From NCBI GenBank assembly GCA_015069565.1, contig SVIJ01000001.1, forward strand, positions 8,056 through 72,055: a stretch of 64,000 bases of DNA, in the 5' to 3' direction. How positions within the stretch are numbered: position 1 is the first letter of the stretch; each line of letters opens with the position of its first letter. The DNA is from Clostridiales bacterium. Its GTDB lineage: Bacteria; Bacillota; Clostridia; Christensenellales; Borkfalkiaceae. The notes beneath the pieces were generated by a model. It was not told the DNA's origin, ran no database searches, and worked only from the letters and a program-made list of their open reading frames with translations. Positions 1 through 64,000 of the stretch are shown one piece after another. The position numbers and the translations under genes were made by a program.

Positions 1-966
1 TTCCTGAGCGTGAATGCGCCCAACTTGGAAGCAAGATTCATCGACGGCAGCGCATACGAGCTGGAATCTTGGATGTACGAAGTATTCTCAAGAGACGGTC
101 AGTACGCGGACGAACGCTTCTACGCGAACTTCTATTACTATGCAATGTATCTCTATTACGGGTACTATCCTTACGGCTCAACCTACGGATTGATGCTCAC
201 CTATCCCCAAAACGGCGTGGGCTACGACGAGTTCATTTGGTCTTGCTTCTTCCAGGATATCTACTATACGGAAGATACGATTGATGAAACCACCATGTCT
301 GCAATCGACGCCGTGAAGGCGTTGCCCGACTTGGCGGAAATTCAAGGCTTGATTGCTTCGGCGGATCAGGCGGCGGCGCTTGTGAGAGCGGAAGAAATCA
401 CCGCACTCTTGAAGACGGCGCGCGGTATGTACAACAACATCGTCAGCGATACGCAGCTTGCGTTCTTCAACGGCGGCTTTGACGGTACGGATTACTTTGC
501 GGTTCTCTCTGAAAAGGAACAGGCAATGCGTCCTGTGAAGGATCATTTCGGCATCAAGACGACGGTTGTATCCATCACGTTGGTATCGACGCCCGATAAG
601 ATGCAGTATATCGAAGGGGAAACGATCGACACGACGGGTATGGTGATCGAAGCAACCTACGACGACGGTACGAAGGCGGTGGTGGACGGCTATACCCTGT
701 CCACGAACGTGGCAACCCTGACTGGCGGTAGAATCACCGTTTCGTTCGGCGGCAAGACGACGTCCTTCCGTATCACCGTGAAGGCGGCGGAAGAAAAGCC
801 CGACGAGCCTGTGATCCCCGACGACCCCCCTGTATCTTCCGACACCGAAGAACCTGCGCCTTCTGAAAAGAAGGGCTGCCGTTCGGTAATCAGCGTAAGC
901 GGCGCGGTGTTCGGGTTGGCAGTTGCGGCGGTGGTGCTGCTCAAAAAGAAGGAGGAAAACGTATGA
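1..966 (+). CDS. Cell-surface protein, C-terminal part (5' end outside window)
   Basis: Frame is open from base 1 (no stop before the listed GTG at 10). Contains a beta-rich Ig-like module (VSITLVSTPDKMQYIEGETIDTTGMVIEATYDDGT...RITV) and a Pro/Asp/Glu stalk. Ends in a hydrophobic anchor VISVSGAVFGLAVAAVVLL followed by KKKEE. Confidence 0.55.
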   Translation, partial: FLSVNAPNLEARFIDGSAYELESWMYEVFSRDGQYADERFYANFYYYAMYLYYGYYPYGSTYGLMLTYPQNGVGYDEFIWSCFFQDIYYTEDTIDETTMSAIDAVKALPDLAEIQGLIASADQAAALVRAEEITALLKTARGMYNNIVSDTQLAFFNGGFDGTDYFAVLSEKEQAMRPVKDHFGIKTTVVSITLVSTPDKMQYIEGETIDTTGMVIEATYDDGTKAVVDGYTLSTNVATLTGGRITVSFGGKTTSFRITVKAAEEKPDEPVIPDDPPVSSDTEEPAPSEKKGCRSVISVSGAVFGLAVAAVVLLKKKEENV

Positions 967-1661
967 AAACGGTGAAAAAAATCCTGCTTATTTTGCTTTC
1001 CGTTTTGACGTTTATGCTGTGTTGCGCTTGTGGGAACACGGACAGCGCAATCCCGAAGGAATTTTCTGTTTGCGTCACCTATTGCTTTAACGGCGGCAAG
1101 ATGGAAAACTACGCGGAGAGAACGCAGTTGACGGTGTTCTATAAACCGCAATCGCGTATCGCCGAGCCGGGCGTGAGCACCAGCGAATTACAGGAAGTAA
1201 AACGCAGCGGTTGCTTTGCGGCGGGCTGGTACTATGCAAAAACCAACGAAAAGGGTGAGATTGTCTACGACGAAGTAGGCAATCCCATCCCTGGGGATAA
1301 GGCTTTCGACTTCAAAAACGACGTGGTCACGGAAAACATCACGCTCGTGATTAAGTGGAGCCAAAAAATCAAGGTTATTTTCAAAAATCTCTATTCTACG
1401 CAGGCCAAGGAATACACGAAGAACTATGAATCGGGCGATAAGTTCAACCGCCCTGGCATTGAAACTTCGGCAAGGGGCGGCAAGGTGGAAGGCTATTACT
1501 GGTCTTACGACGAAGGGACGGACACCTATTCCGACGAAATCGTATTCGGCAATTTGACCTTTGACGACTTGCAGGCAAGAATCGGGGATGATCCTGAAAA
1601 AGAAGGCGATTACGCAGTCCTTTACGTCTACGTAAAAATCGCGCCTGAAACGAATGAATAA
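963..1661 (+). CDS. Secreted/lipoprotein-like protein with GW-type (Listeria-Bacteroides repeat-like) modules
   Basis: ATGA overlap with the upstream stop. N-terminal signal MKTVKKILLILLSVLTFMLCCACGN. GW-containing motifs (CFAAGWYYAKTNEKGEIVYD; VEGYYWSYDEG) resemble the repeats in the 9350 gene. Confidence 0.55.
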   Translation: MKTVKKILLILLSVLTFMLCCACGNTDSAIPKEFSVCVTYCFNGGKMENYAERTQLTVFYKPQSRIAEPGVSTSELQEVKRSGCFAAGWYYAKTNEKGEIVYDEVGNPIPGDKAFDFKNDVVTENITLVIKWSQKIKVIFKNLYSTQAKEYTKNYESGDKFNRPGIETSARGGKVEGYYWSYDEGTDTYSDEIVFGNLTFDDLQARIGDDPEKEGDYAVLYVYVKIAPETNE

Positions 1662-1682
1662 ATATAAAGGAAGGAGAAAATC

Positions 1683-4439
1683 ATGGTGAAATTTTTACGC
1701 GAAAAGAAAGCATTTTTCGCAAAAGCATTGTCGGTATGTCTTGCGATTTCGTTGAGCATGACAGCCACGGCTTGCGGCGGAAAAACACCCGATTCGAGCA
1801 GCAACGACAGCACGGGTTCGGGGGATTCGTCCGTTAAGCAAAAAATTTACGACAACGAAACGATGCCCGTCACCTTTTCCGTAGGAGAACTGGACGGCGT
1901 ATTCAATCCTTTTTATTCGACTTCGGCATACGATGGCGAAATCGTAGGTATGACGCAGATCAGTATGCTTAGCTCCGACGCGCTCGGCGGCGTAGCATAT
2001 GGCCGTGAAGAGCCTGTTATGACGCTCGATATGACGCAAACCATGTACGACGCGGACGGGCAGGTGACGGAAGACGGTTCTTCCGACGGCACGACCGTGT
2101 ACGAGTTCTTGATCAAAAACGGCGTTAAGGACAGCCAAGGCTATCCCATCACAATCAACGACGTACTCTTTAATATGTACGTATATCTCGACCCCGTTTA
2201 CAACGGTTCTTCGACGATGTATTCGACCAAGATCCAAGGCTTGAACGCATATAAGACGGGTAAGGAAACGGGTACGGAAGACGAAGTGCACGGTATGAAC
2301 ACGACCGCGCTTGCAAACGCTCGTTCTACCATCAACAACGTGATCGCGTATGCGAACGCGGTGTATTTACCCGATCAGTATCAGCACGCGTTCACGGACG
2401 AACAGGTGGCAGAGTTTGAAACGTATATCGAAAAGCTGTACGGCTTCTTCGAAAATATGCTTCCTGTGGACTGGAACGGCTGCTCCAACAGCATGGAAAC
2501 GGCGCAAGAAAACTATATCTTGGTGGACGGCGAAGAATACCGTACCAACAAGGAAAACCCGAGAACGTACGAAATTTCCAAGGTTTGGGAATATTTCTGT
2601 ATCGCGGAAGGGCTTTGCCAGTACGTTAAGGTAAACGACGACGAAAAGACGGACGAAGAAACGCCCCGTTATTACGTAGTTGTGGACACGGGTATCCAAA
2701 ATGATATCGAACAGGCAACGGCAGGGCTTTCGGACGCGGATGCGATTCTTGAAGCGGAAAAGAAGATTTGCTTTGACGCAATGCGCGACGAATACAAGAA
2801 CTACGGCAAGGTGGAAACCCTTTGCTACGGTTTCTCCGTCGGCAACGAGCTGCTTGAATACTTGAAGGGTATCGAGCTTGAAAAGCTTACGTCGGCATCC
2901 GACGCAATCAAGAATATCCACGGTATCACGACGAGAAAGACCACCGTGTTCAACGGTGTGAACTACGCAGAATCGCACGACGTTTTGAGAATCGTTATCA
3001 ACGGCGTTGACCCCAAAGCAATTTGGAACTTTGCATTCACCGTTGCGCCCATGAGATATTACGCAAGCGCAGAGCAAATCGAGCTCTTCGACGGCTTACA
3101 GCATTTCGGTGTGGAAAAGAGCTCGACGACCTATCGTGACGATCAGCTGAAAAACGTAGAACGTATGGGCTTGCCCATCGGCGGCGGCGCGTATATGGCA
3201 AGCTCCGCAAACGGTACGCCTGCAAAGGTGAGAACGGACTTCCGTTCCAAGAACGTTGTATACTATCAACGCAACCCGTACTTCTATACGATCGGTATCG
3301 ACTCGCCTACGGCGACCAAGGACGACTATGCAAAGAGCGCGGAAGAAGCGGATACGCCGATCCATAACGCGAAGATTAAGTACTTGCGTTATCAGGTTGT
3401 TTCGTCTTCCAACGTTATGGACGCGATGATTGCGAAGGAAATTGATTTCAGCTCGGAAATTTCCGCAAAGCAAGCGACCATCAACCAGCTGAACCAGTAC
3501 AGCGATTATCTCGATTACGCTCGTCAGCCGAACAACGGCTACGGCTATATCGGCTTGAACGCAAAATACGTGCCTGATATCGAAGTTCGTCGTTTGATCA
3601 TGTACGTTATGGACCGTACAATGATCACGGACAGCTACTACACCGACGGTTTGGGCAGCATCATCGAACGTCCTATGACTACCAACTCTTGGGCATATCC
3701 CGACGACGCGACGCAGTACTATACGCAGGACTGGTTCATCCAGCATTACCAGGAAGCGTATGGTATCACCTTGGCAAAGGTTGCGGATACGGCGCAGTTC
3801 TTAGAAAACGCGTTGAAGGCGCTTGGTTATCAAAAGTCGGACGGTATCTACCAAAAGAAGCTTGCGGACGGCAAGACGACGTCGAAGCTGGATTACACCT
3901 TCACGATCGCAGGCGAAACGAAAGATCACCCTGCATACTCGGTATTCGCTTTGGCGGCGGAAGATTTGAACAAGGCGGGTATGAGCATCGACGTTAAGAC
4001 GGACGCGCAAGCGCTTTCCAAGCTCGCAAACGGTCAGCTTGCCGTTTGGGCGGCTGCGTGGGGCAGCGCGATCGACCCTGACCTGTATCAGGTATACCAC
4101 AAGTATTCGCAGGCAACCAGCGTCAACAACTGGGGCTATTCCACGATTTTGGATAGCAACAACAGCAAGCTGTACGAAGCAGAATTGAAGATCATCGACA
4201 AGCTCTCTAAGGACATCGATTTGGCGCGTGCTACGCTCGACCAAGACATCCGCGCGGACATCTATGCGGAAGCGCTCGATTACATTATGGAACTTGCCGT
4301 GGAACTTCCCACCTACCAAAGAGTAAACCTGCTCGTATACAATTCTTCGAAGATCGACCCTGCGTCCTTGACGGCGAAGAGCGATTTGACGGCTTACAGA
4401 GGCTTGATCGAAAAGATTTGGGAACTCGACTTGCTTTAA
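1683..4439 (+). CDS. ABC transporter substrate-binding lipoprotein, family 5 (Opp/Dpp-type), unusually long (918 aa)
   Basis: RBS AAGGAGAA upstream. Signal plus lipobox (LSMTATAC-GG). Family-5 SBP-like blocks (GGGAYMASS; YGYIGLNAKYVPDIEVRRLIMYVMDR). First gene of an SBP-permease-permease-ATPase-ATPase set. Confidence 0.8.
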   Translation: MVKFLREKKAFFAKALSVCLAISLSMTATACGGKTPDSSSNDSTGSGDSSVKQKIYDNETMPVTFSVGELDGVFNPFYSTSAYDGEIVGMTQISMLSSDALGGVAYGREEPVMTLDMTQTMYDADGQVTEDGSSDGTTVYEFLIKNGVKDSQGYPITINDVLFNMYVYLDPVYNGSSTMYSTKIQGLNAYKTGKETGTEDEVHGMNTTALANARSTINNVIAYANAVYLPDQYQHAFTDEQVAEFETYIEKLYGFFENMLPVDWNGCSNSMETAQENYILVDGEEYRTNKENPRTYEISKVWEYFCIAEGLCQYVKVNDDEKTDEETPRYYVVVDTGIQNDIEQATAGLSDADAILEAEKKICFDAMRDEYKNYGKVETLCYGFSVGNELLEYLKGIELEKLTSASDAIKNIHGITTRKTTVFNGVNYAESHDVLRIVINGVDPKAIWNFAFTVAPMRYYASAEQIELFDGLQHFGVEKSSTTYRDDQLKNVERMGLPIGGGAYMASSANGTPAKVRTDFRSKNVVYYQRNPYFYTIGIDSPTATKDDYAKSAEEADTPIHNAKIKYLRYQVVSSSNVMDAMIAKEIDFSSEISAKQATINQLNQYSDYLDYARQPNNGYGYIGLNAKYVPDIEVRRLIMYVMDRTMITDSYYTDGLGSIIERPMTTNSWAYPDDATQYYTQDWFIQHYQEAYGITLAKVADTAQFLENALKALGYQKSDGIYQKKLADGKTTSKLDYTFTIAGETKDHPAYSVFALAAEDLNKAGMSIDVKTDAQALSKLANGQLAVWAAAWGSAIDPDLYQVYHKYSQATSVNNWGYSTILDSNNSKLYEAELKIIDKLSKDIDLARATLDQDIRADIYAEALDYIMELAVELPTYQRVNLLVYNSSKIDPASLTAKSDLTAYRGLIEKIWELDLL

Positions 4440-4498
4440 TCAGCAACGAACGCCGTGGCAGGGGGAAGACCCTGCCACGGTGAAAAAGGAAAGTAATT

Positions 4499-5497
4499 AT
4501 GGTTAAATATATAGCGAAAAGATTGCTGCTGTGCCTTTTGGTGCTGTTCGGCGTATCTGTGATTATTTATTGCTTGGTTCTTTTGATGCCGACCGACTTC
4601 GTTGACCAAAAGTTTGCTTCGCAAATCGCGCAGGGCGCAATGGACAAACAGGCAATTCAGGAAATGAAAGAAAAATACGCCTTGGCGGATAAATCCTTCG
4701 CGGGGATCTTCAATGGGTATTTTAACTGGCTTGGAGGGGTTTGTACGGGGGATCTCGGCAGATCCTTCAAGTACGACGCACCCGTCACTACGGTTATCGT
4801 GGAAAATATGGGCATTTCCTTCGGGATCTCGTTTGTCGCGCTCGTGTTGCAGTTTGCAATCGCAATCCCTTTGGGTATTAAGGCGGCTTGCAATCAATAT
4901 GGCAAAACGGACTATATCGTGACAATCTTGACGATGATGGGTATTTCCTTGCCCACCTTCTTCTTGGCGGCGTTGCTCGTACAGGTGTTCGCCATCAATC
5001 TCGGCTGGTTCCCCGTGAACGGCTTGGTGACGGCAAACCTGCCTACGGATACGTCCGCGTTTATGCGTTTCTTGGACGAACTGTGGCATCTTGTATTGCC
5101 GATGACCACGCTTGTAATTTTGTCCATCGGCGGCTTGATGCGTCACACGCGTACGAATATGCTCGAAGTTTTGAACGCCGATTACATTCGTACTGCAAGA
5201 GCGAAGGGCTTGTCCGAAAGAACGGTCGTGTATAAGCACGCGTTCAAGAACACGATGATCCCCATCGTCACGATGACGGCAGGGATTATTCCCAGCCTGT
5301 TCGGCGGTGCGATGATCACTGAAACGGTATTCGGTATCCCTGGTATCGGGAAAATGGCGTACGACGCCTTGAAGATCGGCGACGTGCCGTTCGTTATGGG
5401 CTACAATATGTTCCTTGCCATCTTGACGGTGCTCGGAACGTTGTTGTCCGACTTGATGTATATGGTGGTTGACCCTCGCGTCAAGCTTACAAAATAA
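4499..5497 (+). CDS. Opp/Dpp-type ABC permease (OppB-like)
   Basis: Multi-TM protein with the conserved cytoplasmic loop YIRTARAKGLSERTVVYKHAFKN. Position in the operon fits. Confidence 0.9.
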   Translation: MVKYIAKRLLLCLLVLFGVSVIIYCLVLLMPTDFVDQKFASQIAQGAMDKQAIQEMKEKYALADKSFAGIFNGYFNWLGGVCTGDLGRSFKYDAPVTTVIVENMGISFGISFVALVLQFAIAIPLGIKAACNQYGKTDYIVTILTMMGISLPTFFLAALLVQVFAINLGWFPVNGLVTANLPTDTSAFMRFLDELWHLVLPMTTLVILSIGGLMRHTRTNMLEVLNADYIRTARAKGLSERTVVYKHAFKNTMIPIVTMTAGIIPSLFGGAMITETVFGIPGIGKMAYDALKIGDVPFVMGYNMFLAILTVLGTLLSDLMYMVVDPRVKLTK

Positions 5498-5511
5498 GGA
5501 GGTGCTGAAAA

Positions 5512-6666
5512 ATGGAAAAAGAAAAAGAAGTAATTTCGGAAGATTCCGTATCCGTGGAACAGTGCGCTCCTGAAACGCTTACGGAAGAAACGGCGGTTGC
5601 GGCGGCTACGGCTGACGCGGTGGCGGATACGGTGAATACGGAAGAGAGCGAAAAGTCGGAAGAAGGATTCCTTTCCGACAATATCCGCGTGCTTTCGCCT
5701 GGGAAACTGGTTGCAAAGCGGTTTTTCCGTTCCCGTTTGTCGATGGTCGGCTTGATCATCATTGTCACGCTGTTCTTGATTTCCTTCATCGGGCCGTTGT
5801 TCTCGCCTTGGGGGGAAAAGACGCAGGACCTTTCTGGCGGTGCGCCCATTCACGGCGTGACGGGCTTTGAGTTCAAAGCGCCTGGCGACGAAGAAGTGAT
5901 TAGCGCGTACATCGAAACGATCTCTTACCCTGAAATGAACAGAAACCAAACGACCCCCACGTGGGATCACTGGTTGGGTACGGACGATATGGGGATGGAC
6001 ATTCTCACACGTTTGATGTACGGTGGACGTATTTCCCTGACTCTTGGCTTTATCGTTATCATTTTAGAAACGATTTTAGGGATCATATTAGGCGGTTTAG
6101 CAGGCTATTTTGGGAAGTGGGTGGACGCCGTCGTTATGCGTACGGTCGATATCCTAAGCTGTATCCCGTCCTTGCCGATTATGCTAATTATCAGCGTTAT
6201 TCTCGATTCCAACGGGGTCGACGGGCGGTATAAGATCTATTACATGATGGTAATGATGACCGTTCTAGGCTGGTCGGGGATTGCTCGTCTTGTGCGCGGG
6301 CAGGTGTTGATGCTTCGCGAGCAGGAATATATGGTCGCGGCGGACGCTTGCGGTATTCCCGTATCCCAGCAGATCTTCAAGCACCTTGTGCCGAACATTA
6401 TGCCGCAGCTCATCGTCACGATGACGCTTGGTTTGGGCTCTATCATTTTGACGGAAGCGACGCTTGGGTTCTTGGGGCTCGGCGTAGAATATCCCAGCGC
6501 GTCTTGGGGTACGATGATCGAAGCGGGCTCAAATCCCGACGTTTTGCGTAGTGGGTTCTGGAATATGTGGATTCCCGCAGGTATATGTATCGTTTTGGCG
6601 GTGTTGGCGTTCAACTTTATCGGCGACGGCTTGCGCGATGCGTTTGACCCGAAAATGAAGAGGTAA
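5512..6666 (+). CDS. Opp/Dpp-type ABC permease (OppC-like) with acidic N-terminal extension
   Basis: C-terminal 300 aa is a typical OppC-like permease (HWLGTDDMGMDILTRLMYGGRISL...). About 60 aa of E/A/T-rich extension precedes TM1. Confidence 0.9.
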   Translation: MEKEKEVISEDSVSVEQCAPETLTEETAVAAATADAVADTVNTEESEKSEEGFLSDNIRVLSPGKLVAKRFFRSRLSMVGLIIIVTLFLISFIGPLFSPWGEKTQDLSGGAPIHGVTGFEFKAPGDEEVISAYIETISYPEMNRNQTTPTWDHWLGTDDMGMDILTRLMYGGRISLTLGFIVIILETILGIILGGLAGYFGKWVDAVVMRTVDILSCIPSLPIMLIISVILDSNGVDGRYKIYYMMVMMTVLGWSGIARLVRGQVLMLREQEYMVAADACGIPVSQQIFKHLVPNIMPQLIVTMTLGLGSIILTEATLGFLGLGVEYPSASWGTMIEAGSNPDVLRSGFWNMWIPAGICIVLAVLAFNFIGDGLRDAFDPKMKR

Positions 6667-6671
6667 TTGCC

Positions 6672-7985
6672 ATGGCTGAAAATAAACACGTGCATCGCCT
6701 TAGTGCGAAAGAATTGCGTGCAATCGCAAAAGAAAACAGCAAAACGATCAAGCATTACGAGAAACTGAAAAAGCGTAAATACATTCCCGAAAGCGAATAC
6801 GTGACTGAAATGAAGGACGAAAAGAACGTTTTGGAAGTGGAAAATTTGCACACCTATTTCTTCACCGACGTAGGTGTGGTAAAGGCTGTAAATAACGTTT
6901 CGTTTAACATTCCGCAGGGCGCGACGGTCGGTATCGTGGGCGAGAGCGGCTGCGGTAAAAGCGTCACTTCCCTGTCGATTATGGGCTTGGTACAAGGCCC
7001 GACGGGGCAGGTCGTCGACGGCGAAATCCGTTTTAAGACGGAAGTGTTGAAGACGGACGAAAACGGCAAATATATCCCTGTCTATGAGCTGGACGAGAAC
7101 GGCGAAAAGATCGTCGAATCCGTTCGAGTGGATAAAAAGACGGGGGCAGAGATCGTTCAATACAAGCAAAAACGTGATGAAACGGGCGCTTTTGTGTTTG
7201 AAAAAGAACCGAAGGTGTATAACCTTGTCAAAGCGCCGAAGAGCGAAATGAGCAAGATCCGCGGCAGAGAAGTGGCGATGATCTTCCAAGAACCGATGAC
7301 GTCGCTCAATCCTGTATTTACGATCGGCCAGCAGCTGGACGAAGTGTATCTCTTACATAATCCTGGCGTGACGAAGGAAGGCGCGAAAGCGCGCACCTAC
7401 GAAATGCTGAAACTCGTTGGGATCATTCCCGAAAACGTGTACACTCGCTACCCGCACGAGCTTTCTGGCGGTATGCGTCAAAGAGTCGTGATTGCGATGG
7501 CGCTGACCTGCAATCCGCGCCTGATCATCGGCGACGAGCCGACAACGGCGCTCGACGTGACCATTCAAGCGCAGATCTTGGAGCTCCTTCGGGACATCAA
7601 GACCAAGATTAACGGCTCGATCGTGCTCATCACGCACGATTTGGGGGTAATCGCGGAAATGGCGGATTACGTCGTCGTTATGTATGCAGGGAAGGTGATT
7701 GAAACGGGTACGGTTATGGAAATTTTCAAAAATCCCTTGCACCCGTACACCATCGGTTTGCAAAAGAGCAAACCTGTAATCAACCAAAGCAAGGAAAGGC
7801 TGTATAGTATTCCTGGCAACGTTCCCAACCCGATTGAAATGCCTACGCATTGTTATTTCAAGGACCGTTGCGACCGCGCTTGCGACAAGTGCTCGGGCGA
7901 ATACCCTGGCTACGTACAGGTATCCCCGACGCATAAGGTAGCTTGCTATCTCTACAACGAGGAGGCGAAACATGAGCACGAATAA
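6672..7985 (+). CDS. Opp/Dpp-type ABC ATPase (OppD-like) with N-terminal extension and internal insertion
   Basis: Walker A GESGCGKS, signature LSGGMRQR, Walker B LIIGDEPTTALD. C-terminal oligopeptide domain with Cys motif. Confidence 0.9.
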   Translation: MAENKHVHRLSAKELRAIAKENSKTIKHYEKLKKRKYIPESEYVTEMKDEKNVLEVENLHTYFFTDVGVVKAVNNVSFNIPQGATVGIVGESGCGKSVTSLSIMGLVQGPTGQVVDGEIRFKTEVLKTDENGKYIPVYELDENGEKIVESVRVDKKTGAEIVQYKQKRDETGAFVFEKEPKVYNLVKAPKSEMSKIRGREVAMIFQEPMTSLNPVFTIGQQLDEVYLLHNPGVTKEGAKARTYEMLKLVGIIPENVYTRYPHELSGGMRQRVVIAMALTCNPRLIIGDEPTTALDVTIQAQILELLRDIKTKINGSIVLITHDLGVIAEMADYVVVMYAGKVIETGTVMEIFKNPLHPYTIGLQKSKPVINQSKERLYSIPGNVPNPIEMPTHCYFKDRCDRACDKCSGEYPGYVQVSPTHKVACYLYNEEAKHEHE

Positions 7986-9048
7986 TTCCATGATTACACC
8001 CGACTCCGTTTCGTCGGTAGAGCCCGTAGTAGAAGAAGTGGCAGGTGTTCAAGCGGCGGAAAAATCCGACGTGTTGCTCGAAGTCAAGAACTTGAAAAAG
8101 AGCTTCGTTGTAGGAACGAGCTTTTTCGGCAAGCCGACGAAATATCTTCGCGCGGTGGACGACGTTTCTTTTACGCTCAAAAGGGGCAAAACGATCGGTA
8201 TCGTAGGGGAATCGGGCTGCGGCAAAACGACGATGGGCAGAACGATTTTGAAGCTCCACGACGTGACGGGCGGCAGAATTATCTTCGACGGCGAAGACAT
8301 CACCGACTATACGCGCGCGCAAATGCGTGCGTTGCGCCAGCGGATGCAAATCATTTTCCAAGACCCCTATTCTTCCCTTTCTCCGAGAATGAACGTCGGG
8401 GAAATCATCGGGGAAGCGGTCAAGGTACACGGCATCGTGCCCGCGCATGAGCAAAAGAAGTACATTCAAGACATCATGCAAAAGTGCGGTTTGCAGTCCC
8501 ATTTCTACGATCGCTACCCGCACGAGTTCTCGGGCGGTCAAAGACAGCGTATTTGTATCGCAAGAGCGATTGCCCTTAAACCCGAGCTTATCATCTGCGA
8601 CGAGCCCGTTTCGGCGCTCGACGTGTCCATTCAAGCGCAGATTATCAACCTTTTGAAGGATATGCAAAAAGAGATGAACATCGCTTACGTCTTCATCTCG
8701 CACGACCTTTCCGTCGTAGAGCATATCTCCGACGAAGTGGGGGTTATGTACTTGGGTAATATGGTGGAAAAAGGGCCGAAGGACAGGATTTTTGCAAATC
8801 CTTTGCACCCTTACACGCAGGCGCTGTTTAGCGCGATTCCCGTTCCCGATCCCGAAACGAAGATGCAACGGCGTATTTTGAAGGGGGATATCCCCAGTCC
8901 GTCGAATCCACCTTCGGGGTGTAAATTCCACACGCGTTGTGAACGCTGTATGGAAATTTGCAAAACGAAAGTTCCCACCGTTCGCGAAGTCGAGCCGGAA
9001 CATTTCGTAGCGTGCCATTTGTACAACGAAGACGAGAATGAAGGATAA
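7972..9048 (+). CDS. Opp/Dpp-type ABC ATPase (OppF-like)
   Basis: Walker [10 protein letters not shown], signature FSGGQRQR, Walker [13 protein letters not shown]. Overlaps the upstream stop by 14 nt. Confidence 0.9.
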
Positions 9049-9331
9049 CACGCAAGACACGGCAAAGAATAACGGCAAAAATACGAAAAAAGCAAAGAAA
9101 GAGAAGATCGTCTATATCGACGATCATCATACGGTTGCGAATATGAACGTGGAAGGTATGCCTTGGCACACCAAAAGCGATCCCGACCCTAAAAAGCAAC
9201 CCGACAGACTTTCTTTCAAGGAAAAGCTGGCGCTGACGCTTGGTGCGTATCGTGCGTACCTGCCCATTGTTTTGGGGATCGGCTTTTCCCTTTTATTCGT
9301 ATATTTACTGTTAAAATTGATGTGGAGTTGA
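9038..9331 (+). CDS. Small membrane protein (97 aa), hypothetical
   Basis: ATG overlaps the oppF-like stop by 11 nt. Lys-rich N-part and a single C-terminal TM (LPIVLGIGFSLLFVYLLLKLMW). Confidence 0.45.
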   Translation: MKDNTQDTAKNNGKNTKKAKKEKIVYIDDHHTVANMNVEGMPWHTKSDPDPKKQPDRLSFKEKLALTLGAYRAYLPIVLGIGFSLLFVYLLLKLMWS

Positions 9332-9349
9332 TTTTTTTGGACGGTCAAT

Positions 9350-12300
9350 ATGCAACGTAAGAAACTCAAAAATCTAACGATAAAAATGGCGGCTTTTCTC
9401 CTTTTTTGCGGCGCTTTTTGCGGCGCGGGGAGCGTTGCGCCGTCTTTTGAAAACGCACAGGCAGAGAGTGGCATAGCCCCCTCTGCTTTGCCTTTTGATG
9501 GCGGCGACCTTTTCCCGTCCACGACGTTGGAAGGCGGCTTTTCCGACACGCACGCCGCGAGTCAGGAAAAATATTTGTATTCCCGTATCGGCATGCAAAA
9601 GGACGGCGTTTCCGTCCGCGACGTCACCAAGGGCGCAACGGATGCACACCGTTCACGCGTCGTCGTGATTGATAGCGGCGTAAAATATGATCACGAAGAT
9701 TTTTTGGCGGCGGACGGATCTATTCGTTTTAGCCCTTTGAGCTACAACGTGACGATGAAAAAAACGGTCGCAGAAGCAGGGTATGAAATCTTGGCGGATA
9801 GCGAAATTGTAGGCGGACACGGTACCCAGGTATGCGGTCAAATCTTTGCCGTTGGGGATAATGGCGTCGGAATCGCGGGGCTTGCCGAAGACGTGGAGCT
9901 GATTTTTGTCAAGGTCACGCCCACCTCGCAAGGCGGCTACGACGGCTACGAGATGCTGGAAGCGATGGAGTACGCGGCAACGCTGAACGCCGACGTCGTG
10001 AATATGTCACTGGGCAATTTCTTGACGAGCAATCCCTATTCATCCGTTTTGCGTAGAATCCGCAATAGCGGCGCGGTGATCGTTTCTGCAGCAGGGAACG
10101 TTTCCAAGAGCGATTTGCATTATCCGTCTGCGGATAGTAGCGTAATCGGCGTGGGGGCGTTTACAAACCTGCTCAATTATTCGTCCACGGCGACGGAATA
10201 TCCCTTGGCTTCCTATTCGACGTTCGGGGATAAGAACGTGCAAGTTTGCGCGCCTGGCGGCTTTTACTCGACGACGATGGACGGCGGCTATGCGTACGCC
10301 AACGGCACTTCGCTCGCTACGCCGATCGTCACTTCGGCGGTGGCGCTGTATCGTTCGCTGTACCCCGAATCCACGGTAGAAGAAGTAGAAGCGGCGCTCT
10401 ATGCGTCCGCAACCGACCAAGGGGATTACGGCAAGGATTATAAGTTCGGCTACGGTGGCTTGAATATCTACGATTTCCTGTTTGGAAAAACGGGTCAGGT
10501 CACCTTTGATTTTGGGGGCGGCAACGAGCAAACGCGCACGGTGAAGGAAGGGCATGCTTTACAGGAGTACCCTTTCCCGACGGTGGGAAATATACCTACG
10601 GGTAAGGAGTTTGGCGGTTGGTACTTGGATAAAGCCTACACTAAGCCGTTGACCTATTATAAGCAGGTTTTGCCGATCGGCACGCGCGTGTACGCGAAGT
10701 GGCAAAATATCGGCGCAGACGGCTTATCGACGGGCTCGGCAAACGGCTGCGGCGCGCTGGATTACACCTTTACAAAAAGCGGCAATATCGCAATTAAGGG
10801 CTACCATGGCTGCGGTGAGCGCTTAATTTTGCCTAAAAACCTTACGGTGGACGGCAAAATCTACTCTATAACAGAGCTTGCGGCAAAGGCGTTGCAGGGG
10901 CATAAAACCTTGAAAAAAATCGTCTTGCCGACTACGGTGACGACGATTCGAGAATACGCGTTTGCCGACGATTATGAGTACGTATACCTGCCGTCGTCGG
11001 TGACTACGGTGGAAAAACACGCCTTCCGCAACAGCTCGGGAACGCTGTATATGGAAAGCGAAACGGGCGCGGACGGCTTTGCGGTCGGCTGGAACGAAGG
11101 CGCGGAGTTGACCAACGTTTTGAAGGTTGGACAAGTCAAGGTGGAAGACGGGCTGGAACTCGTCTTGATCGACGGAAAATATACCCTGCTTACCTACGAA
11201 GGTGCAGATAGGTACGTATCTTTGGATTTGGAATATCCTGTGACGACGATTGCGCCGCAGGCGTTTGAAGGAAATACACGCGTGGAAACGGTGTATGCGC
11301 CCGACGTGCTTTCGATCGGTGAAAGAGCGTTTTACGGCTGTACGGGCTTGACGGACGTGCAATTCTCGTCGGTGGAAAGCATCGGGGCTTCGGCGTTTTA
11401 CGGTTGCGCCGCCTTGACGGATCTGCAATTCCCCGCAAGCTTGCGCGTGATTGAAAACTCGGCGTTTGCAGGCAATGAAGCGCTCATTCGGTTTTCTATC
11501 CCTGCTGGGAGCGTTTTGGAGCGCATCGGCGATTATGCTTTTGAAGACTGCCTTTCGCTGGAAGGGGTGGATTTGCATAACGCGCAGGCGCTGACCTACG
11601 TGGGCTTGAACGCGTTTGCGGACGCGAAAAACGCCTTTGTGCTCTATATACCCGACAACGTACAAACGATCGGGTATAATGCTTTTGGCGGCATGCAGAG
11701 CTTGACTTCCGCGCGCTTGCCCTTTTTGGGTAGGGGGCGGAAGGATACGTATACCCACTTTGGATATACCTTCGGCGCAAGCAATATCGACCTGCAATCG
11801 GCGGTCGTGCCTGCGAATTTGCAGTATCTTTTCGTCGGCGGTGACGTGCAGGACGGCGCGTTCAAGGGAATGAGCGGACTCACCGTTTTTGTGGCAGGAA
11901 ATTGTAGCGAAGTAGACGGTCTTACCGTATTTAGTGGCGGCAGGTACGCGTTTATTCAAATTTATGCACAGGATTTGCTGATCGGGATGCTGGGCGGCAA
12001 AGCAAACAGCGAGTTGCCCACGTCGACGCTAAATAGCGCATTCCGCGCCCCCAAGGGCTATGCGAGCGCAGGCTGGTCGGGTGCGGACGTTTCCGTATTC
12101 CCTGCCGAAGGCACGCACGTGTGGACGCTGGATACGCAGGCGGAAAGCTATGAGATTGTCTTCTGCGACGAAGCAGGAAACGTTCTTTCTACGCAAACGC
12201 TTGGCTACGGCGAACGGGCAGTAGAACCCGCACTGCCGCAAAAGCCGACCACGGCGCAGTATGAATACGTCTTTATCGGTTGGGATCGTCCGTTGACGCC

Positions 12301-13657
12301 TGCGGTGGAAAACGCCGTCTACACGGCGGTATATCAAGCTGTGGCGCGGAGCTATACCGTGCGTTTTTACAGCGACGATGGAACGCTTTTGTCGCAGGAC
12401 GTTTACCTGTACGGCGAGATGCCGATCGCGCCGATCGTGAGCGATCGTCCGATGGACAACACCTATTATGAAAAGTTTGTCGGTTGGGATCATGAAGTGG
12501 CGCTTACGCAAGAGGATGCGGAATATCACGCGCGGTTTGAAAAAACGTACGTCGAATACAAGATTTGCTTCTTGTATGAAGACGGAACAAGCTTCTTTGA
12601 AAAGACATACTATTACGGGGAAGAAATTTCTGCACCGAACACGGATAGAGAACAAAACGTGGCATACAGGTACGAGTTTATCGGTTGGAAAGAGCCGTTT
12701 AGCATGGTCACGTGCGACGCCGATTATACAGCGTTGTACCGCGAAATTTTGCGTGAATACACCGTTGTTTTTGTGGATTACGACGGCAAGGAAATTAGCC
12801 GTGCAACGGTTGCGTACGGTGAAATTCCTGTGACCCCGACTCCGCCCGAAAGAGCGGAAGAAGGCGGTTTCCGTTATGAGTTCATCGGCTGGGATACGGA
12901 AGTGGTAGCCGTTTTCGGTGACGCTACGTATACGGCGGCGTATAAAGCGGTTTCGACGAAGATTACGGTCAAGTTTGTCAATTATGACGGCTCGCTACTC
13001 TCGGAAGCGGAATACGACAAGGGTGCGACGGTTATCCAGCCTAATACGCCGACGAGAACGGTGGATAGCAAGACCTATTATTACGAGTTCGCAGGCTGGG
13101 ATAAAGACGTGACGTCGGCAACGGAAAACGTGACCTATAAAGCCACCTACGAACGCAAATATTACGAATACACCATCCGCTTTGCGGACTACGACGGTAG
13201 TGTGATTTCGGAAGAAGTGTACCGCTATGGCGCGTCGGTGACCGTTCCTGCAAATCCGAGCCGTGAAGGGTATACCTTCGTCGGTTGGAATCCAGAGATT
13301 GCGAAGGCTGAAAAGGACGTTGTTTATACGGCGGTCTACGAAAAGTTTCCAGGCGGTGGCGGCTCGGGCGACGATAGCTCGGGGGGAAACACCAATAGCG
13401 GCGATGATAGCAGTTCGGGCGGCTTAGACGACTCGACGGGCGGCAATAGCTCGGGCAACAACGATAGCTCGGATAGTTCTAACGCAGATAGCAGTACGGG
13501 GGATTCGTCGACGGGCGCGTTCGATTCTTCGTCTATCGTACCGCCGTCGGTGCAGGATTCGCCCAAAAAGAGCGGCTGCAACGGAACGGTTGGGGGCGTG
13601 GGCGTATGCTGTATGCTTTTTGCGGCTCTCATCTTCTGCTGCAAAAAGGAAGAATAA
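9350..13657 (+). CDS. S8 (subtilisin-family) serine peptidase fused to BspA-type LRRs, six GW-type repeats, an S/G/D-rich linker and a C-terminal TM anchor
   Basis: Signal peptide present. Catalytic motifs RVVVIDSGV (Asp), GGHGTQVCG (His), NGTSLATP (Ser). LRR_5-like region (LILPKNLTVDGKIYSITELAAKAL...). Repeats of type Y.F.GWD. Hydrophobic tail VGVCCMLFAALIFCC-KKEE. Confidence 0.85.
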   Translation: MQRKKLKNLTIKMAAFLLFCGAFCGAGSVAPSFENAQAESGIAPSALPFDGGDLFPSTTLEGGFSDTHAASQEKYLYSRIGMQKDGVSVRDVTKGATDAHRSRVVVIDSGVKYDHEDFLAADGSIRFSPLSYNVTMKKTVAEAGYEILADSEIVGGHGTQVCGQIFAVGDNGVGIAGLAEDVELIFVKVTPTSQGGYDGYEMLEAMEYAATLNADVVNMSLGNFLTSNPYSSVLRRIRNSGAVIVSAAGNVSKSDLHYPSADSSVIGVGAFTNLLNYSSTATEYPLASYSTFGDKNVQVCAPGGFYSTTMDGGYAYANGTSLATPIVTSAVALYRSLYPESTVEEVEAALYASATDQGDYGKDYKFGYGGLNIYDFLFGKTGQVTFDFGGGNEQTRTVKEGHALQEYPFPTVGNIPTGKEFGGWYLDKAYTKPLTYYKQVLPIGTRVYAKWQNIGADGLSTGSANGCGALDYTFTKSGNIAIKGYHGCGERLILPKNLTVDGKIYSITELAAKALQGHKTLKKIVLPTTVTTIREYAFADDYEYVYLPSSVTTVEKHAFRNSSGTLYMESETGADGFAVGWNEGAELTNVLKVGQVKVEDGLELVLIDGKYTLLTYEGADRYVSLDLEYPVTTIAPQAFEGNTRVETVYAPDVLSIGERAFYGCTGLTDVQFSSVESIGASAFYGCAALTDLQFPASLRVIENSAFAGNEALIRFSIPAGSVLERIGDYAFEDCLSLEGVDLHNAQALTYVGLNAFADAKNAFVLYIPDNVQTIGYNAFGGMQSLTSARLPFLGRGRKDTYTHFGYTFGASNIDLQSAVVPANLQYLFVGGDVQDGAFKGMSGLTVFVAGNCSEVDGLTVFSGGRYAFIQIYAQDLLIGMLGGKANSELPTSTLNSAFRAPKGYASAGWSGADVSVFPAEGTHVWTLDTQAESYEIVFCDEAGNVLSTQTLGYGERAVEPALPQKPTTAQYEYVFIGWDRPLTPAVENAVYTAVYQAVARSYTVRFYSDDGTLLSQDVYLYGEMPIAPIVSDRPMDNTYYEKFVGWDHEVALTQEDAEYHARFEKTYVEYKICFLYEDGTSFFEKTYYYGEEISAPNTDREQNVAYRYEFIGWKEPFSMVTCDADYTALYREILREYTVVFVDYDGKEISRATVAYGEIPVTPTPPERAEEGGFRYEFIGWDTEVVAVFGDATYTAAYKAVSTKITVKFVNYDGSLLSEAEYDKGATVIQPNTPTRTVDSKTYYYEFAGWDKDVTSATENVTYKATYERKYYEYTIRFADYDGSVISEEVYRYGASVTVPANPSREGYTFVGWNPEIAKAEKDVVYTAVYEKFPGGGGSGDDSSGGNTNSGDDSSSGGLDDSTGGNSSGNNDSSDSSNADSSTGDSSTGAFDSSSIVPPSVQDSPKKSGCNGTVGGVGVCCMLFAALIFCCKKEE
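12149..13348 (+). repeat. Six tandem ~67-aa coding repeats inside the S8 peptidase gene
   Basis: Units start YEIVFCDE, YTVRFYSD, YKICFLYE, YTVVFVDY, ITVKFVNY, YTIRFADY. Each carries YG....P...P....Y.F.GW......D..Y.A.Y. Followed by an S/G/D low-complexity tract to about 13530. Confidence 0.8.
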
Positions 13658-13686
13658 ATTTGGTTAAAAACCTAAGCACAATCAAA

Positions 13687-13716
13687 AGCCCTGAGCAGTT
13701 GCTCAGGGCTTGTTGT
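13687..13716 (+). terminator. Intrinsic terminator after the S8 peptidase gene
   Basis: AGCCCTGAGCA-GT-TGCTCAGGGCT hairpin followed by a T-rich tail. Confidence 0.6.
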
Positions 13717-13754
13717 ATGCTTAAAATCGAGCGGGGGATTTTTTCAAAGAGCTA

Positions 13755-13783
13755 TTGACAAAGACTTCTATCTATGATAGAAT
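13755..13783 (+). promoter_or_regulatory. Sigma-70-type promoter for the TerB-like gene pair
   Basis: TTGACA, 17-nt spacer, TAGAAT, preceded by TG (extended -10). Confidence 0.6.
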
Positions 13784-13813
13784 AAGTGCAATAATTCTTT
13801 TTGGGGGTTCACT

Positions 13814-14224
13814 ATGAACATCAATTCTATGGTTAACTATTGCTTAGGGCTTTCCTATTACGACCTTGAAAATTTTGCAGGTCAAAACTACAAGAAGGTG
13901 CATGCACACATCGCAAGCAAGCACGGCGGCGACAAGGCAAACACCCTTCTCATCGGCTCGATTTTTACCTGTATTGCGACGGATGGCAAGCTTTCCGAAG
14001 GGGAATGGAAGTTCATCGCTTCCTTCATCGGCGGCTATACTTACGACGAAGCGTTTAAGGTAGCGAGTGAGTTCTATTGCGACGAAGCGGAAAAGACCAC
14101 GCGCGATCTGATCGATTTCTTGCCTTCGGACGTTGCGGAAGCGCTCGTTTCCGTGTGCATTGCGGTGCTTGCGGTGGACGGCAGAATGGAAGGCCCTGAA
14201 ATGGCGTTCCTTCGTAGCCTTTAA
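13814..14224 (+). CDS. TerB-like domain protein (136 aa)
   Basis: Two halves each carry the TerB-type A.DG...E..F motif (CIATDGKLSEGEWKFI; VLAVDGRMEGPEMAFL). Paralogue of the next gene. Confidence 0.5.
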   Translation: MNINSMVNYCLGLSYYDLENFAGQNYKKVHAHIASKHGGDKANTLLIGSIFTCIATDGKLSEGEWKFIASFIGGYTYDEAFKVASEFYCDEAEKTTRDLIDFLPSDVAEALVSVCIAVLAVDGRMEGPEMAFLRSL

Positions 14225-14244
14225 TGGCAAGGTAGGGGAAAAAT

Positions 14245-14664
14245 ATGACTGTACGTGAAATGATAGATATGTGTTTGGGTATGTCCCGTAGCGAGCTGGA
14301 AAACTTTGCGGGAAGATATTTTAACACCGTTTACAATTATCTTTCGGAGCAGGTTGGATCCAGCCTTGCGATGCGCGGAATGAAGATTGCTATTTTCAGC
14401 GCGCTTGCGGCGGATGGGGATCTTTCGGATGCGGAATACGAGTTTGTTCGTTCCTTCCTTGGCGGTTATTCTTATTCGGATGCGTGGCAGGAAGTGGATA
14501 TGGCGCAAAGCAGGGAATTGCGTGATGAAATTCACACGATGATTTGTAGACTTCCGTCGTCGCCGAGAGCGGCGTTCCAAGCGATGAGCATCGCGATCCT
14601 GTGCGTAGATAAGCGAATCTACGGCGAAGAAATAGACTATTTGGAAACCTATCTTCTTCCGTAA
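14245..14664 (+). CDS. TerB-like domain protein (139 aa), paralogue of 13814..14224
   Basis: Shares ...CLG.S...LENFAG... with its neighbour, plus ALAADGDLSDAEYEFV and ILCVDKRIYGEEIDYL. Confidence 0.5.
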   Translation: MTVREMIDMCLGMSRSELENFAGRYFNTVYNYLSEQVGSSLAMRGMKIAIFSALAADGDLSDAEYEFVRSFLGGYSYSDAWQEVDMAQSRELRDEIHTMICRLPSSPRAAFQAMSIAILCVDKRIYGEEIDYLETYLLP

Positions 14665-14682
14665 AGCTGTGCGCAAAAAAAT

Positions 14683-14712
14683 AAAACTCGGTTGCAAAAC
14701 CGAGTTTTTTCT
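14683..14712 (+). terminator. Intrinsic terminator
   Basis: AAACTCGGTT-GCAA-AACCGAGTTT followed by a T-run. Confidence 0.75.
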
Positions 14713-14746
14713 TTCTATGGAATGGTTGTTGGGATAAGCAAGCCGT

Positions 14747-14824
14747 GCCCTGCGTCCATACAAGCGTTTTTCCGCGATAATTGATAGGATTTCCCATCAC
14801 ATCGTATATGTATTGTATCACAAC
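14747..14824 (-). pseudogene. Short RHS/YD-repeat remnant
   Basis: Minus-strand translation VVIQYIYDVMGNPINYRGKTLVWTQG matches the Y.YD..GN....G..L.W YD-repeat pattern. No credible start. Lies downstream of a terminator. Confidence 0.35.
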
Positions 14825-14828
14825 AAGT

Positions 14829-14857
14829 ACAAAAACAGGGCGTGTTTCCACGCCCTG
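14829..14857 (-). terminator. Intrinsic terminator after the 14872..15483 gene
   Basis: On the minus strand: CAGGGCGTG-GAAA-CACGCCCTG followed by TTTTT. Confidence 0.7.
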
Positions 14858-14871
14858 CTCTTATATTAACC

Positions 14872-15483
14872 TTATATCCTATACTCAAATTCCATTTGCG
14901 TCAATTGTACACCTAAATTTTGAGTGACATACGGCATATGTGTAAACTTCTTTTTATTGATACTTTGATACAGCAATCGATTAAAAACGATACGATTTTC
15001 CACTCTGGAATACATTACGATATACCAACTTGCAGAATAATTATCCCCACGATTTCTAACGTAAGCGCTCAACGTTGGTTCATCTTTGAATTCTATCAAT
15101 TCCCCAAAAAAGAAAGCATCATATCCTAGGATAAATTCTGAAACGAAAAGACTTCTATACTTCGCTTGCAATTTTTCCAAATTGTCCGTAAGGCATTGAT
15201 TAAACTCCGTTTCAGTTTCCCATTTTAGAGAAAGATACACATCTATGTCCGAAGAATGGTAATTATACCGAACATACGAAAAATTTTCCACGTGTTCCAT
15301 ATCCACATCTTCGGGAAATATCGAAAACGAAGTACGAACATACTCATTTCTTAAAGTTTCATATTTCGCAAAATCTTTCGTTTCTTCGTATTTGTAATCG
15401 CCTTGTCCGCATGAGCCTAACAAGAAGATTATAACGCTAAAAACCATCCCTATAAACAACTTAAAAAATCGTTTTCTATACAT
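14872..15483 (-). CDS. AT-rich hypothetical lipoprotein (203 aa) in immunity-gene position after an RHS remnant
   Basis: Signal plus lipobox (VIIFLLGSC-GQG). Visibly lower GC than the flanks. Its ATG lies 2 nt after the stop of the RHS remnant. Confidence 0.7.
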   Translation of the reverse strand: MYRKRFFKLFIGMVFSVIIFLLGSCGQGDYKYEETKDFAKYETLRNEYVRTSFSIFPEDVDMEHVENFSYVRYNYHSSDIDVYLSLKWETETEFNQCLTDNLEKLQAKYRSLFVSEFILGYDAFFFGELIEFKDEPTLSAYVRNRGDNYSASWYIVMYSRVENRIVFNRLLYQSINKKKFTHMPYVTQNLGVQLTQMEFEYRI

Positions 15484-15485
15484 TT

Positions 15486-15707
15486 TTATCCCCCCAAAGC
15501 TCGTTTTATTATTGTTCCCCAGGTTTCACCATAATTTAGATTTGCCGTAATCGCATTTCCACTCGCATCCAAAACCTTATGGTTCCCCCACGCATCGTAC
15601 GCATAGTTTACCACAACGTTGGCATTGCTGTCAAGTATCGCAATAATATTTCCAAACAAATCCTTTCGGAACGCGTATCGGTTGCCGTCGTACAGTGGTG
15701 GAAGGGA
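15486..15707 (-). pseudogene. RHS/YD-repeat protein C-proximal remnant (no start codon)
   Basis: My manual minus-strand translation: SLPPLYDGNRYAFRKDLFGNIIAILDSNANVVVNYAYDAWGNHKVLDASGNAITANLNYGETWGTIIKRALGG*. It shows YD-repeat/RHS-core-like motifs. It begins directly after, and in frame with, the hydrolase stop codon. Confidence 0.5.
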
Positions 15708-16664
15708 TTAAAAGCCGCATTCTTCTTGGAATTCTCGCAAGCCTTCGACGTATTCGTCGGGGTTGTTTGGATAGGCAAGCCCGTGCCCTGCGCCGTGCAG
15801 GGTGATAAGCTTCTTTTTCGGCGCGTTGCACGCGGCGTACATATCCACGCTCATTTGATAGGGCACGTAATCATCCGCGTCGCCGTGCAGGAAAATCACG
15901 GGCGTTTTTGCTCGTTTCACCGACTCGATAGGGCAGGAATCGTTCGGGTCAAAGCCGCCGAAGATGATGCCGCCAAATCGGATAAAAGGGTATACCATGT
16001 CCGCAGGCAAGCCCATTTCACGCACCACCTTCTTGATGATTTCCTTTGCCGATGAAAAGCCGCAATCCGCCATCACGGAAACGACGTTTTCGGGCAGCGT
16101 TTCTTCCGATGCAAGCAGTACCGTCGTAGCCCCCATCGACACGCCGCCGATCATTAGCGTTCGATCCTTGCCAAACTTTTTCACGGCAAAGTCAATCCAA
16201 GTCAAGCAGTCCTTTTTCTCTTTGACGCCGAAGGTGATCACCCGTCCGTCGCTCGGGCCGCTTCCGCGTTGATTGACAATCAGCATACTTCTGCCCAGCG
16301 CCGCGCAACGGTCGATTGCGCCCGATAAATCCCGCTCCGCCGTGCCTTGGTAGCCGTGGAACAAAAGCTCTACGGGGGAGTTCGGGGCGTATTCATAATA
16401 TGCGCCGCGCAGGGTCAAGCCGTCGAAGGAAGTCACCGACACGTCTTCGTGCGGCAGCTTGCGTAAGCGTTCCATCCAGTCTTTCATTTGTGGGTAAAAA
16501 GGGACGTAGACGTCGCCTGGGGGATACTCGTATTCCCCTTCGCCGAGCGGCTTGCGCTTGGGGGAATAGAACACCTTCAAAAAGCAACCCAAGCAAATGA
16601 GCAAAAAAAGCGCCGCCACGCCTAAAATTCCGCAAAGAATCCAAAAAACAATCTCATACCACAT
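15708..16664 (-). CDS. Membrane-anchored alpha/beta hydrolase (S9/COG1073-like)
   Basis: N-terminal TM. Nucleophile elbow GGVSMGA, acid HGDADDYVP, His GAGHGLAY. Confidence 0.8.
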   Translation of the reverse strand: MWYEIVFWILCGILGVAALFLLICLGCFLKVFYSPKRKPLGEGEYEYPPGDVYVPFYPQMKDWMERLRKLPHEDVSVTSFDGLTLRGAYYEYAPNSPVELLFHGYQGTAERDLSGAIDRCAALGRSMLIVNQRGSGPSDGRVITFGVKEKKDCLTWIDFAVKKFGKDRTLMIGGVSMGATTVLLASEETLPENVVSVMADCGFSSAKEIIKKVVREMGLPADMVYPFIRFGGIIFGGFDPNDSCPIESVKRAKTPVIFLHGDADDYVPYQMSVDMYAACNAPKKKLITLHGAGHGLAYPNNPDEYVEGLREFQEECGF

Positions 16665-17019
16665 TTCTATTATCTCTCGTAATTAACCAAAGTAATATAA
16701 TCCAAACCAAGATTTTTAGCGGCAAATTTTGCCTACTACTTCGTTAAAAACCTTGATAAACCGTCGGGTTGATCTGCGGTTTTTGCCTTGTAGAAGGACG
16801 AAAATTTGCTCGCTATAAAATTGCTTCGCACCCAAAAGTTGGGATTTTGAAATGATTTTGGGCGCGGAGGAAGAAATTATACCAAAGTATTATGATGACG
16901 ACAAGCCACAAAAGCGTTCAAAAGACGGATTTTGGGCTGGTTTGGATTATATTGCTTTGGTTATAGGGGAATTATATCACTTTCTTTTTGCTTTTGCAAG
17001 CGGAAAAAGAGAAAAACCC

Positions 17020-17048
17020 TTGCAAGTGCGAGAAAAATGTGATATACT
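17020..17048 (+). promoter_or_regulatory. Sigma-70-type promoter of the ATP-grasp/TIR-NACHT/IMPase operon
   Basis: TTGCAA, 17-nt spacer, TATACT with upstream TG. A second TATAAT lies at 17053..17058. RBS AGGAG lies before the ATG at 17079. Confidence 0.6.
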
Positions 17049-17078
17049 AACGTATAATCACATTAAAAAGGAGCGATT

Positions 17079-17936
17079 ATGAAAGGGTGGCTGGTCGTCA
17101 ACGGCTTTTTACAATCGAATAAGTTTGACGAGCTGTACGCCTTTTTGTGCCGCGCGGCGGTTTCGCTCGGTATCGAATTAGAAAAAAAGACGTCGACGGA
17201 GCTTTTCGACCGCGTGGACGCGCTTGTGGATAAGCCCGATTTCGTGCTGTTTTGGGACAAGGACTACGCCCTTGCCAAGCGCTTGGAAAACGCAGGGCTG
17301 CGCCTTTTTAACAGCGCGGAAGGGGTGCGGCTTGCGGACGATAAAACGCTGACGGCGCTTGCCCTTTCGGGGAAGGTAAAAACCCCCAAGACGATGCTTG
17401 CGCCCATGACCTTCGACGGGGTGGGGTACACCGATTTATCCTTTTTGGCAAGAGCGGAAAAGGAGCTCGGCTATCCCATGGTCGTAAAGGAAGCGTGCGG
17501 CTCGTTTGGGCGGCAGGTATACTTGGTGCATAGCGCAAAAGAGCTACAAAAGCTTGTATCGGGCTTTGGGTATAAGTCCTTTTTGTTGCAGGAATATATT
17601 GCGTGCAGTTCGGGCAGGGATTTGCGCGTGAACGTCGTTGGCGGCAGGGTGCTTTGCGGAATGCTCAGAGAAAACGACAGCGATTTCCGCTCGAATATCA
17701 CAGGCGGCGGCAAGGCACACGCCTATACGCCCACGGTAGAGCAGTCGGACGCGGCGGTGGCGGCGTGTAGGGCGCTCGGGCTGGATTTTGCAGGCGTGGA
17801 CGTACTGTTTGGCGAAGGGGGAGATCCGCTCGTTTGCGAAGTGAATTCCAACCCCCATTTTAGAAGCACCTACGATTGCACGGGGGTGGATATGAGCGTG
17901 GAAATTTTGCGCTATATCCAAGAAATGCTTTTATGA
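17079..17936 (+). CDS. RimK-type ATP-grasp ligase 1
   Basis: GYPMVVKEACGSFGRQVYLV; LLQEYI...GRDLRVNVVGGRV; DFRSNITGGG; GLDFAGVDVLF...VCEVNSNPHF. Confidence 0.8.
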   Translation: MKGWLVVNGFLQSNKFDELYAFLCRAAVSLGIELEKKTSTELFDRVDALVDKPDFVLFWDKDYALAKRLENAGLRLFNSAEGVRLADDKTLTALALSGKVKTPKTMLAPMTFDGVGYTDLSFLARAEKELGYPMVVKEACGSFGRQVYLVHSAKELQKLVSGFGYKSFLLQEYIACSSGRDLRVNVVGGRVLCGMLRENDSDFRSNITGGGKAHAYTPTVEQSDAAVAACRALGLDFAGVDVLFGEGGDPLVCEVNSNPHFRSTYDCTGVDMSVEILRYIQEMLL

Positions 17937-18778
17937 AGGGCTGGCTGATTTACGACGAAGCAGGGGCGGCGCGCAACGAGTGGTTTATCGGCGAGTGCCT
18001 GCGCTATGCGAAGGAGTACGGGCTAGATTTGCGGTTGCAGATTGCGTGTGGCGAAGCTTGCCCCGACGAAGAGTTGCCTGATTTTGCGCTCGTGAGAACG
18101 ATTGCCCCTACGCTCAGCGAGCGTTTGGAAAAAGGGGGCGTCCGCGTGTTTAACAATGCGGAAGTGTCGGCGGTTGCCAACGATAAGTGGTACACCCACC
18201 AACGAGCGCTAACGCTCGACCTTCCCGTGATGGCGACACTACTTTCATCCGCTTGTCAAGAGAGTTCACCCTTTGGCTACCCTGTGGTGGTAAAAAAGCG
18301 TGACGGTCACGGCGGCAGCGAAGTGTATAAAGCGGATACGGAGTGGGAGTACCGCGCGCTTTGGCAGGGGCGCAATCCTGCGGACTACGTGACGCAGGCG
18401 ATTTGCTCGGAGCTTGGGAAGGATATGCGCGTTTACCTGCTCGGCGGCGAGATTTTAGGGGCGGTTTTGCGGACGTCTGAAACGGATTTCCGTAGCAACT
18501 TTTCGCTTGGCGGAAAGGTTGAATGCGTACCTGTCCCCCACGAAATTCAAAAAATGGTGCAAAAACTACATAAAAATCTGCAAACGGATTTTGTCGGAAT
18601 GGATTTTATTCGCCACGGCGGCGAATGGGTTTTGAACGAAATCGAAGACGTTGTAGGCAGCCGAATGCTGTACAAGTCGGCAGGGCTGGACGTGGCGAGA
18701 GCCTATATAATGCACGTGGCGAAAGCAATGGCAAAAACAACGGAAAAAACGCCTGAAAGGGGGCAAGAGAATGGATAA
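17933..18778 (+). CDS. RimK-type ATP-grasp ligase 2
   Basis: The start MKGWLIYDE overlaps the upstream stop (ATGA), and I prefer it to the listed 17876 start. GYPVVVKKRDGHGGSEVY; GKDMRVYLLGGEILGAV; DFRSNFSLGG; DFVGMDFI...VLNEIEDVVG. Confidence 0.8.
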   Translation: MKGWLIYDEAGAARNEWFIGECLRYAKEYGLDLRLQIACGEACPDEELPDFALVRTIAPTLSERLEKGGVRVFNNAEVSAVANDKWYTHQRALTLDLPVMATLLSSACQESSPFGYPVVVKKRDGHGGSEVYKADTEWEYRALWQGRNPADYVTQAICSELGKDMRVYLLGGEILGAVLRTSETDFRSNFSLGGKVECVPVPHEIQKMVQKLHKNLQTDFVGMDFIRHGGEWVLNEIEDVVGSRMLYKSAGLDVARAYIMHVAKAMAKTTEKTPERGQENG

Positions 18779-21611
18779 CAAGAACATCTTTATCAGCTAT
18801 GGGCACGGAACGCACGGCGAGAAGATTCAGCGGCTTGCGGATGATTTACGCAAATACGGCTTCAACGTCTTTTTCGACGTCGATTACTTAAAGCTTGGCG
18901 ACTGGGAACAAACCATCGACAAGCACATCGTCGCGTGTAAATACTTCCTGTTTTTCGTTTCCGAGCGTTCGACGTCCCCCGACGGGTACTGCTTGAACGA
19001 GCTTTGCCGCGCAGGTGAAAACAACTCGGTGATCATCCCCATTTTGGTGGACGATTCGCGCGTGCCGCTTAGCATCAACAAATACCAACGCCTGTTCTTC
19101 AAGGACTGCTTTGAAGGGGCGGACGGCTTGAACGAGAACAAGTACAAGGATTTTCTTATTCAGCTCGTTTCCATTTTGAGCGGAAACGTCAAGCTTGGCT
19201 TTGCGGACGAAGACGCGCGCTTGGAAGCGATTTTGCAGCCCATCTCGTCCAAGGATTTCGTCTTCCGCTACTACGACGATTTCTGCGGCAGAAAGGAAGC
19301 CTTCCAAAAGTTTGAAGAATTCGTGGCGTCGCCCAAGAACTTTTTCTGGATTAAAGCCAGACCTGGGTGCGGTAAAACGGCGTTTTCGAGTATGCTTATC
19401 TGGCGTTATTCGGAGTTTGTTGCGGCGGCGCATTTCTGCAAGTTCAACAACTCGGACAGAGCGAACCCGAAATACATCATCTCGTCGATTGCCTACCAGC
19501 TTGCAGGGGCGTTGCCCGAGTACAAGAAAAAGCTTTGCGAGCTGACGGGCTTGGAATCGGTGTTCGAGAAAAACGCTATGCGTATCTTTGAGTATTTGCT
19601 CATCGAGCCGACGCTCGATTTACACCCGAGCCGCCCCGTCGTGATCGTAATCGACGCGCTGGACGAGTGCTCTTGGCGTGGGGACAACGAGCTTTGCAAG
19701 CTTTTGCAAAGAATGCGTGGACGCATACCTGCCTGGATGAAATTCGTAATGACGAGCCGCGACGAAGCGGATATTCGCAGATATTTATCCCTGATGGCAA
19801 CGTCCTACACCCTTTCCGATACGGAAACGGACGACGACCTTCGCGAGTATTACAGAAAGCAATTTCCCCATGCGGGCGAAGACAAAATCGACGTCTTAGT
19901 GACGAAGGCGGAAGGGTCCTTCCTGTACGCGAGTGAAATCGTCAAGCAAATCAAGGAAGAAAACTTAACGCTCGACGATATCCATTTCTTCCCCGTCGGT
20001 ATTTACGGTTTCTTCAACGACTGCTTTTTGCGTATGTTCGGCAACGAAGCGGAGAACGAGATTACCTACGACGACGTAAAGCCGCTGTTAGAGTTTTTGT
20101 GTATTTCGCAAGAGCCTGTCGACGTCGATTTCTTGGAAGAATATTTGGAGCTCGACGAGTACCGCATCAACCAAATTTTGGCGCTCATTAGCGGTATGTT
20201 CCCCGTGCGTGACCGCACGATTGAGCCTGTACATAAATCACTTGTCGACTGGCTGACCGATTCCCACGACGTGGGGCATATCTTCTACGTCAGCAGAAAG
20301 AGCGGCTACAAGCGCTTGCTTTCCTATATCGAAGGCAAGTACGCAAGCGGCAAGGTGGACGATCCGTACGTGATGAAGTATTTTGGGGACACCCTGATCG
20401 CCTTAAAATCGTACGAGCGCTTGGCGGAAATTTTGAACGATTACGAGCTGCAACGCACCGTGATTGAAAAGCTCGACTTCGATTCGGGGCTGGAAAGATA
20501 CCTGTTGGAGCTCAAAAGCCTGCACGAAAACAAGAGCGAGCTTTGCGTCAAGCTTTTGTCCGAAGATACCTTCATCAAGCTCTTTTCAGCGAATCGTAGA
20601 CTGTTGTACAATTCAGGGATGTTCTTCACCTTAAAGAGCATCGGCTTGTCCGTAGCCTTGCGCACGGATAATCGAAACTGGGGCTTGGAAGGGGAAGTAG
20701 GAAAGGTTTTCTACTATTATATAGTAGAAGACTTTGCAAAAGCCATCAAAAAGGCAAAGACCCTGCTTGCGAGCGACGAGCTGAAAACGGACTACGTACT
20801 GCAATCGGAGCTTTATAACGTCAAGGGTCTTTCCGAGAGAAAGCTCGTGCTCTTTGACGACGCGCTCGAAAGCTTTGAAAACTGCATTGCCGCCACCGAA
20901 AGCGTGGAAGAAGCGCACAGCGAAAACAGCGATACCGAGTTTGAGCTTTCCTTGGCGCATCTTATCAAGGCGAAGATTTATCTTGCGATGCTCGATTTTT
21001 CCGCGTGCAATAAAAACTGCAAGAAGGCAATCAAAATCCTTGCGCGCAAGGTAGACGAGATGCCCGATTGCGACAAGCGGACGTCGAACATTTTGTTCCT
21101 TGCCGAAGACTATCGCGTTTTTGCCGACGCGCTCATTTGGCAAGGGGAATACGAAGAAGCGGCGGATAAGCTCAAAGAATGTCAGGACATCTACCAAGCG
21201 AACAACGGCTCGGTGGACCGGTACTATATTCGTTATAAATACACGTCGCTCTTATTGCATATTTTGCAAAAGGAAAGCGACGGCGCGGTGGAAGAGCTGG
21301 AAGATATGCTGGCGCGCGAAGCGACAAGCTCGTACGACAAGGGGCGGCTGTATCATTATATCGCGCTTTGCATATACTTGAATGGACGGGAGAATCCCGA
21401 GCTTGTCAAGAAGGGCTTTGAAGCGGCGAAAAAGGGTGTGGATACCTTCGACGGAATCGACGCTCTGCTCGAAAAGGCGGAGTGCGACCATTTGGCGCAA
21501 AAGCTTGCGAAGATGGCAGGCGCGCGCTATATGAGCGACGATGATGAAAACGAATACGTAGACGCTTGGATTGAGTACGTTGACGGATTTTTGCAGGAGA
21601 TAATCGGTTGA
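18771..21611 (+). CDS. TIR-NACHT(STAND NTPase)-TPR-like protein (bacterial NLR-like), 946 aa
   Basis: N-terminal TIR (IFISYGH...; FLFFVSERS...YCLNEL with Glu77 at 18999..19001). Walker A ARPGCGKT (K202). NACHT-type Walker B VVIVIDALDEC (D295-E299). The C-terminal ~400 aa is helical-repeat/TPR-like. The ATG overlaps the upstream gene by 8 nt. Confidence 0.85.
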   Translation: MDNKNIFISYGHGTHGEKIQRLADDLRKYGFNVFFDVDYLKLGDWEQTIDKHIVACKYFLFFVSERSTSPDGYCLNELCRAGENNSVIIPILVDDSRVPLSINKYQRLFFKDCFEGADGLNENKYKDFLIQLVSILSGNVKLGFADEDARLEAILQPISSKDFVFRYYDDFCGRKEAFQKFEEFVASPKNFFWIKARPGCGKTAFSSMLIWRYSEFVAAAHFCKFNNSDRANPKYIISSIAYQLAGALPEYKKKLCELTGLESVFEKNAMRIFEYLLIEPTLDLHPSRPVVIVIDALDECSWRGDNELCKLLQRMRGRIPAWMKFVMTSRDEADIRRYLSLMATSYTLSDTETDDDLREYYRKQFPHAGEDKIDVLVTKAEGSFLYASEIVKQIKEENLTLDDIHFFPVGIYGFFNDCFLRMFGNEAENEITYDDVKPLLEFLCISQEPVDVDFLEEYLELDEYRINQILALISGMFPVRDRTIEPVHKSLVDWLTDSHDVGHIFYVSRKSGYKRLLSYIEGKYASGKVDDPYVMKYFGDTLIALKSYERLAEILNDYELQRTVIEKLDFDSGLERYLLELKSLHENKSELCVKLLSEDTFIKLFSANRRLLYNSGMFFTLKSIGLSVALRTDNRNWGLEGEVGKVFYYYIVEDFAKAIKKAKTLLASDELKTDYVLQSELYNVKGLSERKLVLFDDALESFENCIAATESVEEAHSENSDTEFELSLAHLIKAKIYLAMLDFSACNKNCKKAIKILARKVDEMPDCDKRTSNILFLAEDYRVFADALIWQGEYEEAADKLKECQDIYQANNGSVDRYYIRYKYTSLLLHILQKESDGAVEELEDMLAREATSSYDKGRLYHYIALCIYLNGRENPELVKKGFEAAKKGVDTFDGIDALLEKAECDHLAQKLAKMAGARYMSDDDENEYVDAWIEYVDGFLQEIIG

Positions 21612-22381
21612 AAGAGTTGATTTCCTATTTGAAAAGTTTAATCGTGGAAGCAGGGGAGCTGTTGCTTTCGCAAACGGTTTCGGTGTCGAAGCATAAGACG
21701 GCAAACGACCTGCTGACGGAAAACGATCTTTTGATAGAGCGGTTTTTGATAGACGGCGTAAAGGGGAAGTTTCCCAGCGTGAACATCGTCAGCGAAGAAA
21801 CGGCGGCGGACAACGCCTTGCAGAGTGTGAGCGTGGTGATCGACCCGATCGACGGCACCTGCAACTATGCCGTGGGGACGGATCGTTTTGGGGTACAGGC
21901 AGCCATTTTTGATGGGGAAGAATGTGTGGCAAGTATGCTCTATTTCCCTGTGCAAAAGGAGCTGGTGACGGCGGAAAAGGGCAAGGGCGCGTTTTTGGGC
22001 GAGAAGCGGCTCGCGGTGGATACGGCAAAGCGAAGCGGCGACGGAGTGCTACTCATCAGCGACTACTATTCGGGGCAGGACGTGCCGATGGAAAAGCAGT
22101 TCGCGTTGGTGCAAGCCCTGCAAACGACGTTTTTGAAGACGCGGCATTTGGGGGCGGCGTGTGTGGATTTTGTGTCCTTGGCGCGCGGTCAAGCGGTGGC
22201 GTATATTTGCCATTATCATCATATTTGGGATATTGCGCCCGGGCTTTTGGCGGCGACGGAGAGTGGGTGTGTGTACGCGCATTTGAGCGGCGGGGAATAC
22301 CGCTACGGCGAGCCTGCCTTGGTGGTGGCAAACAGCGAAGAAACGCTGAAAAAGATACTAAAAACGTACGAAAAACTATAA
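21608..22381 (+). CDS. Inositol monophosphatase (IMPase/SuhB/CysQ) family phosphatase
   Basis: TTG start inside a TTGA overlap with the TIR-NACHT stop, with AGGAG 8 nt upstream. Motifs VSEE, VVIDPIDGTCNY, WDIAPG. Confidence 0.8.
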   Translation: MKELISYLKSLIVEAGELLLSQTVSVSKHKTANDLLTENDLLIERFLIDGVKGKFPSVNIVSEETAADNALQSVSVVIDPIDGTCNYAVGTDRFGVQAAIFDGEECVASMLYFPVQKELVTAEKGKGAFLGEKRLAVDTAKRSGDGVLLISDYYSGQDVPMEKQFALVQALQTTFLKTRHLGAACVDFVSLARGQAVAYICHYHHIWDIAPGLLAATESGCVYAHLSGGEYRYGEPALVVANSEETLKKILKTYEKL

Positions 22382-22410
22382 AAAAAGCGGCTTTTTAGCC
22401 GCTTTTTTTG
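22382..22410 (+). terminator. Intrinsic terminator closing the four-gene operon
   Basis: AAAAGCGGCT-TTTT-AGCCGCTTTTTTT. Confidence 0.8.
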
Positions 22411-22445
22411 ATGCTTTGACGATGTGCGCGATAAATTTCCTGCCG

Positions 22446-22740
22446 ACTGTCCGAAGTGGTGAATTGAACGCAATGCGTTCGTGAATTGAAACCTGCGGTT
22501 TCGTGAATTCTCGCTGACGCTCCGTGAATTGTTTGCCTTTGGCAAACGTTGCGGAAAAATTGAAAATCATTCCATAACGCAAGGCAACGCCTTGCAATTC
22601 ACGACGGCATAGCCGTCAATTCACGCGTTTGAAAAACGCAATTCACGATTGCCTTTGGCAATCAATTCACTCCACAGCGATATGTTTGCCTACGCCAAAC
22701 GTGGGGAACGTAGGGCGGGGGCTTGCTCCCGCCGAATGGG
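22446..22740. repeat. Hairpin-array element, copy A (GTGAATT/AATTCAC type) plus GC-hairpin module
   Basis: Core 22459..22670: 4 x (GTGAATT + short hairpin), a central hairpin, then 4 x (hairpin + AATTCAC). Followed by GCGATAT + GTTTGCC..CCAAAC and GGCGGGGGCTTGCTCCCGCC. Confidence 0.85.
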
Positions 22741-22783
22741 AATCCCCTGCCTGCGGCATCCCCCTTTGACAAGGGACAAGAGA

Positions 22784-23227
22784 TTAGATTTTATCCCGAC
22801 CTGCAAGATAATCCAACGAACAGGGCAGGTTTTTCGCTAATAGGTATAGGCTTGAAAGTTCGGGAATCTTTTTCCCTGCAAACCACAACGAGAGCTTGGA
22901 TTCGGTGATGCCCGTCAATTTGCTGATTTTATAGCGTGTTAAGCCACTTTCCATTATAATTTTACGAAAACGCTCGGTGGGTGTGCTGGTTAAAATGTAG
23001 CGTTCCTGTTGGCGTTCGTCCACTAAACCGAAAAGATAATCAAAGGAACATTCAAACACGTCCGAAATCTTGGCGGCGTTTTCGTAGGAAGGGATATGTT
23101 CGCCGCTTTTATATGCGTACAAACGGGATTGAGAAATCCCTGTTTTTTCAGAAAGCGCGCGGACGTCCATTTTGTGAATTAAAAGCAGTTCCAAAAATGC
23201 GTCCTGAAAGGTGTTTTCATTTTCCAT
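22784..23227 (-). CDS. XRE-family transcriptional regulator with two HTH domains
   Basis: Two HTH_XRE-like units (MDVRALSEKTGISQSRLYAYKSGEHIPS; LTRYKISKLTGITESKLSLWFAGKKIPE). Confidence 0.8.
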   Translation of the reverse strand: MENENTFQDAFLELLLIHKMDVRALSEKTGISQSRLYAYKSGEHIPSYENAAKISDVFECSFDYLFGLVDERQQERYILTSTPTERFRKIIMESGLTRYKISKLTGITESKLSLWFAGKKIPELSSLYLLAKNLPCSLDYLAGRDKI

Positions 23228-23287
23228 AATATTTTACCAACTTTTTTATTTTGTATAAAAATTATGCTTTTATTACCGTAAAAATAC

Positions 23288-23315
23288 TTGATTTTACCGC
23301 TAAGAAAAGTATAAT
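23288..23315 (+). promoter_or_regulatory. Promoter divergent from the XRE gene
   Basis: TTGATT, 16-nt spacer, TATAAT, in an AT-rich 120-bp divergent intergenic region. Confidence 0.5.
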
Positions 23316-23347
23316 AAAAGTAAAACATAAGCAAAGGACGAAAGATT

Positions 23348-23527
23348 ATGGAACAAAAAAGCGAAAAAATCGAAATAGAAAATTTGATAGAACAAATCAA
23401 AATAGTGTTAGCGGATGAGTTCGTGGCAAAAATGCGATTGAACAAGGAAGAAAAAATGTTGACGATGCGTTTTCCGAACGGACAAAAATTCGTTGTTGCC
23501 CTTTGGGAAGAGCGGCAATCATCGTAG
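23348..23527 (+). CDS. Small hypothetical protein (59 aa), not in the supplied ORF track
   Basis: My manual translation: MEQKSEKIEIENLIEQIKIVLADEFVAKMRLNKEEKMLTMRFPNGQKFVVALWEERQSS*. A weak AGGA RBS and a promoter lie upstream. Confidence 0.35.
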   Translation: MEQKSEKIEIENLIEQIKIVLADEFVAKMRLNKEEKMLTMRFPNGQKFVVALWEERQSS

Positions 23528-23535
23528 GGCAGAAG

Positions 23536-23756
23536 TTGTCCTTGCGGACAAGCGAGATTACGCCTGCGGCGTAGTGAGATTTACCTGCGGTAAGCGATAT
23601 TATGCTACGCACAGCGATATGTTTGCCTGTGGCAAACGTAAACGTAGGGCGGGGGCTTGCTCCCGCCGAATATAGGGACGGGCGTTCCTAATCGTCCAAA
23701 TGTAGGGGAGCGGTTTACGCTCCTGACAAAACGGGCGATTCGTGAATCGCCCCTAC
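23536..23756. repeat. Hairpin-array element, variant copy A' (GYGAKAT type) plus GC-hairpin and multibranch module
   Basis: TTGTCC-TTGC-GGACAA; GCGAGAT+TACGCC-TGC-GGCGTA; GTGAGAT+TTACC-TGC-GGTAA; GCGATAT...; GCGATAT+GTTTGCC-TGT-GGCAAAC; GGCGGGGGCTTGCTCCCGCC. GTAGGGG...CCCCTAC encloses two further hairpins. Confidence 0.75.
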
Positions 23757-23812
23757 GGAGGGATTCTATCGTTTCGCTTTCAAAAATTTGCCGTTCGCGC
23801 CCGAATTTTGAT

Positions 23813-23841
23813 TTGACATACGCGTGTGCGCGTGTTATAAT
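23813..23841 (+). promoter_or_regulatory. Consensus sigma-70 promoter of the aminotransferase gene
   Basis: TTGACA, 17-nt spacer, TATAAT. Confidence 0.65.
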
Positions 23842-23892
23842 AATTAGGATAAAGACGCAACACGCCGCGACGCGCGGCAAAGGATATTCATT

Positions 23893-25086
23893 ATGGTCAA
23901 CGAAAAGGCATACGCTTTGGGTAGCAAACGCTCGGCAATCCGAGAATTGTTCGAATACGCAAAAAAACGGGGCGCGGAAATCGGCGCGGAGAACGTCTTT
24001 GACTTCTCTATCGGCAATCCTTCTATCCCTGCGCCTGCGCGGGTGCATGCGGAAATCGAACGCTTAATGCAAGAAATGCCGTCCGTGGAGCTTCACGGCT
24101 ATACGTCCGCGCAAGGGGATAAATCCGTTCGCGAAACCATCGCGGACAACATGTTGTCCCGTTTTGGCTTTGCTATGGATGCAGACCTGCTGTATATGAC
24201 CTGCGGTGCGGCGGCAAGCTTGACGATTACGTTAAACGCGCTGACGGCGGAGCAGGGGGACGAGTTCTTGGTGTTCGCGCCCTTCTTCCCCGAATACCGC
24301 GTGTTCGTCGAAGGGGCAGGGGCAAAGCTCGTCGTTTTGCCTGCGGATGAAAACCTGCAACCCGACCTTGAAGCGCTTAAAAAGGCTCTAAATCCTAAGG
24401 TGCGCGGCGTGATTATCAATTCCCCGAACAATCCTTCGGGCGTCGTTTATACTAAAGAAAAGCTGGAAGGCATGGCGGCGATTTTGCGCGCGCATAGCGA
24501 AACGTATTCGACGGTGTATCTCATTTCCGACGAGCCGTATCGCGAGCTTGTATACGACGAAAGTACGGCGGTCACCTTCCCGATGAACGTGTACGAAAAC
24601 ACGTTGATTTGCTATTCCTATTCCAAGGCGCTCTCTTTGCCTGGCGAGCGAATCGGCTATATTGCCGTTTCCCCGAAGGCGGCGGACGCAAAATCGGTGT
24701 ACGCGGCGGTGTGCGGCGCAGGGAGAATGCTTGGGTTTGTGTGCGCGCCTGCGCTCTTCCAAAGAGTGGTGGCGGCGTGCGACGGCTTGACGGGCGAGCT
24801 TTCCGTCTACCGCAAGAACCGCGACCTGCTCTATAAAGGCTTGACGGACTGCGGCTTTGAATGTATTTATCCCGACGGCGCGTTCTATTTGTTTATGAAG
24901 ACGCCCGAAGGGGATGCGAACGCTTTTTGCGAGCGCGCGAAGAAGTACGAGCTGCTTTTGGTGTCTGGGGAGAGCTTTGGCGCGCCCGAATACGTGCGTA
25001 TTGCGTACTGCGTAGCAACCGAGCGCATCGAAAAAGCCCTGCCTGCATTCGCGCTTTTGGCGAAAGAATACGGTTTGCGCGGGTAA
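23893..25086 (+). CDS. PLP-dependent aminotransferase, class I/II (aspartate/aromatic type)
   Basis: N-terminus KRSAIRELFEYA...DFSIGNP. SYSKALSLPGERIGY contains the PLP-lysine motif. 397 aa. Confidence 0.85.
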   Translation: MVNEKAYALGSKRSAIRELFEYAKKRGAEIGAENVFDFSIGNPSIPAPARVHAEIERLMQEMPSVELHGYTSAQGDKSVRETIADNMLSRFGFAMDADLLYMTCGAAASLTITLNALTAEQGDEFLVFAPFFPEYRVFVEGAGAKLVVLPADENLQPDLEALKKALNPKVRGVIINSPNNPSGVVYTKEKLEGMAAILRAHSETYSTVYLISDEPYRELVYDESTAVTFPMNVYENTLICYSYSKALSLPGERIGYIAVSPKAADAKSVYAAVCGAGRMLGFVCAPALFQRVVAACDGLTGELSVYRKNRDLLYKGLTDCGFECIYPDGAFYLFMKTPEGDANAFCERAKKYELLLVSGESFGAPEYVRIAYCVATERIEKALPAFALLAKEYGLRG

Positions 25087-25173
25087 AAAACACTTGTTTT
25101 TCAGCCCTTTCCCCATAGGGGAAAAGAAAAATAAAAAAAATTAAAAAAATCGAAAAAATCAATTCAAAAAAGA

Positions 25174-25202
25174 TTGACATACCCCTTAGGTTGTGGTAGA
25201 AT
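25174..25202 (+). promoter_or_regulatory. Promoter of rpmG-secE-nusG
   Basis: TTGACA, 17-nt spacer, TAGAAT. An inverted repeat CCCCTTAGGT...ACCTAAGGGG spans the -10 region and the 5' leader. Confidence 0.6.
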
Positions 25203-25252
25203 ATAGACATGCACCTAAGGGGTGTAATTTTTTTGCATGGAGTTTTTTCATT

Positions 25253-25417
25253 ATGGCAGTTAAAACCGCTAGAAACAAAATCACGTTCGAATGCACCGAA
25301 TGCAAGAGCAGAAACTACGACAGTATCAAGAACAAGAAGAACGATCCCGACAGATTGGTTCTTTCCAAGTACTGCCCTCGTTGCAAGAAGCACACCGAAC
25401 ACAAAGAAGCGAAATAA
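25253..25417 (+). CDS. rpmG: 50S ribosomal protein L33
   Basis: [22 protein letters not shown]...[12 protein letters not shown] (Zn-ribbon form). Start chosen at 25253 rather than the listed 25193. Confidence 0.9.
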
Positions 25418-25463
25418 GTTTAGAAACGGCCTTGCTCTTTGAGTGGGGTACTTAGAGGTTAAG

Positions 25464-25700
25464 ATGGCAAACGCAACCAAAAACAAAAACAAAAAACCCA
25501 GTTGGTTCAAGCGCACGGGCGCAAAGATCAAGGAAACGTTCTCCGAGCTTAAAAGAGTGACGTGGCCTAAGTTCGGCACGGTCGTAAAAACGACGGGTGT
25601 CGTACTCGTGATCGTACTTGCCTTCCTGATCATTGTCACGGCTGTGGATCTCGGCTTGGCTGAGCTCTTGAAGCTACTCACCAATACGGGTGCAGTTTAA
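25464..25700 (+). CDS. secE: Preprotein translocase subunit SecE
   Basis: KETFSELKRVTWP followed by a single TM. Conserved position between rpmG and nusG. Confidence 0.85.
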   Translation: MANATKNKNKKPSWFKRTGAKIKETFSELKRVTWPKFGTVVKTTGVVLVIVLAFLIIVTAVDLGLAELLKLLTNTGAV

Positions 25701-25714
25701 TCGGAGGGGATATT

Positions 25715-26281
25715 ATGCCTGAGATGGAACAGCCCAAATGGTATATCATTCACACCTACTCTGGGTATGAAGCGATGGTCAAGGGGAGCATTGAAAAGCT
25801 GATCGAGAACAACAAGTTGCACGATTATATCGTGGACGTGAAGATCCCGATGGAGCAGGTTATCGAAGAAAAGAACGGCAAGAAGAAGATTGTGGAAAAG
25901 AAGCTTCTTCCCTGCTACGTGTTCATCAAGATGATCTACACCAACCAAATTTGGTATTACGTCACCAGCACGCGTGGTGTGACGGGTTTCTGCGGCCCTC
26001 AGGGTCGTCCCGTGCCCATGAAGGCGGAAGAGATTCGCAAGATGCGTTTGGAAGATCCTATGGAAGTGGAAGCTACCTTCAAGGTGGGCGATACCGTTTC
26101 CATCGACGACGGCCCTTTGGCAGGCTTCTTCGGAACGGTCAAGGAGCTCAACGATACGTCCAAAAAAGCGCAGGTTTCCACCACGATGTTCGGCAGAGAA
26201 ACGGTTGTGGAAGTGGAATACGTGCAGATTACGCGTGTAGACGCGCCTATGCCCGAAGCATCGGAAGACGCGGAAGGCTAA
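25715..26281 (+). CDS. nusG: Transcription termination/antitermination factor NusG
   Basis: KWYIIHTYSGYE NGN domain. KOW motif FKVGDTVSIDDGPLAGFFGTV. Confidence 0.95.
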   Translation: MPEMEQPKWYIIHTYSGYEAMVKGSIEKLIENNKLHDYIVDVKIPMEQVIEEKNGKKKIVEKKLLPCYVFIKMIYTNQIWYYVTSTRGVTGFCGPQGRPVPMKAEEIRKMRLEDPMEVEATFKVGDTVSIDDGPLAGFFGTVKELNDTSKKAQVSTTMFGRETVVEVEYVQITRVDAPMPEASEDAEG

Positions 26282-26390
26282 TTCGTTGCGGAAGTTTTTT
26301 CCGCGACACACACAAAATTGTTAAAAAAGTGGGAGAGATATGAAATACTTTCAGCATATCTTGTCAAAACCACAATAGGAGAAAATATTT

Positions 26391-26816
26391 ATGGCTAAGA
26401 AGATTATGGCAGTCGTAAAATTGCAACTTCCCGCTGGTAAAGCGACCCCGGCTCCTCCCGTAGGTTCCACCCTTGGTCCCTTCGGTATCAACCTGCCCGG
26501 CTTTACGAAGGAATTCAATGCAAAAACGGCAGACAAACCCGGTCTCATCATCCCCGTTGTTGTGACGATCTATCAGGATCGTTCCTTCACGTTCATTTTG
26601 AAGACCCCCCCCGCACCCGTTCTCATCAAGAAAGCACTCGGTCTTGAAACGGCAAGCGCAAAACCCAACAGCGTAAAGGTTGGTAAGCTCACGAAGGCGC
26701 AAGTAGAAGAAATTGCGAAGACGAAGCTTCCCGATTTGAACTGCACGTCGTTGGAAAGCGCAATGAGCATGGTAGCCGGTACTGCACGCAGTATGGGTAT
26801 CACCGTAGAAGACTAA
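26391..26816 (+). CDS. rplK: 50S ribosomal protein L11
   Basis: [25 protein letters not shown]. Confidence 0.95.
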
Positions 26817-26873
26817 AAGGAGAACGTGGCAGAGATTCTATCTCGCGATCGACCACAAGGAGGATTTTGAAAA

Positions 26874-27560
26874 ATGAAACACGGTAAGAAATATCAAGAC
26901 AGCGTAAAAGCATACGACTTGACGAAGCAATACGAAGCAAGCGAAGCGGTAGACGTAATTTTGGAAACTGCAAAGGCGAAGTTCGACGAAACGATCGAGC
27001 TTCACGTTCGTTTGGGCGTTGACCCCCGTCAAGCAGATCAACAGGTTCGTGGCGTACTCGTACTTCCCCACGGTACTGGTAAGACCAAGAGAGTTTTGGT
27101 TATCGCAAAGGGCGCAAAGGCAGACGCGGCGCAGGCAGCTGGTGCTGACTACGTAGGCGCTGAAGAGCTCATCGCGAAGATCCAGAACGACAACTGGTTC
27201 GACTTCGACGTTATGATCACCACCCCCGACATGATGGGTATGGTAGGTCGTATCGGTCGTGTACTCGGTCCCAAGGGCTTGATGCCCAACCCTAAGAGCG
27301 GTACCGTTACCATGGACGTTGAAAAGGCGATCAAGGAAGTTAAGGCAGGTAAGGTTGAATACCGTCTTGACAAGACCGCTATTATTCACTGCCCGATCGG
27401 TAAGAAGAGCTTCGGCAAGGAAAAGCTTGTTGAAAACTACACCGCGCTTATCGACGCAATCATTAAGGCGAAGCCCGCAGCAGCGAAGGGTACGTATCTC
27501 AAGAGCGTAGTTCTCGCATCGACGATGGGGCCTGGTGTTAAGGTAGTACCCAAAAACTAA
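26874..27560 (+). CDS. rplA: 50S ribosomal protein L1
   Basis: [23 protein letters not shown]; [26 protein letters not shown]. Confidence 0.95.
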
Positions 27561-27562
27561 TT

Positions 27563-27685
27563 AAAACGACGGATTTGCGGCGCAATAGTGCGTTGAACTT
27601 GCGTTTTCTCTCGGTCACGTACGTCTTGTACGCTCCCGTCGAGAAAGCCTTGTTCGCCTGCTCTTGCTTGCAACTGCGCCGTTTT
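27563..27685. repeat. ~122-bp structured repeat unit (family 2, A-type), followed by a degenerate partial unit to about 27765
   Basis: AAAACGACGGATTTGCGGCGCAATAG...CTTGCTTGCAACTGCGCCGTTTT. Near-identical to units at 54820 and 55064. The ends AAACGNCG/CGCCGTTT are complementary. Confidence 0.8.
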
Positions 27686-27817
27686 GGCTGTAAGATGGAG
27701 GCGAGTATCGCAGTGCTGTAAAGTGCGCCTTGCCTTGCTTGCATCTTGCATTGTTTTAGGGCGGGATGTGTCCGTCCACAAAAAACAAAAAAACTTTCGA
27801 AAGGCGGTCAAAAACGC

Positions 27818-27846
27818 TTGACTGCCTTTCGGAAAAGTGTTATAAT
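27818..27846 (+). promoter_or_regulatory. Promoter of rplJ-rplL
   Basis: TTGACT, 17-nt spacer, TATAAT. Confidence 0.65.
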
Positions 27847-27852
27847 CACATA

Positions 27853-28029
27853 GTCAGTAAAGACGAACACCGTAGAAAGCAAGTCCTTTTGGATAATGGG
27901 AAACCGCTTGCCGAGGTAGAAGGAAAAACTTTTTTTGAAAAGTAGTGTGTCCTTATGCCGATTGCGGTGTAAGGAATTTTTTTATGTCAGGCGATAATTT
28001 ACAGCGAAATCGCTTAAAGGAGGTAATTC
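27853..28029 (+). promoter_or_regulatory. rplJ 5' leader (L10-leader-like autoregulatory region)
   Basis: A ~175-nt untranslated leader with a hairpin plus T7 run at about 27951..27983, just before the RBS AAGGAGG. L10(L12)4-binding leaders are known at this position in Bacillota. I did not verify the fold. Confidence 0.4.
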
Positions 28030-28536
28030 ATGTCGGCGAATGTTGAAGCTAAGAAACAAATAGTGGAAGAGATTAAGGCGAAGATCCAAGCGAGCAAGTC
28101 GGTTGTATTTGCAGACTACAACAAGCTCACCGTTTTGGAAGTGACCGCTCTTCGTAACGAATTCAAAAAGGCAAACTGCGAATACAAGGTATACAAGAAC
28201 ACGCTTGTTAGAAAGGCGTTTAACGAACTTGGTTATACCGAATTCGATGCAGATTTGAACGGCCCTACGGCTGTTGTATTCTGCGCGGATGAAACCAGCG
28301 GCGCGTCCATTTTTGCAAAGGCTACGAAAGCAAACCCTGCGCTTGTAGAAAAGATCGTGCCCAAGTGCGCGTTCCTTGAAAACAAGTACATGGACAAGAA
28401 TGCGGTTAAAGAACTTGCGGCAATTCCTTCCAAGGAAGTACTCATCGCGAAGATGCTCGGCTGCTTGCAGTCTTCTATTTCCAAATTCGTTTACGTTTTG
28501 GACGTTATTGCGAAAGCAAAAGAAGCAGCAAACTAA
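28030..28536 (+). CDS. rplJ: 50S ribosomal protein L10
   Basis: KKQIVEEIKAKIQASKSVVFADYNKLTVLEVTALR. Confidence 0.95.
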   Translation: MSANVEAKKQIVEEIKAKIQASKSVVFADYNKLTVLEVTALRNEFKKANCEYKVYKNTLVRKAFNELGYTEFDADLNGPTAVVFCADETSGASIFAKATKANPALVEKIVPKCAFLENKYMDKNAVKELAAIPSKEVLIAKMLGCLQSSISKFVYVLDVIAKAKEAAN

Positions 28537-28583
28537 TCATTTATTAAAAAAATCATTATTAAAAATCGGAGGAAAAAATTACT

Positions 28584-28955
28584 ATGGATATCCAGAAACT
28601 TATCGAAGACGTAAAGTCTATGTCTGTTCTTGAACTCAACGAACTCGTAAAGGCACTCGAAGCAGAATTCGGCGTAAGCGCTGCTGCTCCCGTTGCTGCT
28701 GCAGGTGCTGCAGGTGCTGCTGAAGCTGCTCCCGCTGCTGAAGAAAAGACCGAATTCGACGTTGTATTGAAGGACATCGGTCCCAACAAGATCGCTATCA
28801 TCAAGGTTGTTCGTGAAGCTACCGGTCTTGGCCTTGCTGACGCTAAGAAGGCAGTTGAAGCTATGGGCGTTATCAAAGAAAACGCTCCCAAGGCTGATGC
28901 TGAAGCGTTGGTTGCTAAGCTTAAGGAAAACGGCGCTACCGCTGAACTTAAGTAA
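28584..28955 (+). CDS. rplL: 50S ribosomal protein L7/L12
   Basis: Ala-rich hinge, then [24 protein letters not shown]. Confidence 0.95.
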
Positions 28956-28975
28956 GTTTATCGCTGACAGAAAAA

Positions 28976-29007
28976 GGACGAGTGGATTTTCCACCCGTCT
29001 TTTTTTG
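28976..29007 (+). terminator. Intrinsic terminator after rplL
   Basis: GGACGAGTGG-ATTTT-CCACCCGTC followed by T7. Confidence 0.7.
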
Positions 29008-29152
29008 TTTTTTACAGCCGATTTTTTCGGCATTTTTCGCGCGCGTTTGCATGGAATTTGATAAAAATTAAGGAAAAGCGATAAAAGCACTTGACGAAAA
29101 GGGGGCAAATAGAGTACAATGAATAGGTAGAAAATCTATGGGAGAAAATACC

Positions 29153-30040
29153 ATGAAAGCGAATAAGATGTTCAAAAAAATCGTTTGTGCAGCGCTTGCG
29201 GCTACGACCGTTGTCGGCGGCGCGGTGGCTTTTGCCGGCTGTACGACCAACCACCCCGAAGTGGAAATGCAAATCGAATTTAACGGTGTCACCTACACCT
29301 TGGAATACAAGCTGTATAGAAAGAAGGCAACCAACACGGTCAACCATTTCTTGGCTTTGGCGGAAAACGGCTACTACGACGGGCTTTGCGTGCACGATTA
29401 CACGGCGGCTAAGTGGTACACGGGCGCTTATTCCTTCGACGAAACGACGGACGTGGACGGCGGCTTGGTGTACAAGGATTATTTCAAAACCGTTTCCGCA
29501 TACGAAAACAAGGACTTTGTCAGCGTTTGGAAGGATAGCGAGAAGGCTATCCCCACCTATACGCTCTACGGCGAATTCTCTGAAAACGGCATGACGATTG
29601 CAAAGGGTGACTTCCTTGCGCAGTCCTTCGGCTCCCTTTCCATGATCTATGAAGACAAGGGCGCGGACGCGGAAGAATATAAGGTATACGTAAACCGTTT
29701 GGACGGCAAGGGCGTGAGCGCAAAGGATTACGAAATGAACAGCGCAACGTCCATGTTTGCCATCAACATCACGGGCGCAGGTGTGGACAAAAAGCACGCA
29801 ACCTTCGCAACCTTAGAAGAAGATAGCGTGGATGAGCTGACCGCATTGAAGGATGCAATCGCCGCTTATATTTCCGCAAACTATCCCGACGATGAAGAAG
29901 GCGCGCCTACGTTCACGAACGAAACGACGATTCACTACGGTCAAAACGATCCGATCATCGAAGATTTGGAGCTTTCCGTGGAATACGACGTACCTTCCGA
30001 ACCGATCGTAATCAAGAGCGTGAAAGTGACGAAGTACTAA
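29153..30040 (+). CDS. Divergent cyclophilin-type peptidyl-prolyl isomerase-like lipoprotein
   Basis: Signal plus lipobox (AVAFAGC-TT). TVNHFLALAENGYYDGL resembles the cyclophilin core. Start at 29153 (GGAGA RBS) preferred to 29138. Confidence 0.55.
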   Translation: MKANKMFKKIVCAALAATTVVGGAVAFAGCTTNHPEVEMQIEFNGVTYTLEYKLYRKKATNTVNHFLALAENGYYDGLCVHDYTAAKWYTGAYSFDETTDVDGGLVYKDYFKTVSAYENKDFVSVWKDSEKAIPTYTLYGEFSENGMTIAKGDFLAQSFGSLSMIYEDKGADAEEYKVYVNRLDGKGVSAKDYEMNSATSMFAINITGAGVDKKHATFATLEEDSVDELTALKDAIAAYISANYPDDEEGAPTFTNETTIHYGQNDPIIEDLELSVEYDVPSEPIVIKSVKVTKY

Positions 30041-30051
30041 TTTTCGCTAAG

Positions 30052-30080
30052 AAAGCCTGCCATAGCGGCAGGCTTTTTTG
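30052..30080. terminator. Bidirectional intrinsic terminator
   Basis: GCCTGCC-ATAGC-GGCAGGC flanked by an A-run and a T-run, between convergent genes. Confidence 0.7.
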
Positions 30081-30087
30081 TTGCGTT

Positions 30088-30978
30088 TTATGCAGTAATA
30101 TCTACAATCAGCCCGTCTTCAATGCGGACGGAAAACTTGCGGACGTCGAACAAGCGCTCCGCTTTTTTGTACGTCAGCAGGCATACGCTAGGGTCGGGCG
30201 TGGGAAGCACGTGCAAAAACGCGCCCAAAAAATCGAGTACCGTTTCGGGGGATTTTTGCAACTCGTCGCAAAGAAAGGGGTTGAAATCCGCGCCGATGCG
30301 AATGCTCTCGAAAAAGGCATAGGCAAGCAACCCGTCCGAAGGCAGGTCAGCATCCTGCTTTAAGCGGTAGGAAGTCCGCTCGGCGCTTCCGCTTTCGATG
30401 GTGTAGACGCATTCTGCAATCCGTTTGTAGCGGTCGGAAAGGGGAATGGCTAGCCGTAGCTCGCTATCCGACCATTCGGCGGAAAGGTAGCTCTCGTCCA
30501 AAAGTCGCTTGCCGTCGGGGGCGAAAACGCATAGCCGATCCTTACCTTTAACAAGGATATTTTCCCCGATGAAAAATAGCTCGCAATCACAAAAGGAAGG
30601 GGGCAGGGTCGCGTTGAAGAAGCCGCTGGGAGTATTTATCCCCAAATACAAGCCCCCCTGTTTGGTGACGGTAGCAAGGGTTTCGCCCTTCCGTTTTTGC
30701 GTGATTACGCAAAGGGTTTGGTCGGTGGATATAAATCCGTGGATGAAAAGCGCCAAACCGCCGTCGAAGCGATAGACGTCCACCCCTTCGGGCGGACGTA
30801 AGGGCAGGCGCTCGTCGAGAAAAAAGCAGACGGGTTGCATGCCTTCCGCATCCACGCGGACGGGCATATTGTCCTGTAAGGAAAGCTCGGCAAAGCGTTC
30901 GAAATCGGAAATCCTGCCAAAGTATGCGCCGCCGACGTAAAGCGCGGCGGGGACGGATGATAAAAAATACACTCGCAT
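30088..30978 (-). CDS. Hypothetical protein (296 aa)
   Basis: Long ORF with no competing frame. I recognise no motif. Confidence 0.55.
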   Translation of the reverse strand: MRVYFLSSVPAALYVGGAYFGRISDFERFAELSLQDNMPVRVDAEGMQPVCFFLDERLPLRPPEGVDVYRFDGGLALFIHGFISTDQTLCVITQKRKGETLATVTKQGGLYLGINTPSGFFNATLPPSFCDCELFFIGENILVKGKDRLCVFAPDGKRLLDESYLSAEWSDSELRLAIPLSDRYKRIAECVYTIESGSAERTSYRLKQDADLPSDGLLAYAFFESIRIGADFNPFLCDELQKSPETVLDFLGAFLHVLPTPDPSVCLLTYKKAERLFDVRKFSVRIEDGLIVDITA

Positions 30979-31072
30979 ACGCCATCGTATGATATTTTTT
31001 TTCGGAATATGTATACTTTTTCAAAAATGAGTGAATAATTACCCTAACAAAGCCCATGAAGGAGTGGAAAGT

Positions 31073-31741
31073 ATGCAAAAAATTAACGGCTATACCGAAG
31101 AAGAAGCGAAGGAACTCATAGAGTTTGTAGACGAAGGGAAGAAGCAGGGGCATACGTTGACGGCGCTGTTTGAAGCGTATGGGAAACGCCGCGGCAGAGC
31201 GCGCGGGAGCGTGCGAAACTATTACTACGCGCTTATGAAAAACCAAGGGGGTGACGAGAGAATCGTCAAGCTTTTGGACGGCAAGCAGCTTTCCGTAGGA
31301 AAAATCCGTGCCTTTACGGAAGAAGAAGCGGACGAAGCCATTCGCAGTATCTTGCGCGAAAAGGCGAAAGGGGTATCCGTGCGAAAGGCGATTTACACCC
31401 TTGCGGGCGGTGACGATAAGCTGATGCTACGCTTGCAAAATAAGTACCGTAATACCTTGAAAAACGCCCCTGAAAAGATAGCGGCAATCGAGATGGAGCT
31501 GTTCGGCAAGGAATTGCCAAAAAGCAAAAAGAAAGGGGGCGTGTCCGCGACGAAAGGAGATTTGAGTGGAATTTTGAAGCGGAGCGACGCGCGCGAAATC
31601 CTGCAAAAACGCTTGGAAGAAGAGATCAACGAGCTGTACGACCGCTTGACGCAGGCACTGAAAGCGGAAAACGCAAGGCTTGCGGAAGAAAACGAAGCCC
31701 TGCGGTTAGAAATCCAACGCTTGCAAAAACGCTTCTCGTAA
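31073..31741 (+). CDS. Hypothetical protein with C-terminal coiled coil
   Basis: RBS GAAGGAG 8 nt before the ATG at 31073. The C-terminal heptad-like stretch LEEEINELYDRLTQALKAENARLAEENEALRLEIQRLQ. Confidence 0.55.
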   Translation: MQKINGYTEEEAKELIEFVDEGKKQGHTLTALFEAYGKRRGRARGSVRNYYYALMKNQGGDERIVKLLDGKQLSVGKIRAFTEEEADEAIRSILREKAKGVSVRKAIYTLAGGDDKLMLRLQNKYRNTLKNAPEKIAAIEMELFGKELPKSKKKGGVSATKGDLSGILKRSDAREILQKRLEEEINELYDRLTQALKAENARLAEENEALRLEIQRLQKRFS

Positions 31742-31770
31742 AAAAACGCCCAAAAAATGGGCGTTTTTTC
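31742..31770. terminator. Bidirectional intrinsic terminator
   Basis: AAACGCCCA-AAAAA-TGGGCGTTT with flanking A and T runs. Confidence 0.7.
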
Positions 31771-31805
31771 CTTGAATTTGCGCTAAAAAAAGCGTTTTTT
31801 TGCGG

Positions 31806-31994
31806 TTATTTTGCCGCCGCTTTCGACTTGCTTTCCCGCTTCATTTCTTCGATCTTTTCGTCCATCGCATCGTTGACCTTCGTCAAGACTTCGTCCTGTC
31901 CCTTCTTGATGATGGTGCGCATTCTATAACTGTTCGTCACGGCAACTGCGCCGCCCACTGCACCGATTAACATTCCTATTACAAACTTTTCCAT
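31806..31994 (-). CDS. YtxH-like small membrane-associated protein (62 aa)
   Basis: N-terminal Gly-zipper TM (FVIGMLIGAVGGAVAV) followed by a charged helix. Confidence 0.5.
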   Translation of the reverse strand: MEKFVIGMLIGAVGGAVAVTNSYRMRTIIKKGQDEVLTKVNDAMDEKIEEMKRESKSKAAAK

Positions 31995-32139
31995 ATTCTA
32001 CTCCTTTGAACGGTTTTTCCGCGTCAAGGACAGTATGCGCCGAACGGCTTGTGAAATATGCGAAACTTTCACAGGAAAAAACAGGAAATTCCTGCAAAAA
32101 AGGGTTGTAGAAAAGAGAAAAGTATGGTACAATAAGCGT

Positions 32140-32958
32140 ATGGAAAAAAGAGTGATTGCCTTTGATATCGGCTGCAAAAGAATCGGCGTGGCGATTTCCG
32201 ATCCCTTTGGGGAGTACGCGATGCCCTGCGAAACCTACCATCGTACCCGTTCCTTTTGGACGGACGTGGAAGCGATTGCAAAAATCGCAAAGGACAGGGG
32301 GGCGGCGGTGATCGTTTGCGGTATGCCCGTCAATTTTGACGGCTCGGAAAGTATTCAGACGGTCAAGACGCAGGAGTTTGTGGACGCCTTGAAGGAAAAG
32401 ACGGATATTCCCATCGCCTTGGAAGACGAGCGGTTCACCACGATGCAGGCGCGTGAAGTGCAAATTCAAGGGGGCGTAAGACGGGAAGATCGGAAAAAGA
32501 GTATCGACTCGATTGCGGCGTCGTACATTCTCGACGGGTACTTGGAGAGAGAGAAGAAAAGACGTCGGGCGGAAGCGGAAGAAAGGCGGCGCAAAGAGGC
32601 GCTCGCTTGGAATATAAAATCGGCAAGGAGAGATATAACAATGGATATGGAAAACATGGAAGAATACGAAGAGCTCAACATTTTGGAGCTTGAAGACGCA
32701 GACGGGAACGTGGAAAAGTTCGCGCATATCGCGACGATCGAATACAAGGGCGAAAAATACTGCTGTTTCCAGTTCGCTGAACCCGAAGACGAAGAACAGG
32801 AAGACGAAATCGTGATCTTCCACTTGGTTGGCGAAGGGGAAGACGCTCGTCTTTTCGAGATTGAAGACGAATCCCTTTTGGACGAAGTGTTTGCGGAGTT
32901 CTGCGCACAGTACGAGCAGTATGAAAATGCGGAAGACGCAAAGAAGCTGGATTCCTAA
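32140..32958 (+). CDS. ruvX: Holliday-junction resolvase-like RuvX (YqgF) fused in frame to a DUF1292-like acidic domain
   Basis: N-terminus RVIAFDIGCKRIGVAISD...AVIVCGMPVNFDGSE...ERFTT. A K/R/E linker follows. C-terminus DADGNVEKFAHIATIEYKGEKYCCFQ...IVIFHLV...LFEIEDESLLDEVFAEF. No stop between the two parts. Confidence 0.8.
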   Translation: MEKRVIAFDIGCKRIGVAISDPFGEYAMPCETYHRTRSFWTDVEAIAKIAKDRGAAVIVCGMPVNFDGSESIQTVKTQEFVDALKEKTDIPIALEDERFTTMQAREVQIQGGVRREDRKKSIDSIAASYILDGYLEREKKRRRAEAEERRRKEALAWNIKSARRDITMDMENMEEYEELNILELEDADGNVEKFAHIATIEYKGEKYCCFQFAEPEDEEQEDEIVIFHLVGEGEDARLFEIEDESLLDEVFAEFCAQYEQYENAEDAKKLDS

Positions 32959-32975
32959 TCTCGTTTGGAACGGTA

Positions 32976-33308
32976 GGGCGGGGGCTTGCTCCCGCCGATT
33001 GTAGGGACAGGCGTCCCCGACTGTCCGAAAAAGTGAATTGAACGCTATGCGTTCGTGAATTGAAATCTACGATTTCGTGAATTGTCGCTTGCGCGACGTG
33101 AATTGTTTGCCGATGGCAAACGTTGTGGTAGAATTTAAATTTTTCCATAACGCAAGGCAGAGCCTTGCAATTCACGACGGCTGTGCCGTCAATTCACGCG
33201 TTTGAAAAACGCAATTCACGATTGCTGTAAGCAATCAATTCACTTTGCCGCTTGCCGTATGAGATCCTTCGGCTACGCTCAGGATGACAAAGTGGGGCGC
33301 GTCAGGAT
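32976..33308. repeat. Hairpin-array element, copy B (GC hairpin + core 33033..33243 + GAGATCC module)
   Basis: See the finding at 33033. 304 bp (32976..33279) repeat at 35026..35329 with 4 mismatches. Confidence 0.9.
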
Positions 33309-33388
33309 GTTTGGAACTCAAAAATTAGAACGAAAGGGGCAGGTACGCGTTGAATGTGCACGTGTATCCAAGTGAAAGGAGAGGAAAT

Positions 33389-34864
33389 ATGAAAAAGAAA
33401 CTGCTTAGTGTATTGCTTGCGCTGTGCGGCGCGTTTGCGTTTACTGCCTGTGGTGGCGGAGATGGCGATAGCGTCGTTCTCGATAACAACTCCACGCCTG
33501 CGGCAAGTATCCCGACGGATTCCACGCCTGCGGACACTACGCCCGCCGAACCCGTCTTGCAGGATATGGATACCGCTTTTTCGGGTGCGAAAATTCTTTG
33601 GGAAAAGAGCCATTTGAGCGCAATGAATTCCCCTATCAAAACTTTCGAAGAAATCGTAGACCAACAGCTTGAACTTTTGGCGCAGGATTTAATCTACCGT
33701 CTTACGTATGTGTATGGGTACAATGAAACAGTACCTGTTCGACAATATATTCCTGTGACGCAACCATTAATGGTCAACGGAACGGAGTTGTCATGGAATG
33801 GTTATCCAGCAGAAATCGAAAGTGGGAAGTTGCTCGTAAATACTGGGGCTTCAAAACATGACGTTACTCATACCGTGAGCACTATGCACGTGGATTGCTT
33901 GTATTGCTATCAAACGTCCTTAGTTGAATACAATAATAATGCAAATCGTTTTCACCATACGTCTAATTTTTATTTATCTGGCGCAATGGAGGGAAGATAT
34001 TATAGCGCGGGCGCATTGGATAATGATGAACTTTCCGATACGAGCGTTCCCGAAAAAAAGTGGATTTATTCTTTGGATATAACCACTTATGAAAGTTACC
34101 TAAACTCCTACAAAAATAATTTCAAAATGGCTTTGCTGGAAATTGCAGGGAATAAAACGGTAACGGGTGATTATAGCGACGATGTATATCAAAATTTATT
34201 GCAATCTGTCAACACGTTTTTTATAGATGAAACAAAAGTTGCTGAATATATCTTATCAAAGGTCATTGGATCGAATTTGGTGGAATTTGACGAAGCTGTT
34301 TATGCTCAAAACTTTACAGACGCAGCAAATAAAATTTGTCGGTCTAAGTTTGGGGATATCGCGATATTTGGCGAATATGCTCCCCATTATTATAAGGCGT
34401 ATAAAAAGGTAATTCCTGCGATTGTGGAACAGGCGCTTGCGAACACCTTTGAAAATACGGACGTTTGTATCTATCCCGTGGTGAATAGATATGCCGTAAA
34501 TACAATCAATCATTATCAAATCGGCGGATCGTCGACGATGCGCGAAGCGGTGCTGATGCCCAAGGCGGGTGAAGTGGGAACGCTTACGGTCTTCGTGGAA
34601 GGAAATGAAGACTTTACGCTTTCCTACGACGTGTCGGTAAACGGCGTTGTGACGAGCAAGACTGTACAGGTCGTTTTGACGGACGGCAAAGCAACAGTGG
34701 ATTTGGATATTTCCGAAACGTTTGGCGCGTATAACGGAAACACGAACTCTTACACGGATGACTACATATACGGAAATTCGGGCGTGGATAGCCATGGTGA
34801 TAATTATATCGTATTTTACTACGATCGCGAAGATATGCACCTGTGGTTTAAGGGTGTGAAGTAA
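33389..34864 (+). CDS. Hypothetical lipoprotein (491 aa), AT-rich cassette gene
   Basis: RBS AAAGGAGAGG. Signal plus lipobox (AFAFTAC-GGGDGD). The central part is visibly AT-richer than its neighbours. Confidence 0.75.
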   Translation: MKKKLLSVLLALCGAFAFTACGGGDGDSVVLDNNSTPAASIPTDSTPADTTPAEPVLQDMDTAFSGAKILWEKSHLSAMNSPIKTFEEIVDQQLELLAQDLIYRLTYVYGYNETVPVRQYIPVTQPLMVNGTELSWNGYPAEIESGKLLVNTGASKHDVTHTVSTMHVDCLYCYQTSLVEYNNNANRFHHTSNFYLSGAMEGRYYSAGALDNDELSDTSVPEKKWIYSLDITTYESYLNSYKNNFKMALLEIAGNKTVTGDYSDDVYQNLLQSVNTFFIDETKVAEYILSKVIGSNLVEFDEAVYAQNFTDAANKICRSKFGDIAIFGEYAPHYYKAYKKVIPAIVEQALANTFENTDVCIYPVVNRYAVNTINHYQIGGSSTMREAVLMPKAGEVGTLTVFVEGNEDFTLSYDVSVNGVVTSKTVQVVLTDGKATVDLDISETFGAYNGNTNSYTDDYIYGNSGVDSHGDNYIVFYYDREDMHLWFKGVK

Positions 34865-34953
34865 AAAACAAAATAAAAGGGGCAGGTATGCGTTGAAAGG
34901 CGTACTTGCTTTTTTTTGTGTAAAGCAGGGGAAGCGTTTCTGGGGGAACGGTT

Positions 34954-35329
34954 GAGATCCTTCGGCTACGCTCAGGATGACAAAGTGGGGGTGCTCAGGA
35001 TGACGAAGTGGGGCGCTCGGGATAGGGGCGGGGGCTTGCTCCCGCCGATTGTAGGGACAGGCGTCTCCGACTGTTCGAAAAAGTGAATTGAACGCTATGC
35101 GTTCGTGAATTGAAATCTACGATTTCGTGAATTGTCGCTTGCGCGACGTGAATTGTTTGCCGATGGCAAACGTTGTGGTAGAATTTCAATTTTTCCATAA
35201 CGCAAGGCAGAGCCTTGCAATTCACGACGGCTGTGCCGTCAATTCACGCGTTTGAAAAACGCAATTCGCGATTGCTGTAAGCAATCAATTCACTTTGCCG
35301 CTTGCCGTATGAGATCCTTCGGCTACGCT
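34954..35329. repeat. Hairpin-array element, copy C (GAGATCC module + GC hairpin + core 35083..35293)
   Basis: Direct repeat of copy B, offset by exactly 2050 bp. Confidence 0.9.
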
Positions 35330-35385
35330 AATGTATAATTTTTTATAAAAATTACAAAAAATGCTAAAAAGGTGGGTGAAATCGG

Positions 35386-35414
35386 TTGATTTTAACCCGC
35401 CTTTATGCTAAAAT
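35386..35414 (+). promoter_or_regulatory. Promoter of rpsB-tsf
   Basis: TTGATT, 17-nt spacer, TAAAAT. Confidence 0.5.
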
Positions 35415-35531
35415 GGAAAGGCTGAAATTCACACTCGCAATCTGCGCGTAATCCGTGTCCGTAAATTTTTTTCATGCGGACGTCGTATACGAGCCAACGC
35501 AGACCGAGGAGGAAAAACGGAGGTATGAATT

Positions 35532-36284
35532 ATGGCAGTTATCACTATGAAGCAGCTCTTGGAAGCAGGCGTACACTTCGGTCACCAGACCAGAAGATGG
35601 AACCCCAAAATGAAGAAGTACATCTTCGCGGCAAGAAACGACATTCACATCATCGACTTGCAACTCACCGCTAACTTGATCGAAGAAGCGTACAAGTTCG
35701 TTGTGGAAAGCGTTAAGGCAGGCAAGTCCGTTCTCTTCGTTGGTACGAAGAAGCAGGCGCAAGATGCAATCAAGGAAGAAGCAGAACGTTGCGGTATGTA
35801 CTACGTCAACTCTCGTTGGCTTGGCGGTTGCCTTACCAACTTCAAGACGATGAGAAGCCGCGTTGAACGCCTTGAAAAGCTTGAAGCTATGGAAGCTAAC
35901 GGCGATTTCGATCTGCTCCCCAAGAAGGAAGTTATGCTCCTTAAAAAGGAAATGGGCAAGTTGCAGGCAAACCTTGGCGGTATCAAGAAGATGAAGAATA
36001 TGCCCGGCGTTATGTTCGTGGTTGACCCCCACAACGAAGATATCGCTATCAAGGAAGCAAAGAAGCTTGGCATCAAGATCGTTGCGATCACCGATACCAA
36101 CTGCGATCCCGATGAAATCGACTACGTAATCCCCGGCAACGACGACGCTATCCGCGCAATCAAGCTCATCTCTTCCGTAATTGCAAACGCAGTTATCGAA
36201 GCAAACCAGGGCGAAGAAGCGGTGGCAGCTCCCGTTGAAGAAGCAGTTGCAGAAGAAGCAGTAGCGGCGGAAGAAAACGCGTAA
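35532..36284 (+). CDS. rpsB: 30S ribosomal protein S2
   Basis: [22 protein letters not shown]. Confidence 0.95.
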
Positions 36285-36332
36285 GCTTTGCTTAAATCAG
36301 AAAAATCATAGAAAGATAAGGAGAATAGAATT

Positions 36333-37225
36333 ATGGCATTCACGGCTAAAGACGTAATGGCGCTCCGTGCAAGAACGGACGCTGGCGTAATGGATTGCAA
36401 AAAGGCTCTTACCGACGCTGACGGCGATATGGATAAGGCGGCAGACCTTTTGAGAGAAAGAGGTATCGCAAAGGCGGCTAAGAAGGCTTCCCGTATTGCG
36501 GCGGAAGGTATCGTTGCTTCTTACGTAGAAGGCAACGTGGGCGTATTGCTCGAAATCAACTGCGAATCCGACTTCGTTGCAAAGAATCCCCAGTTCGCGG
36601 AAATCGCAAACGTAATCGCAAAGGTTATCGTTGCTTGCGATCCTGCTGACGTAGACGCTTTGCTTGCTTGCGAAGTTCCTGGCGAAGGCTCGGTGGAAGA
36701 TTACTTGAAGAGCAAGATCGCTGTTATCGGCGAAAAGATTGCTGTTCGTCGTTTCACGAAGTACGTTTCGAACGGCTTCATCGCTACCTACATTCACTTG
36801 GGTGGCAAGCTCGGCGTTATGCTCGATATGAACGGCGAAAACACCGAAGAAGCTGCGGCGGTTGCGCACGACATCACCTTGCAGGTTGCATTCACGAAGC
36901 CTACCTATCTTACGAAGGATCAGGTTTCCGAAGAAGCGCTTGAAAAGGAAAAGGCTGTATTGAAGCAGCAGGCAATCAACGAAGGCAAGCCCGAAGCAAT
37001 CGCTGAAAAGATGGTTATGGGTAGAATCAAGAAGTACTACGAAGAAAACTGTCTTGTAGAACAGGCGTTCATTAAGGACGACAGCGTGAAGATTGCTGAC
37101 CTTTTGAAGAAGGGCAACGTGACCATCGCAAACTGCGTATTCTACGTAATGGGCGAGGCCTTGAAAAGAAGAGCGAAGACCTTAGCGAAGAAGTTGCAAA
37201 GCAAGTTGCGGCTATGAAGAACTAA
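36333..37225 (+). CDS. tsf: Elongation factor Ts (apparent 1-nt frameshift near the 3' end)
   Basis: MAFTAKDVMALRARTDAGVMDCKKAL. The listed ORF ends at 37217 with a non-canonical tail. The canonical tail LEKKSEDLSEEVAKQVAAMKN* lies in the +2 frame and ends at 37225. Confidence 0.9.
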
Positions 37226-37249
37226 GTCTTTCGCAAACAAACGAAAAGA

Positions 37250-37283
37250 AAAACTCACGGAAACGTTCCGTGAGTTTTTTGTT
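37250..37283. terminator. Bidirectional intrinsic terminator
   Basis: CTCACGG-AAACGTT-CCGTGAG followed by T6. Confidence 0.75.
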
Positions 37284-37286
37284 TTT

Positions 37287-37496
37287 TTAGATAGAAAAAA
37301 GCTCGTTGGGGGTAACTTCGTAGATTTGACACAGAAATAGAATTTGTTGGTAATTCAATTCAAATACTCCGTTTTCAAACCGACTGTATTGCTGTTGTGT
37401 CATTCCCATTTTTGCCGCAACTTCTTTTTGAGTGAAACCTTTGAATTTGCGCGCTTCTTTTAAATTATTACCGATCTTTTTGCTTAAACATTCCAT
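37287..37496 (-). CDS. XRE-family HTH regulator (69 aa)
   Basis: MECLSKKIGNNLKEARKFKGFTQKEVAAKMGMTQQQYSRFENG. Internal start at 37496 preferred over the listed 37664. Confidence 0.75.
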   Translation of the reverse strand: MECLSKKIGNNLKEARKFKGFTQKEVAAKMGMTQQQYSRFENGVFELNYQQILFLCQIYEVTPNELFSI

Positions 37497-37592
37497 ACGA
37501 AAAAAACATACCACAAAATGATGTAAAAGTCTTGACATACAACACAAAGTGATGTATAATAACAACAAGGAAAATGATAAAGTGAGGTTGCT

Positions 37593-38723
37593 ATGGAAGA
37601 AAATAAGGATTTGGAGTACGTGGAAGAGGAAACTACCGCAGAGGAAATTGCGCTTGCCGATCAAATGGGAGAATGCTTGCTGAAAGTATGGAAACTGGTC
37701 GGGTGCTTTGTGGCGGGGTGGATCGCTATGATGATCGGAATGACTTTGATCGATTATCGTGTAGATCAGTTCGCAATAGGTATCGTCTTTTTCATCGGCG
37801 GCGTTGCGTTGATGCCCCTGCCGAGCGTTATGCTGTTATGGGGCGGTGCAGGGTTTAGAGAATTATTTGATACCGATTATTTCATTGAAACGACTTATGC
37901 AGACGGACGAAAAACGGTGCAATTTGACGGTTCGATGACGTTTGCGAGTAAAATTGCCACTTTAGCGGTCGCTTTTTTGGCTGGTTTCATAATCACTCCC
38001 ATCCGTATCGTGATTGGTGTAATCAGTTTCCAAAAGGCGAAAAAAGAGTTGGGGATAGAAAAATTGCCAATCAAAGAAGACGTTAAATTCCCGTTCTTGG
38101 TGGCGATTTTGGCGTTCGTTGTGGGCTGCGTGCTGAATCTTGCCGTCACGAATATTGCAGGGGCGGTGCAGGACAAACAGATGCACACAGGTGATTACAC
38201 GGCGGAGGAAACGCTGGAAATCGTGGAGGGTTGGAAGAATTCAATGGCGGAACAATCCTTTTCGTATCGTGTCAATGGGAGTTGGTTGGAGGAAGGCAAT
38301 CTTTGTATCATTGACGTCAATTATGATAGGGGCGTGTACGCATTTACTGTCAGCAAAGCCAACAAGGGTGCAAGTGATAGAGTGTTCACGGAAGCGGATT
38401 CCCCGTTGCCTTTCGGTGTGTATTTGTATGAGGACGGCGAGTGGTCGCAAAACGCAAATTCTTTGTCGATAGACCAAAAGAGATTACTCAAGAGTTGCAC
38501 CTTGGACGCATATTTTGAAGCGTTCACGAGCCGTGAAACGATATTGAAGAATAATTCGTTTATGGGCGAAGAAGGTTATCGCCTTATGGTATATTATGAT
38601 TGGAATGGCGAAGAAAAATGTATGTTCTGGGAAGTTTACAAAAATGGTAATAGACCTTACCGAATCAACGGTTACGAAGGCTTGGGAGAGCTTTACGGTT
38701 CGGGTGACATTATGTTTGACTGA
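37593..38723 (+). CDS. Hypothetical 4-TM membrane protein with a soluble C-terminal domain (376 aa)
   Basis: Divergent from the XRE gene. Hydrophobic segments at about aa 35-85 and 120-190. I recognise no motif. Confidence 0.6.
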   Translation: MEENKDLEYVEEETTAEEIALADQMGECLLKVWKLVGCFVAGWIAMMIGMTLIDYRVDQFAIGIVFFIGGVALMPLPSVMLLWGGAGFRELFDTDYFIETTYADGRKTVQFDGSMTFASKIATLAVAFLAGFIITPIRIVIGVISFQKAKKELGIEKLPIKEDVKFPFLVAILAFVVGCVLNLAVTNIAGAVQDKQMHTGDYTAEETLEIVEGWKNSMAEQSFSYRVNGSWLEEGNLCIIDVNYDRGVYAFTVSKANKGASDRVFTEADSPLPFGVYLYEDGEWSQNANSLSIDQKRLLKSCTLDAYFEAFTSRETILKNNSFMGEEGYRLMVYYDWNGEEKCMFWEVYKNGNRPYRINGYEGLGELYGSGDIMFD

Positions 38724-38753
38724 TTGAGTAGGATATTGTAGGGTGAAAAGTGA

Positions 38754-38790
38754 GAAGCGTGCGAATGAGTTCCGCACGCTTCGTTGTTTT
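38754..38790 (+). terminator. Intrinsic terminator
   Basis: GAAGCGTGCG-(9 nt)-CGCACGCTTC followed by a T-rich tail. Confidence 0.6.
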
Positions 38791-38939
38791 ACAAAAAAAG
38801 TTTGATTTTTCGTCTACTTTTTTGCAAAATAGTATAGATTTTTTTTGCAATATATGGTACAATAGTTTAGAGCGTGCAAAATGCAAAAATGCGTAGTCTT
38901 TTTGCGCCGCTTACCCAACAAACAAAAAAGGAGAACGGT

Positions 38940-39647
38940 ATGCAACCTAAATACAAAAGAGTGCTTTTGAAACTCTCTGGCGAAGCCTTAGCAGGCGATC
39001 AGCGTTTCGGGCTCAATCACGAAGTGATTGCCCCTGTCGTAAAACAAATCGTCGAGCTTCACAACATGGGGGTGCAGGTCGGCTTGGTAATCGGCGGTGG
39101 CAACTTCTGGCGCGGACGTCAGGGCACGAATATGGATCGAACGACTGCCGATCAAATGGGCATGCTTGCGACGGTTATGAACTCGCTTGCGATGATGGAC
39201 GCAATCGAACAATACGGCGTGCCTGTACGCGTACAGACGGCGTTGGATATGATTTCCCTTGCAGAGCCGTTCATTCTGCGTAAAGCCCTTCGCCATTTTG
39301 AAATGGGGCGCATCGTGATCTTTGCTTGCGGTACGGGCAACCCGTATTGCTCGACGGATACGGCGGCGGCGCTTCGCGCTTGCGAAATCGACGCGGATAT
39401 TCTGCTCATGGCGAAGAACGTCGACGGGATCTATGATTCCGATCCCAAAACCAACCCCGACGCGAAGAAGTATGAGTCGCTCAAATACGCCGACATCATC
39501 AACCGCGGTTTGAAGGTGATCGACTTTACGGCGGCGACCATGTGTATGGAAAACAACGTGCCGACCTTGGCGTTTGGGCTCAATGAAGAGAACTCGATTG
39601 TGCGTGCGGTTTGCGGCGAGCATCTCGGTACGCTCATTTCCGTATAA
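38940..39647 (+). CDS. pyrH: UMP kinase
   Basis: RBS AAAGGAGAA. YKRVLLKLSGEAL...GGGNFWRG. Confidence 0.95.
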   Translation: MQPKYKRVLLKLSGEALAGDQRFGLNHEVIAPVVKQIVELHNMGVQVGLVIGGGNFWRGRQGTNMDRTTADQMGMLATVMNSLAMMDAIEQYGVPVRVQTALDMISLAEPFILRKALRHFEMGRIVIFACGTGNPYCSTDTAAALRACEIDADILLMAKNVDGIYDSDPKTNPDAKKYESLKYADIINRGLKVIDFTAATMCMENNVPTLAFGLNEENSIVRAVCGEHLGTLISV

Positions 39648-39691
39648 ATAGCGGAAAACCTTTGATAGAATAATATTAGGAGAATGGAAAA

Positions 39692-40264
39692 ATGATCGAA
39701 AACGAAAAGATTGAAGAGATGATGTTTGAACTGGAAGAAAGAGCGGAAAAGACCTTGAACGCTTTGGAAAACGAATACGGCGCAATCCGTGCGGGCAGAG
39801 CGAACCCGAAGATTTTGGATCGTATCGAAGTGGAAGCATACGGCGGTATGTCCCGTTTGATCGAGCTTGGCAACGTTTCCGCACTTGACGCTCGTTGCTT
39901 GCAAATCAACCTTTGGGATAAGTCCCTTTTGAAGGCAGTGGAAAAGGCGATTTTGCAATCGAACATCGGTATCAACCCGACCAACGACGGTCAGGTGATC
40001 CGTCTTGTCTTCCCCGTGATGACGGAAGAAAGAAGAAAAGAGCTTGTAAAGCAAATCAAGAAAATGGGCGAAGACGCGAAGGTGCAAATCCGCAACCAAC
40101 GCCGTGATGCGATGGACGTTTTGAAGAAGATGAAGGCGGCAAAAGAGCTTTCCGAAGATATGATTGCGGACTGCGAAGCGGAAGTGGAAAAGTTTATTTC
40201 CGCTACCATGACCAAGCTGGAAGGTATCATCGCGGCGAAGGAAAAGGAACTCCTTACCGTTTAA
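39692..40264 (+). CDS. frr: Ribosome recycling factor
   Basis: RAGRANPKILDRIEVEAYG...PVMTEERRKELVK. Confidence 0.95.
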   Translation: MIENEKIEEMMFELEERAEKTLNALENEYGAIRAGRANPKILDRIEVEAYGGMSRLIELGNVSALDARCLQINLWDKSLLKAVEKAILQSNIGINPTNDGQVIRLVFPVMTEERRKELVKQIKKMGEDAKVQIRNQRRDAMDVLKKMKAAKELSEDMIADCEAEVEKFISATMTKLEGIIAAKEKELLTV

Positions 40265-40279
40265 TTTGGGTCTGCCAAG

Positions 40280-40987
40280 ATGAAAATGGAAAAGAAAATC
40301 GGCGTTCCCCGTCACGTTGCCATCATTATGGACGGCAACGGCAGGTGGGCAAAGGCGCGTTTGATGCCCCGTTCGATGGGTCACCAGCATGGCCTTTCCC
40401 GTATGATGGGGCTGTTAGAGCACGCTTACGACGTGGGGGTGGAGTACGTGACCGTATACGCCCTGTCCACGGAAAACCTGAACCGCCCGAAGGAAGAGCT
40501 GAACGGCCTGTACGATCTTGTACGCAACCGCTTTTTGGAAGGGATTCGCAAGATTTGTAGCAAGGGCGTTCGTCTTCGCGTGATCGGGGAAACGGAGCTC
40601 TTGCCGCAGGACATTCAAGAGATTATCCGCAAAGCGGAAGAAGAAACCGCGCACTTTGTGGGAAGAGAAGTGAACGTTGCCCTTGCCTACGGCTCGCGCG
40701 CGGAGATTGTCCGCGCGGCGAAGGACGTGCTTGCGGCAGGGGAAGAACTGACGGAAGAAGCGATTGCGCGCCGCCTGTACACGCGCGGTCAGCCCGATCC
40801 CGATCTCATCATTCGCACGGGCAAGGAGAAGCGGCTTTCGAATTTCCTGCTCTATCAGGGCGCGTATGCAGAGCTGTATTTTTCCGATAAAATGTTCCCT
40901 GAATTTTCGGATGCGGACTTGGACGAAGCGTTCGCGGAATACGCGCGGCGTACCCGTCGTTTTGGGAAAACGGACGAACAGTTATAA
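40280..40987 (+). CDS. uppS: Isoprenyl transferase (undecaprenyl-diphosphate synthase)
   Basis: PRHVAIIMDGNGRWA...RTGKEKRLSNFLLYQGAYAELYF. Confidence 0.9.
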   Translation: MKMEKKIGVPRHVAIIMDGNGRWAKARLMPRSMGHQHGLSRMMGLLEHAYDVGVEYVTVYALSTENLNRPKEELNGLYDLVRNRFLEGIRKICSKGVRLRVIGETELLPQDIQEIIRKAEEETAHFVGREVNVALAYGSRAEIVRAAKDVLAAGEELTEEAIARRLYTRGQPDPDLIIRTGKEKRLSNFLLYQGAYAELYFSDKMFPEFSDADLDEAFAEYARRTRRFGKTDEQL

Positions 40988-40989
40988 TG

Positions 40990-41265
40990 CTTAGCCGTTC
41001 CAAACCGAATGGAAACAGCCTTAAAACGTTATTTTTCGCAGCTTAGGGCGTTTGCGCCCTTGCAGTATGTCGATACGGCGGCGGTCGCCACCGCCCAAAT
41101 CCATCGCAAAATCCCTGTTTTAAGGTGCTCGCAGTTTTCACGAGCGTAAAAGACCTTAAATGGAGGAATTGCCGCGTAGGAATACGTCCGTATTGCAGGC
41201 ATCCTGTACAGTTTGGGGCTTTTACGCCGTAAAAACCTGGTTCAATTCGGTTTGGAACGGCTAAG
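40990..41265. mobile_element. MITE-like element (276 bp) with perfect 21-bp terminal inverted repeats
   Basis: CTTAGCCGTTCCAAACCGAAT at 40990..41010 and its exact reverse complement at 41245..41265. No ORF inside. Lies between uppS and cdsA. Confidence 0.65.
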
Positions 41266-41329
41266 ATAGGCTAATTTTATAAAAACATGGGGGCAGGGTT
41301 GCGATGAACCCTGCTTTCAAAGGATTATT

Positions 41330-42220
41330 ATGAAAAAACGGCTACTTTCAGGCGCTGTGTATACCGCTTTGCTGGTGAGCGTCTTCTTGATAAAAATATT
41401 CGCGCCTACGCCTTGGGGGGATTTGGGCTTCGACGCCCTGATTTACTTCTTCTCGCTGATGGGTACGTTTGAAATCGTGCGCGCGATGGGGGACGGGATT
41501 TCCAAGTCGGGAAAGAGCGTCGTCACCCTGTTCACGGTGGTGTGCGTTCCCCTGTGCGTGGTTTGCCAAGTGCTTTGGGGGTACGGCATACAATGCGCGG
41601 CGGCGTGCTTTTTGTTGCAGGCGGCGGCGCTTTTGTCCACGCTTGTCTTTTGCCCTGAAACGAACGATCTAAAATCGGTGGGCGCGGCGCTCCTTTGCGG
41701 TACGTATCCAAACGCTTTTCTTTGTGTTTTGTTGTTGACCAACCACCTTGCGGAATCTTCCGCGTTGGGGGGCTCGCTCCTTGCGATGCTGTTTATTTTC
41801 ATCGTTTCGCCGATTGCGGACGTGTTGGCGTTTACCTTCGGTATGACCTTGCGCAAAAAGTTCCCGAAGAAATTAGCGCCGAAGGCGAGCCCGAACAAAA
41901 CGGTGATCGGCTTTATCGGCGGTTTGCTTGGCGGTGCGATTGCTGGCGCAGGACTTTATTTCGTCTATCATGCAATTTGCGGCGGTTTTGAGAATATGTA
42001 TATACAGTTGCCCGTGTACGTTGTACTGGGGGTATTGATCAGCTTGGTGACCGTCCTTGGGGACTTGGTGGAAAGCTCCATCAAACGCCATTGCGGCGTG
42101 AAGGATATGGGCAATATCATGCCTGGGCACGGCGGCGTGCTCGACCGTATCGACGGCACGATGTTTGCATCGGTGGTTGTGTATGCGGTGTTCACCGTTT
42201 GCGCGTTGCTTGGAATTTAA
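41330..42220 (+). CDS. cdsA: Phosphatidate cytidylyltransferase
   Basis: Polytopic membrane protein. C-terminal signature [28 protein letters not shown]. Confidence 0.85.
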
Positions 42221-42276
42221 CTGTTTTACGAAAGAAAGTACCCGACAAGGGTACTTTTTGATAGAAGGAGAAGGGA

Positions 42277-43425
42277 ATGAAAACCATTTCTTTGATTGGC
42301 TCGACGGGCTCGATCGGGCAGCAGGTGCTGTCCGTTGTTCGTCGGCACAGCGATCAATATCAAATCGAGAGTATTGTGGCGAACTCGTCCGCCGAGCTAT
42401 TCTTGGCACAGGTAAAGGAGTTTCAGCCTAAGTATGCCGCACTTGTAGACGAGTCGGCAGGCAGGGCGGTGGCAAGCCAAATCCCTGCGGGGGTGAAGTT
42501 CGGCTACGGCAAGCAGGCGGCGCTGGATGCCATCGCCTACGGTGAAGTGGCGTTTGTGGCGGCGACGGGCTTTGCAGGGCTGGAATATTCCCTTGCGGCA
42601 ATCGTGCAAAGGAAAGCTTTGGCACTTGCCAACAAGGAAACGCTTGTATGCGGCGGTGAGCTGGTAATGAGCGCTTTGAAGGGGGCAGGTACGCGTTTAA
42701 TGCCCGTAGATAGCGAACATTCCGCGCTTTGGCAGGCGCTTTCCTTCCGCACAGACGCGCCTTTCCGCCGTTTGATCATCACGGCGAGCGGCGGCCCGTT
42801 CTACGGGTGGAGCAGGGAGCAGCTGCAAGCGGTCACGCCTGCGTCCGCGCTCAAACATCCGACGTGGAATATGGGCGCAAAGATCACAATCGACAGCGCA
42901 ACCCTGCTCAACAAGGGGCTGGAAGTGATTGAAGCCAAGTGGCTGTACGATTGTCCGCTGGAAAAAATCCATACGGTGGTGCATCCTGAAAGCATCATTC
43001 ATTCGATGGTCGAGTTTGACGACTGCGGCATTTTAGCGCAGATGAGCTATCCGTCGATGGAGCTGCCCATTCAGCTTGCGCTCACTTATCCTGAGCGGCT
43101 CGATTGCGGCTTGAAGCCGCTTGATTTTGAGAAGCTTGGCGCAATCCATTTCAAGCCGCTTCGCAGAAAAGATTTTCCCTGCTATGATTTGGCGTTAAAA
43201 TCCGCCGAACTTGGCGATAATTATCCTTGCGCGATGAACGGCGCGGGGGAAGTGGCGGTGCACGCCTTCCTACGCGGTGAAATCCCTTTCCTTGCCATCG
43301 CGGATACGATCGAGCACGCGCTTGAAAAGACGGAGAGATGGGGTGTGGATAGCTTGGAAACGCTCGTCGAAACGGACCGCGCGGCGCGCGAATACGCAAC
43401 AAATTTTATCAAAGTGAGAGAGTAA
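42277..43425 (+). CDS. dxr: 1-deoxy-D-xylulose 5-phosphate reductoisomerase
   Basis: ISLIGSTGSIGQQVL; LANKETLV; PVDSEHSALWQ. Confidence 0.95.
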   Translation: MKTISLIGSTGSIGQQVLSVVRRHSDQYQIESIVANSSAELFLAQVKEFQPKYAALVDESAGRAVASQIPAGVKFGYGKQAALDAIAYGEVAFVAATGFAGLEYSLAAIVQRKALALANKETLVCGGELVMSALKGAGTRLMPVDSEHSALWQALSFRTDAPFRRLIITASGGPFYGWSREQLQAVTPASALKHPTWNMGAKITIDSATLLNKGLEVIEAKWLYDCPLEKIHTVVHPESIIHSMVEFDDCGILAQMSYPSMELPIQLALTYPERLDCGLKPLDFEKLGAIHFKPLRRKDFPCYDLALKSAELGDNYPCAMNGAGEVAVHAFLRGEIPFLAIADTIEHALEKTERWGVDSLETLVETDRAAREYATNFIKVRE

Positions 43426-43426
43426 A

Positions 43427-44725
43427 TTGAGTATTTTATTAGCAATCGACTTAGCGACAATCGGAAGAACGCTCGGCGGAATCGCGCTTGCCATTTTGAT
43501 CCTGCTTGCGATGGTGAGCATTCACGAGTTCGGGCATTACGTCGCAGGTAAAATCTTGGGGTTCAAAATCACGGAATTTTCCATCGGGTTTGGGCCTGCC
43601 ATTTTCAAAAAACGGAGCAAACAAACGGGTGAGCTGTTTGCCGTGCGTATCGTTCCCTTGGGGGGCTATTGCGCCTTTGACGGGGAAGAATACGACGAAG
43701 AAGACGCTCGCGCGGAAGCGCAAAGGACGGCGGAAGAAGGCGAAGGAAACGGGCAGGCAGACGAGCCGTTCGGGGACTTTTCCGCAGTGGAAGAAGGACA
43801 AAAAGAGCCTACCGTGTCCGAGTTGAGTGATGTCAAGGGTGAAAAGCCGCGCAAAAAGGACGAAGCGGAGTATCCCGAGCCGAAGGGGGTACGCTTTAAC
43901 GAGCAAGCCCCGTGGAAGCGGATTATCGTGCTTGTGGCAGGGGCTCTGATGAACTATCTCTTGGCGATTGTGCTGCTCCTGATTATGTGTTTTTCGTACG
44001 GCGTGCCGATGTGTATTGCCATTCCCGTCGATTATAACGGGGGAATGCTTTCCCCTGTCGAATGGGAAGTACAGGAGCTTTCGGCGGCGGACATTATCCT
44101 GTCGATTGACGGGGATAAAATCGGGATGTATACCGACTGTATGGACGCGCTCAAAGGCAAGGCGGCAGGCGAAACGGTTTCGGTGGAAATCAAACGCTTG
44201 ACGCAGGACGGCTGGAAGGATAAGTCTGTCACGCTCACGCTCAAAGCGGACGGCGCGTTTGAAAACTCTGCGGACGTGGAAGCATTGCAAGCGGCGATGG
44301 GGTTCCAAATCGGAACGCAGTCGGTAAAGACCACCTTTTGGCGGACGGTGGGCGGCGCGTTTACCTATTCGGGCGAGATGGCAACGTCCGTGTTGAAGAC
44401 GCTGGGCGAGCTGATTACAGGCGCGTTTGGGGATAAGACCGCCGACGTTGTGGGCGGACCTGTTTCCACCATCGGGCAAACGGCGCAAATCGCGATTGCA
44501 AGCCCCTTTTCCTTTCTGTATATGGCGTCCTTTATCGGTGTGAACTTGGCGGTTTTCAATCTCTTGCCCGTGCCTGCGCTCGATGGGTGTAAGGTGATTT
44601 TTTGCATCATCGAATGGATTCGCAAAAAGCCCGTCAATCGCAAGATTGAAGCGGCAATCAATTTTGCAGGGATTGTGTTCCTGTTCGGGTTTGCTATCTT
44701 GATTGATTTACTGAAACTGTTTTAG
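43427..44725 (+). CDS. rseP: Site-2 (M50) RIP metalloprotease RseP/RasP-like with an acidic insertion
   Basis: TTG start 1 nt after the dxr stop. HEFGHY zinc motif, PDZ-like middle, C-terminal NLLPVPALDG. Confidence 0.85.
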   Translation: MSILLAIDLATIGRTLGGIALAILILLAMVSIHEFGHYVAGKILGFKITEFSIGFGPAIFKKRSKQTGELFAVRIVPLGGYCAFDGEEYDEEDARAEAQRTAEEGEGNGQADEPFGDFSAVEEGQKEPTVSELSDVKGEKPRKKDEAEYPEPKGVRFNEQAPWKRIIVLVAGALMNYLLAIVLLLIMCFSYGVPMCIAIPVDYNGGMLSPVEWEVQELSAADIILSIDGDKIGMYTDCMDALKGKAAGETVSVEIKRLTQDGWKDKSVTLTLKADGAFENSADVEALQAAMGFQIGTQSVKTTFWRTVGGAFTYSGEMATSVLKTLGELITGAFGDKTADVVGGPVSTIGQTAQIAIASPFSFLYMASFIGVNLAVFNLLPVPALDGCKVIFCIIEWIRKKPVNRKIEAAINFAGIVFLFGFAILIDLLKLF

Positions 44726-44745
44726 AAAGGACGGATTATAGGTAA

Positions 44746-44904
44746 GTGAATTGATTTGCTTTGCAAATCGTGAATTGCCCTTGCGGGCGTGAATTGCATT
44801 CCACAAATGCGTGAATTGACGGCGGAAACGCCGTCGTTGCGGAAAAAATGAAAATCGTTCCATAACGTAAGGCTTTGCTTTGCAATTCACGAAACGGCAT
44901 TCAC
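44746..44904. repeat. Hairpin-array element, copy D (right arm truncated)
   Basis: 4 x (GTGAATT + hairpin), central GTTGCGG...CCATAAC, then only GTAAGGC-TTT-GCTTTGC + AATTCAC and a partial unit. Confidence 0.8.
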
Positions 44905-44943
44905 TAAAAAAATAATTTTTTCTTTGCTGTCAAGTAAAAATGC

Positions 44944-44972
44944 TTGACAGCTTGTTTTATATCGTGTATAAT
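44944..44972 (+). promoter_or_regulatory. Consensus promoter of ylxM-ffh-rpsP
   Basis: TTGACA, 17-nt spacer, TATAAT. The -35 lies in the inverted repeat GCTGTCAAG...CTTGACAGC. Confidence 0.65.
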
Positions 44973-45003
44973 AGCAAAGGATTGAAAGCAAGGGGGCGCG
45001 AAA

Positions 45004-45429
45004 ATGAAAGACGATTTGCATTTTATGCGGCTGTGGGATTTGTATTCCCCCCTGCTGACGGCAACCCAACGGGAAATCGCCGATTTGTATTTCAATTACG
45101 ATCTTTCGCTTGGCGAGATTGCCGAGCAAAAAGGGGTGTCCCGTCAAAGCGTTTCCGATTGCTTGCAAAAGTGCAGAAAACAGCTTGAAAAATACGACGA
45201 AAAACTGCAATTCGATAGAGCGCTTACCGAGCTTTCGGGCGAATATTCGGCATATATGACGACGGTGGCGCGTTGGATGGAAGAACAGCGAAAGAAGAAT
45301 CCGCAGCTTGCGGTGGAGCTGGACAATTTAGAGACAGCGCTCAAAAGAGCGCAGGCGGAATACGGCTCGGAGAGCGTCGCCGTAGACGGCGGCCTGATCG
45401 TGGGAAGCGTTTTCCGCGACGAAGATTAA
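45004..45429 (+). CDS. ylxM: YlxM/UPF0122 HTH protein (SRP-associated)
   Basis: LYSPLLTATQREIADLYFNYDLSLGEIAEQKGVSRQSVSD. Lies immediately upstream of ffh. Confidence 0.8.
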   Translation: MKDDLHFMRLWDLYSPLLTATQREIADLYFNYDLSLGEIAEQKGVSRQSVSDCLQKCRKQLEKYDEKLQFDRALTELSGEYSAYMTTVARWMEEQRKKNPQLAVELDNLETALKRAQAEYGSESVAVDGGLIVGSVFRDED

Positions 45430-45444
45430 AAAACGGAGTAAACT

Positions 45445-46764
45445 ATGGCTTTATTCGGCGGTTTGTCTGAAAGATTAAACCATATATTTTCAAAACTGAC
45501 CAAGCGTGGGAAGCTGACTGAGCTGGAAATCCGCACGGCGATGCGCGAAGTGCGCGTGGCGCTTTTGGAAGCGGACGTCAACTTGAAGGTGGCAAAGCAG
45601 TTCATTGCGGACGTTTCGGAAAAGGCGGTCGGGCAAGAGATCTTGCAATCGTTGAACCCTGCGCAACAGGTAATCAAGATTGTCAACGAAGAGCTGGTCA
45701 ATTTGATGGGCTCGAAGAACGCGAAGCTGGAAGTTTCTTCCAAGCTCCCCACCGTGATTATGATGTGCGGGTTGCAGGGCGCTGGTAAAACGACCCTTTG
45801 CGGCAAGCTTGCGATGCTGCTCAAAAAGCAGGGCAAACGCCCCTTGCTCGTGGCAGGGGATATTTACCGCCCTGCGGCGATCACGCAGCTGCAAGTGGTG
45901 GGCAAGAACGCGCAAACGGAAGTCTTTGAAAAGGGAACGCAAAGCCCTGTAAAGACGGCAAAGCAGGCGATCGAATACGCTCGTTCGCAGGGCTACGATA
46001 CAGTGATTTTGGATACGGCGGGTCGGTTGCAAATCGACGAAACGCTGATGCAGGAGCTGGAAAACGTCAAGAAGGAAGTGGAAGTGACGGAAACGCTGCT
46101 TGTCGTTGACGCGATGACGGGTCAGGAAGCGGTGAACGTCGCGCAGACCTTCAACGAGCGTTTGGAAATCACGGGCGTGATTTTGACCAAGCTCGACGGC
46201 GATACGCGCGGCGGCGCATGCCTTTCCATAAAAGCTGTGACGGGCAAGCCGATCAAGTTTATCGGCGTAGGGGAAAAGCTCGGGGATCTCGAGCCCTTCT
46301 ATCCCGATCGTATGGCGTCGAGAATTTTGGGTATGGGCGACGTGCTTTCGCTCATCGAAAAGGCGCAGCAGGCGATCACCGAAGAAGACGCTAAGAAAAT
46401 GCAACAAAAGATGAAGGAAAACTCCTTCACCTTGAACGATTACCTGGAACAGTTTGCGATGATGAAGAAGATGGGCGGCGCGCAAGCAATGCTCTCGATG
46501 CTCCCTGGCGCAGGGAAGCTGAAAGTGAACGAAGGGGACATCGACGAAAAGAAGATCGAGCACACCAAGGCGATCATCCTTTCCATGACGATGGCGGAGC
46601 GTGAAAATCCGTCGATCATCGACAGCAAGAGAAAACGCCGTATTGCGGCAGGCTCTGGCAGAACGGTGCAGGAAGTCAATCAGCTTTTGAAGCAGTATGA
46701 ACAGACGAAGCTGCTGATGAAGCATTTGAAGGGCAATAAAGGAAAAATGAGATTTCCTTTTTGA
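45445..46764 (+). CDS. ffh: Signal recognition particle protein Ffh
   Basis: GLQGAGKTT; DTAGR; Met-rich M domain. Confidence 0.95.
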   Translation: MALFGGLSERLNHIFSKLTKRGKLTELEIRTAMREVRVALLEADVNLKVAKQFIADVSEKAVGQEILQSLNPAQQVIKIVNEELVNLMGSKNAKLEVSSKLPTVIMMCGLQGAGKTTLCGKLAMLLKKQGKRPLLVAGDIYRPAAITQLQVVGKNAQTEVFEKGTQSPVKTAKQAIEYARSQGYDTVILDTAGRLQIDETLMQELENVKKEVEVTETLLVVDAMTGQEAVNVAQTFNERLEITGVILTKLDGDTRGGACLSIKAVTGKPIKFIGVGEKLGDLEPFYPDRMASRILGMGDVLSLIEKAQQAITEEDAKKMQQKMKENSFTLNDYLEQFAMMKKMGGAQAMLSMLPGAGKLKVNEGDIDEKKIEHTKAIILSMTMAERENPSIIDSKRKRRIAAGSGRTVQEVNQLLKQYEQTKLLMKHLKGNKGKMRFPF

Positions 46765-46805
46765 TAAATAAAAAAATATTTTAACATACTTTGGAGGTAT
46801 TTATT

Positions 46806-47099
46806 ATGGTAAAAATGAGACTTTTCAGAATGGGCGACAAGAAGAACCCTATCTACCGTGTTGTAGTTGCAGACAGCAGAAAGGCTGCTACTGGCGAATA
46901 CATCGAATGTATCGGTCACTACAACCCTAGTACGACCCCTGCGCAGGTGACGATCGACGTTGAAAGCGCAAAGGCTTGGATCGCAAAGGGCGCACAGCCT
47001 ACCGAAACGGTTAGATCCCTTCTTATCAGCGCAGGCGCTATGGAAAAGCCTGCTAAGCTTAGCCCTTCCAAGACGAAAGGCAAAAAGTCCGACAAGTAA
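46806..47099 (+). CDS. rpsP: 30S ribosomal protein S16
   Basis: MVKMRLFRMGDKKNPIYRVVVADSR. RBS GGAGG upstream. Confidence 0.9.
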   Translation: MVKMRLFRMGDKKNPIYRVVVADSRKAATGEYIECIGHYNPSTTPAQVTIDVESAKAWIAKGAQPTETVRSLLISAGAMEKPAKLSPSKTKGKKSDK

Positions 47100-47146
47100 T
47101 GTTTTTTGATGCCGACAAGCGGAATCGAAAAGCAGGAGTTTAGTAT

Positions 47147-47422
47147 ATGTTGGATTTGATTAAGTATATCGTCAATCAATTTGCGGAAGACAAGGAAAAC
47201 GTGGAATACACGGTGACTGAAAAGGAACGCGTGATCGAAGTAGTGATCACCCTTCCTTCTTCCGATATGGGCAAGGTGATCGGCAAGCAGGGTAAGATTG
47301 CAAAGGCGATGCGTACCATCGTCCGCGCGGCTACCCCCAGAAACAGCAAGAGATACGTAGTGGAAATCCGCGAAAAAGGCGGCGAAGCTGTGGATCTTGG
47401 CGATGAATCGGAAGCCGAGTAA
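47147..47422 (+). CDS. KH-domain RNA-binding protein (YlqC-like)
   Basis: DMGKVIGKQGKIAKAMRTIVRA. Conserved position between rpsP and rimM. Confidence 0.85.
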   Translation: MLDLIKYIVNQFAEDKENVEYTVTEKERVIEVVITLPSSDMGKVIGKQGKIAKAMRTIVRAATPRNSKRYVVEIREKGGEAVDLGDESEAE

Positions 47423-47503
47423 TTTAGGAGCAAATGCGTAAAGGGCTTTCCGTTTTTTGGAAAGCCTTTTTGCGTAGAAAATGCAAAAAAGCAGGTGGCA
47501 GGT

Positions 47504-48004
47504 ATGGAACGACTGATAATCGGCGAAGTGTTAAAGCCCCAAGGAATTCGTGGGGAACTCAAAATTAAAACCTTTACGGATAGTCCCGAAGACGTCAAGG
47601 CGTTCGGGACGGTGTACATTGACGGCGTGGCGTATAAAATCCTTTCTTTTAGAGTGGACGGAAGCGGCGCGGCGTACGTTGGCTTGCGCGGAATTCCCGA
47701 TCGGAACGCGGCGGAGCTTTTCCGTGGCAAAAAGCTGGAAGGGGATCGCGAAGACGCGCCTGAACTCGAAGAAGGTCAGTATTATATCGTGGATATGATC
47801 GGGCTTTCCTGTGAGACGGAAGAAGGGGAGTTTTTAGGCACCCTTTGCGACGTGCAAATTCTCTCTTCGGATATATACACGCTCGAAAAAGACGGGAAGA
47901 AGATTTTATTCCCCGTCGTTGGTGGCGTTGTTGTAGACGTGGATATGGCAAACAGAAAGCTCGTTGTCAACAAGAAAAAGTTTGACGAAATCGCAGTATA
48001 TTAA
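47504..48004 (+). CDS. rimM: 16S rRNA processing protein RimM
   Basis: IGEVLKPQGIRGELKIKTFTDSPE; PRC-barrel C-terminus. Confidence 0.85.
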   Translation: MERLIIGEVLKPQGIRGELKIKTFTDSPEDVKAFGTVYIDGVAYKILSFRVDGSGAAYVGLRGIPDRNAAELFRGKKLEGDREDAPELEEGQYYIVDMIGLSCETEEGEFLGTLCDVQILSSDIYTLEKDGKKILFPVVGGVVVDVDMANRKLVVNKKKFDEIAVY

Positions 48005-48012
48005 GGGATAAA

Positions 48013-49257
48013 ATGAACGAGAAAAAGGAAAAAAAGTTGCTAAAACAAGGGGAACTTCTTGTAATAGCAAAGGAATACGAAAAAGCAATGAAGCTCTTTC
48101 GTCGCGTAGCGAAAACGGGTAGTTTAGCCGCGCAGTGCTGGATTGCCAGAGTGTATATGGAACTTGGCGATTACGAGCGCGGTTGGTATCTTTTTCAAGA
48201 CGCAAAGGAAAAGGGCTGTTTGGACGGTGACTGGGGGATTGCTACCTGCTATTATAAAGGCTGGTATGCCGCAAAGGACGAAGCGAAGGCGGCACGCCTT
48301 TGGGCGGATACGGCAGAAAAAGGGCATGCGAGATCGCAAAGTAGCTTGGCGGTTTGTTATAATTGCGGATACGGCGTGGAAAAGAACGTGGATCTTGCGT
48401 TTGCGTGGTGTATGAAGGCGGCAAAGCAGGGGTATATGGGAGCGCAATGCAATTTGGCGAGTATCTATTATAACGGAGTCGTCGGAGAAAAAAATTACGC
48501 GGAAGCGGTGAAATGGCTGACGCTTTCTGCCGAGCAAGGTTATCCCAAGGCGCAATACCATTTGGCTGTTTGCTACGAACACGGCAAAGGCGTTGCCGTA
48601 AATATGAAAGAAGCGATTAAGCTCTATCTAAAATCTGCAAAGCAGGGGTACGTAAAGGCGCAGTACGCTTTGGGGACTTGTTATAGTCAGGGAATAGGCG
48701 TTGCTAAAAATTTCAAAAAGGCGGCGCAGTGGTATCACTTGGCGGCAGAGCAGGGCCACGCGCAGGCGCAATTCCACTTAGGCGTTTGCTATGCCGAAGG
48801 AAGGGGCGTTCCGCTGGATTTTCAGCAGGCGTTTGTCTGGTTTGAAAAATCGGCTGTGCAGGGTGTTGCATCGGCGCAATTCAACGCGGCGCTTTTGTGC
48901 TCGGAGGGGCATGGCACTCGAAAGGATTTGGTGCAGGCGGCAAAGTGGTACTTGAAGGCGGCGGAGCAGGGGCACGCGGAAGCGCAAAACAATTTGGGCG
49001 CTTGCTATCTTGACGGCGAAGGCGTTCCCTATAATGCCCGAGAAGCTGTAAAATGGTATGAAAAAGCGGCGTTGCAGGGGTATGCAAGGGCGCAATATAA
49101 CTTGGCGAAATGCTACGAAAAAGGGCAAGGCGTACCGCAAAGCTACGTCAATGCGATGAAGTGGTACAGCTTGGCGTCTGGGCAAAATTATGCGGATGCG
49201 GCAAAGCGTTATGAAGAGATGAAGCTGCTTGCCCCCAAAGAGCTTTTCCGATGGTAA
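48013..49257 (+). CDS. Sel1-like repeat (SLR/TPR-like) protein
   Basis: About 10 consecutive ~36-aa units of type A..W..KAA.QG...AQ..LG.CY..G.GV. Starts 8 nt after rimM, where trmD usually lies. Confidence 0.85.
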   Translation: MNEKKEKKLLKQGELLVIAKEYEKAMKLFRRVAKTGSLAAQCWIARVYMELGDYERGWYLFQDAKEKGCLDGDWGIATCYYKGWYAAKDEAKAARLWADTAEKGHARSQSSLAVCYNCGYGVEKNVDLAFAWCMKAAKQGYMGAQCNLASIYYNGVVGEKNYAEAVKWLTLSAEQGYPKAQYHLAVCYEHGKGVAVNMKEAIKLYLKSAKQGYVKAQYALGTCYSQGIGVAKNFKKAAQWYHLAAEQGHAQAQFHLGVCYAEGRGVPLDFQQAFVWFEKSAVQGVASAQFNAALLCSEGHGTRKDLVQAAKWYLKAAEQGHAEAQNNLGACYLDGEGVPYNAREAVKWYEKAALQGYARAQYNLAKCYEKGQGVPQSYVNAMKWYSLASGQNYADAAKRYEEMKLLAPKELFRW

Positions 49258-49316
49258 AACAGAAAATAAAAACGCCCGTTCGCGGCGCGGACGAGCGTTT
49301 TCTATTCAAAAAAAGT

Positions 49317-50033
49317 TTAGTTGTTTTCCTTGGTTTTGGGGTTCATGATTTTGATGAGCTGGTCGAACGCGCCCGATTTGCAAAGGGCGATCATTACCCC
49401 CGTCGCAATCAACGCGTCCGCAGGGATGTAGGTGCATTGATAGATGAACGAGTAAACGAACGAATTTGCGGTTGCCCAAGCAGGGAAGCCCGAGCTTGCG
49501 CCGAAGGTGTCAAAGAAAATCATGCCCGATAAAAGATGGGAAACAAAGCGAATGGAGAACACGCAAACCGCGCCCAAAACGATGGGTAAAATCCCGCGTT
49601 CCTTGCGGCGCATTTTTCCGAAAAAGCCCATCACGCCGACGCTCATAAATGCGAGCAAATAATCAAAAACGAAGGTAGCAGGTGTGAGAATATACGGATC
49701 TTCGATGAAATTGAGAAGCCCGTGCACCAGCCCTACGACGAAGCCCTTCGTCGGCCCGAAAACGTAGGCGTAGATCATGATCGGCACGAAGGATGCAAGC
49801 GTGACCGAACCGCCCGTTTGCACAAAAATAGGCGCTTTCAAAACGGCGAGCGTGAACGACATCGCAACGCAAATGCCTGCAAACGCCACTTCCTTGGCGC
49901 TGGAACGGGTTTTGCCGAACCTGCCGATGAGCGCGATGAGCGCAAGCAGGACGATAACGCCGCCGACGGAGATCCATTTTACAAGCTCGGTGGTTTCTTC
50001 GCTGACGGAAAGTAATGTGGAAAAAAGAAACAT
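49317..50033 (-). CDS. thiT: ECF-transporter S component, ThiT-like (thiamine)
   Basis: RBS GGAGAAGGAG. Six TMs. QTGGSVTLASFVPIM and FVSHLLSGMIFF resemble ThiT. A TPP-riboswitch-like leader lies upstream. Confidence 0.65.
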   Translation of the reverse strand: MFLFSTLLSVSEETTELVKWISVGGVIVLLALIALIGRFGKTRSSAKEVAFAGICVAMSFTLAVLKAPIFVQTGGSVTLASFVPIMIYAYVFGPTKGFVVGLVHGLLNFIEDPYILTPATFVFDYLLAFMSVGVMGFFGKMRRKERGILPIVLGAVCVFSIRFVSHLLSGMIFFDTFGASSGFPAWATANSFVYSFIYQCTYIPADALIATGVMIALCKSGAFDQLIKIMNPKTKENN

Positions 50034-50068
50034 AAAACACTCCTTCTCCGTCGCAAGCATTTTTCCAA

Positions 50069-50102
50069 GAAAAAAACGCCACGCTTTTATTTGCGTGGGC
50101 GC
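50069..50102 (-). terminator. Riboswitch expression-platform terminator
   Basis: On the minus strand: GCGCCCACGC-AAATAAAA-GCGTGGCG followed by T7, just upstream of the thiT RBS. Confidence 0.6.
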
Positions 50103-50134
50103 TGCTCTATACGTAAAAATATAGAAAGATGCTA

Positions 50135-50208
50135 TCAGTCTTTCGCTCAAGTATTACCTTGCCGATTCAAATGGTATAATCTCAGCCTTTTTAGGGGCAC
50201 CCACGACG
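50135..50208 (-). ncRNA. TPP (THI-box) riboswitch-like aptamer
   Basis: The minus strand reads GGGTGCCCCTAAAAAGGCTGAGATTATACCATTTGAATCGGCAAGGTAATACTTGAGCGAAAGAC. It contains the CTGAGA box, ACC..TGAA, the GTAATAC loop and GCGAAAGA. Divergent at some consensus positions. Confidence 0.55.
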
Positions 50209-50230
50209 GAATATTTAATTTAGTGTGTTT

Positions 50231-50259
50231 ATTATAATACGGAATTTTCAATTTGTCAA
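50231..50259 (-). promoter_or_regulatory. Consensus promoter for the riboswitch-thiT unit
   Basis: On the minus strand: TTGACA, 17-nt spacer, TATAAT. Confidence 0.65.
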
Positions 50260-50289
50260 TACTATACAATAAAAAAGGAAGAAAAAATT

Positions 50290-50874
50290 ATGCGTTATGA
50301 TTTTTATGCGTATATGGATCGAATGAAGTACATTCGCCGTTGGCAGCTGATGCGCTCGGAACGGGATGAAAATATCATGGAGCATTCACAGAGCGTTGCA
50401 ATGCTCACCCATGCGCTGGGCGTGATTCGCAATGAAGTATTCGGCGGCTCGGTCAACGTGGAAAAGGCGGTGCTGTACGCGATGTATCACGAAATCAGCG
50501 AAGTGCTGACGGGGGATTTGCCCACGCCGATCAAGTACTACAACCGCAGTATCCAAAGCGCGTATAAGGATTTGGAGCGTTCGGCGGCGGAAAAGATGTC
50601 TGAGATGCTGCCTACGGAGATGAAGGGCGCGCTTACGCCGTACATTTTGGCGGACGAAGAGAGCGAAGAATACAAGCTCGTGAAGGCGGCAGACCGTCTG
50701 AGCGCGTATATCAAGTGCTTGGAAGAGCTCCGCAGCGGCAACGGCGAGTTTGAAAAGGCGAAAAAGAGCATTGAAGACGATTTACATTCTCGGGGGATTC
50801 CCGAAGTGGAATACTTCTTCGAGCATTTTATCCCGTCCTTTGAGCTCACTTTGGACGAATTAGAAGGATTATAA
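50290..50874 (+). CDS. HD-domain 5'-deoxynucleotidase (YfbR-like)
   Basis: RWQLMRSERDENIMEHSQSVAMLTHAL; YHEISEVLTGDLPTP; KAADRLSAYIKCLEE. Confidence 0.8.
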   Translation: MRYDFYAYMDRMKYIRRWQLMRSERDENIMEHSQSVAMLTHALGVIRNEVFGGSVNVEKAVLYAMYHEISEVLTGDLPTPIKYYNRSIQSAYKDLERSAAEKMSEMLPTEMKGALTPYILADEESEEYKLVKAADRLSAYIKCLEELRSGNGEFEKAKKSIEDDLHSRGIPEVEYFFEHFIPSFELTLDELEGL

Positions 50875-50944
50875 TCACAAAGCTATCACATATTGCGTGT
50901 ATAATAAAGTATATTCTAAATAAGGATAGGGCGATAATCGGTCT

Positions 50945-52309
50945 ATGAAAAAGAAAATTTTGACAACCCTTTTGGCTAGCGTGCTGGCGTTTTCGGCGTT
51001 CGGGCTTGCGGGCTGTGCGGATTCGGCGTACGACATCGCGGTTAAAAACGGATTTACGGGAACGGAGCAGGAATGGCTGCAAAGCTTGCAGGGAGCGGAC
51101 GGACAGGACGCACCCAAGCTCACCGTGCACGACGTCTACGAAGAAGCGGTGGCAAGCGGCGAGTTTAGCGGCTCGTTCTCTGAATTTTTGGAAAGCTATT
51201 TGGCTTTGAGCGTACCTGAAAACAACAACGTCGAGATTTTGGCGAAGAACGTACTCTCGACGGTGAGTATCTATACGGGCTTTGAAACAACGGAAACGGG
51301 ACTTTTGGGGCAGGTGGTGAGCAAGGAAGTGTATTGTACGGCAGGTAGCGGCGTGATCGTCGACCTTGATCGCGAACACGGCAATGCCACCGTGATTACC
51401 AACTACCACGTTGTTTACGATAGCGGCGCAACGACGAAGGACGGCATTTCCGAAGACATTTGGCTGTACCTTTACGGTGCGGTGAATGCCTTTAATACCA
51501 AGACGGGCAAGGATGAAAACGGCGACGGGATCAAGGCTCGCTTTGTCGGCGGCTCGATGGATTACGATATTGCGGTGCTGGAAATTCAAGGCAGCAATAT
51601 CTTGAAGGAAAGCCTTGCTGAAGAAGCGACGTTTGGGGATTCAAACAGCGCGACGGTGGGGGAAAAGGTGTACGTGGTCGGCAATCCGCAAGGAATGGGG
51701 ATTGCCGTTTCCGAAGGGGTGCTGTCGGTGGATTCCGAATACATCGGCATGAAATCCTTGGACGGCGCAAACCGTACCGTTTCCTATCGCGTTATGCGTA
51801 CGGATGCGGCGGTCAACGGCGGCAACTCGGGCGGCCCGCTCTTCAATAGCCGTGGGGAGCTGATTGCCATCGTCAATGCCAAGAGTATTGCGGACGGCGT
51901 GGAAAACGTCGGGTATGCGCTGCCTGCGACGCAGGTGCTGGGGGTGATGGAGAACGTCAAAAACAACGGCGGCAGTATCAAGCGCGCGACGCTTGGGGTG
52001 ACGGTGATCATCGCGGATACCACCGTTTCTATGAAGACGGACGGTACGCTGTTGCTCACGGAGAAGATCGAGATTGCCGACATCACGAAGTTCAGCGCGG
52101 CGTATAACAAGTTGCAGACGGGGGATATCATGAAGTCGATGATCTATGGCGGCGTCACCTATCCCTTGACGCGTAGATTTTACGTCAACGATTTACTGCT
52201 CAAAGTGCAAAAAGGGGATACCGTGTCTTGGATCATTGAAAGAAACGGCAAGGAAATGAGCGTGGAAATCACCTTTGATAAGGACTTTATGTTCACTGCC
52301 GTTCAGTAA
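50945..52309 (+). CDS. Trypsin-like (S1) serine protease lipoprotein
   Basis: Lipobox FGLAGC-ADS. His ITNYHVV, Asp DYDIAVLEI, Ser GNSGGPLF. Confidence 0.8.
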   Translation: MKKKILTTLLASVLAFSAFGLAGCADSAYDIAVKNGFTGTEQEWLQSLQGADGQDAPKLTVHDVYEEAVASGEFSGSFSEFLESYLALSVPENNNVEILAKNVLSTVSIYTGFETTETGLLGQVVSKEVYCTAGSGVIVDLDREHGNATVITNYHVVYDSGATTKDGISEDIWLYLYGAVNAFNTKTGKDENGDGIKARFVGGSMDYDIAVLEIQGSNILKESLAEEATFGDSNSATVGEKVYVVGNPQGMGIAVSEGVLSVDSEYIGMKSLDGANRTVSYRVMRTDAAVNGGNSGGPLFNSRGELIAIVNAKSIADGVENVGYALPATQVLGVMENVKNNGGSIKRATLGVTVIIADTTVSMKTDGTLLLTEKIEIADITKFSAAYNKLQTGDIMKSMIYGGVTYPLTRRFYVNDLLLKVQKGDTVSWIIERNGKEMSVEITFDKDFMFTAVQ

Positions 52310-52321
52310 AAAAGAATAGCA

Positions 52322-52352
52322 AAGGCTTGCTCTTAGCAAGCCTTTTTTTCTT
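52322..52352 (+). terminator. Intrinsic terminator
   Basis: AGGCTTGCT-CTT-AGCAAGCCT followed by T7. Confidence 0.75.
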
Positions 52353-52412
52353 TCTACTATTGACAAAGCGGGGGAAGTGTGCTACAATAATTTGGATATA
52401 AGGAGAACGGCT

Positions 52413-53141
52413 ATGAAGACGGAAGAGTTTATCAAACGAATCAAAGGCGAAAATAGAATTGACCCTAAGCGCACGAACGAATTGCGTTCGCAGCTGCCGC
52501 TTGGGGAATATTCTAGCGGCGAATACGTGCTTTCCCACCAAATCAACGACCCCGAACGCTATCATCATACCTGTGTTAGTGGTTCGATGCGCGCGGAATT
52601 TATCGCTCGGCTGGTGCTCACTCTTTCGGGACTGTATTCCCGCTCCGAAGCGGTGTTTTTAATCGTTTCCCCCAACCTGTATTACGGTCAGTTGATGTCG
52701 CTCAAAAGCGCGGACGTGACCGTGCCTTTCGTCCTTTCCGAACGGGATATTCCGCCCGTTTTGGAAACGGTAAAGAAGCTTGCCGCGATGCGCCAAGGGA
52801 AGAAAACGGAAGCAAAAACCTTCTTGGTTTTGGACGGGCTTGAACTTTTAGAGCCTGAAAACAAGCGTTCTACGCTCGATTGCTACCGCCCCTTCTTTGA
52901 AGCGGTGGGGACGTCGGGGATTGAAATGATCACGGGCGTGGATTTGGCAAACACCATCTACGCAGGCTATCCTTCCACCTTTATCGGCATCGGCAACTGT
53001 CTTGTGACCCCTTCCTTGGATGGGGAAATGGACGTCACCTACGTAGGCATCGACGGCTCAATGTCTTCCCCCCAACGCGCGAAGTATCCGTCCCTGCCAA
53101 GCTTGAAAGAGTGCATTGACGAAAGGAACGCACAATGCTAA
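52413..53141 (+). CDS. Hypothetical protein, possibly a degenerate FtsK/SpoIIIE-like P-loop domain
   Basis: RBS AAGGAGAA. HHTCVSGSMRAEFIARLVLTL sits where a Walker A would be (no GKS/T). FLVLDGLELL is Walker-B-like. The stop overlaps the mutY start by 7 nt. Confidence 0.5.
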   Translation: MKTEEFIKRIKGENRIDPKRTNELRSQLPLGEYSSGEYVLSHQINDPERYHHTCVSGSMRAEFIARLVLTLSGLYSRSEAVFLIVSPNLYYGQLMSLKSADVTVPFVLSERDIPPVLETVKKLAAMRQGKKTEAKTFLVLDGLELLEPENKRSTLDCYRPFFEAVGTSGIEMITGVDLANTIYAGYPSTFIGIGNCLVTPSLDGEMDVTYVGIDGSMSSPQRAKYPSLPSLKECIDERNAQC

Positions 53142-54190
53142 TCAAAACGGACGATTTTGCGCTTGAATGCGTACCTGCCCCCTTGCTTTTGTGGTATCGG
53201 GCGCATAAACGCGACCTGCCTTGGCGAAGGAGCGGCGCGCCGTACACGACTTGGCTTTCCGAAATCATGCTCCAACAAACGCGCGTGGAAGCGGTGAAGG
53301 GGTACTTTGAACGGTTTGTGGCGGCTTTGCCTGACGTCTATGCTTTGGCAGCTTGTGAAGAAGACCGCTTGATGAAGCTGTGGGAAGGCTTGGGGTACTA
53401 TTCTCGGGCGAGAAACCTGCAAAAGGCGGCAAGGCAAATCGTGGAAGAATACGGCGGCGTCTTTCCGTCCGAGCCGAAGGAGCTGAAAAGGCTTGCTGGC
53501 GTGGGGGATTATACCGCAGGCGCGATTGCGTCGATTGCCTTTGGTAAGCGTGCGCCTGCCGTCGACGGAAACGTTTTCCGTGTGCTCTCTCGATTGATGA
53601 AAAACCCGACGCCGATCGACGAGCCGAAGTATAGAGAATATTTGGAAAATCGGCTTTTGGCGGTCTATCCAAGCGAAGGGGAAGACAGCAGCGATTTTAC
53701 CCAAAGCCTAATGGAGCTTGGCGCGCTGGTTTGTAAGCCGACTTCGCCTGCTTGCTACGCCTGCCCTTTGAAGGGAGTTTGCAGAGCGGAGAAGGACGGC
53801 ACGCAGACGGAATATCCCGTGAAAAAAGAAAAACCGCCAAAGCGGGAAGAGCGGCTGTTTGTGTTCTTGATTGAAACGCCGCAAGGGATTTGCGTGCGCA
53901 AGCGTGAGAAGGGAGTTTTGAAGGGCGTTTACGAGTTCCCTTCCGTGATTGCGGAAGTGGGCTTGACCCCTGAAAACGCATTAAAGGAATGGGGCATGTC
54001 CGAGTTTACCCTTTGTGCGGAACGAAAATACACCCATATTTTCACCCACATTCGCTGGGAGATGCTGGCGTATCACGTAGCGGTGGAAAACGCCCCCTTC
54101 GAGCGGTATACGCTTGCCGAGCTCGAAGAAAAAATATCCTTGCCGACGGCGTTTCGGCAATGCTTGACCTTGATAAAAAATCACGATTAG
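53135..54190 (+). CDS. mutY: A/G-specific adenine DNA glycosylase
   Basis: LLLWYRAHKRDLPWRR; PYTTWLSEIMLQQTRV; HhH-GPD GVGDYTAGAI; 4Fe-4S CKPTSPACYACPLKGVC; NUDIX-like C-terminus. Confidence 0.9.
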   Translation: MLIKTDDFALECVPAPLLLWYRAHKRDLPWRRSGAPYTTWLSEIMLQQTRVEAVKGYFERFVAALPDVYALAACEEDRLMKLWEGLGYYSRARNLQKAARQIVEEYGGVFPSEPKELKRLAGVGDYTAGAIASIAFGKRAPAVDGNVFRVLSRLMKNPTPIDEPKYREYLENRLLAVYPSEGEDSSDFTQSLMELGALVCKPTSPACYACPLKGVCRAEKDGTQTEYPVKKEKPPKREERLFVFLIETPQGICVRKREKGVLKGVYEFPSVIAEVGLTPENALKEWGMSEFTLCAERKYTHIFTHIRWEMLAYHVAVENAPFERYTLAELEEKISLPTAFRQCLTLIKNHD

Positions 54191-54203
54191 GAGAATAGAT
54201 AAA

Positions 54204-54821
54204 ATGAAAGTATTGATGTTGAACGGAAGCCCCCACGAACACGGTTGTACCTACGTTGCCCTTTCCGAAGCGGCAAAGGCGCTCAATGAAAAGGGGATCG
54301 AAACGGAGATTGTTTGGCTGGGCAAAGAGCCCTTGGAAGGCTGTCGCGGCTGCGCGGCTTGTTCCAAGCTTTGGAAGTGCGTGGTGGACGATAAGGTGAA
54401 CGAATTTGCCGAAAAGGCGGCGGAAGCGGACGGCTTTATTTTTGGCTCGCCCGTGCATTACGCATCGGCAGGCGGCGCAATCGTTTCCTTTATGGATAGA
54501 CTTTTTTACAGTAGCGGCAGAAAGATGGCGTACAAGCCTGCGGCTTGCGTGGTGAGCTGCCGTAGAGCAGGCGCAAGCGCGACCTTTGACGTTTTGAATA
54601 AGTACTTCACCATCAACCAAATGCCCGTCGTATCGTCCAACTATTGGAACGAAATCCACGGCAACACCCCCGAACAGGCTTTGCAGGATGCGGAAGGCTT
54701 GCAGACGATGCGGCTGCTCGGCAAGAACATGGCTTGGCTCTTGCAATGTATCGAAGCGGGCAAGGCGGCAGGGATTGCACCTGAGAAGGAGAAGAAAATC
54801 TGGACCAACTTTATTAGATAA
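54204..54821 (+). CDS. Flavodoxin-fold NAD(P)H-dependent FMN reductase / iron-sulfur flavoprotein-like
   Basis: MKVLMLNGSPHEHGCTY...ADGFIFGSPVHYASAGG. Confidence 0.7.
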   Translation: MKVLMLNGSPHEHGCTYVALSEAAKALNEKGIETEIVWLGKEPLEGCRGCAACSKLWKCVVDDKVNEFAEKAAEADGFIFGSPVHYASAGGAIVSFMDRLFYSSGRKMAYKPAACVVSCRRAGASATFDVLNKYFTINQMPVVSSNYWNEIHGNTPEQALQDAEGLQTMRLLGKNMAWLLQCIEAGKAAGIAPEKEKKIWTNFIR

Positions 54822-55110
54822 ACGGCGAATTTGCGGCGCAATAGTTCGTTGAACTTGCGTTTCCCCTAGGTCACGTACGCCTTGTACGCTCCCGTCGGGG
54901 AAGCCGCGTTCGCCTGCTCTTGCTTGCAACTGCGCCGTTTAGAAACGGTGGATATACGGTGCAATACGGCGTTAAACCTGCGCGCCCTTCGGTCACGTAC
55001 GTTTTGTAAGCTCCCATCAGGGTGCTCGGTTTGCCTTGTCTTGCTTGCAACTGCACCGTTTAGAAAACGACGGATTTGAGGCGCAATAGTTCGTTGAACT
55101 TGCGTTTTTT
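54820..55110. repeat. Family-2 structured repeat, 2.4 tandem units (54820..54940, 54943..55061, 55064..55110)
   Basis: Units start AAACGGCG / AAACGGTG / AAAACGACG and end CGCCGTTT / CACCGTTT. Period about 122 nt. Unit 1 begins inside the stop codon of the upstream gene. Confidence 0.85.
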
Positions 55111-55206
55111 AACGCAAGGCTGTGCCTTGCATATCACATTTGCGGAGCAAATATATCACGTTTACGCAGTAGACATATCACAAATCCCAGCAGGGATTTA
55201 TATCAC
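55111..55206. repeat. Hairpin-array half element, ATATCAC variant
   Basis: GCAAGGC-TGT-GCCTTGC ATATCAC; ATTTGC-GGA-GCAAAT ATATCAC; GTTTAC-GCA-GTAGAC ATATCAC; AAATCCC-AGCA-GGGATTT ATATCAC. Confidence 0.8.
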
Positions 55207-55210
55207 TGTC

Positions 55211-55244
55211 AAAAAAGACCGTCCCCATCGGACGGTCCTTTTTT
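55211..55244. terminator. Bidirectional intrinsic terminator
   Basis: A6-GACCGTCC-CCATC-GGACGGTC-CT6. Confidence 0.75.
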
Positions 55245-56418
55245 ACACATACGGGTGTTCGCCGCGAATCACTGCAAAGCAGTGTTCGTTGCGGCGCTTG
55301 ATCTCTTGTTCCACCGCTTTGACGGCGTCGGCAACCGAATAACTACTGTCGGCAGGGACAACCAAATCGAAAATCAGGTTGGTCACCGTTTCCCCCTGCG
55401 TCATGCGGAAATCGTGAATGGTAAAGGCGGGGTCGATCGCCTTGGCGCATTCGTCCGCAAAAGCGCGCATTTTGTTCACCTGCTCGTCGCCGACGGCAAT
55501 CGGGTCTAAGTGGATGGTGACGATGCAACGAAACCTTTCGTACATATCCCGTTCTACACCGTCGATGATCTCGTGTGCGTAGTTGATGTTGCAATCGGAC
55601 GGCACTTCCGCGTGGAAGGAAACGATCTTTCTGCCAGGGCCGTAGTCGTGTACCATTACGTCGTGTATGCCGACAATCTGTTCGTATTGCGCCGTAAAAT
55701 CGTAGATTTCTTGGATAAATTCAGGGCTGGGCGGCGAGCCGAGCAGCAGGTCGATAATTTCCTTTGCCGACTTAAACCCAGCGAGCAAAATCAAGCAAGC
55801 AATCAAGATCCCTGCAACGCCGTCGAGCGGAAATCCGCTCAGCCAACCGAGCTTGGACGCAAGCGCCGAGAAGAACACGAGCGCGGTGGAAACACAATCC
55901 GAAATGCTATCAAGCGCGGTTGCCTTCAAGGCGGCGGAATCAATTCTCTTGCCGAGCTTGCGGTTGAAGAAGAACAGCCAAAGCTTGACGAGAATGGACG
56001 CGCCCAAAATGATGAAGGTTGCCGTTCCCACGCTGGGGGCGGTGGGGGAAAAGATGCGCTCTACCGACGTGATGAAAAGCTCTGCGCCGACGAAGATAAT
56101 CACGGCGTCGACGATAAAGCCTGTTATGTACTCAAACCTGCCGTGCCCCAAGGGGTGTTCCTTGTCGACAGGCTTTGCCGCCAAGCGAAAGCCGATCATT
56201 GTGACGACGGACGAGCCTGCGTCTGACAGGTTATTGAGCGCGTCTGCAACGACGGCGATGGACGCGGTGAGTAGCCCCATCGTCAGCTTGCCGACAAAGA
56301 GCAGGACGTTCATCACGATTCCCGTGACGGCGGCAAGGGTGGCGTGCGCGGCGCGTACCCGTTCATTTTTCAAATCGTTGCGGTTTTTCACAAAGAGCCG
56401 CAATAAAAAATCAGTCAT
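55243..56418 (-). CDS. Cation diffusion facilitator (CDF) family metal efflux transporter
   Basis: Six TMs with AVVADALNNLSDAGSS and SISDCVST motifs, plus a C-terminal cytoplasmic domain. Confidence 0.9.
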   Translation of the reverse strand: MTDFLLRLFVKNRNDLKNERVRAAHATLAAVTGIVMNVLLFVGKLTMGLLTASIAVVADALNNLSDAGSSVVTMIGFRLAAKPVDKEHPLGHGRFEYITGFIVDAVIIFVGAELFITSVERIFSPTAPSVGTATFIILGASILVKLWLFFFNRKLGKRIDSAALKATALDSISDCVSTALVFFSALASKLGWLSGFPLDGVAGILIACLILLAGFKSAKEIIDLLLGSPPSPEFIQEIYDFTAQYEQIVGIHDVMVHDYGPGRKIVSFHAEVPSDCNINYAHEIIDGVERDMYERFRCIVTIHLDPIAVGDEQVNKMRAFADECAKAIDPAFTIHDFRMTQGETVTNLIFDLVVPADSSYSVADAVKAVEQEIKRRNEHCFAVIRGEHPYV

Positions 56419-56545
56419 AGAAATACCAGTCCTTGGTTGTTGCTATTATTATACGCCGACAAAAAAAATTTGTCAACGATAAGTTGTCGGGATTCAAGTC
56501 CTGTCAACTTAAAAAAGATTTTTTTCATTTCCGACGTAAAAATGC

Positions 56546-56574
56546 TTGCCAAAGGTGAAAAAATAGTCTATAAT
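56546..56574 (+). promoter_or_regulatory. Promoter of rplS
   Basis: TTGCCA, 17-nt spacer, TATAAT. The ~95-nt leader (56580..56671) could correspond to the L19 autoregulatory leader known in Bacillota. I did not verify the fold. Confidence 0.55.
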
Positions 56575-56671
56575 GTTAGACGACTTCGAGCGTTCCGCTG
56601 CCTTTTTGGGTGTAATGAGGAATTACACAGCGGGTTATGAACGTTTCGTAAATAACGGAGGTATGAGTCTG

Positions 56672-57016
56672 ATGAAAGGATTAATTGAAGCAATTAACGC
56701 TGAAAACCTGAAAGCCGAAGTTCCCCAGTTTAACGTAGGTGATACTGTTAAAGTGGGCTACAGAATCATTGAAGGTGGCAAGGAACGTGTACAAAACTTC
56801 GAAGGCGTCGTTATCGCAAAGAGAAACGGCGGCATTTCCGAAACCTTCACGGTTCGCCACATTTCCTACGGCGTAGGCGTTGAAAAAACCTATCCTCTGC
56901 ATTCGCCCAAGATCGCGTCCATCACGGTCGTTAGAAAGGGTAAGGTTCGCAGAGCGAAGCTGTACTACTTGCGCGGCTTGACCGGTAAGGCGGCAAAGGT
57001 TAAGGAAAAGATTTAA
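56672..57016 (+). CDS. rplS: 50S ribosomal protein L19
   Basis: [48 protein letters not shown] at 56672 has proper spacing from GGAGG. Confidence 0.9.
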
Positions 57017-57037
57017 GTTTTATAGGCTGAATCACAA

Positions 57038-57069
57038 AAGAGCACCCAAAGTCAGGGGTGCTCTTTTTC
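57038..57069 (+). terminator. Intrinsic terminator after rplS
   Basis: GAGCACCC-AAAGTCA-GGGTGCTC followed by T5. Confidence 0.75.
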
Positions 57070-57140
57070 TTGGTTGCCTATTCTTATAAACGGCGCAATA
57101 CTTCGTTAAACCTGCGCGCCCTTCGGTCACGTACGGCTTC

Positions 57141-57419
57141 TAGCCAGACAAGAATAATACGAACCTGATTTTTAATGGCAGATTTCGTCTAAATACGGCG
57201 TTGAAATCCTCGGTTAACCGTCAAGGTTGCCCTACGGTTTCGCCTTGTCTTATCCAAAATCGGCTCATTAAAAATTGCTACGCACCGCAAAGCGTGAAAT
57301 TTTCGATAGATTTTGGCGAAGGTGGGCGCAGTCGTATACGAATACTACAAGCCCAAATTTGCCGAAAGATGCGGAAAGAGCGTGCTTTGCGGCTGGTTTG
57401 TATTATTCTTGTCTGGCTA
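57141..57419. mobile_element. MITE-like element (279 bp) with perfect 19-bp terminal inverted repeats, nested in a family-2 repeat
   Basis: TAGCCAGACAAGAATAATA at 57141..57159 and its exact reverse complement at 57401..57419. The flanks 57088..57140 and 57420..57460 join into one family-2 unit. Confidence 0.7.
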
Positions 57420-57653
57420 TGCTCCCGTCAGGGTGCTCGGTTTGCCTTGTCTTGCTTGTTTCTAAAAATAGGCAGGGGCTATTCTTGTATACAGCGCAAT
57501 ACGGCGTTAAACTTTTAGGAAATATTTTTATTCAAAAATATAGGGCAATTCAGTTTACTTTTTTTGATTTTTTTTGTACAATAGGAAAGAGCGTTCCTTT
57601 ATGTATGGTCGCGCGCGTACGCGAAAGAGAAAAGGGCGCAAGGGAGATCTTCT

Positions 57654-59576
57654 ATGAGAAAAATAGGCAGTTATGTTTGGGCGTTTTTGGCAATGCTTGC
57701 GGCGGTGATCGTCTTGGGCTTTGCTACGATCGGGACTACCGTAAGCGCGGGCGATTCGATGACCTGCTTTGCAGGCAAGACGGTAGCTTATCAGTTTGTC
57801 GGCGGCTCGAAGACGGTGGAATCCGTCTACGTGAACGTGGGCGCGATCTATGATAAGATCGGCGCAACCGCGAAGATCGAAGTAGAATATGCTTCTTCGA
57901 CGACGAGCACGAGCGGCACGGATATTGCTACGCCCTATCAGATGAGCAATATCGCATCGACGGCAGGCAGAAACGGGCTCAACTACAACTGGCAACAGGT
58001 GGTATCTGGTGCAAACAAGACCGCGAGCCGCTTGTTCTTCAAGACGGATAAGAGCTTAGAGCTTTACGAAATCGTGGCGTTCGACAAGAACGGCAACCGT
58101 ATCGAAATGATGCCCGCTTCCTTGACTTCGCCCTATGCGATGGAGGATTGCTTGAAGACGCTGGACGCGCAGGAACGCCTGACGAAGGATTTTCTTGCGG
58201 ACAAATCCATGCGAAAGGTGTTTACGCAGGAAGAGGGGGTCACGCTGACGGCAATCAATACGCTCGGCGCGAAGGCGTACGAAGGCTTGACGTACAACCT
58301 TGACGGTAATTTCGGCGTGCTGGCAACGGCGTTCTCGTCGGCATCCGTTGGGCTTTTCGGGGTTTCCCCGTTCGCTCTTCGCCTGCCTTCCATGCTCGCG
58401 GCAGTGGCAAGCATCGTATTTCTGTTCCTTCTTTGCAAGGAGCTGTTTAAGAGTGAAAAATACGCATTCTTTGCAAGCCTTTTCTTCGTGCTTGGCGGAA
58501 TTTTGACTTCGGTGGGCCGTCTTGGCACGCCGCATATTATGGTGGCGTCCGCGCTGATTGCGGCGGCGTACTTTGCATACCGCTTCTTCGCGAAGGGGAT
58601 TTCGGCAAACGCGCCTATTCGTAGCGGCTTGAACGTCTTTGCGGCAGGTTCGCTTTGCGCACTTGCCATCGTGATGGAAACGCTGGCGGTAGTGCCTGCC
58701 TTGGGCGTGTTCGTGCTTGTAGGCTTTGGCGTTAGACGTGTTTTCCTTGCGGAAAAAGTGGCGAAGGCGAAGCTCGGCGTAGACGAAAAAGCGGAAGAAA
58801 TCAGCGAAGAAAAGAAAGCAAAGCTTGCTGAAATCAAGAAAGAATATGCCTACAAAAAGCGCGTATCCATCGCGTTTGGCTTGCTTTCCTTTGTGGCGGT
58901 CACCTTTGTGCTCCTGCTCATCGTGGGCGTGGCGTTCTATAAACCGTTCGTACTTGCGTATGATAATGCAGGCGAACATTCCAAGAGCTTCTTGGCGCTG
59001 TTGTTTGCAAACGTTTTGGACAGCGCAAAGGCGGACTTCTTGACGACGGCGGAAGCGAAGGGGAGCGTCTTTGCTTGGCTCTTGCCCTTCCGTTCGGACG
59101 TTCTCTATTCGGCGAAGGTAGGCTCGCAAACGGTGGTTTGGTCTGCGAGCATGAATATGGGCTTGTCTTTCTTGTCCCTTGCGGCGCTTGCGTTTGTGAC
59201 GGTGAAGGTGGCGTACGGGTTTGTGGTGAAGACGAAGGACAAGGTGGATTTGCGTGTTCGCCGTGCGTACTTCGTATTCTTGGTGGCGATGGCAACGAGC
59301 ATGATTGCGGCTGGCGCAAAGGGTGCGCCTACGGTGCTTGCGTCCACGCTGTTTACGGCGGCGCTCTTCTCGTTCGTTCCCTTGGCGGCGCTGGCTCTGG
59401 AAACCTGTAAATGCAAAGAAAAGCAAACGGTGATCAGTGTAATTCTCTACGCTACGCTTGCGGCGGCGCTTGTGTTCTTCGTAATCGGCTCGCTTGCGAC
59501 GGTTGGCGCGGCAAAGCCCTTGCTTGGCGGCAATAGCGGTGGCGGCGACGGCGAAATTTGGACGGACAACTATTAA
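57654..59576 (+). CDS. Large polytopic membrane protein, possible GT-C (PMT/ArnT-like) glycosyltransferase
   Basis: N-terminal TM plus a ~190-aa extracytoplasmic domain, then about 10 TMs (LRLPSMLAAVASIVFLFLLCKELF...). The assignment is by architecture only. Confidence 0.45.
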   Translation: MRKIGSYVWAFLAMLAAVIVLGFATIGTTVSAGDSMTCFAGKTVAYQFVGGSKTVESVYVNVGAIYDKIGATAKIEVEYASSTTSTSGTDIATPYQMSNIASTAGRNGLNYNWQQVVSGANKTASRLFFKTDKSLELYEIVAFDKNGNRIEMMPASLTSPYAMEDCLKTLDAQERLTKDFLADKSMRKVFTQEEGVTLTAINTLGAKAYEGLTYNLDGNFGVLATAFSSASVGLFGVSPFALRLPSMLAAVASIVFLFLLCKELFKSEKYAFFASLFFVLGGILTSVGRLGTPHIMVASALIAAAYFAYRFFAKGISANAPIRSGLNVFAAGSLCALAIVMETLAVVPALGVFVLVGFGVRRVFLAEKVAKAKLGVDEKAEEISEEKKAKLAEIKKEYAYKKRVSIAFGLLSFVAVTFVLLLIVGVAFYKPFVLAYDNAGEHSKSFLALLFANVLDSAKADFLTTAEAKGSVFAWLLPFRSDVLYSAKVGSQTVVWSASMNMGLSFLSLAALAFVTVKVAYGFVVKTKDKVDLRVRRAYFVFLVAMATSMIAAGAKGAPTVLASTLFTAALFSFVPLAALALETCKCKEKQTVISVILYATLAAALVFFVIGSLATVGAAKPLLGGNSGGGDGEIWTDNY

Positions 59577-59603
59577 GCAAAAGATAAACTAAGGGAATAG
59601 ACT

Positions 59604-61127
59604 ATGATAGCAAACGTACAAAGTTATGCCCTGAACGGCTTGGAAGGGGTGGCGGTGACCGTCGAAACGGACGTTTCGCGCGGAATGCCCACTTACGAGA
59701 TCGTCGGCTTGCCCGATGCGGCGGTGAAGGAATCGAAGGAGCGAGTGAGAAGCGCGATCAAAAACAGCGCACTCACCTTTCCTTTGCAAAAAATCACCGT
59801 CAATCTCGCGCCTGCGTACGTGCGTAAGGAAGGTACGGCGCTCGATCTTCCCGTGGCAATCAGCCTGCTGGTTGCGGAAGGCGCGGTGAAAGCCGACTTA
59901 GGGAATACGGTGTTCGTCGGGGAGCTTGCTTTAAGCGGCGAGCTTCGTCCGATCACGGGCGTTTTGCCGCTCATCATTTCCGCGAAGGAAAAGGGGTATA
60001 CTACCTTTGTCGTTCCCGAAGGGAATGCCAAGGAAGCGTCCTATGTACACGGCGTGCGTGTTTATGCGGCGAAGAGCCTTCGCGCGGTCGTGGAGCATTT
60101 GACGGGCGAAAAACCGCTTGAATGCGTACCTGCTGCCGACTTTTCGGCTGGCGCGGCGCAAAAAGGCGCGCACGATCTGTCCTTTGTAAAGGGTCAGCCG
60201 ATGGCAAAGCGCGCTTTGGAAGTGGCGGTTGCAGGCGGACACAATATCCTGTTCGTAGGGCCGCCTGGAAGCGGCAAAACGATGCTGGCGCGGTCGATTC
60301 CGTCGGTGCTGCCCGATATGCAGTTCGACGAAGCGCTCGAAATTACGAAAATACACTCGGTGGCAGGGGTGCTTGGGGAAGAAGGGATTGTCAGCGTGCG
60401 TCCTTTTCGTACCCCCCATCACACCGCAACCACCGTATCCTTGTGCGGCGGTGGGAATAAATCGGTGCATCCTGGGGAAATCAGCTTGGCGCACGGCGGC
60501 GTGCTCTTTTTGGACGAGCTGCCCGAATACAAGCGTTCGACGCTGGAAGCGCTTCGCCAACCGCTCGAAGACGGCGTAATCACCATCTCGCGCGCAGGCG
60601 GCACGATCACCTATCCTGCGTCCTTTATGCTCTGCGCGAGCATGAATCCCTGCCCCTGCGGCAACTACGGCAGTCAAAAGAAGCGTTGCACCTGCACGCC
60701 GCGTGACATTCGTTCGTACAGAGCGCGTATATCTGGCCCGCTTTTGGATAGAATAGATATTCAGGTGGAAGTGGACGGCGTGGAGTACGACGATCTCGTT
60801 TCCGAAGAAGTCGGGGAGAGCAGCGCGGCGGTCAAGGCAAGAGCGGACGGCGCAAGACGAATTCAACGTATGCGCTTTGAAGGCTCGGCTGTGAAGACGA
60901 ACTCGGAGATGGGGGAGAAGGAGCTTCGCGCTTATTGCGCTCTTTCGCCCGAATGTGAGCAGGTCTTGAAGGAAGCGTTTGAAAGCTTACAGCTTTCTGC
61001 GCGCGCCCGATCGAGAATCTTGAAGGTGGCGCGGACGATTGCCGATTTAGAGCTTTCGGAAAACATCACCGCAGAGCACTTATACGAAGCCATTTCTTAC
61101 CGTACGTACGGTGCTGGAGAAGAATAA
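59604..61127 (+). CDS. comM: Mg-chelatase-like AAA+ protein YifB/ComM
   Basis: Lon-like N-terminal domain. Walker A GPPGSGKT. GVLFLDELPE. Cys cluster CPCGNYGSQKKRCTC. Confidence 0.9.
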   Translation: MIANVQSYALNGLEGVAVTVETDVSRGMPTYEIVGLPDAAVKESKERVRSAIKNSALTFPLQKITVNLAPAYVRKEGTALDLPVAISLLVAEGAVKADLGNTVFVGELALSGELRPITGVLPLIISAKEKGYTTFVVPEGNAKEASYVHGVRVYAAKSLRAVVEHLTGEKPLECVPAADFSAGAAQKGAHDLSFVKGQPMAKRALEVAVAGGHNILFVGPPGSGKTMLARSIPSVLPDMQFDEALEITKIHSVAGVLGEEGIVSVRPFRTPHHTATTVSLCGGGNKSVHPGEISLAHGGVLFLDELPEYKRSTLEALRQPLEDGVITISRAGGTITYPASFMLCASMNPCPCGNYGSQKKRCTCTPRDIRSYRARISGPLLDRIDIQVEVDGVEYDDLVSEEVGESSAAVKARADGARRIQRMRFEGSAVKTNSEMGEKELRAYCALSPECEQVLKEAFESLQLSARARSRILKVARTIADLELSENITAEHLYEAISYRTYGAGEE

Positions 61128-61128
61128 C

Positions 61129-61407
61129 ATGACAACCTTTTTAATCTATTTACTCGTACTCGTCGTGATCAGCTTGGTCACCTTTTGGCAATACGCGTCG
61201 GACAAGATGCGCGCAAAGAACGATCTTTGGCGAATCCCCGAAGGGGCGCTGCTGGCGCTGAGCTTTTTTGGCGGCGCGATCGGTGGACTTGTGGGTATGT
61301 ACTACCTGCGCCACAAGACCAAGCACTGGTATTTCGTTGTAATCAACGTTTTCGGGCTTGTTTGGCAGTTGATTTTGGCGGCGTATCTTTTGGCAGTCGG
61401 CATCTAA
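61129..61407 (+). CDS. DUF1294-family small membrane protein
   Basis: WRIPEGALLALSFFGGAIGGLVGMYYLRHKTKHWYF. Confidence 0.7.
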   Translation: MTTFLIYLLVLVVISLVTFWQYASDKMRAKNDLWRIPEGALLALSFFGGAIGGLVGMYYLRHKTKHWYFVVINVFGLVWQLILAAYLLAVGI

Positions 61408-61410
61408 ACG

Positions 61411-62466
61411 ATGTGGACAAAGGAAGAAAAATGCCTGTTGTGGCTGGATAGCTTCCCGTTAGAGCCTGTAAAAAAGCAGGCGCTGATAGCGGCGGCAGGG
61501 AGCGCGTTGGCGCTCGTCAAAAGCTTTTCGCTTTACGCAAAGGACGTAGAGCCAGAGCTTGCGGAGCGGATGCAAACATCGCTTTCTGACGGCGAGTATT
61601 TTTCCGAGCTACAAGCAGGGCTGGAAAAAGAGAAAATCACCCCTGTTTTTTACGGCGGCGAAGGCTACCCAGAGGGTTGGCTTACTCTTGCGGACGCGCC
61701 CCTGTGCCTGTACGCAAAGGGGGATTTGGGGCTGCTGCAAGAAAAAAGGTTCGCGGTGGTTGGATCTCGAAGAACGACGGAAATCGGTCGGAAGACAGGC
61801 AAAAAAATCGCGGAAGCGCTGACGGCGCATTTTGCGGTGGTGACGGGCTCGGCGGACGGCGGCGACGAAGCGGCGCTTAGCGGCGCGCTTGCAGGCGGCA
61901 AGGCAATTTGCTTGCTGGCAGGCGGTTTTGGAAGCGTTCCAAAGGAAAATCCCTTGCTTTCCGAAACGGAAAAGAAGGGCTTATTGCTAGCGGCTTGCCC
62001 CTACGATACGCCTGTGAGAACGTATTCCTACGAATATAGAAACAAGTTGCTTGCGGCGGCTTGCGAAGGCGGACTGGTGCTGGGCGCGGCAAAAAAGAGC
62101 GGCTCGCTCATCACCGCCAAGTATCTCAAAGCGCAGGGGAAAAAGCTGTTTGCCATTCCCTATTCCCCGTCGGTGGCGGCAGGGGAAGGGTGCAACGCCT
62201 TGATCAAGGACGGCGCGTTCTTGACGGAAAGGGCGGAAGATATTTTCTCGCAGTACGGGATCACCGTAGAACAAAAGCCGAAGCCGACTCTTTCAGATAC
62301 GGAAAGCGCGGTTTTCAAGCTCTTGCAGGGGCTGGGGGAAGCGCACTTATCGGAAATTGCGAAGGACTCGGGGATACCCATATTCAAACTTACGGCAATC
62401 CTGTCGTCGCTCGAAGTGAAGGGCGCGGCGGTCAAATTAGGCGGAAACCGCTACGCAGCCGTCTAA
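61411..62466 (+). CDS. dprA: DNA processing protein DprA
   Basis: VVGSRRTTEIGRK...VVTGSADGGDEAAL...SGSLITAKYLKAQGKKLFAIP. Winged-helix C-terminus. Confidence 0.9.
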   Translation: MWTKEEKCLLWLDSFPLEPVKKQALIAAAGSALALVKSFSLYAKDVEPELAERMQTSLSDGEYFSELQAGLEKEKITPVFYGGEGYPEGWLTLADAPLCLYAKGDLGLLQEKRFAVVGSRRTTEIGRKTGKKIAEALTAHFAVVTGSADGGDEAALSGALAGGKAICLLAGGFGSVPKENPLLSETEKKGLLLAACPYDTPVRTYSYEYRNKLLAAACEGGLVLGAAKKSGSLITAKYLKAQGKKLFAIPYSPSVAAGEGCNALIKDGAFLTERAEDIFSQYGITVEQKPKPTLSDTESAVFKLLQGLGEAHLSEIAKDSGIPIFKLTAILSSLEVKGAAVKLGGNRYAAV

Positions 62467-62548
62467 AACGGACGAAAGCGGTTGAAAATTTATTATTATA
62501 GTCAATTTATAGGCTCGGCGCTTGGATCGAGCCGCAAAAGGAAAACGA

Positions 62549-64000
62549 ATGGATCTTATTATCGTTGAGTCGCCTTCCAAGGCGAAAACCATTGAAAAGT
62601 ACTTACAAGGTAAGTACTACGTACAAGCTTCCGCGGGACATATCCGCGATTTGCCCGTGCACTCCTTGGGGGTGGACGTGCGCAACAACTATGAACCGAA
62701 ATACGTCACTTCCGAAGGGAAGGAAGACATCATCAGCCGCCTGACGAACGCGATGAAAAAAGCGGGCAAAGTCTACCTTGCAACCGACCCTGATAGAGAA
62801 GGGGAAGCCATCTCTTGGCATTTGCAGACGGTTTTGGGGCTCGACCCGAACGGCGAACACCGTATCGAGTTCAACGAAGTTTCGCCCACGGCGATTCAAG
62901 CGGCGCTCGCAAAGCCGAGAAAAATTGATTACGGGCTCGTAGACGCGCAACAGGCGCGCCGTGTACTCGATCGACTGGTGGGGTATAAGCTTTCCACCCT
63001 GTTAAACCACAAGATCATCGACGAGAACGCGGACGGCAGACGCAGTCTTTCGGCGGGCAGAGTGCAATCGGTTGCCCTGCGCTTGATTGTGGAACGGGAA
63101 CGGGAAATCACCGCCTTCAAGCCCGAAGAATACTGGAACTTGACGGTGGAGCTTGTTGACGAGGAAGGCAAGCATTCCCCCTTCAAGGCGATGCTCGAAA
63201 AGAAGGGAACGAAAAAATACAAGCCTGCATCCAAGGCGGAAGCGGATAGCGTGATTGCGGCGCTTTTGGCAGGCAGCTACGTTGTGAAAAAGGTGAAAAA
63301 GTCGGTGGTGAAATCGCACGCACCCGCACCGTTCACGACGAGTACCTTGCAACAGGACGCGTCTTCCAAGCTCGGGTTTTCTTCGCCCGATACGATGTCC
63401 TTGGCGCAACACTTATACGAAGGTATTCAGACGTCGCGTGGCGACCACGTTGCGTTCATCACCTATATGAGAACGGACTCCGTCCGTGTTTCGCAGGACG
63501 CGCAAAACAAGGCGCTTGCGCACATTCGCGCGGTCTACGGCGACGCTTACGCGCCTGCAAAGCCCAACTATTATACGACCAAAAAGGGGGCGCAGGACGC
63601 GCACGAAGCGATTCGTCCCATCGACCTTTCGATGACCCCCGACAAGGCGAAGGGATTGCTTGACGCCCGTCACCACAAGCTCTATAAGCTCATCTACGAG
63701 CGTTTCTTGGCTTCGCAGATGGCGGAAGCGGTGTACAACAGCGCGCAGATGGAAATTGACAATAGCGGCTACGGCTTTAAGGCAAGTGGCAGGGTGCTCA
63801 AATTCCCTGGCTTCACCGCCGTATATCAGGATTTCTCGCAAAAAAGCGACGACGAAGGGATGGATAATTCCAAGCTTCTTCCCGACCTTTCCGAAGGGGA
63901 TACGGCGTTGCAAAAGGATATGAAGAGCGAGCAAAAGTTCACCAAGCCCCCCCTGCGCTATACGGACGCAACGCTCGTTAAAATGATGGAAGAAAAGGGG
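62549..64000 (+). CDS. topA: DNA topoisomerase I (3' end outside window)
   Basis: Manual translation MDLIIVESPSKAKTIEKYLQGKYYVQASAGHIRDLP (Toprim). The frame stays open to the window end. Absent from the ORF track because no stop is reached. Confidence 0.95.
   Translation, partial: MDLIIVESPSKAKTIEKYLQGKYYVQASAGHIRDLPVHSLGVDVRNNYEPKYVTSEGKEDIISRLTNAMKKAGKVYLATDPDREGEAISWHLQTVLGLDPNGEHRIEFNEVSPTAIQAALAKPRKIDYGLVDAQQARRVLDRLVGYKLSTLLNHKIIDENADGRRSLSAGRVQSVALRLIVEREREITAFKPEEYWNLTVELVDEEGKHSPFKAMLEKKGTKKYKPASKAEADSVIAALLAGSYVVKKVKKSVVKSHAPAPFTTSTLQQDASSKLGFSSPDTMSLAQHLYEGIQTSRGDHVAFITYMRTDSVRVSQDAQNKALAHIRAVYGDAYAPAKPNYYTTKKGAQDAHEAIRPIDLSMTPDKAKGLLDARHHKLYKLIYERFLASQMAEAVYNSAQMEIDNSGYGFKASGRVLKFPGFTAVYQDFSQKSDDEGMDNSKLLPDLSEGDTALQKDMKSEQKFTKPPLRYTDATLVKMMEEKG

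Follow-up and report, generated by a model that had tools for sequence, protein, structure and literature searches.

Bacterial bNACHT proteins include TIR domains among their N-terminal effectors and TPR repeats among their sensors (Kibby et al., bioRxiv 10.1101/2022.07.19.500537). Together with Avs3, the plant TIR-NLR RPP1 and Thoeris, they are the closest described counterparts of the locus analysed here. Phages are able to rebuild NAD+ via ADPR-PP and PRPP (bioRxiv 10.1101/2024.02.11.579819). The IMPase family includes NADP(H) phosphatases (Fukuda et al. 2007, as cited in PMC4518329), and structures of such enzymes have been solved (PDB 4g61 and 5f24, and a complex with 2'-AMP, 5dw8).

The window, i.e., the whole stretch of 64,000 nucleotides that was analysed, contains four consecutive genes for two ATP-grasp proteins (AG1 and AG2), a TIR-STAND protein and an IMPase-family phosphatase. 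Two independent units make up this mosaic locus, and in a single lineage with affinity to Candidatus Scatosoma they apparently became co-transcribed. The first, unit 1 (17020-18778), comprises the ATP-grasp pair, and unit 2 (18766-22410) comprises the TIR-STAND and IMPase genes. The explanation favoured here, which is considered rather probable, is that within this mosaic the second unit encodes an NLR-like NAD-cleaving defence protein together with a phosphoesterase co-enzyme. The features of the locus are as follows:

17020..17048, + strand, probable sigma-70-type promoter, TTGCAA-17 nt-TG-n-TATACT (consensus match, invariance in homologous loci)
17079..17936, + strand, AG1, RimK-family ATP-grasp ligase, 285 aa (Pfam RimK, TIGR00768)
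17933..18778, + strand, AG2, more divergent RimK-type ATP-grasp protein, 281 aa (Pfam RimK)
18725..18765, no strand, left mosaic junction, where the ATP-grasp cassette meets the TIR-STAND/IMPase module (blastn breakpoints)
18771..21611, + strand, TIR-STAND protein, 946 aa (TIR_2, NPHP3_N, AlphaFold model)
18771..19190, + strand, TIR domain, aa 1-140 (Pfam TIR_2, 55.9 bits, aa 6-111)
19296..19880, + strand, NACHT-type STAND P-loop NTPase, aa ~176-370 (Pfam NPHP3_N, aa 180-366)
20295..21611, + strand, C-terminal TPR-like alpha-solenoid, aa ~509-946, with the stop codon (AlphaFold, Foldseek)
21608..22381, + strand, IMPase-family phosphatase, 257 aa, TTG start (Pfam Inositol_P)
22382..22410, no strand, bidirectional intrinsic terminator (13-bp stem, conserved in the homologous locus L047)

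Adjacent genes overlap throughout the locus. AG1 and AG2 share ATGA at 17933-17936, AG2 and the TIR-STAND gene share 8 nt (18771-18778), and the TIR-STAND and IMPase genes share TTGA at 21608-21611; these gene boundaries and overlaps are as the first-pass annotation of this DNA had described them. The ATG start of AG2 at 17933 agrees with the N-termini of its homologues, which begin with MKGWLIYDE, and the TTG start of the IMPase gene (21608) has GGAG 8 nt upstream. The terminator at 22382-22410 consists of a 13-bp stem with 5 G-C pairs and a 4-nt loop, flanked on both sides by A and T runs. It is the top terminator-like site of a 10-kb scan, in keeping with its earlier description as a clean intrinsic terminator, and it is retained in L047. 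The promoter at 17020-17048 agrees with the consensus at 9 of 12 positions, a level reached by 23 sites within these 10 kb, which makes it unremarkable by itself. However, its -35 element TTGCAA and extended -10 element TGnTATACT show no change between the window, L047, L013 and L008, a locus with the ATP-grasp genes only. Since these four promoter-bearing loci are only 66-90% identical overall, the promoter is probably real, and its presence in L008 makes it older than the arrival of the TIR-STAND module. It is probably the ATP-grasp cassette's own promoter, which in this lineage also drives the TIR-STAND and IMPase genes by read-through. The single transcription unit proposed earlier is plausible.

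AG1 resembles RimK and LysX ligases in that these are its nearest solved structures and in that it passes the TIGR00768 rimK_fam profile (177.3 bits vs cut-off 143.4), with 114 bits for Pfam RimK. AG2 reaches 65.5 bits for Pfam RimK (cut-off 21) and remains below the TIGR00768 cut-off (104.8 vs 143.4). The difference from these ligases is that the locus carries a tandem pair of diverged paralogues, about 28% identical, neither of which reaches the equivalog cut-off of the NCBIfam profiles for RimK, LysX, MptN or CofF. AG1 has 3204 homologues. None of 58 scorable AG1 metagenome loci has a TIR-STAND or IMPase gene near the pair, nor does any of L008-L012, and the same loci contain no IMPase-like gene within 6-8 kb of the pair. 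In L011, one of the ATP-grasp-pair loci, a HAD phosphatase is encoded about 100 nt downstream. Judged from sequence comparison, the pair is a widespread, self-contained and housekeeping-like cassette with its own promoter, outside the TIR-STAND module.

The boundary between the two units is visible at the DNA level. Homology (blastn) to L008 covers 15708-16597 and 16965-18724 and ends at 18724, while homology to L048, an MBL-TIR-STAND-IMPase locus without ATP-grasp genes, covers 18766-22356. The breakpoints thus lie at 18725-18765 on the left and at about 22357-22381 on the right. L048 and the window share 75% DNA identity across the module and have unrelated flanks, and between the window and L047 the identity rises abruptly, from 84% to 94%, at the left junction (18725-18765). 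In L008, AG2 ends in ...HVAKQMKQTR and a stop codon, directly followed by a terminator (a hairpin and a T-run), whereas in the window the protein runs on to ...AKTTEKTPERGQENG; the final ~10 codons, which reach into the TIR-STAND start, are an addition specific to this lineage. Four closely related lineages, represented by the window, L047, L013 and L133, are the only ones found to carry the quartet of ATP-grasp pair, TIR-STAND and IMPase genes. The spacing from AG2 to TIR-STAND in these loci is -8, -8, +2 and +33 nt, and the spacing from TIR-STAND to IMPase is -4 nt in all four. An aminotransferase gene lies downstream of each quartet, which fits one ancestral insertion. The sequence relationships indicate that the IMPase and TIR-STAND genes moved in jointly as a two-gene module. 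This module would have landed exactly at the AG2 stop codon and replaced the cassette terminator, with its expression now depending on read-through. The retention of the quartet over four lineages, with dS up to about 2, leaves a small chance that the ATP-grasp pair and the module interact functionally.

The TIR-STAND protein fits its earlier designation as TIR-NACHT-TPR. The TIR_2 match (55.9 bits) is followed by NPHP3_N (PF24883) at 94.9 bits vs a cut-off of 24.8; the PF05729 NACHT profile stays below its cut-off in the window protein (17.8 vs 26.7) and is passed in relatives. The AlphaFold model (mean pLDDT 86.6) consists of helical hairpins throughout the C-terminal ~440 aa. Foldseek matches this solenoid to TPR proteins, including APC/C subunits, LGN, Rap and MalT domain III, and homologues of the protein have TPR Pfam matches. 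The top Foldseek matches of the protein are Avs3 with phage terminase (8dgc, E = 3.8e-10), the STAND-TPR structure 6mfv and RPP1 (7crc, E = 1.5e-8). Across 14 homologues, with identities down to 30%, there is no variation at G72, C74, L75 and E77 of the TIR motif GYCLNEL, at G199, G201, K202 and T203 of Walker A, or at D295, D298 and E299 of Walker B. E77 occupies the (W/Y)CxxEL context in which a conserved Glu marks TIR-domain NADases, and we take it, on the basis of the motif rather than of a structural superposition, to correspond to the catalytic Glu of plant TIRs and SARM1. In sequence, the TIR domain also matches SARM1 TIR NADase structures, although weakly. It is predicted to be an NAD(P)-cleaving effector, and the solenoid seen in the model is presumed to be a ligand sensor. 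We infer that the protein has NADase activity and a defence role. Its dN/dS is 0.02-0.04 in every domain including the sensor, comparable to or below that of neighbouring core genes, so that the protein is clearly functional. The last block (aa 831-946) diverges fastest, and at non-synonymous sites the ATP-grasp genes evolve 3-9 times faster than TIR-STAND. The purifying selection on this protein is unusually strong and atypical of an arms-race sensor.

The earlier assignment of the fourth gene to the IMPase family, like that of the first two to the RimK type, agrees with the Pfam scores; Inositol_P (PF00459) is matched at 149.7 bits vs a cut-off of 27. None of the NCBIfam equivalog cut-offs is reached by the phosphatase: HisN (91.5/275), SuhB (83.6/332), archaeal FBPase/IMPase (82/264) or CysQ (60/229). 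Its metal motifs (E-E, DPxDGT and WDxxxG) are in register with those of SuhB in an alignment that is collinear from end to end. All 25 module IMPases compared have the corresponding residues E63, E64, D79, P80, D82, G83, T84, W207, D208 and G212. The AlphaFold model (pLDDT 94.7) has the canonical IMPase/SuhB fold, with a TM of 0.85-0.91. The enzyme is structurally a generic IMPase/SuhB protein, with no feature that points to a particular substrate. In sequence it belongs to a clade of 96 clusters at >=41% identity (41-97%), separated by a gap from generic IMPases at <=33%. Clade members sit beside TIR-STAND wherever checked, including two blind look-ups that both landed there, and the pairwise identities of IMPase and TIR-STAND are correlated (r = 0.93, 300 pairs). 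The IMPase retains its catalytic residues and is predicted to be a phosphatase dedicated to TIR-STAND.

The linkage between TIR-STAND and a phosphoesterase extends beyond the window. Among 43 non-redundant TIR-STAND loci, 37 could be scored downstream, and the gene immediately downstream encodes an IMPase in 26/37, a HAD-Cof protein in 5/37 and an MBL protein in 2/37. The partner is found upstream instead in two further cases (IMPase 1/37, PHP 1/37), and it is missing in 2 of the 37 scorable loci (L004 and L027), which means that the phosphatase is not universally required. The TIR-STAND/IMPase junction is an overlap in 20 of 27 loci and is no longer than 25 nt in the remaining 7, and more than 20 other species carry TIR-STAND and IMPase without any ATP-grasp gene. 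In distant TIR-STAND clades, a HAD-Cof, MBL or PHP phosphoesterase takes the place of the IMPase. The gene on the 5' side is generally also tightly fused to TIR-STAND and encodes MBL, HAD or AG2. The upstream MBL phosphodiesterase, present in many relatives and absent from the window, scores above the Lactamase_B_2 cut-off and matches Pfam PF23023 (Apyc1) at 44-47 bits vs a cut-off of 50, over profile positions 5-91 of 250 only; by this comparison it appears related to Apyc1, an anti-Pycsar enzyme that degrades signals, below the membership cut-off. The IMPase association may be traceable to a single ancestral acquisition. Independent support for the linkage is limited to the HAD, MBL and PHP replacements, about 9 loci. 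No PADLOC model or published description of the TIR-STAND/IMPase pairing was found, and TIR-STAND with a phosphoesterase is apparently a widespread, undescribed two-gene module.

A pattern-limited scan of 185,579 species genomes yielded 34 module loci in Clostridia, Bacilli and one Olsenella, in unrelated contexts. The module was not found on phages or IMG/VR contigs, and plasmids gave one weak partial match. A recognisable defence island is present in one of about eight annotated contexts (L004), the others being mostly metabolic or housekeeping; one homologue lies amid SIR2, AAA_15/21 and Schlafen-helicase genes. The GC content of the locus is not anomalous. As for the accessory island assumed earlier, the neighbouring repeat is real, the supposed RHS remnant at 9350-13657 is instead an S8 peptidase/LRR_5/Flg_new surface protein, and the two supposed TerB-like ORFs have no Pfam match at E<=1e-3. 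The statement that no described defence system combines these genes holds in so far as no PADLOC model matches. DefenseFinder lists a single-gene system under the name Rst_TIR-NLR, which also appears in survey papers.

In the proposed mechanism, the TPR-like solenoid would detect an invariant ligand, which could be a fold conserved among phage proteins or a small molecule. Nucleotide-dependent oligomerisation of the STAND domain would then gather the N-terminal TIR domains, and the assembled TIRs would form active sites that cleave NAD(P)+, leading to growth arrest of the abortive-infection type. The co-translated phosphatase would act on a phosphorylated sugar or nucleotide tied to TIR chemistry, and its preferred role would be to make the loss of NAD(P) complete and irreversible. 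To this end it could strip the 2'-phosphate of NADP(H) or of 2'-phospho-ADPR, or it could destroy R5P, PRPP, NMN or ADPR-PP, from which cells and phages rebuild NAD+. The upstream MBL phosphodiesterase of many relatives would supply a diester-cleaving step.

Two other explanations concern the composition of the operon. In the first-pass annotation, all four genes were read as one defence system in which a peptide-nucleotide molecule, used with the TIR-STAND protein, would be made or altered by the ATP-grasp ligases and processed by the IMPase. The single promoter and terminator, the overlapping stops and starts, the retention of the quartet in four diverged lineages and the general tight fusion of TIR-STAND to an upstream enzyme gene (MBL, HAD or AG2) fit this proposal, but it is very improbable given that each unit occurs without the other: the ATP-grasp pair stands alone in 58/58 scorable loci and in L008-L012, and TIR-STAND with IMPase lacks ATP-grasp genes in more than 20 species. 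Moreover, the breakpoints fall exactly between AG2 and TIR-STAND, the coupling to AG2 is not conserved while that to the IMPase is constant, the ATP-grasp genes evolve faster, and the shared aminotransferase fits one ancestral insertion. The same annotation offered an alternative, an ordinary metabolic ATP-grasp/ATP-grasp/IMPase operon into which a TIR-STAND gene had inserted. It was right about the pair, which is indeed ordinary and widespread alone, and the HAD phosphatase of L011 could be counted in its favour. However, an IMPase accompanies the pair in none of the 58 loci or L008-L012, the IMPase clade lies beside TIR-STAND in each case examined and co-evolves with it, and the homology of 18766-22356 to ATP-grasp-free loci spans both genes. 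The IMPase therefore belongs with TIR-STAND, and a metabolic origin of the trio is extremely improbable.

The remaining explanations accept the two-gene module and differ in its function. By analogy with the ring nucleases of type III CRISPR systems, the phosphatase might be a brake that continuously hydrolyses a TIR-derived nucleotide or the sensor trigger, sets a threshold and averts autoimmunity. Such a role would suit the tight co-translation, the interchangeability of several unrelated phosphoesterase folds and the possibility that an Apyc1-related phosphodiesterase and a monoesterase fully degrade a cyclic or diester nucleotide. It nevertheless seems unlikely: with the TIR in the effector position and no separate signal-binding effector (SLOG, SAVED, CARF or Macro) in the module there is no obvious signal to quench, product degradation would not restore NAD+ lost via a leaky TIR, and the Apyc1 match is partial and below its cut-off. 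The module might also have no antiphage function and serve gut Bacillota as an NAD(P)- or nucleotide-linked device for stress, dormancy or signalling, with the STAND protein sensing an endogenous metabolite, as STAND-TPR proteins such as MalT do. The MalT domain III match, the low dN/dS in all domains, the mostly metabolic or housekeeping contexts, the lack of the module in phage and IMG/VR collections and of a full-length PADLOC match all accord with this explanation. Against it stand the patchy distribution over unrelated contexts, the module-precise relocation seen in L048, the homologue amid SIR2 and Schlafen-helicase genes and the fact that immune receptors are the closest structural analogues; it is consequently regarded as quite improbable. 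The favoured explanation thus remains an NLR-like defence protein with a phosphoesterase co-enzyme. A further-reaching proposal, put forward tentatively and with more doubt than conviction, is that the locus represents a so far unrecognised class of NLR-type immune modules with two or three enzymes, in which the phosphoesterase (IMPase in the main clade, HAD-Cof, MBL or PHP in others, often accompanied by the Apyc1-related phosphodiesterase) performs an indispensable second step of catalysis. If true, the phosphoesterase would either convert what the TIR domain produces into the molecule that is toxic or serves as a signal, or break down NADP(H) together with the sugar-phosphate intermediates (ADPR-PP, PRPP, NMN and R5P) from which phages rebuild NAD+; in the second case, the module would be a host answer to phage NARP counter-defences.

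The relation to known systems can be summarized component by component. The phosphatase shares its collinear alignment, metal and phosphate motifs and fold (TM-scores of 0.8-0.9) with SuhB/IMPase and with dual-specific IMPase/NADP(H) phosphatases (2qfl, 1imc, 4g61, 5f24), but it forms a separate clade, below the cut-offs of all equivalogs and beside TIR-STAND wherever checked. With bNACHT proteins, TIR-STAND shares the tripartite architecture of N-terminal effector, NACHT-clade P-loop NTPase with Walker A and B motifs, and C-terminal repeat sensor. In contrast to bNACHT, described as a single-gene system, a phosphoesterase gene is co-inherited here and usually translationally coupled, and the PADLOC match of TIR-STAND is confined to its TIR domain. 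Avs3 (8dgc), which likewise combines a STAND NTPase, an N-terminal effector and a helical-repeat sensor, is the best full-length structural match; TIR-STAND differs in that its effector is a TIR and not a nuclease, that Avs3 is twice as large and that it has a phosphatase partner. None of the PADLOC Avs HMMs matches the window protein, whose sole STAND-level match is STAND_TPR (partial, E = 0.0024); the Olsenella relative has a partial Avs1b match (E = 9e-6).

Thoeris is similar in that a TIR acts on NAD+, as predicted here, within a multi-gene module, and the TIRs of relatives give weak TIR-level PADLOC matches to ThsB. However, the module has no ThsA-type (SLOG/Macro) effector, its TIR and STAND sensor are parts of one protein, and its partner is a phosphatase instead of a signal receptor; among the four operon proteins, no PADLOC match to ThsA models was obtained, and the TIR matches generic TIR models only. 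Plant TIR-NLRs such as RPP1 (7crc) show the same order of TIR, STAND NTPase and repeat sensor, and the YCLNEL of the window TIR resembles the plant WCLxEL motif. An oligomerisation-dependent TIR NADase is expected to be the shared mode of action. In plants, the hydrolases of TIR products, NUDT6/7, are unlinked negative regulators. The module differs from plant TIR-NLRs in its sensor, which is TPR-like rather than LRR, in its NTPase, which is of the NACHT and not the NB-ARC type, in the lack of an EDS1-type signal receptor and in the addition of a phosphoesterase.

The first-pass annotation had described four plus-strand genes with overlapping stops and starts, followed by an intrinsic terminator. 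This layout is confirmed by the ORFs and by the three junctions, which are read directly in the sequence as ATGA (17933-17936), the 8-nt overlap ATGGATAA (18771-18778) and TTGA (21608-21611). The terminator is confirmed as well, being the strongest such site in a 10-kb scan. The GC content of the operon (0.48-0.54) is the same as that of its surroundings.

Features of the operon
17020-17048: putative promoter, 9/12 consensus positions
17079-17936, + strand: AG1, RimK-type ATP-grasp protein, 285 aa
17933-18778, + strand: AG2, RimK-type ATP-grasp protein, 281 aa
18771-21611, + strand: TIR-STAND, TIR-NACHT-TPR protein, 946 aa
21608-22381, + strand: IMPase, phosphatase, 257 aa, TTG start with GGAG 8 nt upstream of the TTG
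22382-22410: terminator, 13-bp hairpin with A and T runs on either side

The promoter, initially called near-consensus, is unremarkable by that measure, with 23 comparable sites in the same 10 kb. Its -35, TG and -10 elements nevertheless do not vary among four homologous loci with 66-90% DNA identity overall, and on this conservation the promoter is accepted as real. Since it is also present in an ATP-grasp-only locus, it belongs to the ATP-grasp cassette. Upstream of the ATP-grasp genes (16992-17027), TTGCAAG occurs twice about 25 nt apart, within TTTTGCAAGC (~16992-17001) and, at the -35 element, in 17020-17026. Neither copy varies among the four aligned loci, and the pair may be an operator.

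The domain calls for all four proteins are borne out by Pfam and NCBIfam, and for the 946-aa protein also by an AlphaFold model and its PDB matches. Both AG1 and AG2 are RimK-type ATP-grasp proteins, of which AG1 passes and AG2 fails the rimK_fam cut-off. The 946-aa protein matches TIR_2 (55.9 bits) and the NACHT-type P-loop family NPHP3_N (94.9 bits). In its model (mean pLDDT 86.6), the TIR part has an alpha/beta fold; a P-loop NTPase with helical and winged-helix domains comes next, and helical hairpins form a solenoid from about residue 509 onwards to the C-terminus. Its top-ranking structures in the PDB are Avs3 in complex with phage terminase (E = 3.8e-10), the STAND-TPR protein 6mfv from an archaeon and the TIR-NLR RPP1 from a plant, with many TPR proteins behind them. 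Together, the domain and fold matches justify the label "TIR-NACHT-TPR, NLR-like". In an alignment of 14 TIR-STAND homologues, with identity down to 30%, G72, C74, L75 and E77 of the TIR motif GYCLNEL are invariant, as are G199, G201, K202 and T203 of Walker A and D295, D298 and E299 of Walker B. GYCLNEL resembles the WCLxEL context of the plant catalytic Glu and is presumably equivalent to it, judging by the motif and not by superposition. The last repeat block (aa 831-946) is the fastest-changing part of the protein over deeper divergence.

The four genes had been read as one system, and this reading is not supported: the ATP-grasp pair stands alone in 58/58 scored loci, TIR-STAND and IMPase occur elsewhere without ATP-grasp genes, and a DNA breakpoint lies between the two halves. 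The metagenome scan for AG1 covered 80 loci, and in none of the 58 scored, those with at least 1.5 kb of downstream sequence, does a TIR-STAND or IMPase-like gene lie within 6 kb. Close AG1 homologues (60-70% identity; loci L008-L012) likewise belong to a translationally coupled ATP-grasp pair without TIR-STAND or IMPase. The divergent 318-aa alpha/beta-hydrolase on the upstream side in the window also recurs in L008, where AG2 has a hairpin and T-run of its own behind it, with uvrB next. DNA homology of the window with L008 covers 15708-16597 and 16965-18724, and that with L048, an MBL-TIR-STAND-IMPase locus, covers 18766-22356. These limits place a breakpoint in the last ~40 nt of AG2, and judging from them the transferred block is exactly TIR-STAND plus IMPase. 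Consequently, the alternative offered in the first pass, a metabolic ATP-grasp/ATP-grasp/IMPase operon into which TIR-STAND had inserted, assigns the IMPase wrongly, since it was transferred together with TIR-STAND.

Relative to L008, the AG2 of the window carries a C-terminal extension of ~10 codons and ends at a TAA formed by codons 2-3 of TIR-STAND. Because the extension runs into the TIR-STAND start, the translational coupling there is a by-product of the landing place of the module. It also varies among the only four quartet loci found: the spacing from AG2 to TIR-STAND is -8 nt in the window and in L047, +2 nt in L013 (a Candidatus Scatosoma MAG) and +33 nt in L133; from TIR-STAND to IMPase, each of the four has an overlap of -4 nt. 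A downstream aminotransferase gene is common to the four quartets, which fits a single ancestral insertion. L008 was considered as an "empty site" and rejected as not clean: its upstream hydrolase and ATP-grasp pair match those of the window, but downstream it has uvrB in place of the aminotransferase. In a repeat search, no terminal repeats or target-site duplications flank the module around 18766-22410, the repeats found being those of other elements. Functional integration of the ATP-grasp genes with TIR-STAND and IMPase is considered very improbable; they are to be dropped, and the four-gene "system" is a lineage-specific mosaic, a chance juxtaposition. Translational coupling with a common promoter and terminator is therefore insufficient to establish a functional system; here it arose when a module without a promoter of its own settled at the stop codon that ends a housekeeping cassette.

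The tandem pair itself, two diverged RimK-type genes with ~28% mutual identity that overlap by 4 nt, recurs widely among gut Clostridia, in differing surroundings (window 17079-18778, L008-L012, L050-L129). It follows nrdD and a thioredoxin-reductase-like gene in L009 and precedes a HAD gene in L011, and one homologue (P0187) is fused to a BioY domain.

Once the ATP-grasp genes are dropped, a conserved TIR-STAND/phosphoesterase module remains, which is moderately surprising. Genomic contexts were sampled over the whole identity range of the TIR-STAND homologues, which number more than 545 clusters. L001, L003 and L048 (71%, 59% and 79% TIR-STAND identity) are without ATP-grasp genes and still carry the IMPase directly downstream, and in L005-L007 (34%) a HAD-Cof phosphatase takes its place. 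With the TIR-STAND alignment as query and one genome per species, 34 loci were obtained, in gut Clostridia, Bacilli/Anaeroplasma, Frisingicoccus, Petralouisia and an Olsenella. Pooling gave 43 non-redundant TIR-STAND genes, 37 of them scorable downstream.

Partners of TIR-STAND genes
IMPase immediately downstream: 26/37 loci
HAD-Cof (Hydrolase_3) downstream: 5/37 loci
248-aa MBL downstream: 2/37 loci
IMPase immediately upstream: 1/37 loci
PHP phosphoesterase immediately upstream, in a TIR-less relative: 1/37 loci
No phosphoesterase: 2/37 loci (L004, L027)

TIR-STAND and IMPase genes overlap in 20 of 27 non-redundant loci and lie at most 25 nt apart in the others. In 11 of the 39 loci scorable upstream, an MBL gene of ~225 aa stands on that side; its relation to Apyc1, the anti-Pycsar phosphodiesterase, is by a partial Pfam match under the gathering score. 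One locus has a HAD_2 gene upstream, and the Olsenella locus L046 has PHP upstream and MBL downstream. The most distant relatives (28% identity; L044 5999-10475, L045) lack the TIR domain and are NACHT-TPR proteins of 829 aa. Directly upstream in L044 is a gene for a PHP-domain phosphoesterase, with an AbiEii-type nucleotidyltransferase gene further upstream; the PHP of L046 is a homologue (51% identical). As PHP stands upstream both of the TIR-less L044 gene and of L046, the phosphoesterase link may belong to the STAND sensor and not to TIR.

The IMPase is an Inositol_P member (149.7 bits) that falls below every NCBIfam equivalog cut-off checked (SuhB, HisN, CysQ, FBPase/IMPase). Its clade comprises 96 clusters with identities from 97% to 41%, followed by a gap and then by generic IMPases at 33% or less. 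In at least 27 of the 96 clusters, the longest contig has the same size as that of a TIR-STAND match, and in two clusters chosen for lacking such a match, the IMPase gene likewise comes directly after a TIR-STAND gene. The pairwise identities of the two proteins, from multiple alignments, correlate with r = 0.93 (300 pairs, 25 loci). All metal- and phosphate-binding residues are invariant and in register with SuhB, and the model (pLDDT 94.7) has the canonical IMPase fold, with TM 0.85-0.91 to IMPA1, TM1415 and SuhB. The phosphomonoesterase partner is thus exclusive, co-evolves with TIR-STAND and is catalytically intact, and unrelated phosphoesterase folds stand in for it elsewhere. Sequence and fold searches gave no substrate clue, returning generic IMPase/SuhB relatives alone. 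Histidinol-phosphate and pAp phosphatases are classical cases of non-orthologous displacement. The IMPase/HAD/PHP triad of the module is taken here to recall that displacement, as a likeness and not as a substrate identification.

dN/dS, window versus L047
TIR-STAND: 0.019
AG1: 0.167
AG2: 0.135
IMPase: 0.103
Aminotransferase: 0.119

The ranking is the same against L013 and L133 and for every TIR-STAND domain, all domains lying at 0.02-0.04 in the three comparisons; the flanking ATP-grasp, IMPase and hydrolase genes have several-fold higher values at similar dS. Between the window and L047, dS is similar over the block (0.34-0.55), which indicates co-inheritance without recent exchange. Recent horizontal replacement was rejected as the cause of TIR-STAND conservation, since its dS is 0.34 against 0.39-0.55 and the difference lies in dN. 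By its substitution pattern, TIR-STAND is clearly functional and highly constrained. Such constraint is unexpectedly strong for an arms-race receptor or presumed antiphage sensor; it suggests that the ligand does not vary, or possibly that the role lies outside defence.

L048 and the window share 75% DNA identity over the module with unrelated flanks, as compared with 77% for the syntenic L013; by this comparison, the module relocates as a unit. The TIR-STAND protein has no matches in phage GenBank or IMG/VR and one weak match, at 14% coverage, in PLSDB plasmids, and these collections give no sign of the module riding on known mobile elements. The only annotated context resembling a defence island is L004 (GCA_037194205.1; TIR-STAND 47% identical, partner-less), with SIR2_2, AAA_15/AAA_21, NUDIX, superfamily-1 helicase and Schlafen-group-3 helicase genes as neighbours.

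Other elements surround the operon in the window. The mobile-type repeat reported next to it holds up: CGTGAATTG has 20 exact matches versus 0.82 expected by chance and looks like a REP- or MITE-like element. It is dispersed in intergenic clusters (22480-22647, 33054-33220, 35104-35248, 44769-44891), usually of three plus-strand copies followed by two or three on the minus strand, with one repeat copy just right of the terminator. A 26-nt inverted repeat, 96% complementary (16684-16709/16938-16963), encloses ~280 nt separating the alpha/beta-hydrolase gene from the ATP-grasp promoter. As DNA homology with L047, L013 and L008 is broken exactly at 16684-16963, this segment looks like a MITE-like insertion; within it, blastn weakly matches 16737-16905 to L048 11978-12145. 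A 147-aa double-HTH_3 (XRE-type) gene at 22784-23227 on the minus strand lies between the two copies of an exact 31-nt direct repeat (22707-22737/23641-23671). The segment 22707-23671 is present in L047 and absent in L013, where the aminotransferase gene directly follows the IMPase, and it looks like a small insertion/deletion cassette. Two further calls are withdrawn. The supposed RHS remnant at 9350-13657 encodes a surface protein, an S8 subtilase of 1435 aa that carries LRR_5 (BspA-type) and Flg_new repeats. The supposed TerB-like ORFs, 13814-14224 (136 aa) and 14245-14664 (139 aa), have no Pfam match at E<=1e-3; they are adjacent paralogues with similar N-termini (…MCLGMS/…YCLGLS…ELENFAG). 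Flg_new/LRR_5 giants resembling the surface protein also occur in L008, upstream of its ATP-grasp pair.

The partner is co-translated, co-evolving and swapped for unrelated phosphoesterase folds in sister clades, which implies that the TIR reaction is accompanied by a further chemical step. Going by known STAND/NLR proteins and TIR NADases, a ligand bound by the solenoid would lead to NTP-dependent oligomerisation, and the paired TIR domains would cleave NAD(P)+. The module contains no signal-binding effector gene. The tentatively favoured role of the phosphatase is that of a co-effector that would make NAD(P) loss complete or irreversible. The main rival would make it a brake or threshold setter, and a guarded host protein is a further possibility. 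As a co-effector, the phosphatase could strip phosphate from NADP(H) or 2'-phospho-ADPR, or it could destroy sugar-phosphate intermediates for NAD+ rebuilding, with the MBL phosphodiesterase supplying diester cleavage. IMPase-family NADP(H) phosphatases (Fukuda et al. 2007, as cited in PMC4518329) and 2'-AMP complexes exist, the fold search returning PDB 4g61, 5f24 and 5dw8, and phage NARP1 and NARP2 use ADPR-PP and PRPP to rebuild NAD+ (bioRxiv 10.1101/2024.02.11.579819). The substrate, if identified, could reveal a new TIR-derived nucleotide, an extension of depletion to NADP(H), or a way in which the host counters NAD+ reconstitution by phages.

In line with the first-pass annotation, no defence system catalogued in PADLOC matches. 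PADLOC with PADLOC-DB 2.0, which has no model for the full protein or its partners, returned generic TIR-domain matches alone and no full-length system for the four proteins, five distant TIR-STAND relatives and five partner enzymes. A full-text literature search found nothing linking TIR, NLR, bNACHT or STAND defence genes with IMPase, HAD, MBL, phosphatase/phosphoesterase or Apyc1 partners. Single-gene bNACHT architectures with a TIR effector and a TPR sensor have been described (bioRxiv 10.1101/2022.07.19.500537). TIR-STAND has the same bacterial NLR-like architecture as bNACHT and Avs, here with TIR as the effector. The TIR-effector NLR architecture is thus known already; what appears new, no description having been found, is the dedicated phosphoesterase partner. 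The single-protein NLR-like defences bNACHT and Avs are regarded as working without helper enzymes, and the roles ascribed to TIR effectors are NAD+ depletion or signalling to a receptor protein. Neither picture accommodates a TIR-STAND family that has a private phosphatase.

Follow-up and report, generated by a model that had tools for sequence, protein, structure and literature searches.

The locus

The window, by which we mean the whole stretch of 64,000 nucleotides that was analysed, carries a four-gene operon on the plus strand. A promoter-like site lies 5' of it (TTGCAA-17-TATACT with a TG extension; 17020..17048, +), a weak candidate with 9/12 matches from a consensus scan only. The first gene (17079..17936, +) encodes a RimK-family ATP-grasp ligase (Pfam RimK E=8e-33; NCBIfam rimK_fam 177 bits, cut-off 143) and the second (17933..18778, +) a RimK-like ATP-grasp protein (Pfam RimK E=8e-18). 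The open reading frame of this second gene was listed as 17876..18778; its start is likely the ATG at 17933, in an ATGA overlap with the stop of gene 1, since the internal methionine there gives MKGWLIYDE and so parallels the start of gene 1. RimK homologues occur upstream of the receptor only in the window and at one other locus (L007), and RimK gene 1 is a lineage-specific neighbour outside the conserved module.

The stop of the second gene overlaps by 8 nt the ATG of the third, the TIR-NACHT-helical-repeat (NLR-like) gene (18771..21611, +), and a Shine-Dalgarno-like AAAGGGGG sits about 7 nt 5' of this ATG. Its 946-aa product is identical to NCBI MBE7093071.1, which is already named there as a TIR-domain protein. 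The TGA stop of the receptor gene overlaps as TTGA the TTG start of the fourth gene (21608..22381, +), which encodes a 257-aa IMPase-family phosphatase (Pfam Inositol_P E=1.4e-43) with the catalytic motifs DPIDGT (21842-21859) and WDIAPG (22226-22243). Just after the IMPase stop, the operon is closed by a bidirectional terminator-like site (22380..22409), a palindromic hairpin with a 13-bp stem (13 pairs, 5 GC), A/T-run flanks and a T-tail. An Opp transporter, a surface protease and the rpmG-secE-nusG-rplKA cluster flank the operon in the window; no defence-island context and no mobile or defence genes were found near it there, and no cyclase or other enzyme that would produce a signal is encoded in the operon.

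An NLR-like receptor

The 946-aa protein belongs to the NACHT clade of STAND proteins and is NLR-like, combining a TIR domain, an ATP/ADP switch and a TPR-like sensor. The sequence-only reading had quoted a set of motifs for this architecture, all of which are found in the translation: IFISYGH (aa 6-12), FLFFVSERSTSPDGYCLNEL (59-78), ARPGCGKT (196-203), VVIVIDALDEC (290-300) and both stretches that it called TPR-like. It had also proposed comparing an AlphaFold model with Avs/bNACHT and plant TNL structures. The AlphaFold2 model (mean pLDDT 87.6) matches STAND+TPR proteins and TIR-NLRs, its best PDB fold matches being the STAND+TPR protein 6mfv, Avs3 (8dgc), the plant TIR-NLR RPP1 and the TPR sensors MalT, Rap and LGN. 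Among 72 homologues of 30-90% identity, the invariant residues include F7, S9, Y10, H12, D36, W45, C74, L75 and E77 as well as G199, G201, K202, D295, A296, D298, E299, R330 and H488. As judged from these alignments, the invariance of the motifs far exceeds chance expectation, and we regard the architecture and the motif competence of the protein as close to certain.

The TIR domain called at the N-terminus (18786..19103, +; aa 6-111) is matched by Pfam TIR_2 with 55.9 bits against a gathering cut-off of 28 (E=7.9e-15), and the fold runs on to about aa 140. Searched against the PDB, the family TIR profile finds SARM1/TIR-1, AbTIR, SPARTA TIR-APAZ and Cat1 (E 1e-10 to 1e-7). The putative catalytic glutamate, E77, was correctly placed at 18999..19001 (+), where the codon is GAG; it is invariant in 72/72 homologues and, in the AlphaFold2 model, is the sole invariant acidic residue of helix alpha-C (aa 74-83). 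In profile-to-sequence alignments it aligns with the catalytic E642 of SARM1 (HKEI), although one alignment, with the bacterial TIR 7uxr, puts the register around E77 off by 3 residues. From homology, the TIR domain is predicted to cleave NAD.

For the NACHT-type P-loop NTPase core (19308..19760, +; aa 180-330), profile support comes from the NACHT-type NTPase model NPHP3_N, which scores 94.9 bits on the window protein (cut-off 24.8, E=7.7e-27). The classic NACHT model PF05729 remains under threshold there (17.8 bits) and matches 7/18 family members (best E=6e-8). Walker A (ARPGCGKT; 19356..19379, +; aa 196-203) holds the invariant G199, G201 and K202, the last (codon 19374-19376) having been rightly named as the Walker lysine. 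In Walker B (VVIVIDALDEC; 19638..19670, +; aa 290-300) the four invariant residues D295, A296, D298 and E299 fall within D295-A-L-D298-E299, an instance of the D[GAS]hDE NACHT signature defined by Kibby et al. (10.1101/2022.07.19.500537). The remainder of the nucleotide-binding oligomerisation module (19761..20330, +; aa 331-520) is a helical and winged-helix part, with secondary structure taken from the model and with the invariant, sensor-1-like R330 just 5' of it. HTH_TANC1 matches 5/18 family members (best E=1e-12) and the window protein weakly (13.5 bits). This part also contains the invariant H488-K489 in a PxHKSLxDW motif, and by analogy with other STANDs H488 would be the ADP-contacting histidine; oligomerisation driven by a ligand is likewise expected from homology.

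The C-terminal part (20331..21608, +; aa 521-946) is a family-specific, all-helical repeat sensor of about 425 aa, modelled as helices only with pLDDT mostly >90. The description of this part as TPR-like stands by its fold, which matches MalT domain III, Rap, LGN and designed TPRs, and by its relatives, in which TPR_12 matches 6/18 and TPR_1 and TPR_2 each 4/18 family members; on the window protein itself no Pfam TPR model passes threshold (TPR_12, 13.9 bits). The domain is present in only 60 of 1.84 billion representative proteins, nearly always in the same position. Relatives carry other N-terminal modules on it, namely SAM with an unknown domain (P0137) and a non-TIR domain (P0156). In distant members, sensor identity is 29% against 34% for the TIR domain, and the sensor has 29 invariant residues, among which aromatics are enriched (p=0.002) and basics only marginally (p=0.065); by these comparisons it is conserved rather than hypervariable. 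The sensor of MalT, a protein among the fold matches, binds a small molecule, maltotriose, and so provides a precedent for metabolite-gated STANDs.

A coupled phosphoesterase

The reading of the protein as an NLR-like sensor-effector holds for its architecture. It is incomplete in that the receptor was treated as a stand-alone protein and its translationally coupled phosphoesterase partner was missed. In all 28 species-level genomes (GTDB species) where this could be checked, the next gene encodes a hydrolase of 250-280 aa: an IMPase in 20, a Cof-type HAD (HAD-IIB) in four and a metallo-beta-lactamase (MBL) fold in four, with catalytic motifs intact in every case. The gaps between receptor and partner are all <=25 nt; the commonest junction is a 4-nt ATGA-type overlap, seen with all three partner types, and these types form monophyletic clades on the receptor TIR+NOD tree. 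Some partners match the Apyc1 Pfam model and the NCBIfam model for a "cyclic nucleotide-degrading phosphodiesterase", and at nine loci a second phosphoester or nucleoside enzyme (Apyc1-like MBL, PHP, HAD, IMPase or PNP) adjoins the receptor. The coupling spans phyla (Bacillota, Olsenella, Sphaerochaetaceae), while the other flanking genes all change.

Among the divergent members, L090 and L091 have Apyc1-like MBL partners. No hydrolase partner is evident in two others, where a 672-aa membrane protein (L093) or a transposase (L089) was found. RyR-domain proteins are also carried by L090 and L091, and L091 adjoins a second TIR-STAND gene.

The hydrolase association follows the sensor domain and not the TIR domain, as two observations indicate. 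The P0156 layout, found on seven independent contigs, joins a non-TIR N-terminus (no TIR detectable, hhalign probability <1%), NACHT and the same sensor to a fused His_Phos_1 phosphatase (E=4e-39), and such a hydrolase partner is missing from environmental TIR-NACHT relatives whose C-termini differ. The hydrolase is very probably a true functional partner of the receptor. Our best reading is that the TIR-NACHT protein does not act alone and pairs with the downstream phospho(di)esterase, whose exact role can only be proposed, and the near-constant phosphatase neighbour or fusion suggests a receptor controlled by a phosphorylated small molecule.

How the module might work

At rest, the receptor would be an ADP-bound monomer. 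A ligand on the C-terminal domain would release auto-inhibition, and the NACHT module would then oligomerise and bring the TIR domains together, as plant TIR-NLRs and SARM1 lead one to expect. The assembled TIR sites, using E77, could cleave NAD(P)+, leading to cell arrest or to a nucleotide product. We slightly favour an NLR-like module of two genes, with a phosphorylated small molecule linked to the sensor as the substrate of the coupled phosphoesterase, so that the partner would belong to the same pathway. Its likeliest substrate would be the activating ligand itself, nucleotide-like or sugar-phosphate-like, whose destruction would set an activation threshold or reset the switch, much as ring nucleases do with type III CRISPR signals. 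That the hydrolase erases the ligand of the sensor is put forward tentatively. Chromosomal Apyc1 homologues cleave cNMPs (PMC11724313). IMPase and HAD enzymes are monoesterases and MBL enzymes usually diesterases, so that one shared substrate is not obvious.

The same enzymes might instead work on the output side, degrading or maturing a TIR product made from NAD(P)+ (a cADPR isomer, 2'-phospho-ADPR or 2',3'-cNMP, phosphorylated or cyclic) whether for self-protection, to end the signal or to finish the destruction of NAD(P). Enzymatically active NADase TIRs (SARM1, AbTIR, SPARTA and Cat1) are the nearest to the TIR profile, and several loci pair a diesterase (Apyc1-like MBL or PHP) with a monoesterase (IMPase), one of them adding a nucleoside phosphorylase, in sets that resemble a nucleotide breakdown cascade; the RyR-domain proteins at L090 and L091 could be signal-receiving effectors. 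However, the fused phosphatase of P0156 comes without a detectable TIR, TIR-NACHT relatives with other C-termini do not have the hydrolase, and no separate effector gene that could read a signal occurs in the main clade, which makes a role on the output side rather unlikely.

Whether the module defends against phages at all must also be weighed. No relatives were found on phages, plasmids or viral contigs, and PADLOC defence models gave no match outside the TIR part, leaving NTPase and sensor unmatched. The module might be an endogenous stress or metabolic checkpoint in which the sensor monitors the accumulation of a phosphorylated metabolite, a toxic sugar phosphate or nucleotide intermediate, that the partner phosphatase normally clears, failed clearance leading to NAD+ cleavage and dormancy. 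The housekeeping surroundings in the window, the conserved, non-diversifying sensor, the absence from phages and plasmids and the partner families, known mainly as sugar- or inositol-phosphate phosphatases (YidA-like Cof HAD, IMPase/SuhB), would agree with this. Nevertheless, the patchy cross-phylum distribution with variable flanks suggests that an accessory cassette has spread horizontally, the sensor is joined to other N-terminal modules (P0137, P0156) as is typical of conflict systems, and a second TIR-STAND gene adjoins L091. TIR-NACHT fusions are, to our knowledge, otherwise found only in conflict systems. A metabolic checkpoint is improbable, and we consider it fairly probable that the module is part of a conflict or immunity system. 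Equally improbable is a self-contained abortive-infection NLR whose TPR domain recognises a conserved phage protein like Avs, the hydrolase being an incidental metabolic gene: of the bacterial STAND sensors with TPR-like repeats that have been characterised, most do bind phage proteins (PMC13581612) and a single-protein TIR-NACHT-repeat layout is described among bacterial NACHT proteins (10.1101/2022.07.19.500537), but a chance neighbour would not give way, in sister clades, to three other phosphoesterase folds unrelated to it, keep its translational coupling across phyla while other flanks change, or, in one lineage, become fused to the sensor.

Comparison with known systems

The plant TIR-NLR resistosomes (RPP1, 7crc/7dfv; ROQ1) share the order of TIR, STAND NTPase and repeat sensor, and oligomerisation-driven assembly of the TIR NADase site is their model mechanism. 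RPP1 was recovered by fold search, and the alignment of the family profile with 7crb extends from the TIR into the P-loop. Plant TIR-NLRs, whose modules are NB-ARC (AP-ATPase clade) and whose sensors are LRRs, recognise effector proteins of pathogens, whereas in the window protein the module is of the NACHT clade and the sensor TPR-like; sequence identity is only ~12%. By sequence, the closest solved TIR is that of the NAD+ hydrolase SARM1/TIR-1 (E ~3e-10 with the family profile), and the FISY strand and the catalytic glutamate (E642/E77) are common to both. SARM1 is regulated by small nucleotide metabolites (the NMN/NAD+ ratio). Unlike the window protein, it has ARM and SAM domains, is a pre-assembled octamer, and lacks a STAND NTPase and a partner phosphatase. 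The best structural matches for NOD and sensor are MalT and PH0952-type STANDs with TPR/SUPR sensors (1hz4, 8bob, 6mfv); these belong to the MalT/MNS clade and not to NACHT, and are transcription regulators with a DNA-binding output instead of TIR-bearing, NAD-cleaving effectors.

A three-part layout is shared with the bNACHT antiphage proteins (Kibby et al., 10.1101/2022.07.19.500537; Cell 2023), in which an N-terminal effector, NACHT and C-terminal repeats follow one another, the effectors including TIR and the repeats TPR, and whose Walker B signature D[GAS]hDE appears in the window protein as DALDE. The TIR-NACHT-repeat architecture has thus already been described and is not new. However, PADLOC models built from tested defence proteins match neither the NTPase nor the sensor found here, and the present family is confined to animal-gut anaerobes, uncultured and cultured. 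The tested bNACHT01 is described as a single gene outside an operon, whereas the window receptor is operonic with its partner, and a conserved phosphoesterase partner is not reported in the papers examined.

For the partner, the nearest parallels are type III CRISPR ring nucleases and chromosomal Apyc1-type MBL cNMP phosphodiesterases (PMC11724313), small hydrolases beside a sensor or effector, as here. The known systems have a dedicated synthase for the signal, which the window system does not, and the partners in this family are mostly monoesterases (IMPase, HAD, His-phosphatase) and not ring nucleases or cNMP diesterases. Should the partner have an erasing role, it would, like those signal-erasing enzymes, lower the activating nucleotide.

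The TIR-NACHT receptor

The receptor gene lies on the forward strand of the window at positions 18771 to 21611 and, in the ORF listing of the window, encodes 946 aa from an ATG start, with AAAGGGGG about 7 nt 5' of the start codon. The encoded protein is identical to NCBI MBE7093071.1. All peptide strings quoted from it in the sequence-only reading were found at their places in the translation, and the codon given for E77 is indeed GAG (18999-19001). Two Pfam models scored above their cut-offs, TIR_2 at aa 6-111 (55.9 bits against a cut-off of 28, E=7.9e-15) and the NACHT-type P-loop model NPHP3_N at aa 180-330 (94.9 bits against 24.8, E=7.7e-27), and both were found in 18 of 18 family members, each scanned singly, which supports the TIR and a NACHT-type NTPase as called from the sequence. 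The classic NACHT model (PF05729) was below its cut-off on the receptor (17.8 bits against 26.7) and matched seven of the 18 members (best E=6e-8), while HTH_TANC1 was sub-threshold on the receptor (13.5 bits) and matched five (best E=1e-12). No TPR sequence profile was above threshold on the receptor, the sole match being TPR_12 with 13.9 bits against a cut-off of 30.1; across the 18 members, TPR_12 was found in six and TPR_1 and TPR_2 in four each (E<1e-3). The family profile matched no NACHT chain in the PDB by sequence.

An AlphaFold2 model of the receptor (mean pLDDT 87.6, pTM 0.66) begins with an alpha/beta TIR domain, followed by the NOD (the NACHT with a helical and putative winged-helix module) and an all-helical part that extends from about aa 509 to the C-terminus. 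Helices with short strands are found at aa 433-500, C-terminal to the NTPase core, and the sensor domain (aa 521-946) is modeled as helices only, with pLDDT mostly >90. When the model was compared to the PDB with Foldseek, the ranked matches were a STAND protein with TPRs (6mfv), Avs3 (8dgc), the plant TIR-NLR RPP1 (7crc/7dfv), MalT (8bob/1hz4), and TPR proteins such as Rap and LGN, among them Avs and plant TNL structures, the kinds proposed earlier for comparison. For the sensor, Foldseek assigned a probability of 1.0 to matches with the alpha-alpha superhelical folds of MalT domain III, Rap, LGN, and designed CTPRs; the TM-scores, normalised to the target, are 0.5-0.6. The C-terminus described from the sequence as TPR-like is therefore TPR-like in its fold (MalT domain III, Rap, LGN), but the receptor sequence itself does not reach a TPR profile.

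A search of 5.8 billion proteins returned 545 relatives of the receptor. The best 120 of these include a continuous series of proteins of about 945 aa, with identity falling from 100% to about 31%; where names are given, they are TIR-domain proteins from Clostridia, Oscillospiraceae, and Frisingicoccus MAGs. In a 72-sequence alignment, the invariant TIR residues are F7, S9, Y10, H12, D36, W45, C74, L75, and E77, the last in 72 of 72 sequences. The Walker A motif PGCGKT fits GxxGxGK[ST] with G199, G201, and the previously assigned Walker lysine K202 invariant, and the Walker B motif IDALDE (D295-A296-L297-D298-E299) fits D[GAS]hDE with D295, A296, D298, and E299 invariant. This Walker B signature sets NACHT apart from other STAND clades (Kibby et al., 10.1101/2022.07.19.500537). 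Also invariant are R330, H488-K489 within a PxHKSLxDW motif, and 29 residues of the C-terminal domain. Together with the fold matches, this shows that the original reading of the domains is correct.

Among NAD-cleaving TIRs in the PDB, the family profile matched SARM1/TIR-1 (E about 3e-10), then AbTIR, SPARTA TIR-APAZ, and Cat1. E77 is aligned onto the glutamate of the HKEI/HKEL motif of SARM1/TIR-1 and corresponds to SARM1 E642 by counting along the alignment, which upholds its assignment as the catalytic residue with the caveat that, against 7uxr, the alignment is out of register by 3 residues and the 7uxr glutamate falls on C74. Within the predicted alpha-C helix (aa 74-83), no acidic residue other than E77 is invariant. 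The receptor TIR thus probably belongs to the NAD(P)-cleaving type, with E77 as the putative catalytic glutamate.

A conserved hydrolase partner

The sequence-only reading overlooked the phosphoesterase encoded directly downstream. The receptor stop codon shares nucleotides with the TTG that starts the following ORF (21608-22381), in a TTGA overlap at 21608-21611 within the junction GGTTGAAAGAG. The product of this ORF is a phosphatase of the IMPase family (Inositol_P, E=1.4e-43), in which the DPIDGT (with D79 and D82) and WDIAPG motifs are both intact. To survey the arrangement, one genome per GTDB species was used and the DNA 3' of each full-length homologue was read. In 28 of 28 loci with downstream sequence, the next co-directional gene encodes a hydrolase of 246-280 aa, which starts anywhere from an overlap to 25 nt past the receptor stop, most commonly at an ATGA overlap.

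These partners belong to three unrelated families. An IMPase is found in 20 loci, including those of Bacilli, Erysipelotrichaceae, and one Sphaerochaetaceae MAG, a Cof-type HAD-IIB phosphatase in four, including Frisingicoccus caecimuris DSM 28559, and a metallo-beta-lactamase (MBL) fold protein in another four, including Olsenella sp. An293. The MBL proteins weakly resemble RNase Z, PhnP, and a 'cyclic nucleotide-degrading phosphodiesterase'. Catalytic motifs are intact in all partners (DxDGT in the HAD and HxHxDH in the MBL type). In a neighbour-joining tree of the TIR and NOD region, receptors group by partner type into three monophyletic clades, which indicates that the partner is rarely replaced and is then co-inherited with its receptor. 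Two of the carriers are cultured, F. caecimuris DSM 28559 (locus L030) and Olsenella sp. An293 (L076).

Outside of the receptor-partner pair, the genes vary among genomes. The gene upstream of the receptor is often a further phosphoester or nucleoside enzyme: an MBL that resembles Apyc1 and shares its family with the downstream MBL partners (L010, L011, L017, L018), a PHP phosphoesterase (L032, L076), an HAD hydrolase (L001), or a purine/uridine phosphorylase (L014), and an extra IMPase is found near L028. A conserved third gene was considered and rejected, as the sole other multi-locus neighbour cluster consists of generic ABC-transporter ATPases, and the small ORFs 3' of the partner in L003 and L086 have no similarity to each other.

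At two very divergent loci no hydrolase is evident. L093 has as a neighbour a 672-aa multi-pass membrane protein (6801-8819) with no Pfam match, and L089, on a short contig, has a transposase instead. A further locus (L092) was set aside because its downstream 168-aa 'gene' looks like a spurious antisense ORF. Divergent family members are also found beside an RyR-domain protein in L090 (14-634), and beside a TrkA_N/RyR-domain protein together with a second TIR-nSTAND gene in L091 (1-3777). These neighbours, and the membrane protein of L093, might be signal-receiving effectors.

The sensor domain and its phosphatases

The partner could act either on the ligand of the sensor or, as the main rival has it, on the product of the TIR domain. 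The combination of a diesterase and a monoesterase at some loci would suit processing of a TIR product, and it is the company kept by the sensor that argues against it. In a search of 1.84 billion representative proteins, the sensor (aa 521-946) was found in 60 proteins only, and in nearly all of these it lies at about residues 530-940 of a protein of 920-1030 aa. One of the exceptions, P0156, is a protein of 1218 aa in which a non-TIR N-terminal domain of no known kind is followed by a NACHT and this sensor, to whose C-terminal end a histidine phosphatase is directly joined (His_Phos_1, E=4e-39; RHG motif present). The fusion is present on seven contigs from independent samples and sequencing runs (loci L086-L088; gene at 2043-5699 in L086); a 48-aa ORF comes next and overlaps the fusion gene by 4 nt. 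Its histidine phosphatase is a fourth unrelated phosphatase fold, here joined to the sensor in a protein without the TIR whose product the rival requires. Another protein, P0137, has a SAM domain and an unknown domain where the TIR would stand. A hidden TIR in P0156 or P0137 was rejected, since the family TIR profile reached a probability of <1% in hhalign. The divergent proteins P0148 and P0141, which do bear a TIR, have Apyc1-like MBL genes downstream.

The reverse situation, a TIR-NACHT without the partner, also exists and also speaks against the TIR product as substrate. Among environmental TIR-NACHT relatives whose match is limited to aa 5-560 and whose C-termini are of other kinds, most lack an adjacent gene downstream, and where there is one it encodes a double-TIR protein and no hydrolase. 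Such a protein of about 260 aa is conserved in L048 (9302-10075), L053 (9587-10381), and L065 (9772-10620), from a Syntrophobacteraceae, an Acidobacteriaceae, and a Bacteroidetes MAG; it seems to consist of two TIR-like halves (xFxSHS... and VFLSYS...) and a common ELIRNLKTR[ED]ME tail, a distinct two-gene arrangement. From these associations, we infer that phospho(di)esterase activity would be an integral requirement that is tied to the sensor.

Conservation of the sensor is on a par with that of the enzymatic domains: among distant members, identity amounts to 29% for the sensor, 34% for the TIR, and 38% for the NOD. The invariant residues of the sensor, which include R609, Y648/Y650, R690/K691, and R817/R821, are mostly polar or aromatic (enrichment p=0.002 for aromatic and p=0.065 for basic residues).

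Genomic context and distribution

In the window, the receptor and the IMPase are the last genes of an apparent operon that begins with two RimK-type ATP-grasp genes on the same strand (17079-17936 and 17933-18778), with a promoter-like site upstream at 17020-17048 and a strong hairpin 3' of the IMPase gene, at the operon end (22380-22409). The four genes are joined by overlaps of 4, 8, and 4 nt; the tandem RimK genes are coupled to each other by an ATGA at 17933-17936, and the 8-nt overlap is with the TIR-NACHT gene. The RimK pair is found upstream only in the window and in its closest relative (L007, Candidatus Scatosoma sp., 89% identity), and so it is taken as a lineage-specific operon neighbour; as a conserved component it was rejected, other genomes having unrelated upstream genes. 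Rfam and tRNA scans found no RNA element in or beside the operon.

The flanks are of a housekeeping nature (an Opp transporter, an S8 subtilase-LRR surface protein, an aminotransferase, and rpmG-secE-nusG-rplK-rplA), and there is no defence island around the receptor in the window. The surface protein (9350-13657, forward strand) has 1435 aa and combines an S8 subtilase with BspA-type leucine-rich repeats and a Listeria-Bacteroides repeat. It is followed on the forward strand by a pair of neighbouring ORFs, paralogues of about 137 aa each (13814-14224 and 14245-14664), with the pattern MxxxxMxxxCLGxSxxxLENFAG..., the first of which has a weak TerB-like match (E=0.015). Convergent to the operon is a gene for a double helix-turn-helix XRE/RstR-like repressor (22784-23227, reverse strand), and next to it are about 660 bp without an evident gene (23228-23892), containing only short overlapping ORFs of 60-150 aa and matching no Rfam family. 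Within this stretch, a perfect sigma-70 consensus (TTGACA-17-TATAAT, 23813-23841) lies 5' of the aminotransferase gene (23893-25086). Two Rfam matches in the window are above the gathering score, a ribosomal protein L10 leader (27852-27991, forward strand, 51.5 bits) and a Gut-1 sRNA (55126-55208, reverse strand, 51 bits).

With PADLOC v2 models, the receptor and 18 relatives gave no match over the NTPase and sensor parts. Only the TIR part was matched, by PDC-S66, Aga TIR, SAVED_TIR, bSEFIR, and, weakly, ThsB (E=0.015), while one of the 18 relatives touches Avs1b (4e-6). With matches limited to the TIR part, membership of a catalogued defence family (Avs1-5, the tested bNACHTs, or TIR-NLR) was rejected. 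An origin from mobile elements was likewise rejected, since tblastn found no relatives in 50,697 phage records and a single weak partial match in 72,556 plasmids, and there were none among IMG/VR viral contigs. When one genome per GTDB species is considered, the family is patchily distributed over Bacillota, Actinomycetota (Olsenella), and Spirochaetota. These patchy phyla, together with the variable flanks, the swapped N-terminal domains, and the one locus beside a second TIR-STAND gene, point to the module being an accessory cassette that would move horizontally, of the type known from conflict systems.

Proposed mechanism

The results above demonstrate the domain architecture, the invariance of the motifs, the coupling of the two genes, the displacement of the partner, and the fusion. 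From what is known of plant TIR-NLRs, SARM1, and other STANDs, a ligand on the C-terminal domain would free the receptor from an ADP-locked state, upon which the NACHT module would oligomerise and paired TIR domains would then cleave NAD(P)+. Our preferred reading is that the partner would remove a phosphorylated small-molecule ligand and in this way either set the threshold or reset the switch. This removal of the ligand is suggested by the conservation of the sensor, by the polar and aromatic nature of its invariant residues, and by the small-molecule binding of MalT and like STAND TPR-type sensors. In its full form, the proposal is a tentative one that we regard with some doubt: what gates this bacterial NLR might be a phosphorylated small molecule, for instance a nucleotide-like alarm metabolite, and not a phage protein, and a dedicated co-encoded or fused 'eraser' might set the threshold. 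Unrelated phosphoesterase folds would have taken on this role on at least four occasions (IMPase, Cof-type HAD, MBL, and histidine phosphatase).

Comparison with known systems

For the most part, the bacterial NLR-like systems studied to date consist of one protein, which recognises phage proteins. Enzymatic threshold control that is built in is, to our knowledge, known in cyclic-nucleotide immunity and not in NLRs. A sensor that is consistently tied to small-molecule phosphoesterases would suggest both metabolite sensing by a bacterial TIR-NLR and such control within an NLR. A substrate common to the unrelated partner folds should reveal the ligand or the TIR product, and the two cultured carriers make the module open to experiment. 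If the partner were irrelevant, the gene would be one more TIR-NACHT-TPR protein of known type.

The receptor alone is of a known type and already annotated as a TIR protein, and the architecture of TIR, NACHT, and repeats is already catalogued among bacterial NACHT proteins (10.1101/2022.07.19.500537). The basic domain finding is therefore unsurprising, and it is the relationship with the partner that could uncover metabolite gating of a bacterial NLR. In the full-text literature searched, no pairing of a TIR, NACHT, or STAND protein with an inositol monophosphatase, HAD, MBL, or Apyc1 was described, and an earlier publication is possible; the conserved phosphoesterase partner with its interchangeable unrelated folds and one natural fusion, not found in that literature, was unexpected. 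The arrangement also differs from Thoeris, in which a stand-alone TIR (ThsB) is accompanied by a separate ThsA-type effector that binds a signal through a SLOG, Macro, or similar domain, whereas in this family the TIR is part of a STAND protein by fusion and the IMPase, HAD, or MBL partner carries no such signal-binding domain.

Follow-up and report, generated by a model that had tools for sequence, protein, structure and literature searches.

A two-armed array of variable hairpins is the full-length form of the Gut-1 motif and a probable high-copy intergenic DNA repeat of uncultured gut Clostridia

Introduction

REP/BIME and REPIN elements are high-copy extragenic palindromes that follow a short motif (GTAG) and have a cognate single-copy RAYT (Y1 HUH) transposase. 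The BOX elements of Streptococcus pneumoniae and the Correia elements of Neisseria are modular and intergenic, with strong predicted folding, and the MIRU-type VNTRs of mycobacteria are intercistronic direct repeats, 40–100 bp long, of one sequence. Integron attC sites, associated with single-gene cassettes, act as folded single strands whose structure is conserved while their sequence varies.

The Gut-1 motif consists of GUGAAAU between short variable hairpins, and its published model spans three hairpins, that is, one arm of the arrays considered here; its discoverers rated it a certain RNA from covariation, their sole comment on it being that the motif is limited to human-gut sequences (Weinberg et al. 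2010, PMC2864571). Rfam lists the family (RF01706) under the type 'Gene; sRNA', where it has stood as an orphan since 2010, with no mention of Gut-1 in any later paper of the literature searched.

Results

Hairpin arrays in the window

The window, that is, the whole 64 kb stretch of DNA that was analyzed, contains six loci of units made of an invariant 7-mer (GTGAATT or GYGAKAT) and a short near-perfect palindrome, four of which are two-armed around a GTTGYGG / AT-rich / CCATAAC center. For one of them, copy B (33033-33243), an earlier note on this DNA had described four left units, a center and four right units, and this layout was recovered in full:

33033..33121, + strand: left arm of copy B, four times GTGAATT plus a hairpin (stem-loop GAACGC-TAT, GAAATC-TAC, GTCGC-TTGC and GTTTGCC-GAT)
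33122..33151, + strand: center of copy B, terminal 7-mer GTTGTGG, 16-nt AT-rich spacer and CCATAAC
33152..33243, + strand: right arm of copy B, four times a hairpin plus AATTCAC (stem-loop GCAAGGC-AGA, GACGGC-TGT, GCGTTT-GAA and GATTGC-TGTAA)

TRF returned a period of 22 nt for copy B, in agreement with the ~22 nt read from it before, and the proposed rod with paired 7-mers is indeed its predicted minimum-free-energy fold. As RNA, the + strand adopts this rod at −100.3 kcal/mol (z = −10.2); the − strand, as DNA, folds into the same rod (z = −9.3).

GTGAATT occurs 32 times in the window versus 10.8 expected, a count reached in 0 of 100 shuffles, and 26 of these 32 sites sit in four clusters. 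A first hairpin-spacing detector proved too noisy (1–8 arrays in shuffled sequence), and we used instead a 7-mer-anchored parser and a covariance model of a single unit, run over the 64 kb window. All 15 non-overlapping matches of this model fall at the six loci singled out by the earlier note. These six do carry units, but the ranges listed for them take in unrelated neighboring repeats, and those at 23.5 kb and 55.1 kb, counted as copies or variants, are one-armed with other 7-mers (GYGAKAT and GTGATAT, respectively). Besides copy B, the window holds:

22459..22670, + strand: copy A, two-armed, 85–90% identical to copy B; its third unit, CTCGCTGACGCTCC, is non-palindromic
23536..23637, + strand: one-armed array of the classical Gut-1 sub-family, with 7-mers GCGAGAT, GTGAGAT, GCGATAT and GCGATAT
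32973..33029, + strand: GTAG-type REP-like hairpins adjoining copy B, GTAGGGCGGGGGCTTGCTCCCGCC, then GTAGGGACAGGCGTCCC...
35083..35293, + strand: copy C, with one mutated 7-mer (AATTCGC); the 300-nt block around it (35026-35325) matches 32976-33275 at 99% identity
44746..44890, + strand: copy D, four left-arm units and one right-arm unit, then decay
55114..55206, + strand: one-armed array, GCAAGGC-TGT-GCCTTGC, then ATATCAC four times

The two-armed design, taken at first for a perfect one, is not conserved, since many arrays are one-armed and others pair a GTGAATT arm with one of ATTTCAC or ATATCAC. Copy D has a single right-arm unit, its left-arm hairpins differ from those of A and B, and its center is 88% identical to that of A. 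The portrayal of the arms as structured hairpins holds overall, with the exception of the third unit of A, which forms no hairpin, and the central element read as a further hairpin carries a C.A mismatch in A and D. Hairpins of the array at 23536..23637 close with T-A, the last one being GTTTGCC-TGT-GGCAAAC. Copies B and C flank a strain-variable 491-aa gene. The GTAG-type hairpins move together with the array in the duplicated block, and similar copies of them begin at 22710, 23644 and 35023; arrays and GTAG-type hairpins are grouped into repeat islands between terminators and promoters.

Architecture of the element

Each unit starts with a sequence-specific 7-mer, GYGAWWT (GTGAATT in these copies), to which a nearly perfect mini-palindrome is attached; an arm is made of three to ten units closed by a second 7-mer, GTTRYKG; and in the full element an AT-rich spacer of variable length (8, 9, 16, 17 or 33 nt) separates two arms that are inverted relative to each other. 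Palindromes have a 3–7 bp stem with a G-C foot pair, a C-G loop-closing pair and mostly a 3-nt loop (66% of hairpins). Some 70 distinct stems were found among 105 hairpins, and the units within one arm are all different. Positions 1, 3, 4 and 7 of the 7-mer (G, G, A and T) are invariant in 108 units, as already fixed by the pattern with which these were gathered, G[TC]GA[ATG][AT]T, and 104 of them have T at position 2. Successive 7-mers are spaced by 16–25 nt, with a mode of 22 nt.

Relation to Rfam Gut-1

The earlier note did not recognize the arrays as any named RNA family. We found that Gut-1 (RF01706) matches positions 55126-55208 on the − strand at 51 bits, over its gathering threshold (GA) of 50, and scores 45.5 bits, just under GA, at 23550-23625 on the + strand. 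At both gathering and permissive thresholds Rfam yielded nothing but Gut-1, at one-armed loci only, and the GTGAATT copies A, B and C, which had no Gut-1 match even at E<=5, are not members by gathering score. Hairpins of this GTGAATT sub-family close with G-C instead of U-A, and position 6 of its 7-mer is T.

Other loci and strains, here given L numbers, revealed the physical continuity of these arrays with bona fide Gut-1 members. The ATTTCAC right arm of L023 scores 48.1 bits for Gut-1 and is paired with an arm of four GTGAATT units, the right arm of L065, also joined to a GTGAATT arm, scores 39.1 bits, and L295 has one arm of 77.5 bits and another, matched on the opposite strand, of 41.6 bits. 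In L319, the ATATCAC arm, which reaches 51 bits in the window, is joined to a GTGAATT arm. GTGAAAT and GTGAATT coexist within single elements, and the flanks of the Gut-1 seed sequences are two-armed as well, with the same hairpin plus GUUGCGG half-center. The arrays also follow the Gut-1 grammar, with the 7-mer between at least three short variable hairpins and 97% of hairpin cells paired (alignment A1). Both share the conserved 7-mer, the variable short hairpins and the gut environment, whereas host organisms, two-armed layout, copy density and strain dynamics are not in the published description of Gut-1. Collectively, these data identify the two-armed array as the full-length form of the Gut-1 motif, not described before.

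Constraint on pairing

Copies A and B differ mainly in loops (15 of 27 positions), as previously noticed, with few differences in stems (5 of 98), none in the 7-mers (0 of 56) and 7 of 30 in the center. The compensatory stem change also reported between them corresponds to one clean C-G to T-A pair among the five stem differences. The claim that pairing is kept while sequence varies was borne out by a 24-unit alignment made with no filtering for pairing, in which 97.2% of cells are paired versus 59.5% in shuffles (0 of 500) and at most 44% in slid controls, and all six pairs vary on both sides.

In an unbiased census, 418 of 466 possible stem pairs (90%) are Watson-Crick, and wobbles are balanced (8 G.T and 7 A.C) and too rare to assign a strand. 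This balance, together with the equally good folding of the other strand, gives no support to the earlier proposal that the element is probably a + strand RNA; one of the G-U stems invoked in its favor, GTTTAC/GTAGAC at 55.1 kb, is a perfect GTTTAC/GTAAAC in strain L315. Together, these data show a constraint on Watson-Crick complementarity, symmetric for both strands, and on the 7-mer. Very short RNA stems that have to be as stable as possible could also account for the lack of G.U pairs, and a function for the host could explain just as well why, between A and B, stems and 7-mers are so much better conserved than loops.

Differences between strains

Within one species, the RuvX-rpsB spacer was found in four states, namely with no element, with a one-armed array of three or four GCGATAT units, with a single two-armed element, and with two elements bracketing a gene. 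The lipoprotein gene between B and C is present or absent depending on the strain. At 55.1 kb, some strains carry a full element (GTGAATT and ATATCAC arms) and others half an element, with ...TAAC plus a hairpin at the junction; in the window, a repeat of ~122 nt takes the place of left arm and center, and the array at 55114..55206 is the right arm of the element that is complete elsewhere. At locus A, strain L309 has a chimera of an A arm and a B-like arm, plus a different neighboring gene, that switches after GTTATGGAAT; another L309 junction is at the outer arm end. L240 and L295 part from the last left-arm hairpin onward, and L121 is a B-left/C-right hybrid. L326 and L327 have three and four units, respectively, L326 having lost one by fusion of adjoining hairpins.

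These comparisons show that arms are exchangeable modules, mostly joined at or beside the center (33122..33151 in copy B), which is the usual joint for arm exchange between elements. Unit number varies by strain, and elements, which come and go within a species, adjoin DNA that varies between strains. Around 10 elements, the flanks revealed no target-site duplication, of the Correia type or other, and no common or conserved target, which led us to reject a MITE with duplication. Clean filled/empty sites of the MITE kind were likewise lacking, with no clean single-element filled/empty pair between strains; the differences between strains are block replacements.

Hosts and genomic context

The hosts are uncultured gut Clostridia (Ca. 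Scatosoma, RGIG and SIG MAGs, and Christensenella sp. UBA3798). We scored 51 unit matches in 117 kb of element-bearing loci, whereas 60 related loci, which amount to 557 kb, gave none at E<=10. The RuvX-rpsB spacer is empty in L128, the closest relative, and strains differ, which argues against a conserved cis-regulator of rpsB or ylxM-ffh. At the position of copy D, L113 carries an element with unrelated hairpins.

No transposase, integrase or HUH gene was identified in the 64 kb of this genome that were analyzed, no RAYT gene there or in the inspected flanks, and no recombinase gene near any inspected copy. The neighbors are housekeeping genes with no relation to one another and none of them is mobile; in L016, the two 676-aa genes are not paralogues. 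Specific cargo genes were therefore rejected. Single accessory-looking genes are bracketed by arrays in several places: an HTH gene between A and the 23.5 kb array, the lipoprotein gene between B and C, a GH2 gene in L016 and an 843-aa ORF in L050. Many copies lie directly after strong terminators, ahead of the next promoter. The statement that all copies are oriented with their flanking genes is true of the window; in other genomes the asymmetric center faces either way, its polarity relative to genes being mixed, with noisy ORF calls. Neither PLSDB plasmids nor INPHARED phages gave a blastn match, and the pattern matches in IMG/VR were genuine in only 2 of 120, which dismissed a phage or plasmid origin; on both genuine contigs, a cluster of host-type tRNA genes adjoins the element.

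Discussion

We read the element as a modular DNA repeat of the Gut-1 family that occupies intergenic sites, in high copy number, in a clade of uncultured Clostridia from the gut. We favor, with a probability of roughly 0.6, its interpretation as a REP/BIME-like modular repeat that is constrained as single-stranded hairpins and serves as a recombination hot-spot. As in REP/BIME, a short conserved single-stranded motif stands ahead of a palindrome (GTAG there, GTGAWWT here) at high copy number and in extragenic positions, and inverted doublets and mosaics cluster after genes, vary between strains and are recombination substrates. The succession of motif and palindrome in inverted arrangement is found at six loci in 64 kb, with the arms inverted. 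However, REP palindromes comprise one or few sequences per genome, and no such palindrome is conserved across the genome copies here, where the 105 hairpins are so diverse; moreover, arms hold 3–10 units and no RAYT gene accompanies them in the window or examined flanks. This variation of the palindrome from unit to unit beside an invariant 7-mer, unlike in REP families, speaks against the repeat interpretation, and we know of no mechanism that yields it.

Other repeat classes resemble the element in part. With BOX and Correia elements it shares terminal and variable internal modules, a central region between inverted ends and co-transcription with neighbors, but their modules are conserved and 45–60 nt long, and Correia elements show a TA duplication along with their terminal inverted repeats. 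MIRUs are likewise tandem units in intercistronic spacers, variable in number between strains, where the stop and start of flanking genes abut the array (as in L016), but they have neither palindromes particular to each unit nor two inverted arms. In attC sites, too, 7-nt motifs that start with GTT and end with AAC flank a recombining center; here, however, GTTGYGG, GTTATKG and CCATAAC do not fit the R''/R' cores RYYYAAC and GTTRRRY, the extrahelical-base signature, an intI gene and a cassette array are missing, with no integrase in the window, and multi-hairpin arms have no attC counterpart. The arrays are not CRISPRs, which combine cas genes with repeats of 23–50 nt and similarly long spacers that are not palindromic; here the repeat is 7 nt long and the 'spacers' are palindromes of 9–18 nt. 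Several known motifs bear some likeness to the arrays (the DnaA box, SECIS, the k-turn or C-box, type III antitoxin repeats, the RuvC cleavage consensus and the GTGAAA half-site of parS/NBS), but to our knowledge none suits every 7-mer variant or the context.

On the modular-repeat interpretation, the constraint would act on hairpins in single-stranded DNA, whose perfection selection for propagation may maintain, as may template switching that corrects quasi-palindromes, or both. A trans-acting DNA enzyme of the REP/RAYT (HUH) type, specific for both structure and sequence, would recognize the 7-mer together with the hairpin foot. The practical effect on the host would be that of a recombination hot-spot, and an element inside an operon would also be a passively transcribed block of stable hairpins.

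We consider it unlikely that the element is a structured RNA, that is, that transcribed arrays act as multi-site decoys or scaffolds showing single-stranded GUGAAWU to an RNA-binding protein, or as cis-acting hairpins that stabilize or insulate mRNAs. Such an RNA would agree with the rating of the Gut-1 discoverers (PMC2864571), the strong covariation of pairing, the very stable RNA fold and the degree to which stems and 7-mers outdo loops in conservation between A and B. The location of some arrays points in the same direction, since those of L016 occupy short spacers in a same-strand gene run, where the first 7-mer contains a stop codon and an RBS comes immediately after the array, and are thus very probably transcribed in the GUGAAUU sense, and the elements of L053, L096 and L110 end 10–20 nt before an RBS. 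However, wobbles are not in excess and triloops dominate, and the two halves of any one transcript of a two-armed element would show GUGAAUU and the complement of it, respectively. Position just past strong terminators, mixed orientation relative to genes, presence, absence or swap between strains at one locus, absence from the 557 kb of relatives and a copy density far above that of sRNA genes are also hard to reconcile with a functional transcript. As judged from sequence, the lack of G.U excess, the mixed orientation and the turnover between strains would argue against the label of stand-alone sRNA for Gut-1.

It is improbable, although it would account for the oddity of the units, that the arrays are substrates of an undescribed DNA-processing system of gut Clostridia devoted to cassette exchange or array building. 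Its enzyme would recognize the 7-mer beside any G-C-closed hairpin in ssDNA, and would recombine or build elements at the GTTRYKG / AT / CMRYAAC center. If units were added singly with duplication of the 7-mer, uniform 7-mers and all-different hairpins within an arm would result; arm swaps at the center and single accessory genes bracketed by elements would follow from the same activity.

Also improbable is a site-specific recombination site, attP- or attC-like, with the center (two inverted GTTRYKG around the AT-rich spacer) as crossover core, the GTGAATT units as arm-type or accessory sites and single-gene cassettes inserted, excised or swapped by a dedicated recombinase, which might act on the folded single strand. 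Strain breakpoints at or beside the center (L121, L309, 55.1 kb, L240 and L295), arms with different 7-mers meeting there, and the bracketed single genes, with the varying presence of the lipoprotein gene, are as such a site would predict. Nevertheless, ordinary homologous recombination explains L121, because the 99% identity between B and C runs for 300 nt, past the element edges, and homologous exchange would be expected to land at the center anyway, since the hairpins adjoining it are the most conserved in this genome. Furthermore, a spacer of 8–33 nt does not fit a fixed overlap of 6–8 bp, no recombinase gene is near any copy examined, and some junctions lie elsewhere (the outer arm end in L309 and hp4 in the third state of the RuvX-rpsB spacer). 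A dsDNA binding array, with the 7-mers as iteron-like sites for a regulator, partition or nucleoid protein around an AT-rich, perhaps promoter-bearing center, is very improbable, given that the modal spacing of about two helical turns, the symmetry of four direct and four inverted sites and the weak promoter-like matches in the centers of B (TTGCCG-16-TAGAAT with an upstream TG) and A (TTGGCA-17-GAAAAT) are offset by a 16–25 bp range that leaves sites unphased and rules out helically phased iterons, by the lack of any role for strict palindromy of arbitrary spacer sequences, and by promoter-like sites that occur at shuffle expectation in the B/C region and whose hexamers are not conserved in D or Scatosoma centers, so that a promoter in the center was also rejected.

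With this locus, Gut-1 gains hosts that had not been stated before, uncultured Clostridia of the gut (Ca. Scatosoma and MAGs related to it), and its published model becomes one arm of a larger, symmetric and modular element. If the modular DNA-repeat interpretation is true, the Rfam family needs re-labeling, and 'sRNA' calls in annotation pipelines mislead. The element lies at hot-spots where abundant gut bacteria differ in gene content, and it offers a tractable way into a mechanism of recombination or propagation that may be new.

Architecture of the elements

Copy B has the layout that the earlier note gave it, that is, four GTGAATT + hairpin units, the centre GTTGTGG-16 nt AT-rich-CCATAAC and four hairpin + AATTCAC units, and TRF returned a period of 22 nt, in line with the proposed ~22 nt. 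The window contains 32 copies of GTGAATT versus 10.8 expected, a count reached by 0 of 100 shuffles, and a general scan of the window for any 7-mer repeating every 17-27 nt retrieved just these loci and one coding repeat. R1, a covariance model of a single unit built from alignment A1, made 15 non-overlapping matches in the window, all of them inside the six loci already proposed.

Hairpin arrays in the window
22459-22670, + strand: copy A
23536-23637: one-armed array (23.5 kb locus)
33033-33243, + strand: copy B
35083-35293, + strand: copy C
44746-44890, + strand: copy D
55114-55206: one-armed array (55.1 kb locus)

The two-armed design does not extend to the 23.5 kb and 55.1 kb loci, each of which has a single arm and carries other 7-mers. 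The overall layout described for the elements stands, except that the third unit of A is not a hairpin; likewise, in both A and D a C.A mismatch interrupts the central "hairpin". One 7-mer is mutated in copy C, and copy D has a single right-arm unit. As proposed, differences between A and B are concentrated in loops (15/27 positions), with 0/56 in the 7-mers, 7/30 in the centre and 5/98 in stems, the latter including a clean compensatory change from C-G to T-A. The predicted minimum-free-energy fold of the + strand RNA is a rod in which the 7-mers pair and the hairpins stand at the sides (-100.3 kcal/mol, z = -10.2), and this rod is equally predicted when the - strand is folded as DNA (z = -9.3).

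Across 105 distinct hairpins, the foot pair is G-C in 89% and the loop-closing pair C-G in 82%; loops measure 3 nt (66%) or 4 nt (24%), and stems 3-7 bp. There are ~70 different stem sequences, a few of which (GACGGC, GAACGC, GCAACGC, GCAAGGC) are seen again in several genomes. The 7-mer does not vary at positions 1, 3, 4 and 7, and 104 of the 108 units have T at position 2; the units were gathered by the pattern G[TC]GA[ATG][AT]T, itself fixing the invariant positions, and the dominance of GTGAATT among them is due to the way in which the loci were retrieved. GTTRYKG terminates each arm. A non-palindromic unit, T(T/C)CGCT-N-CGCTC, is common to copy A and L024, L038, L053, L295 and L319 (L handles denote loci or contigs from other genomes or strains compared with the window).

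The invariant 7-mer core contains TGA, and 53% of unit periods, counted over all arms of the window and loci, equal 1 mod 3; because of this, a ribosome entering from outside encounters stop codons in all three frames in 18/29 arms versus ~12 expected.

Relationship to Gut-1 and host distribution

The elements had been assigned to no named RNA family, but Rfam Gut-1 (RF01706; gathering score 50) matches two of the window's loci, at 55126-55208 on the - strand (51 bits) and at 23550-23625 on the + strand (45.5 bits). Its consensus, 3x(GUGAAAU + hairpin) closed by a fourth GUGAAAU, has the same grammar as our units. The paper defining Gut-1 listed 43 examples, every one from human-gut metagenomes, and graded it a certain RNA from covariation, otherwise remarking only that it was absent from sequenced organisms (PMC2864571); no later mention was found in the literature searched. 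The flanking sequence of the seed alignment reveals that seeds are already two-armed, with GUGAAAU x4, a centre and AUUUCAC x4 in BAAV01002358, and GUGAUAU and AUAUCAC arms in BAAZ01000085, BAAZ01000322, BAAZ01000187 and BAAZ01000095, while some of the remaining seeds terminate in a hairpin + GUUGCGG, the window's half-centre.

The GTGAATT copies A, B and C did not match the Rfam Gut-1 model even at E<=5, the likely reason being that GTGAATT copies are a sub-family of Gut-1 with hairpins closing in G-C; the closing pair is U-A in classical Gut-1 and in the window's GYGAKAT arrays. Both sub-families are physically joined within single elements. L023 combines a GTGAATT x4 arm with an ATTTCAC x4 arm scoring 48.1 bits for Gut-1, the right arm of L065 mixes both 7-mers (39.1 bits), the two arms of L295, matched on opposite strands, reach 77.5 and 41.6 bits, and L319, L321, L322 and L323 link a GTGAATT arm to the same ATATCAC arm that gives the 51-bit match of the window. 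Common grammar and physical continuity thus support Gut-1 membership in the broad sense, with the GTGAATT copies below the Rfam score.

Scanning one genome per species for three GTGAATT at 12-19 nt spacing yielded at least 119 loci, the majority being chance matches or other tandem repeats. Among the matches listed, hairpin-spacer loci came only from uncultured gut Clostridia: Ca. Scatosoma, Clostridia incertae sedis according to NCBI (L024, L038, L040, L050, L053, L065, L110), "Clostridia bacterium" RGIG MAGs (L016, L023, L080), Clostridiales SIG403 and SIG410 (L052, L096), Christensenella sp. UBA3798 (L113) and possibly a Ruminococcus MAG (L115). NCBI assembly GCA_017462215.1 encodes a protein identical to one from the window. 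The design [GTGAAWT + hairpin]n, GTTRYKG, AT-rich spacer, CMRYAAC, [hairpin + AWTTCAC]n is kept across host genomes, in which hairpin sequences, unit number (3-10) and centre spacer (8-33 nt) vary. R1 found 15 units in 64 kb of the window and 51 in 117 kb of element-bearing loci, versus 0 at E<=10 in 60 loci (557 kb) encoding RuvX-DUF1292 relatives with 45-81% identity. In the closest relative, L128, the spacer between RuvX and rpsB is short and free of the repeat, with an ordinary rpsB promoter (TTGACG-17-TATAAT, 1040-1100). At the window's rpsB promoter (35300-35345), the repeat block touches the -10 and the -35 is gone, the -10 being TGTATAAT, an extended -10.

In L113 (5289-5456; Ffh 66% identical), an element lies just upstream of the ylxM-ffh promoter, at the position of copy D (window 44746-44975) and with unrelated hairpins; it was inserted either long ago or independently.

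Strain-level states of the same loci

Comparison with contigs encoding proteins identical to the window's, in which the same spacers occur in different states, gave the most informative result. Four states of the RuvX-rpsB spacer were evident among strains: array absent (L325, L329, L330); a GCGATAT array with a single arm, of three units in L326 and four in L327 and L331; one two-armed element without gene, left B-like and C-like from the centre on (L121); and two elements flanking a 491-aa gene (window). The one-armed array, homologous to the 23.5 kb array of the window, ends in GTTTGCC-GAT-GGCAAAC, which is the fourth hairpin of B, loop included, and L326 lost a unit by fusion of two adjacent hairpins that left a mismatched stem. 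The 55.1 kb locus is complete in L319, L321, L322 and L323 (left GTGAATT x4, right ATATCAC x4), with a left arm 78% identical to that of copy D, whereas the window, L316 and L315 have three copies, two copies and part of one copy, respectively, of an unrelated ~122-nt repeat in place of the left arm and centre, the junction being ...TAAC + hairpin. At locus A, L309 is identical to the window along one arm as far as GTTATGGAAT, after which come a different spacer, a three-unit B-like arm and another neighbour gene (RNase_T; inositol monophosphatase / TIR-NACHT in the window), and L311 carries a second element in tandem. L240 and L295 are 94% collinear to the last left-arm hairpin and then unrelated. 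Copy D is unchanged in three other samples, and mutated 7-mers occur in individual strains. It follows that arms are exchangeable modules, mostly joined at or beside the centre, that complementarity between the 7-mers of the two arms is not maintained (5/7 positions pair in L319, 6/7 in L023), and that elements are positioned at borders of strain-variable DNA.

L240 (9289-9900) and L295 (260-940), both IMG/VR "viral" contigs, contain a tRNA gene cluster and, after it, a terminator and a high-scoring Gut-1 element. By eye, the sequence of L240 past the left arm resembles a sugar-kinase gene at its 3' end; if so, a rearrangement would terminate in the element.

Other features of the window
22710-22733, 23644-23700, 32973-33029, 35023-35079, + strand: GTAG-type REP-like hairpins (GTAGGGCGGGGGCTTGCTCCCGCC, GTAGGGACAGGCGTCCC, GTAGGGGAGCGGTTTACGCTCC)
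27563-27684, 54819-55108, 57086-57142 with 57418-57458: ~122-nt repeat family, 5' 45-nt imperfect hairpin (AAAACGACGGATTTGCGGCGCAATAGTGCGTTGAACTTGCGTTTT)
33260-33309, 34953-35020: short repeat GAGATCCTTCGGCTACGCTCAGGATGACAAAGTGGGG with tandem CTCAGGATGACRAAGTGGGG units
27852-27991: Rfam L10_leader (RF00557), 51.5 bits, upstream of rplJ-rplL, an ordinary feature

The GTAG-type hairpins adjoin 4/6 arrays and also lie within the B/C duplicated block. The ~122-nt repeat, without a match in Rfam, forms three tandem copies at 54.8-55.1 kb, and its copy near 57.1 kb is apparently split by ~275 nt; the GAGATCCTTCGGCTACGCTCAGGATGACAAAGTGGGG repeat is also present in strains without hairpin arrays (L325). 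The 491-aa gene between B and C (33389-34864) has a lipoprotein-like signal peptide (MKKKLLSVLLALCGAFAFTAC) and no Pfam match, and is missing from L121, L326, L327 and L331. Its versions in L325 (457 aa) and L330 (481 aa) show 60-64% identity overall with near-identical N- and C-termini, so the middle is hypervariable. On the side of element A where L309 synteny stops, 18771-21611 encodes a candidate anti-phage defence protein of 946 aa that combines TIR_2 and NPHP3_N (NACHT-like) domains. The tsf-pyrH interval (window 36284-38874 versus L325, L326 and L329) is likewise strain-variable, though devoid of hairpin arrays, a small HTH gene and one of 376 aa (no Pfam match) being present, absent or replaced depending on the strain.

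Constraint on RNA or DNA

Covariation proved strong, as the earlier note had anticipated: 97.2% of cells are paired in 24 units unselected for pairing, versus 59.5% in shuffles (0/500), with a covariation score of 0.94 versus 0.19 and at most 44% pairing in slid controls. Such covariation does not distinguish RNA from single-stranded DNA. Quasi-palindrome template-switch mutagenesis, which copies one hairpin arm from the other, can moreover generate it without selection. A pair census of all spacers between consecutive 7-mers, folded or unfolded (85 distinct, 466 possible pairs), counted 418 Watson-Crick (90%; chance expectation 25%), 8 G.T, 7 A.C and 33 other pairs. Selection for structure in one RNA strand should tolerate G.U far better than A.C; that G.T and A.C are similar and both rare is the pattern of palindromic DNA. 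Together with the dominance of triloops and the like folding of both strands, this runs against the former reading as probably a + strand RNA. The G-U stem GTTTAC/GTAGAC taken as a sign of RNA is a perfect GTTTAC/GTAAAC in strain L315, which makes the GTAGAC variant a strain-specific point mutation, and the orientation shared with flanking genes does not extend to different genomes, where the asymmetric centre faces either way relative to genes.

Judging from gene context, some copies are very likely transcribed. Two arrays of L016 occupy spacers between same-strand genes (U32 peptidase, GH2, TruB), the stop of the upstream gene being the TGA in the first GTGAATT and the RBS lying ~10 nt past the last hairpin, and in L053, L096 and L110 the RBS is 10-20 nt beyond the element end; other copies lie between a strong terminator just upstream and the next promoter. 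On balance, a structured RNA seems an unlikely explanation of the element. A duplex-DNA binding array is highly improbable, as 7-mers 16-25 nt apart are incompatible with helical phasing on the duplex; this spacing fits a folded single strand, in which 7-mer separation is independent of hairpin length.

Discussion

We favour, with a probability of about 0.6, a REP/BIME-like modular DNA repeat of the Gut-1 family. Constraints would act on single-stranded DNA hairpins and the adjacent 7-mer, the visible effect on the genome would be the promotion of recombination, and the 7-mer plus hairpin foot may be the recognition site of a putative HUH-type enzyme, by analogy to RAYTs, which recognise GTAG plus a palindrome. 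A site for site-specific recombination or cassette exchange, to which joints at the centre and the bracketing of single genes would point, is quite improbable given the variable spacer length, the 300-nt homology shared by B and C and the lack of a recombinase near the copies examined.

The REP/BIME-like reading does not explain why 7-mers are uniform within an arm yet all hairpins differ, nor why, in the comparison of A with B, stems are conserved so much more than loops. The element works like REP/BIME and BOX mosaics but lacks the conserved palindrome sequence that defines them. The features tested did not correspond to those of a MITE, an attC site or a CRISPR array. New here are the full architecture of the element, its assignment to hosts, a G-C-footed sub-family, DNA-like pairing statistics and modular exchange at strain level.
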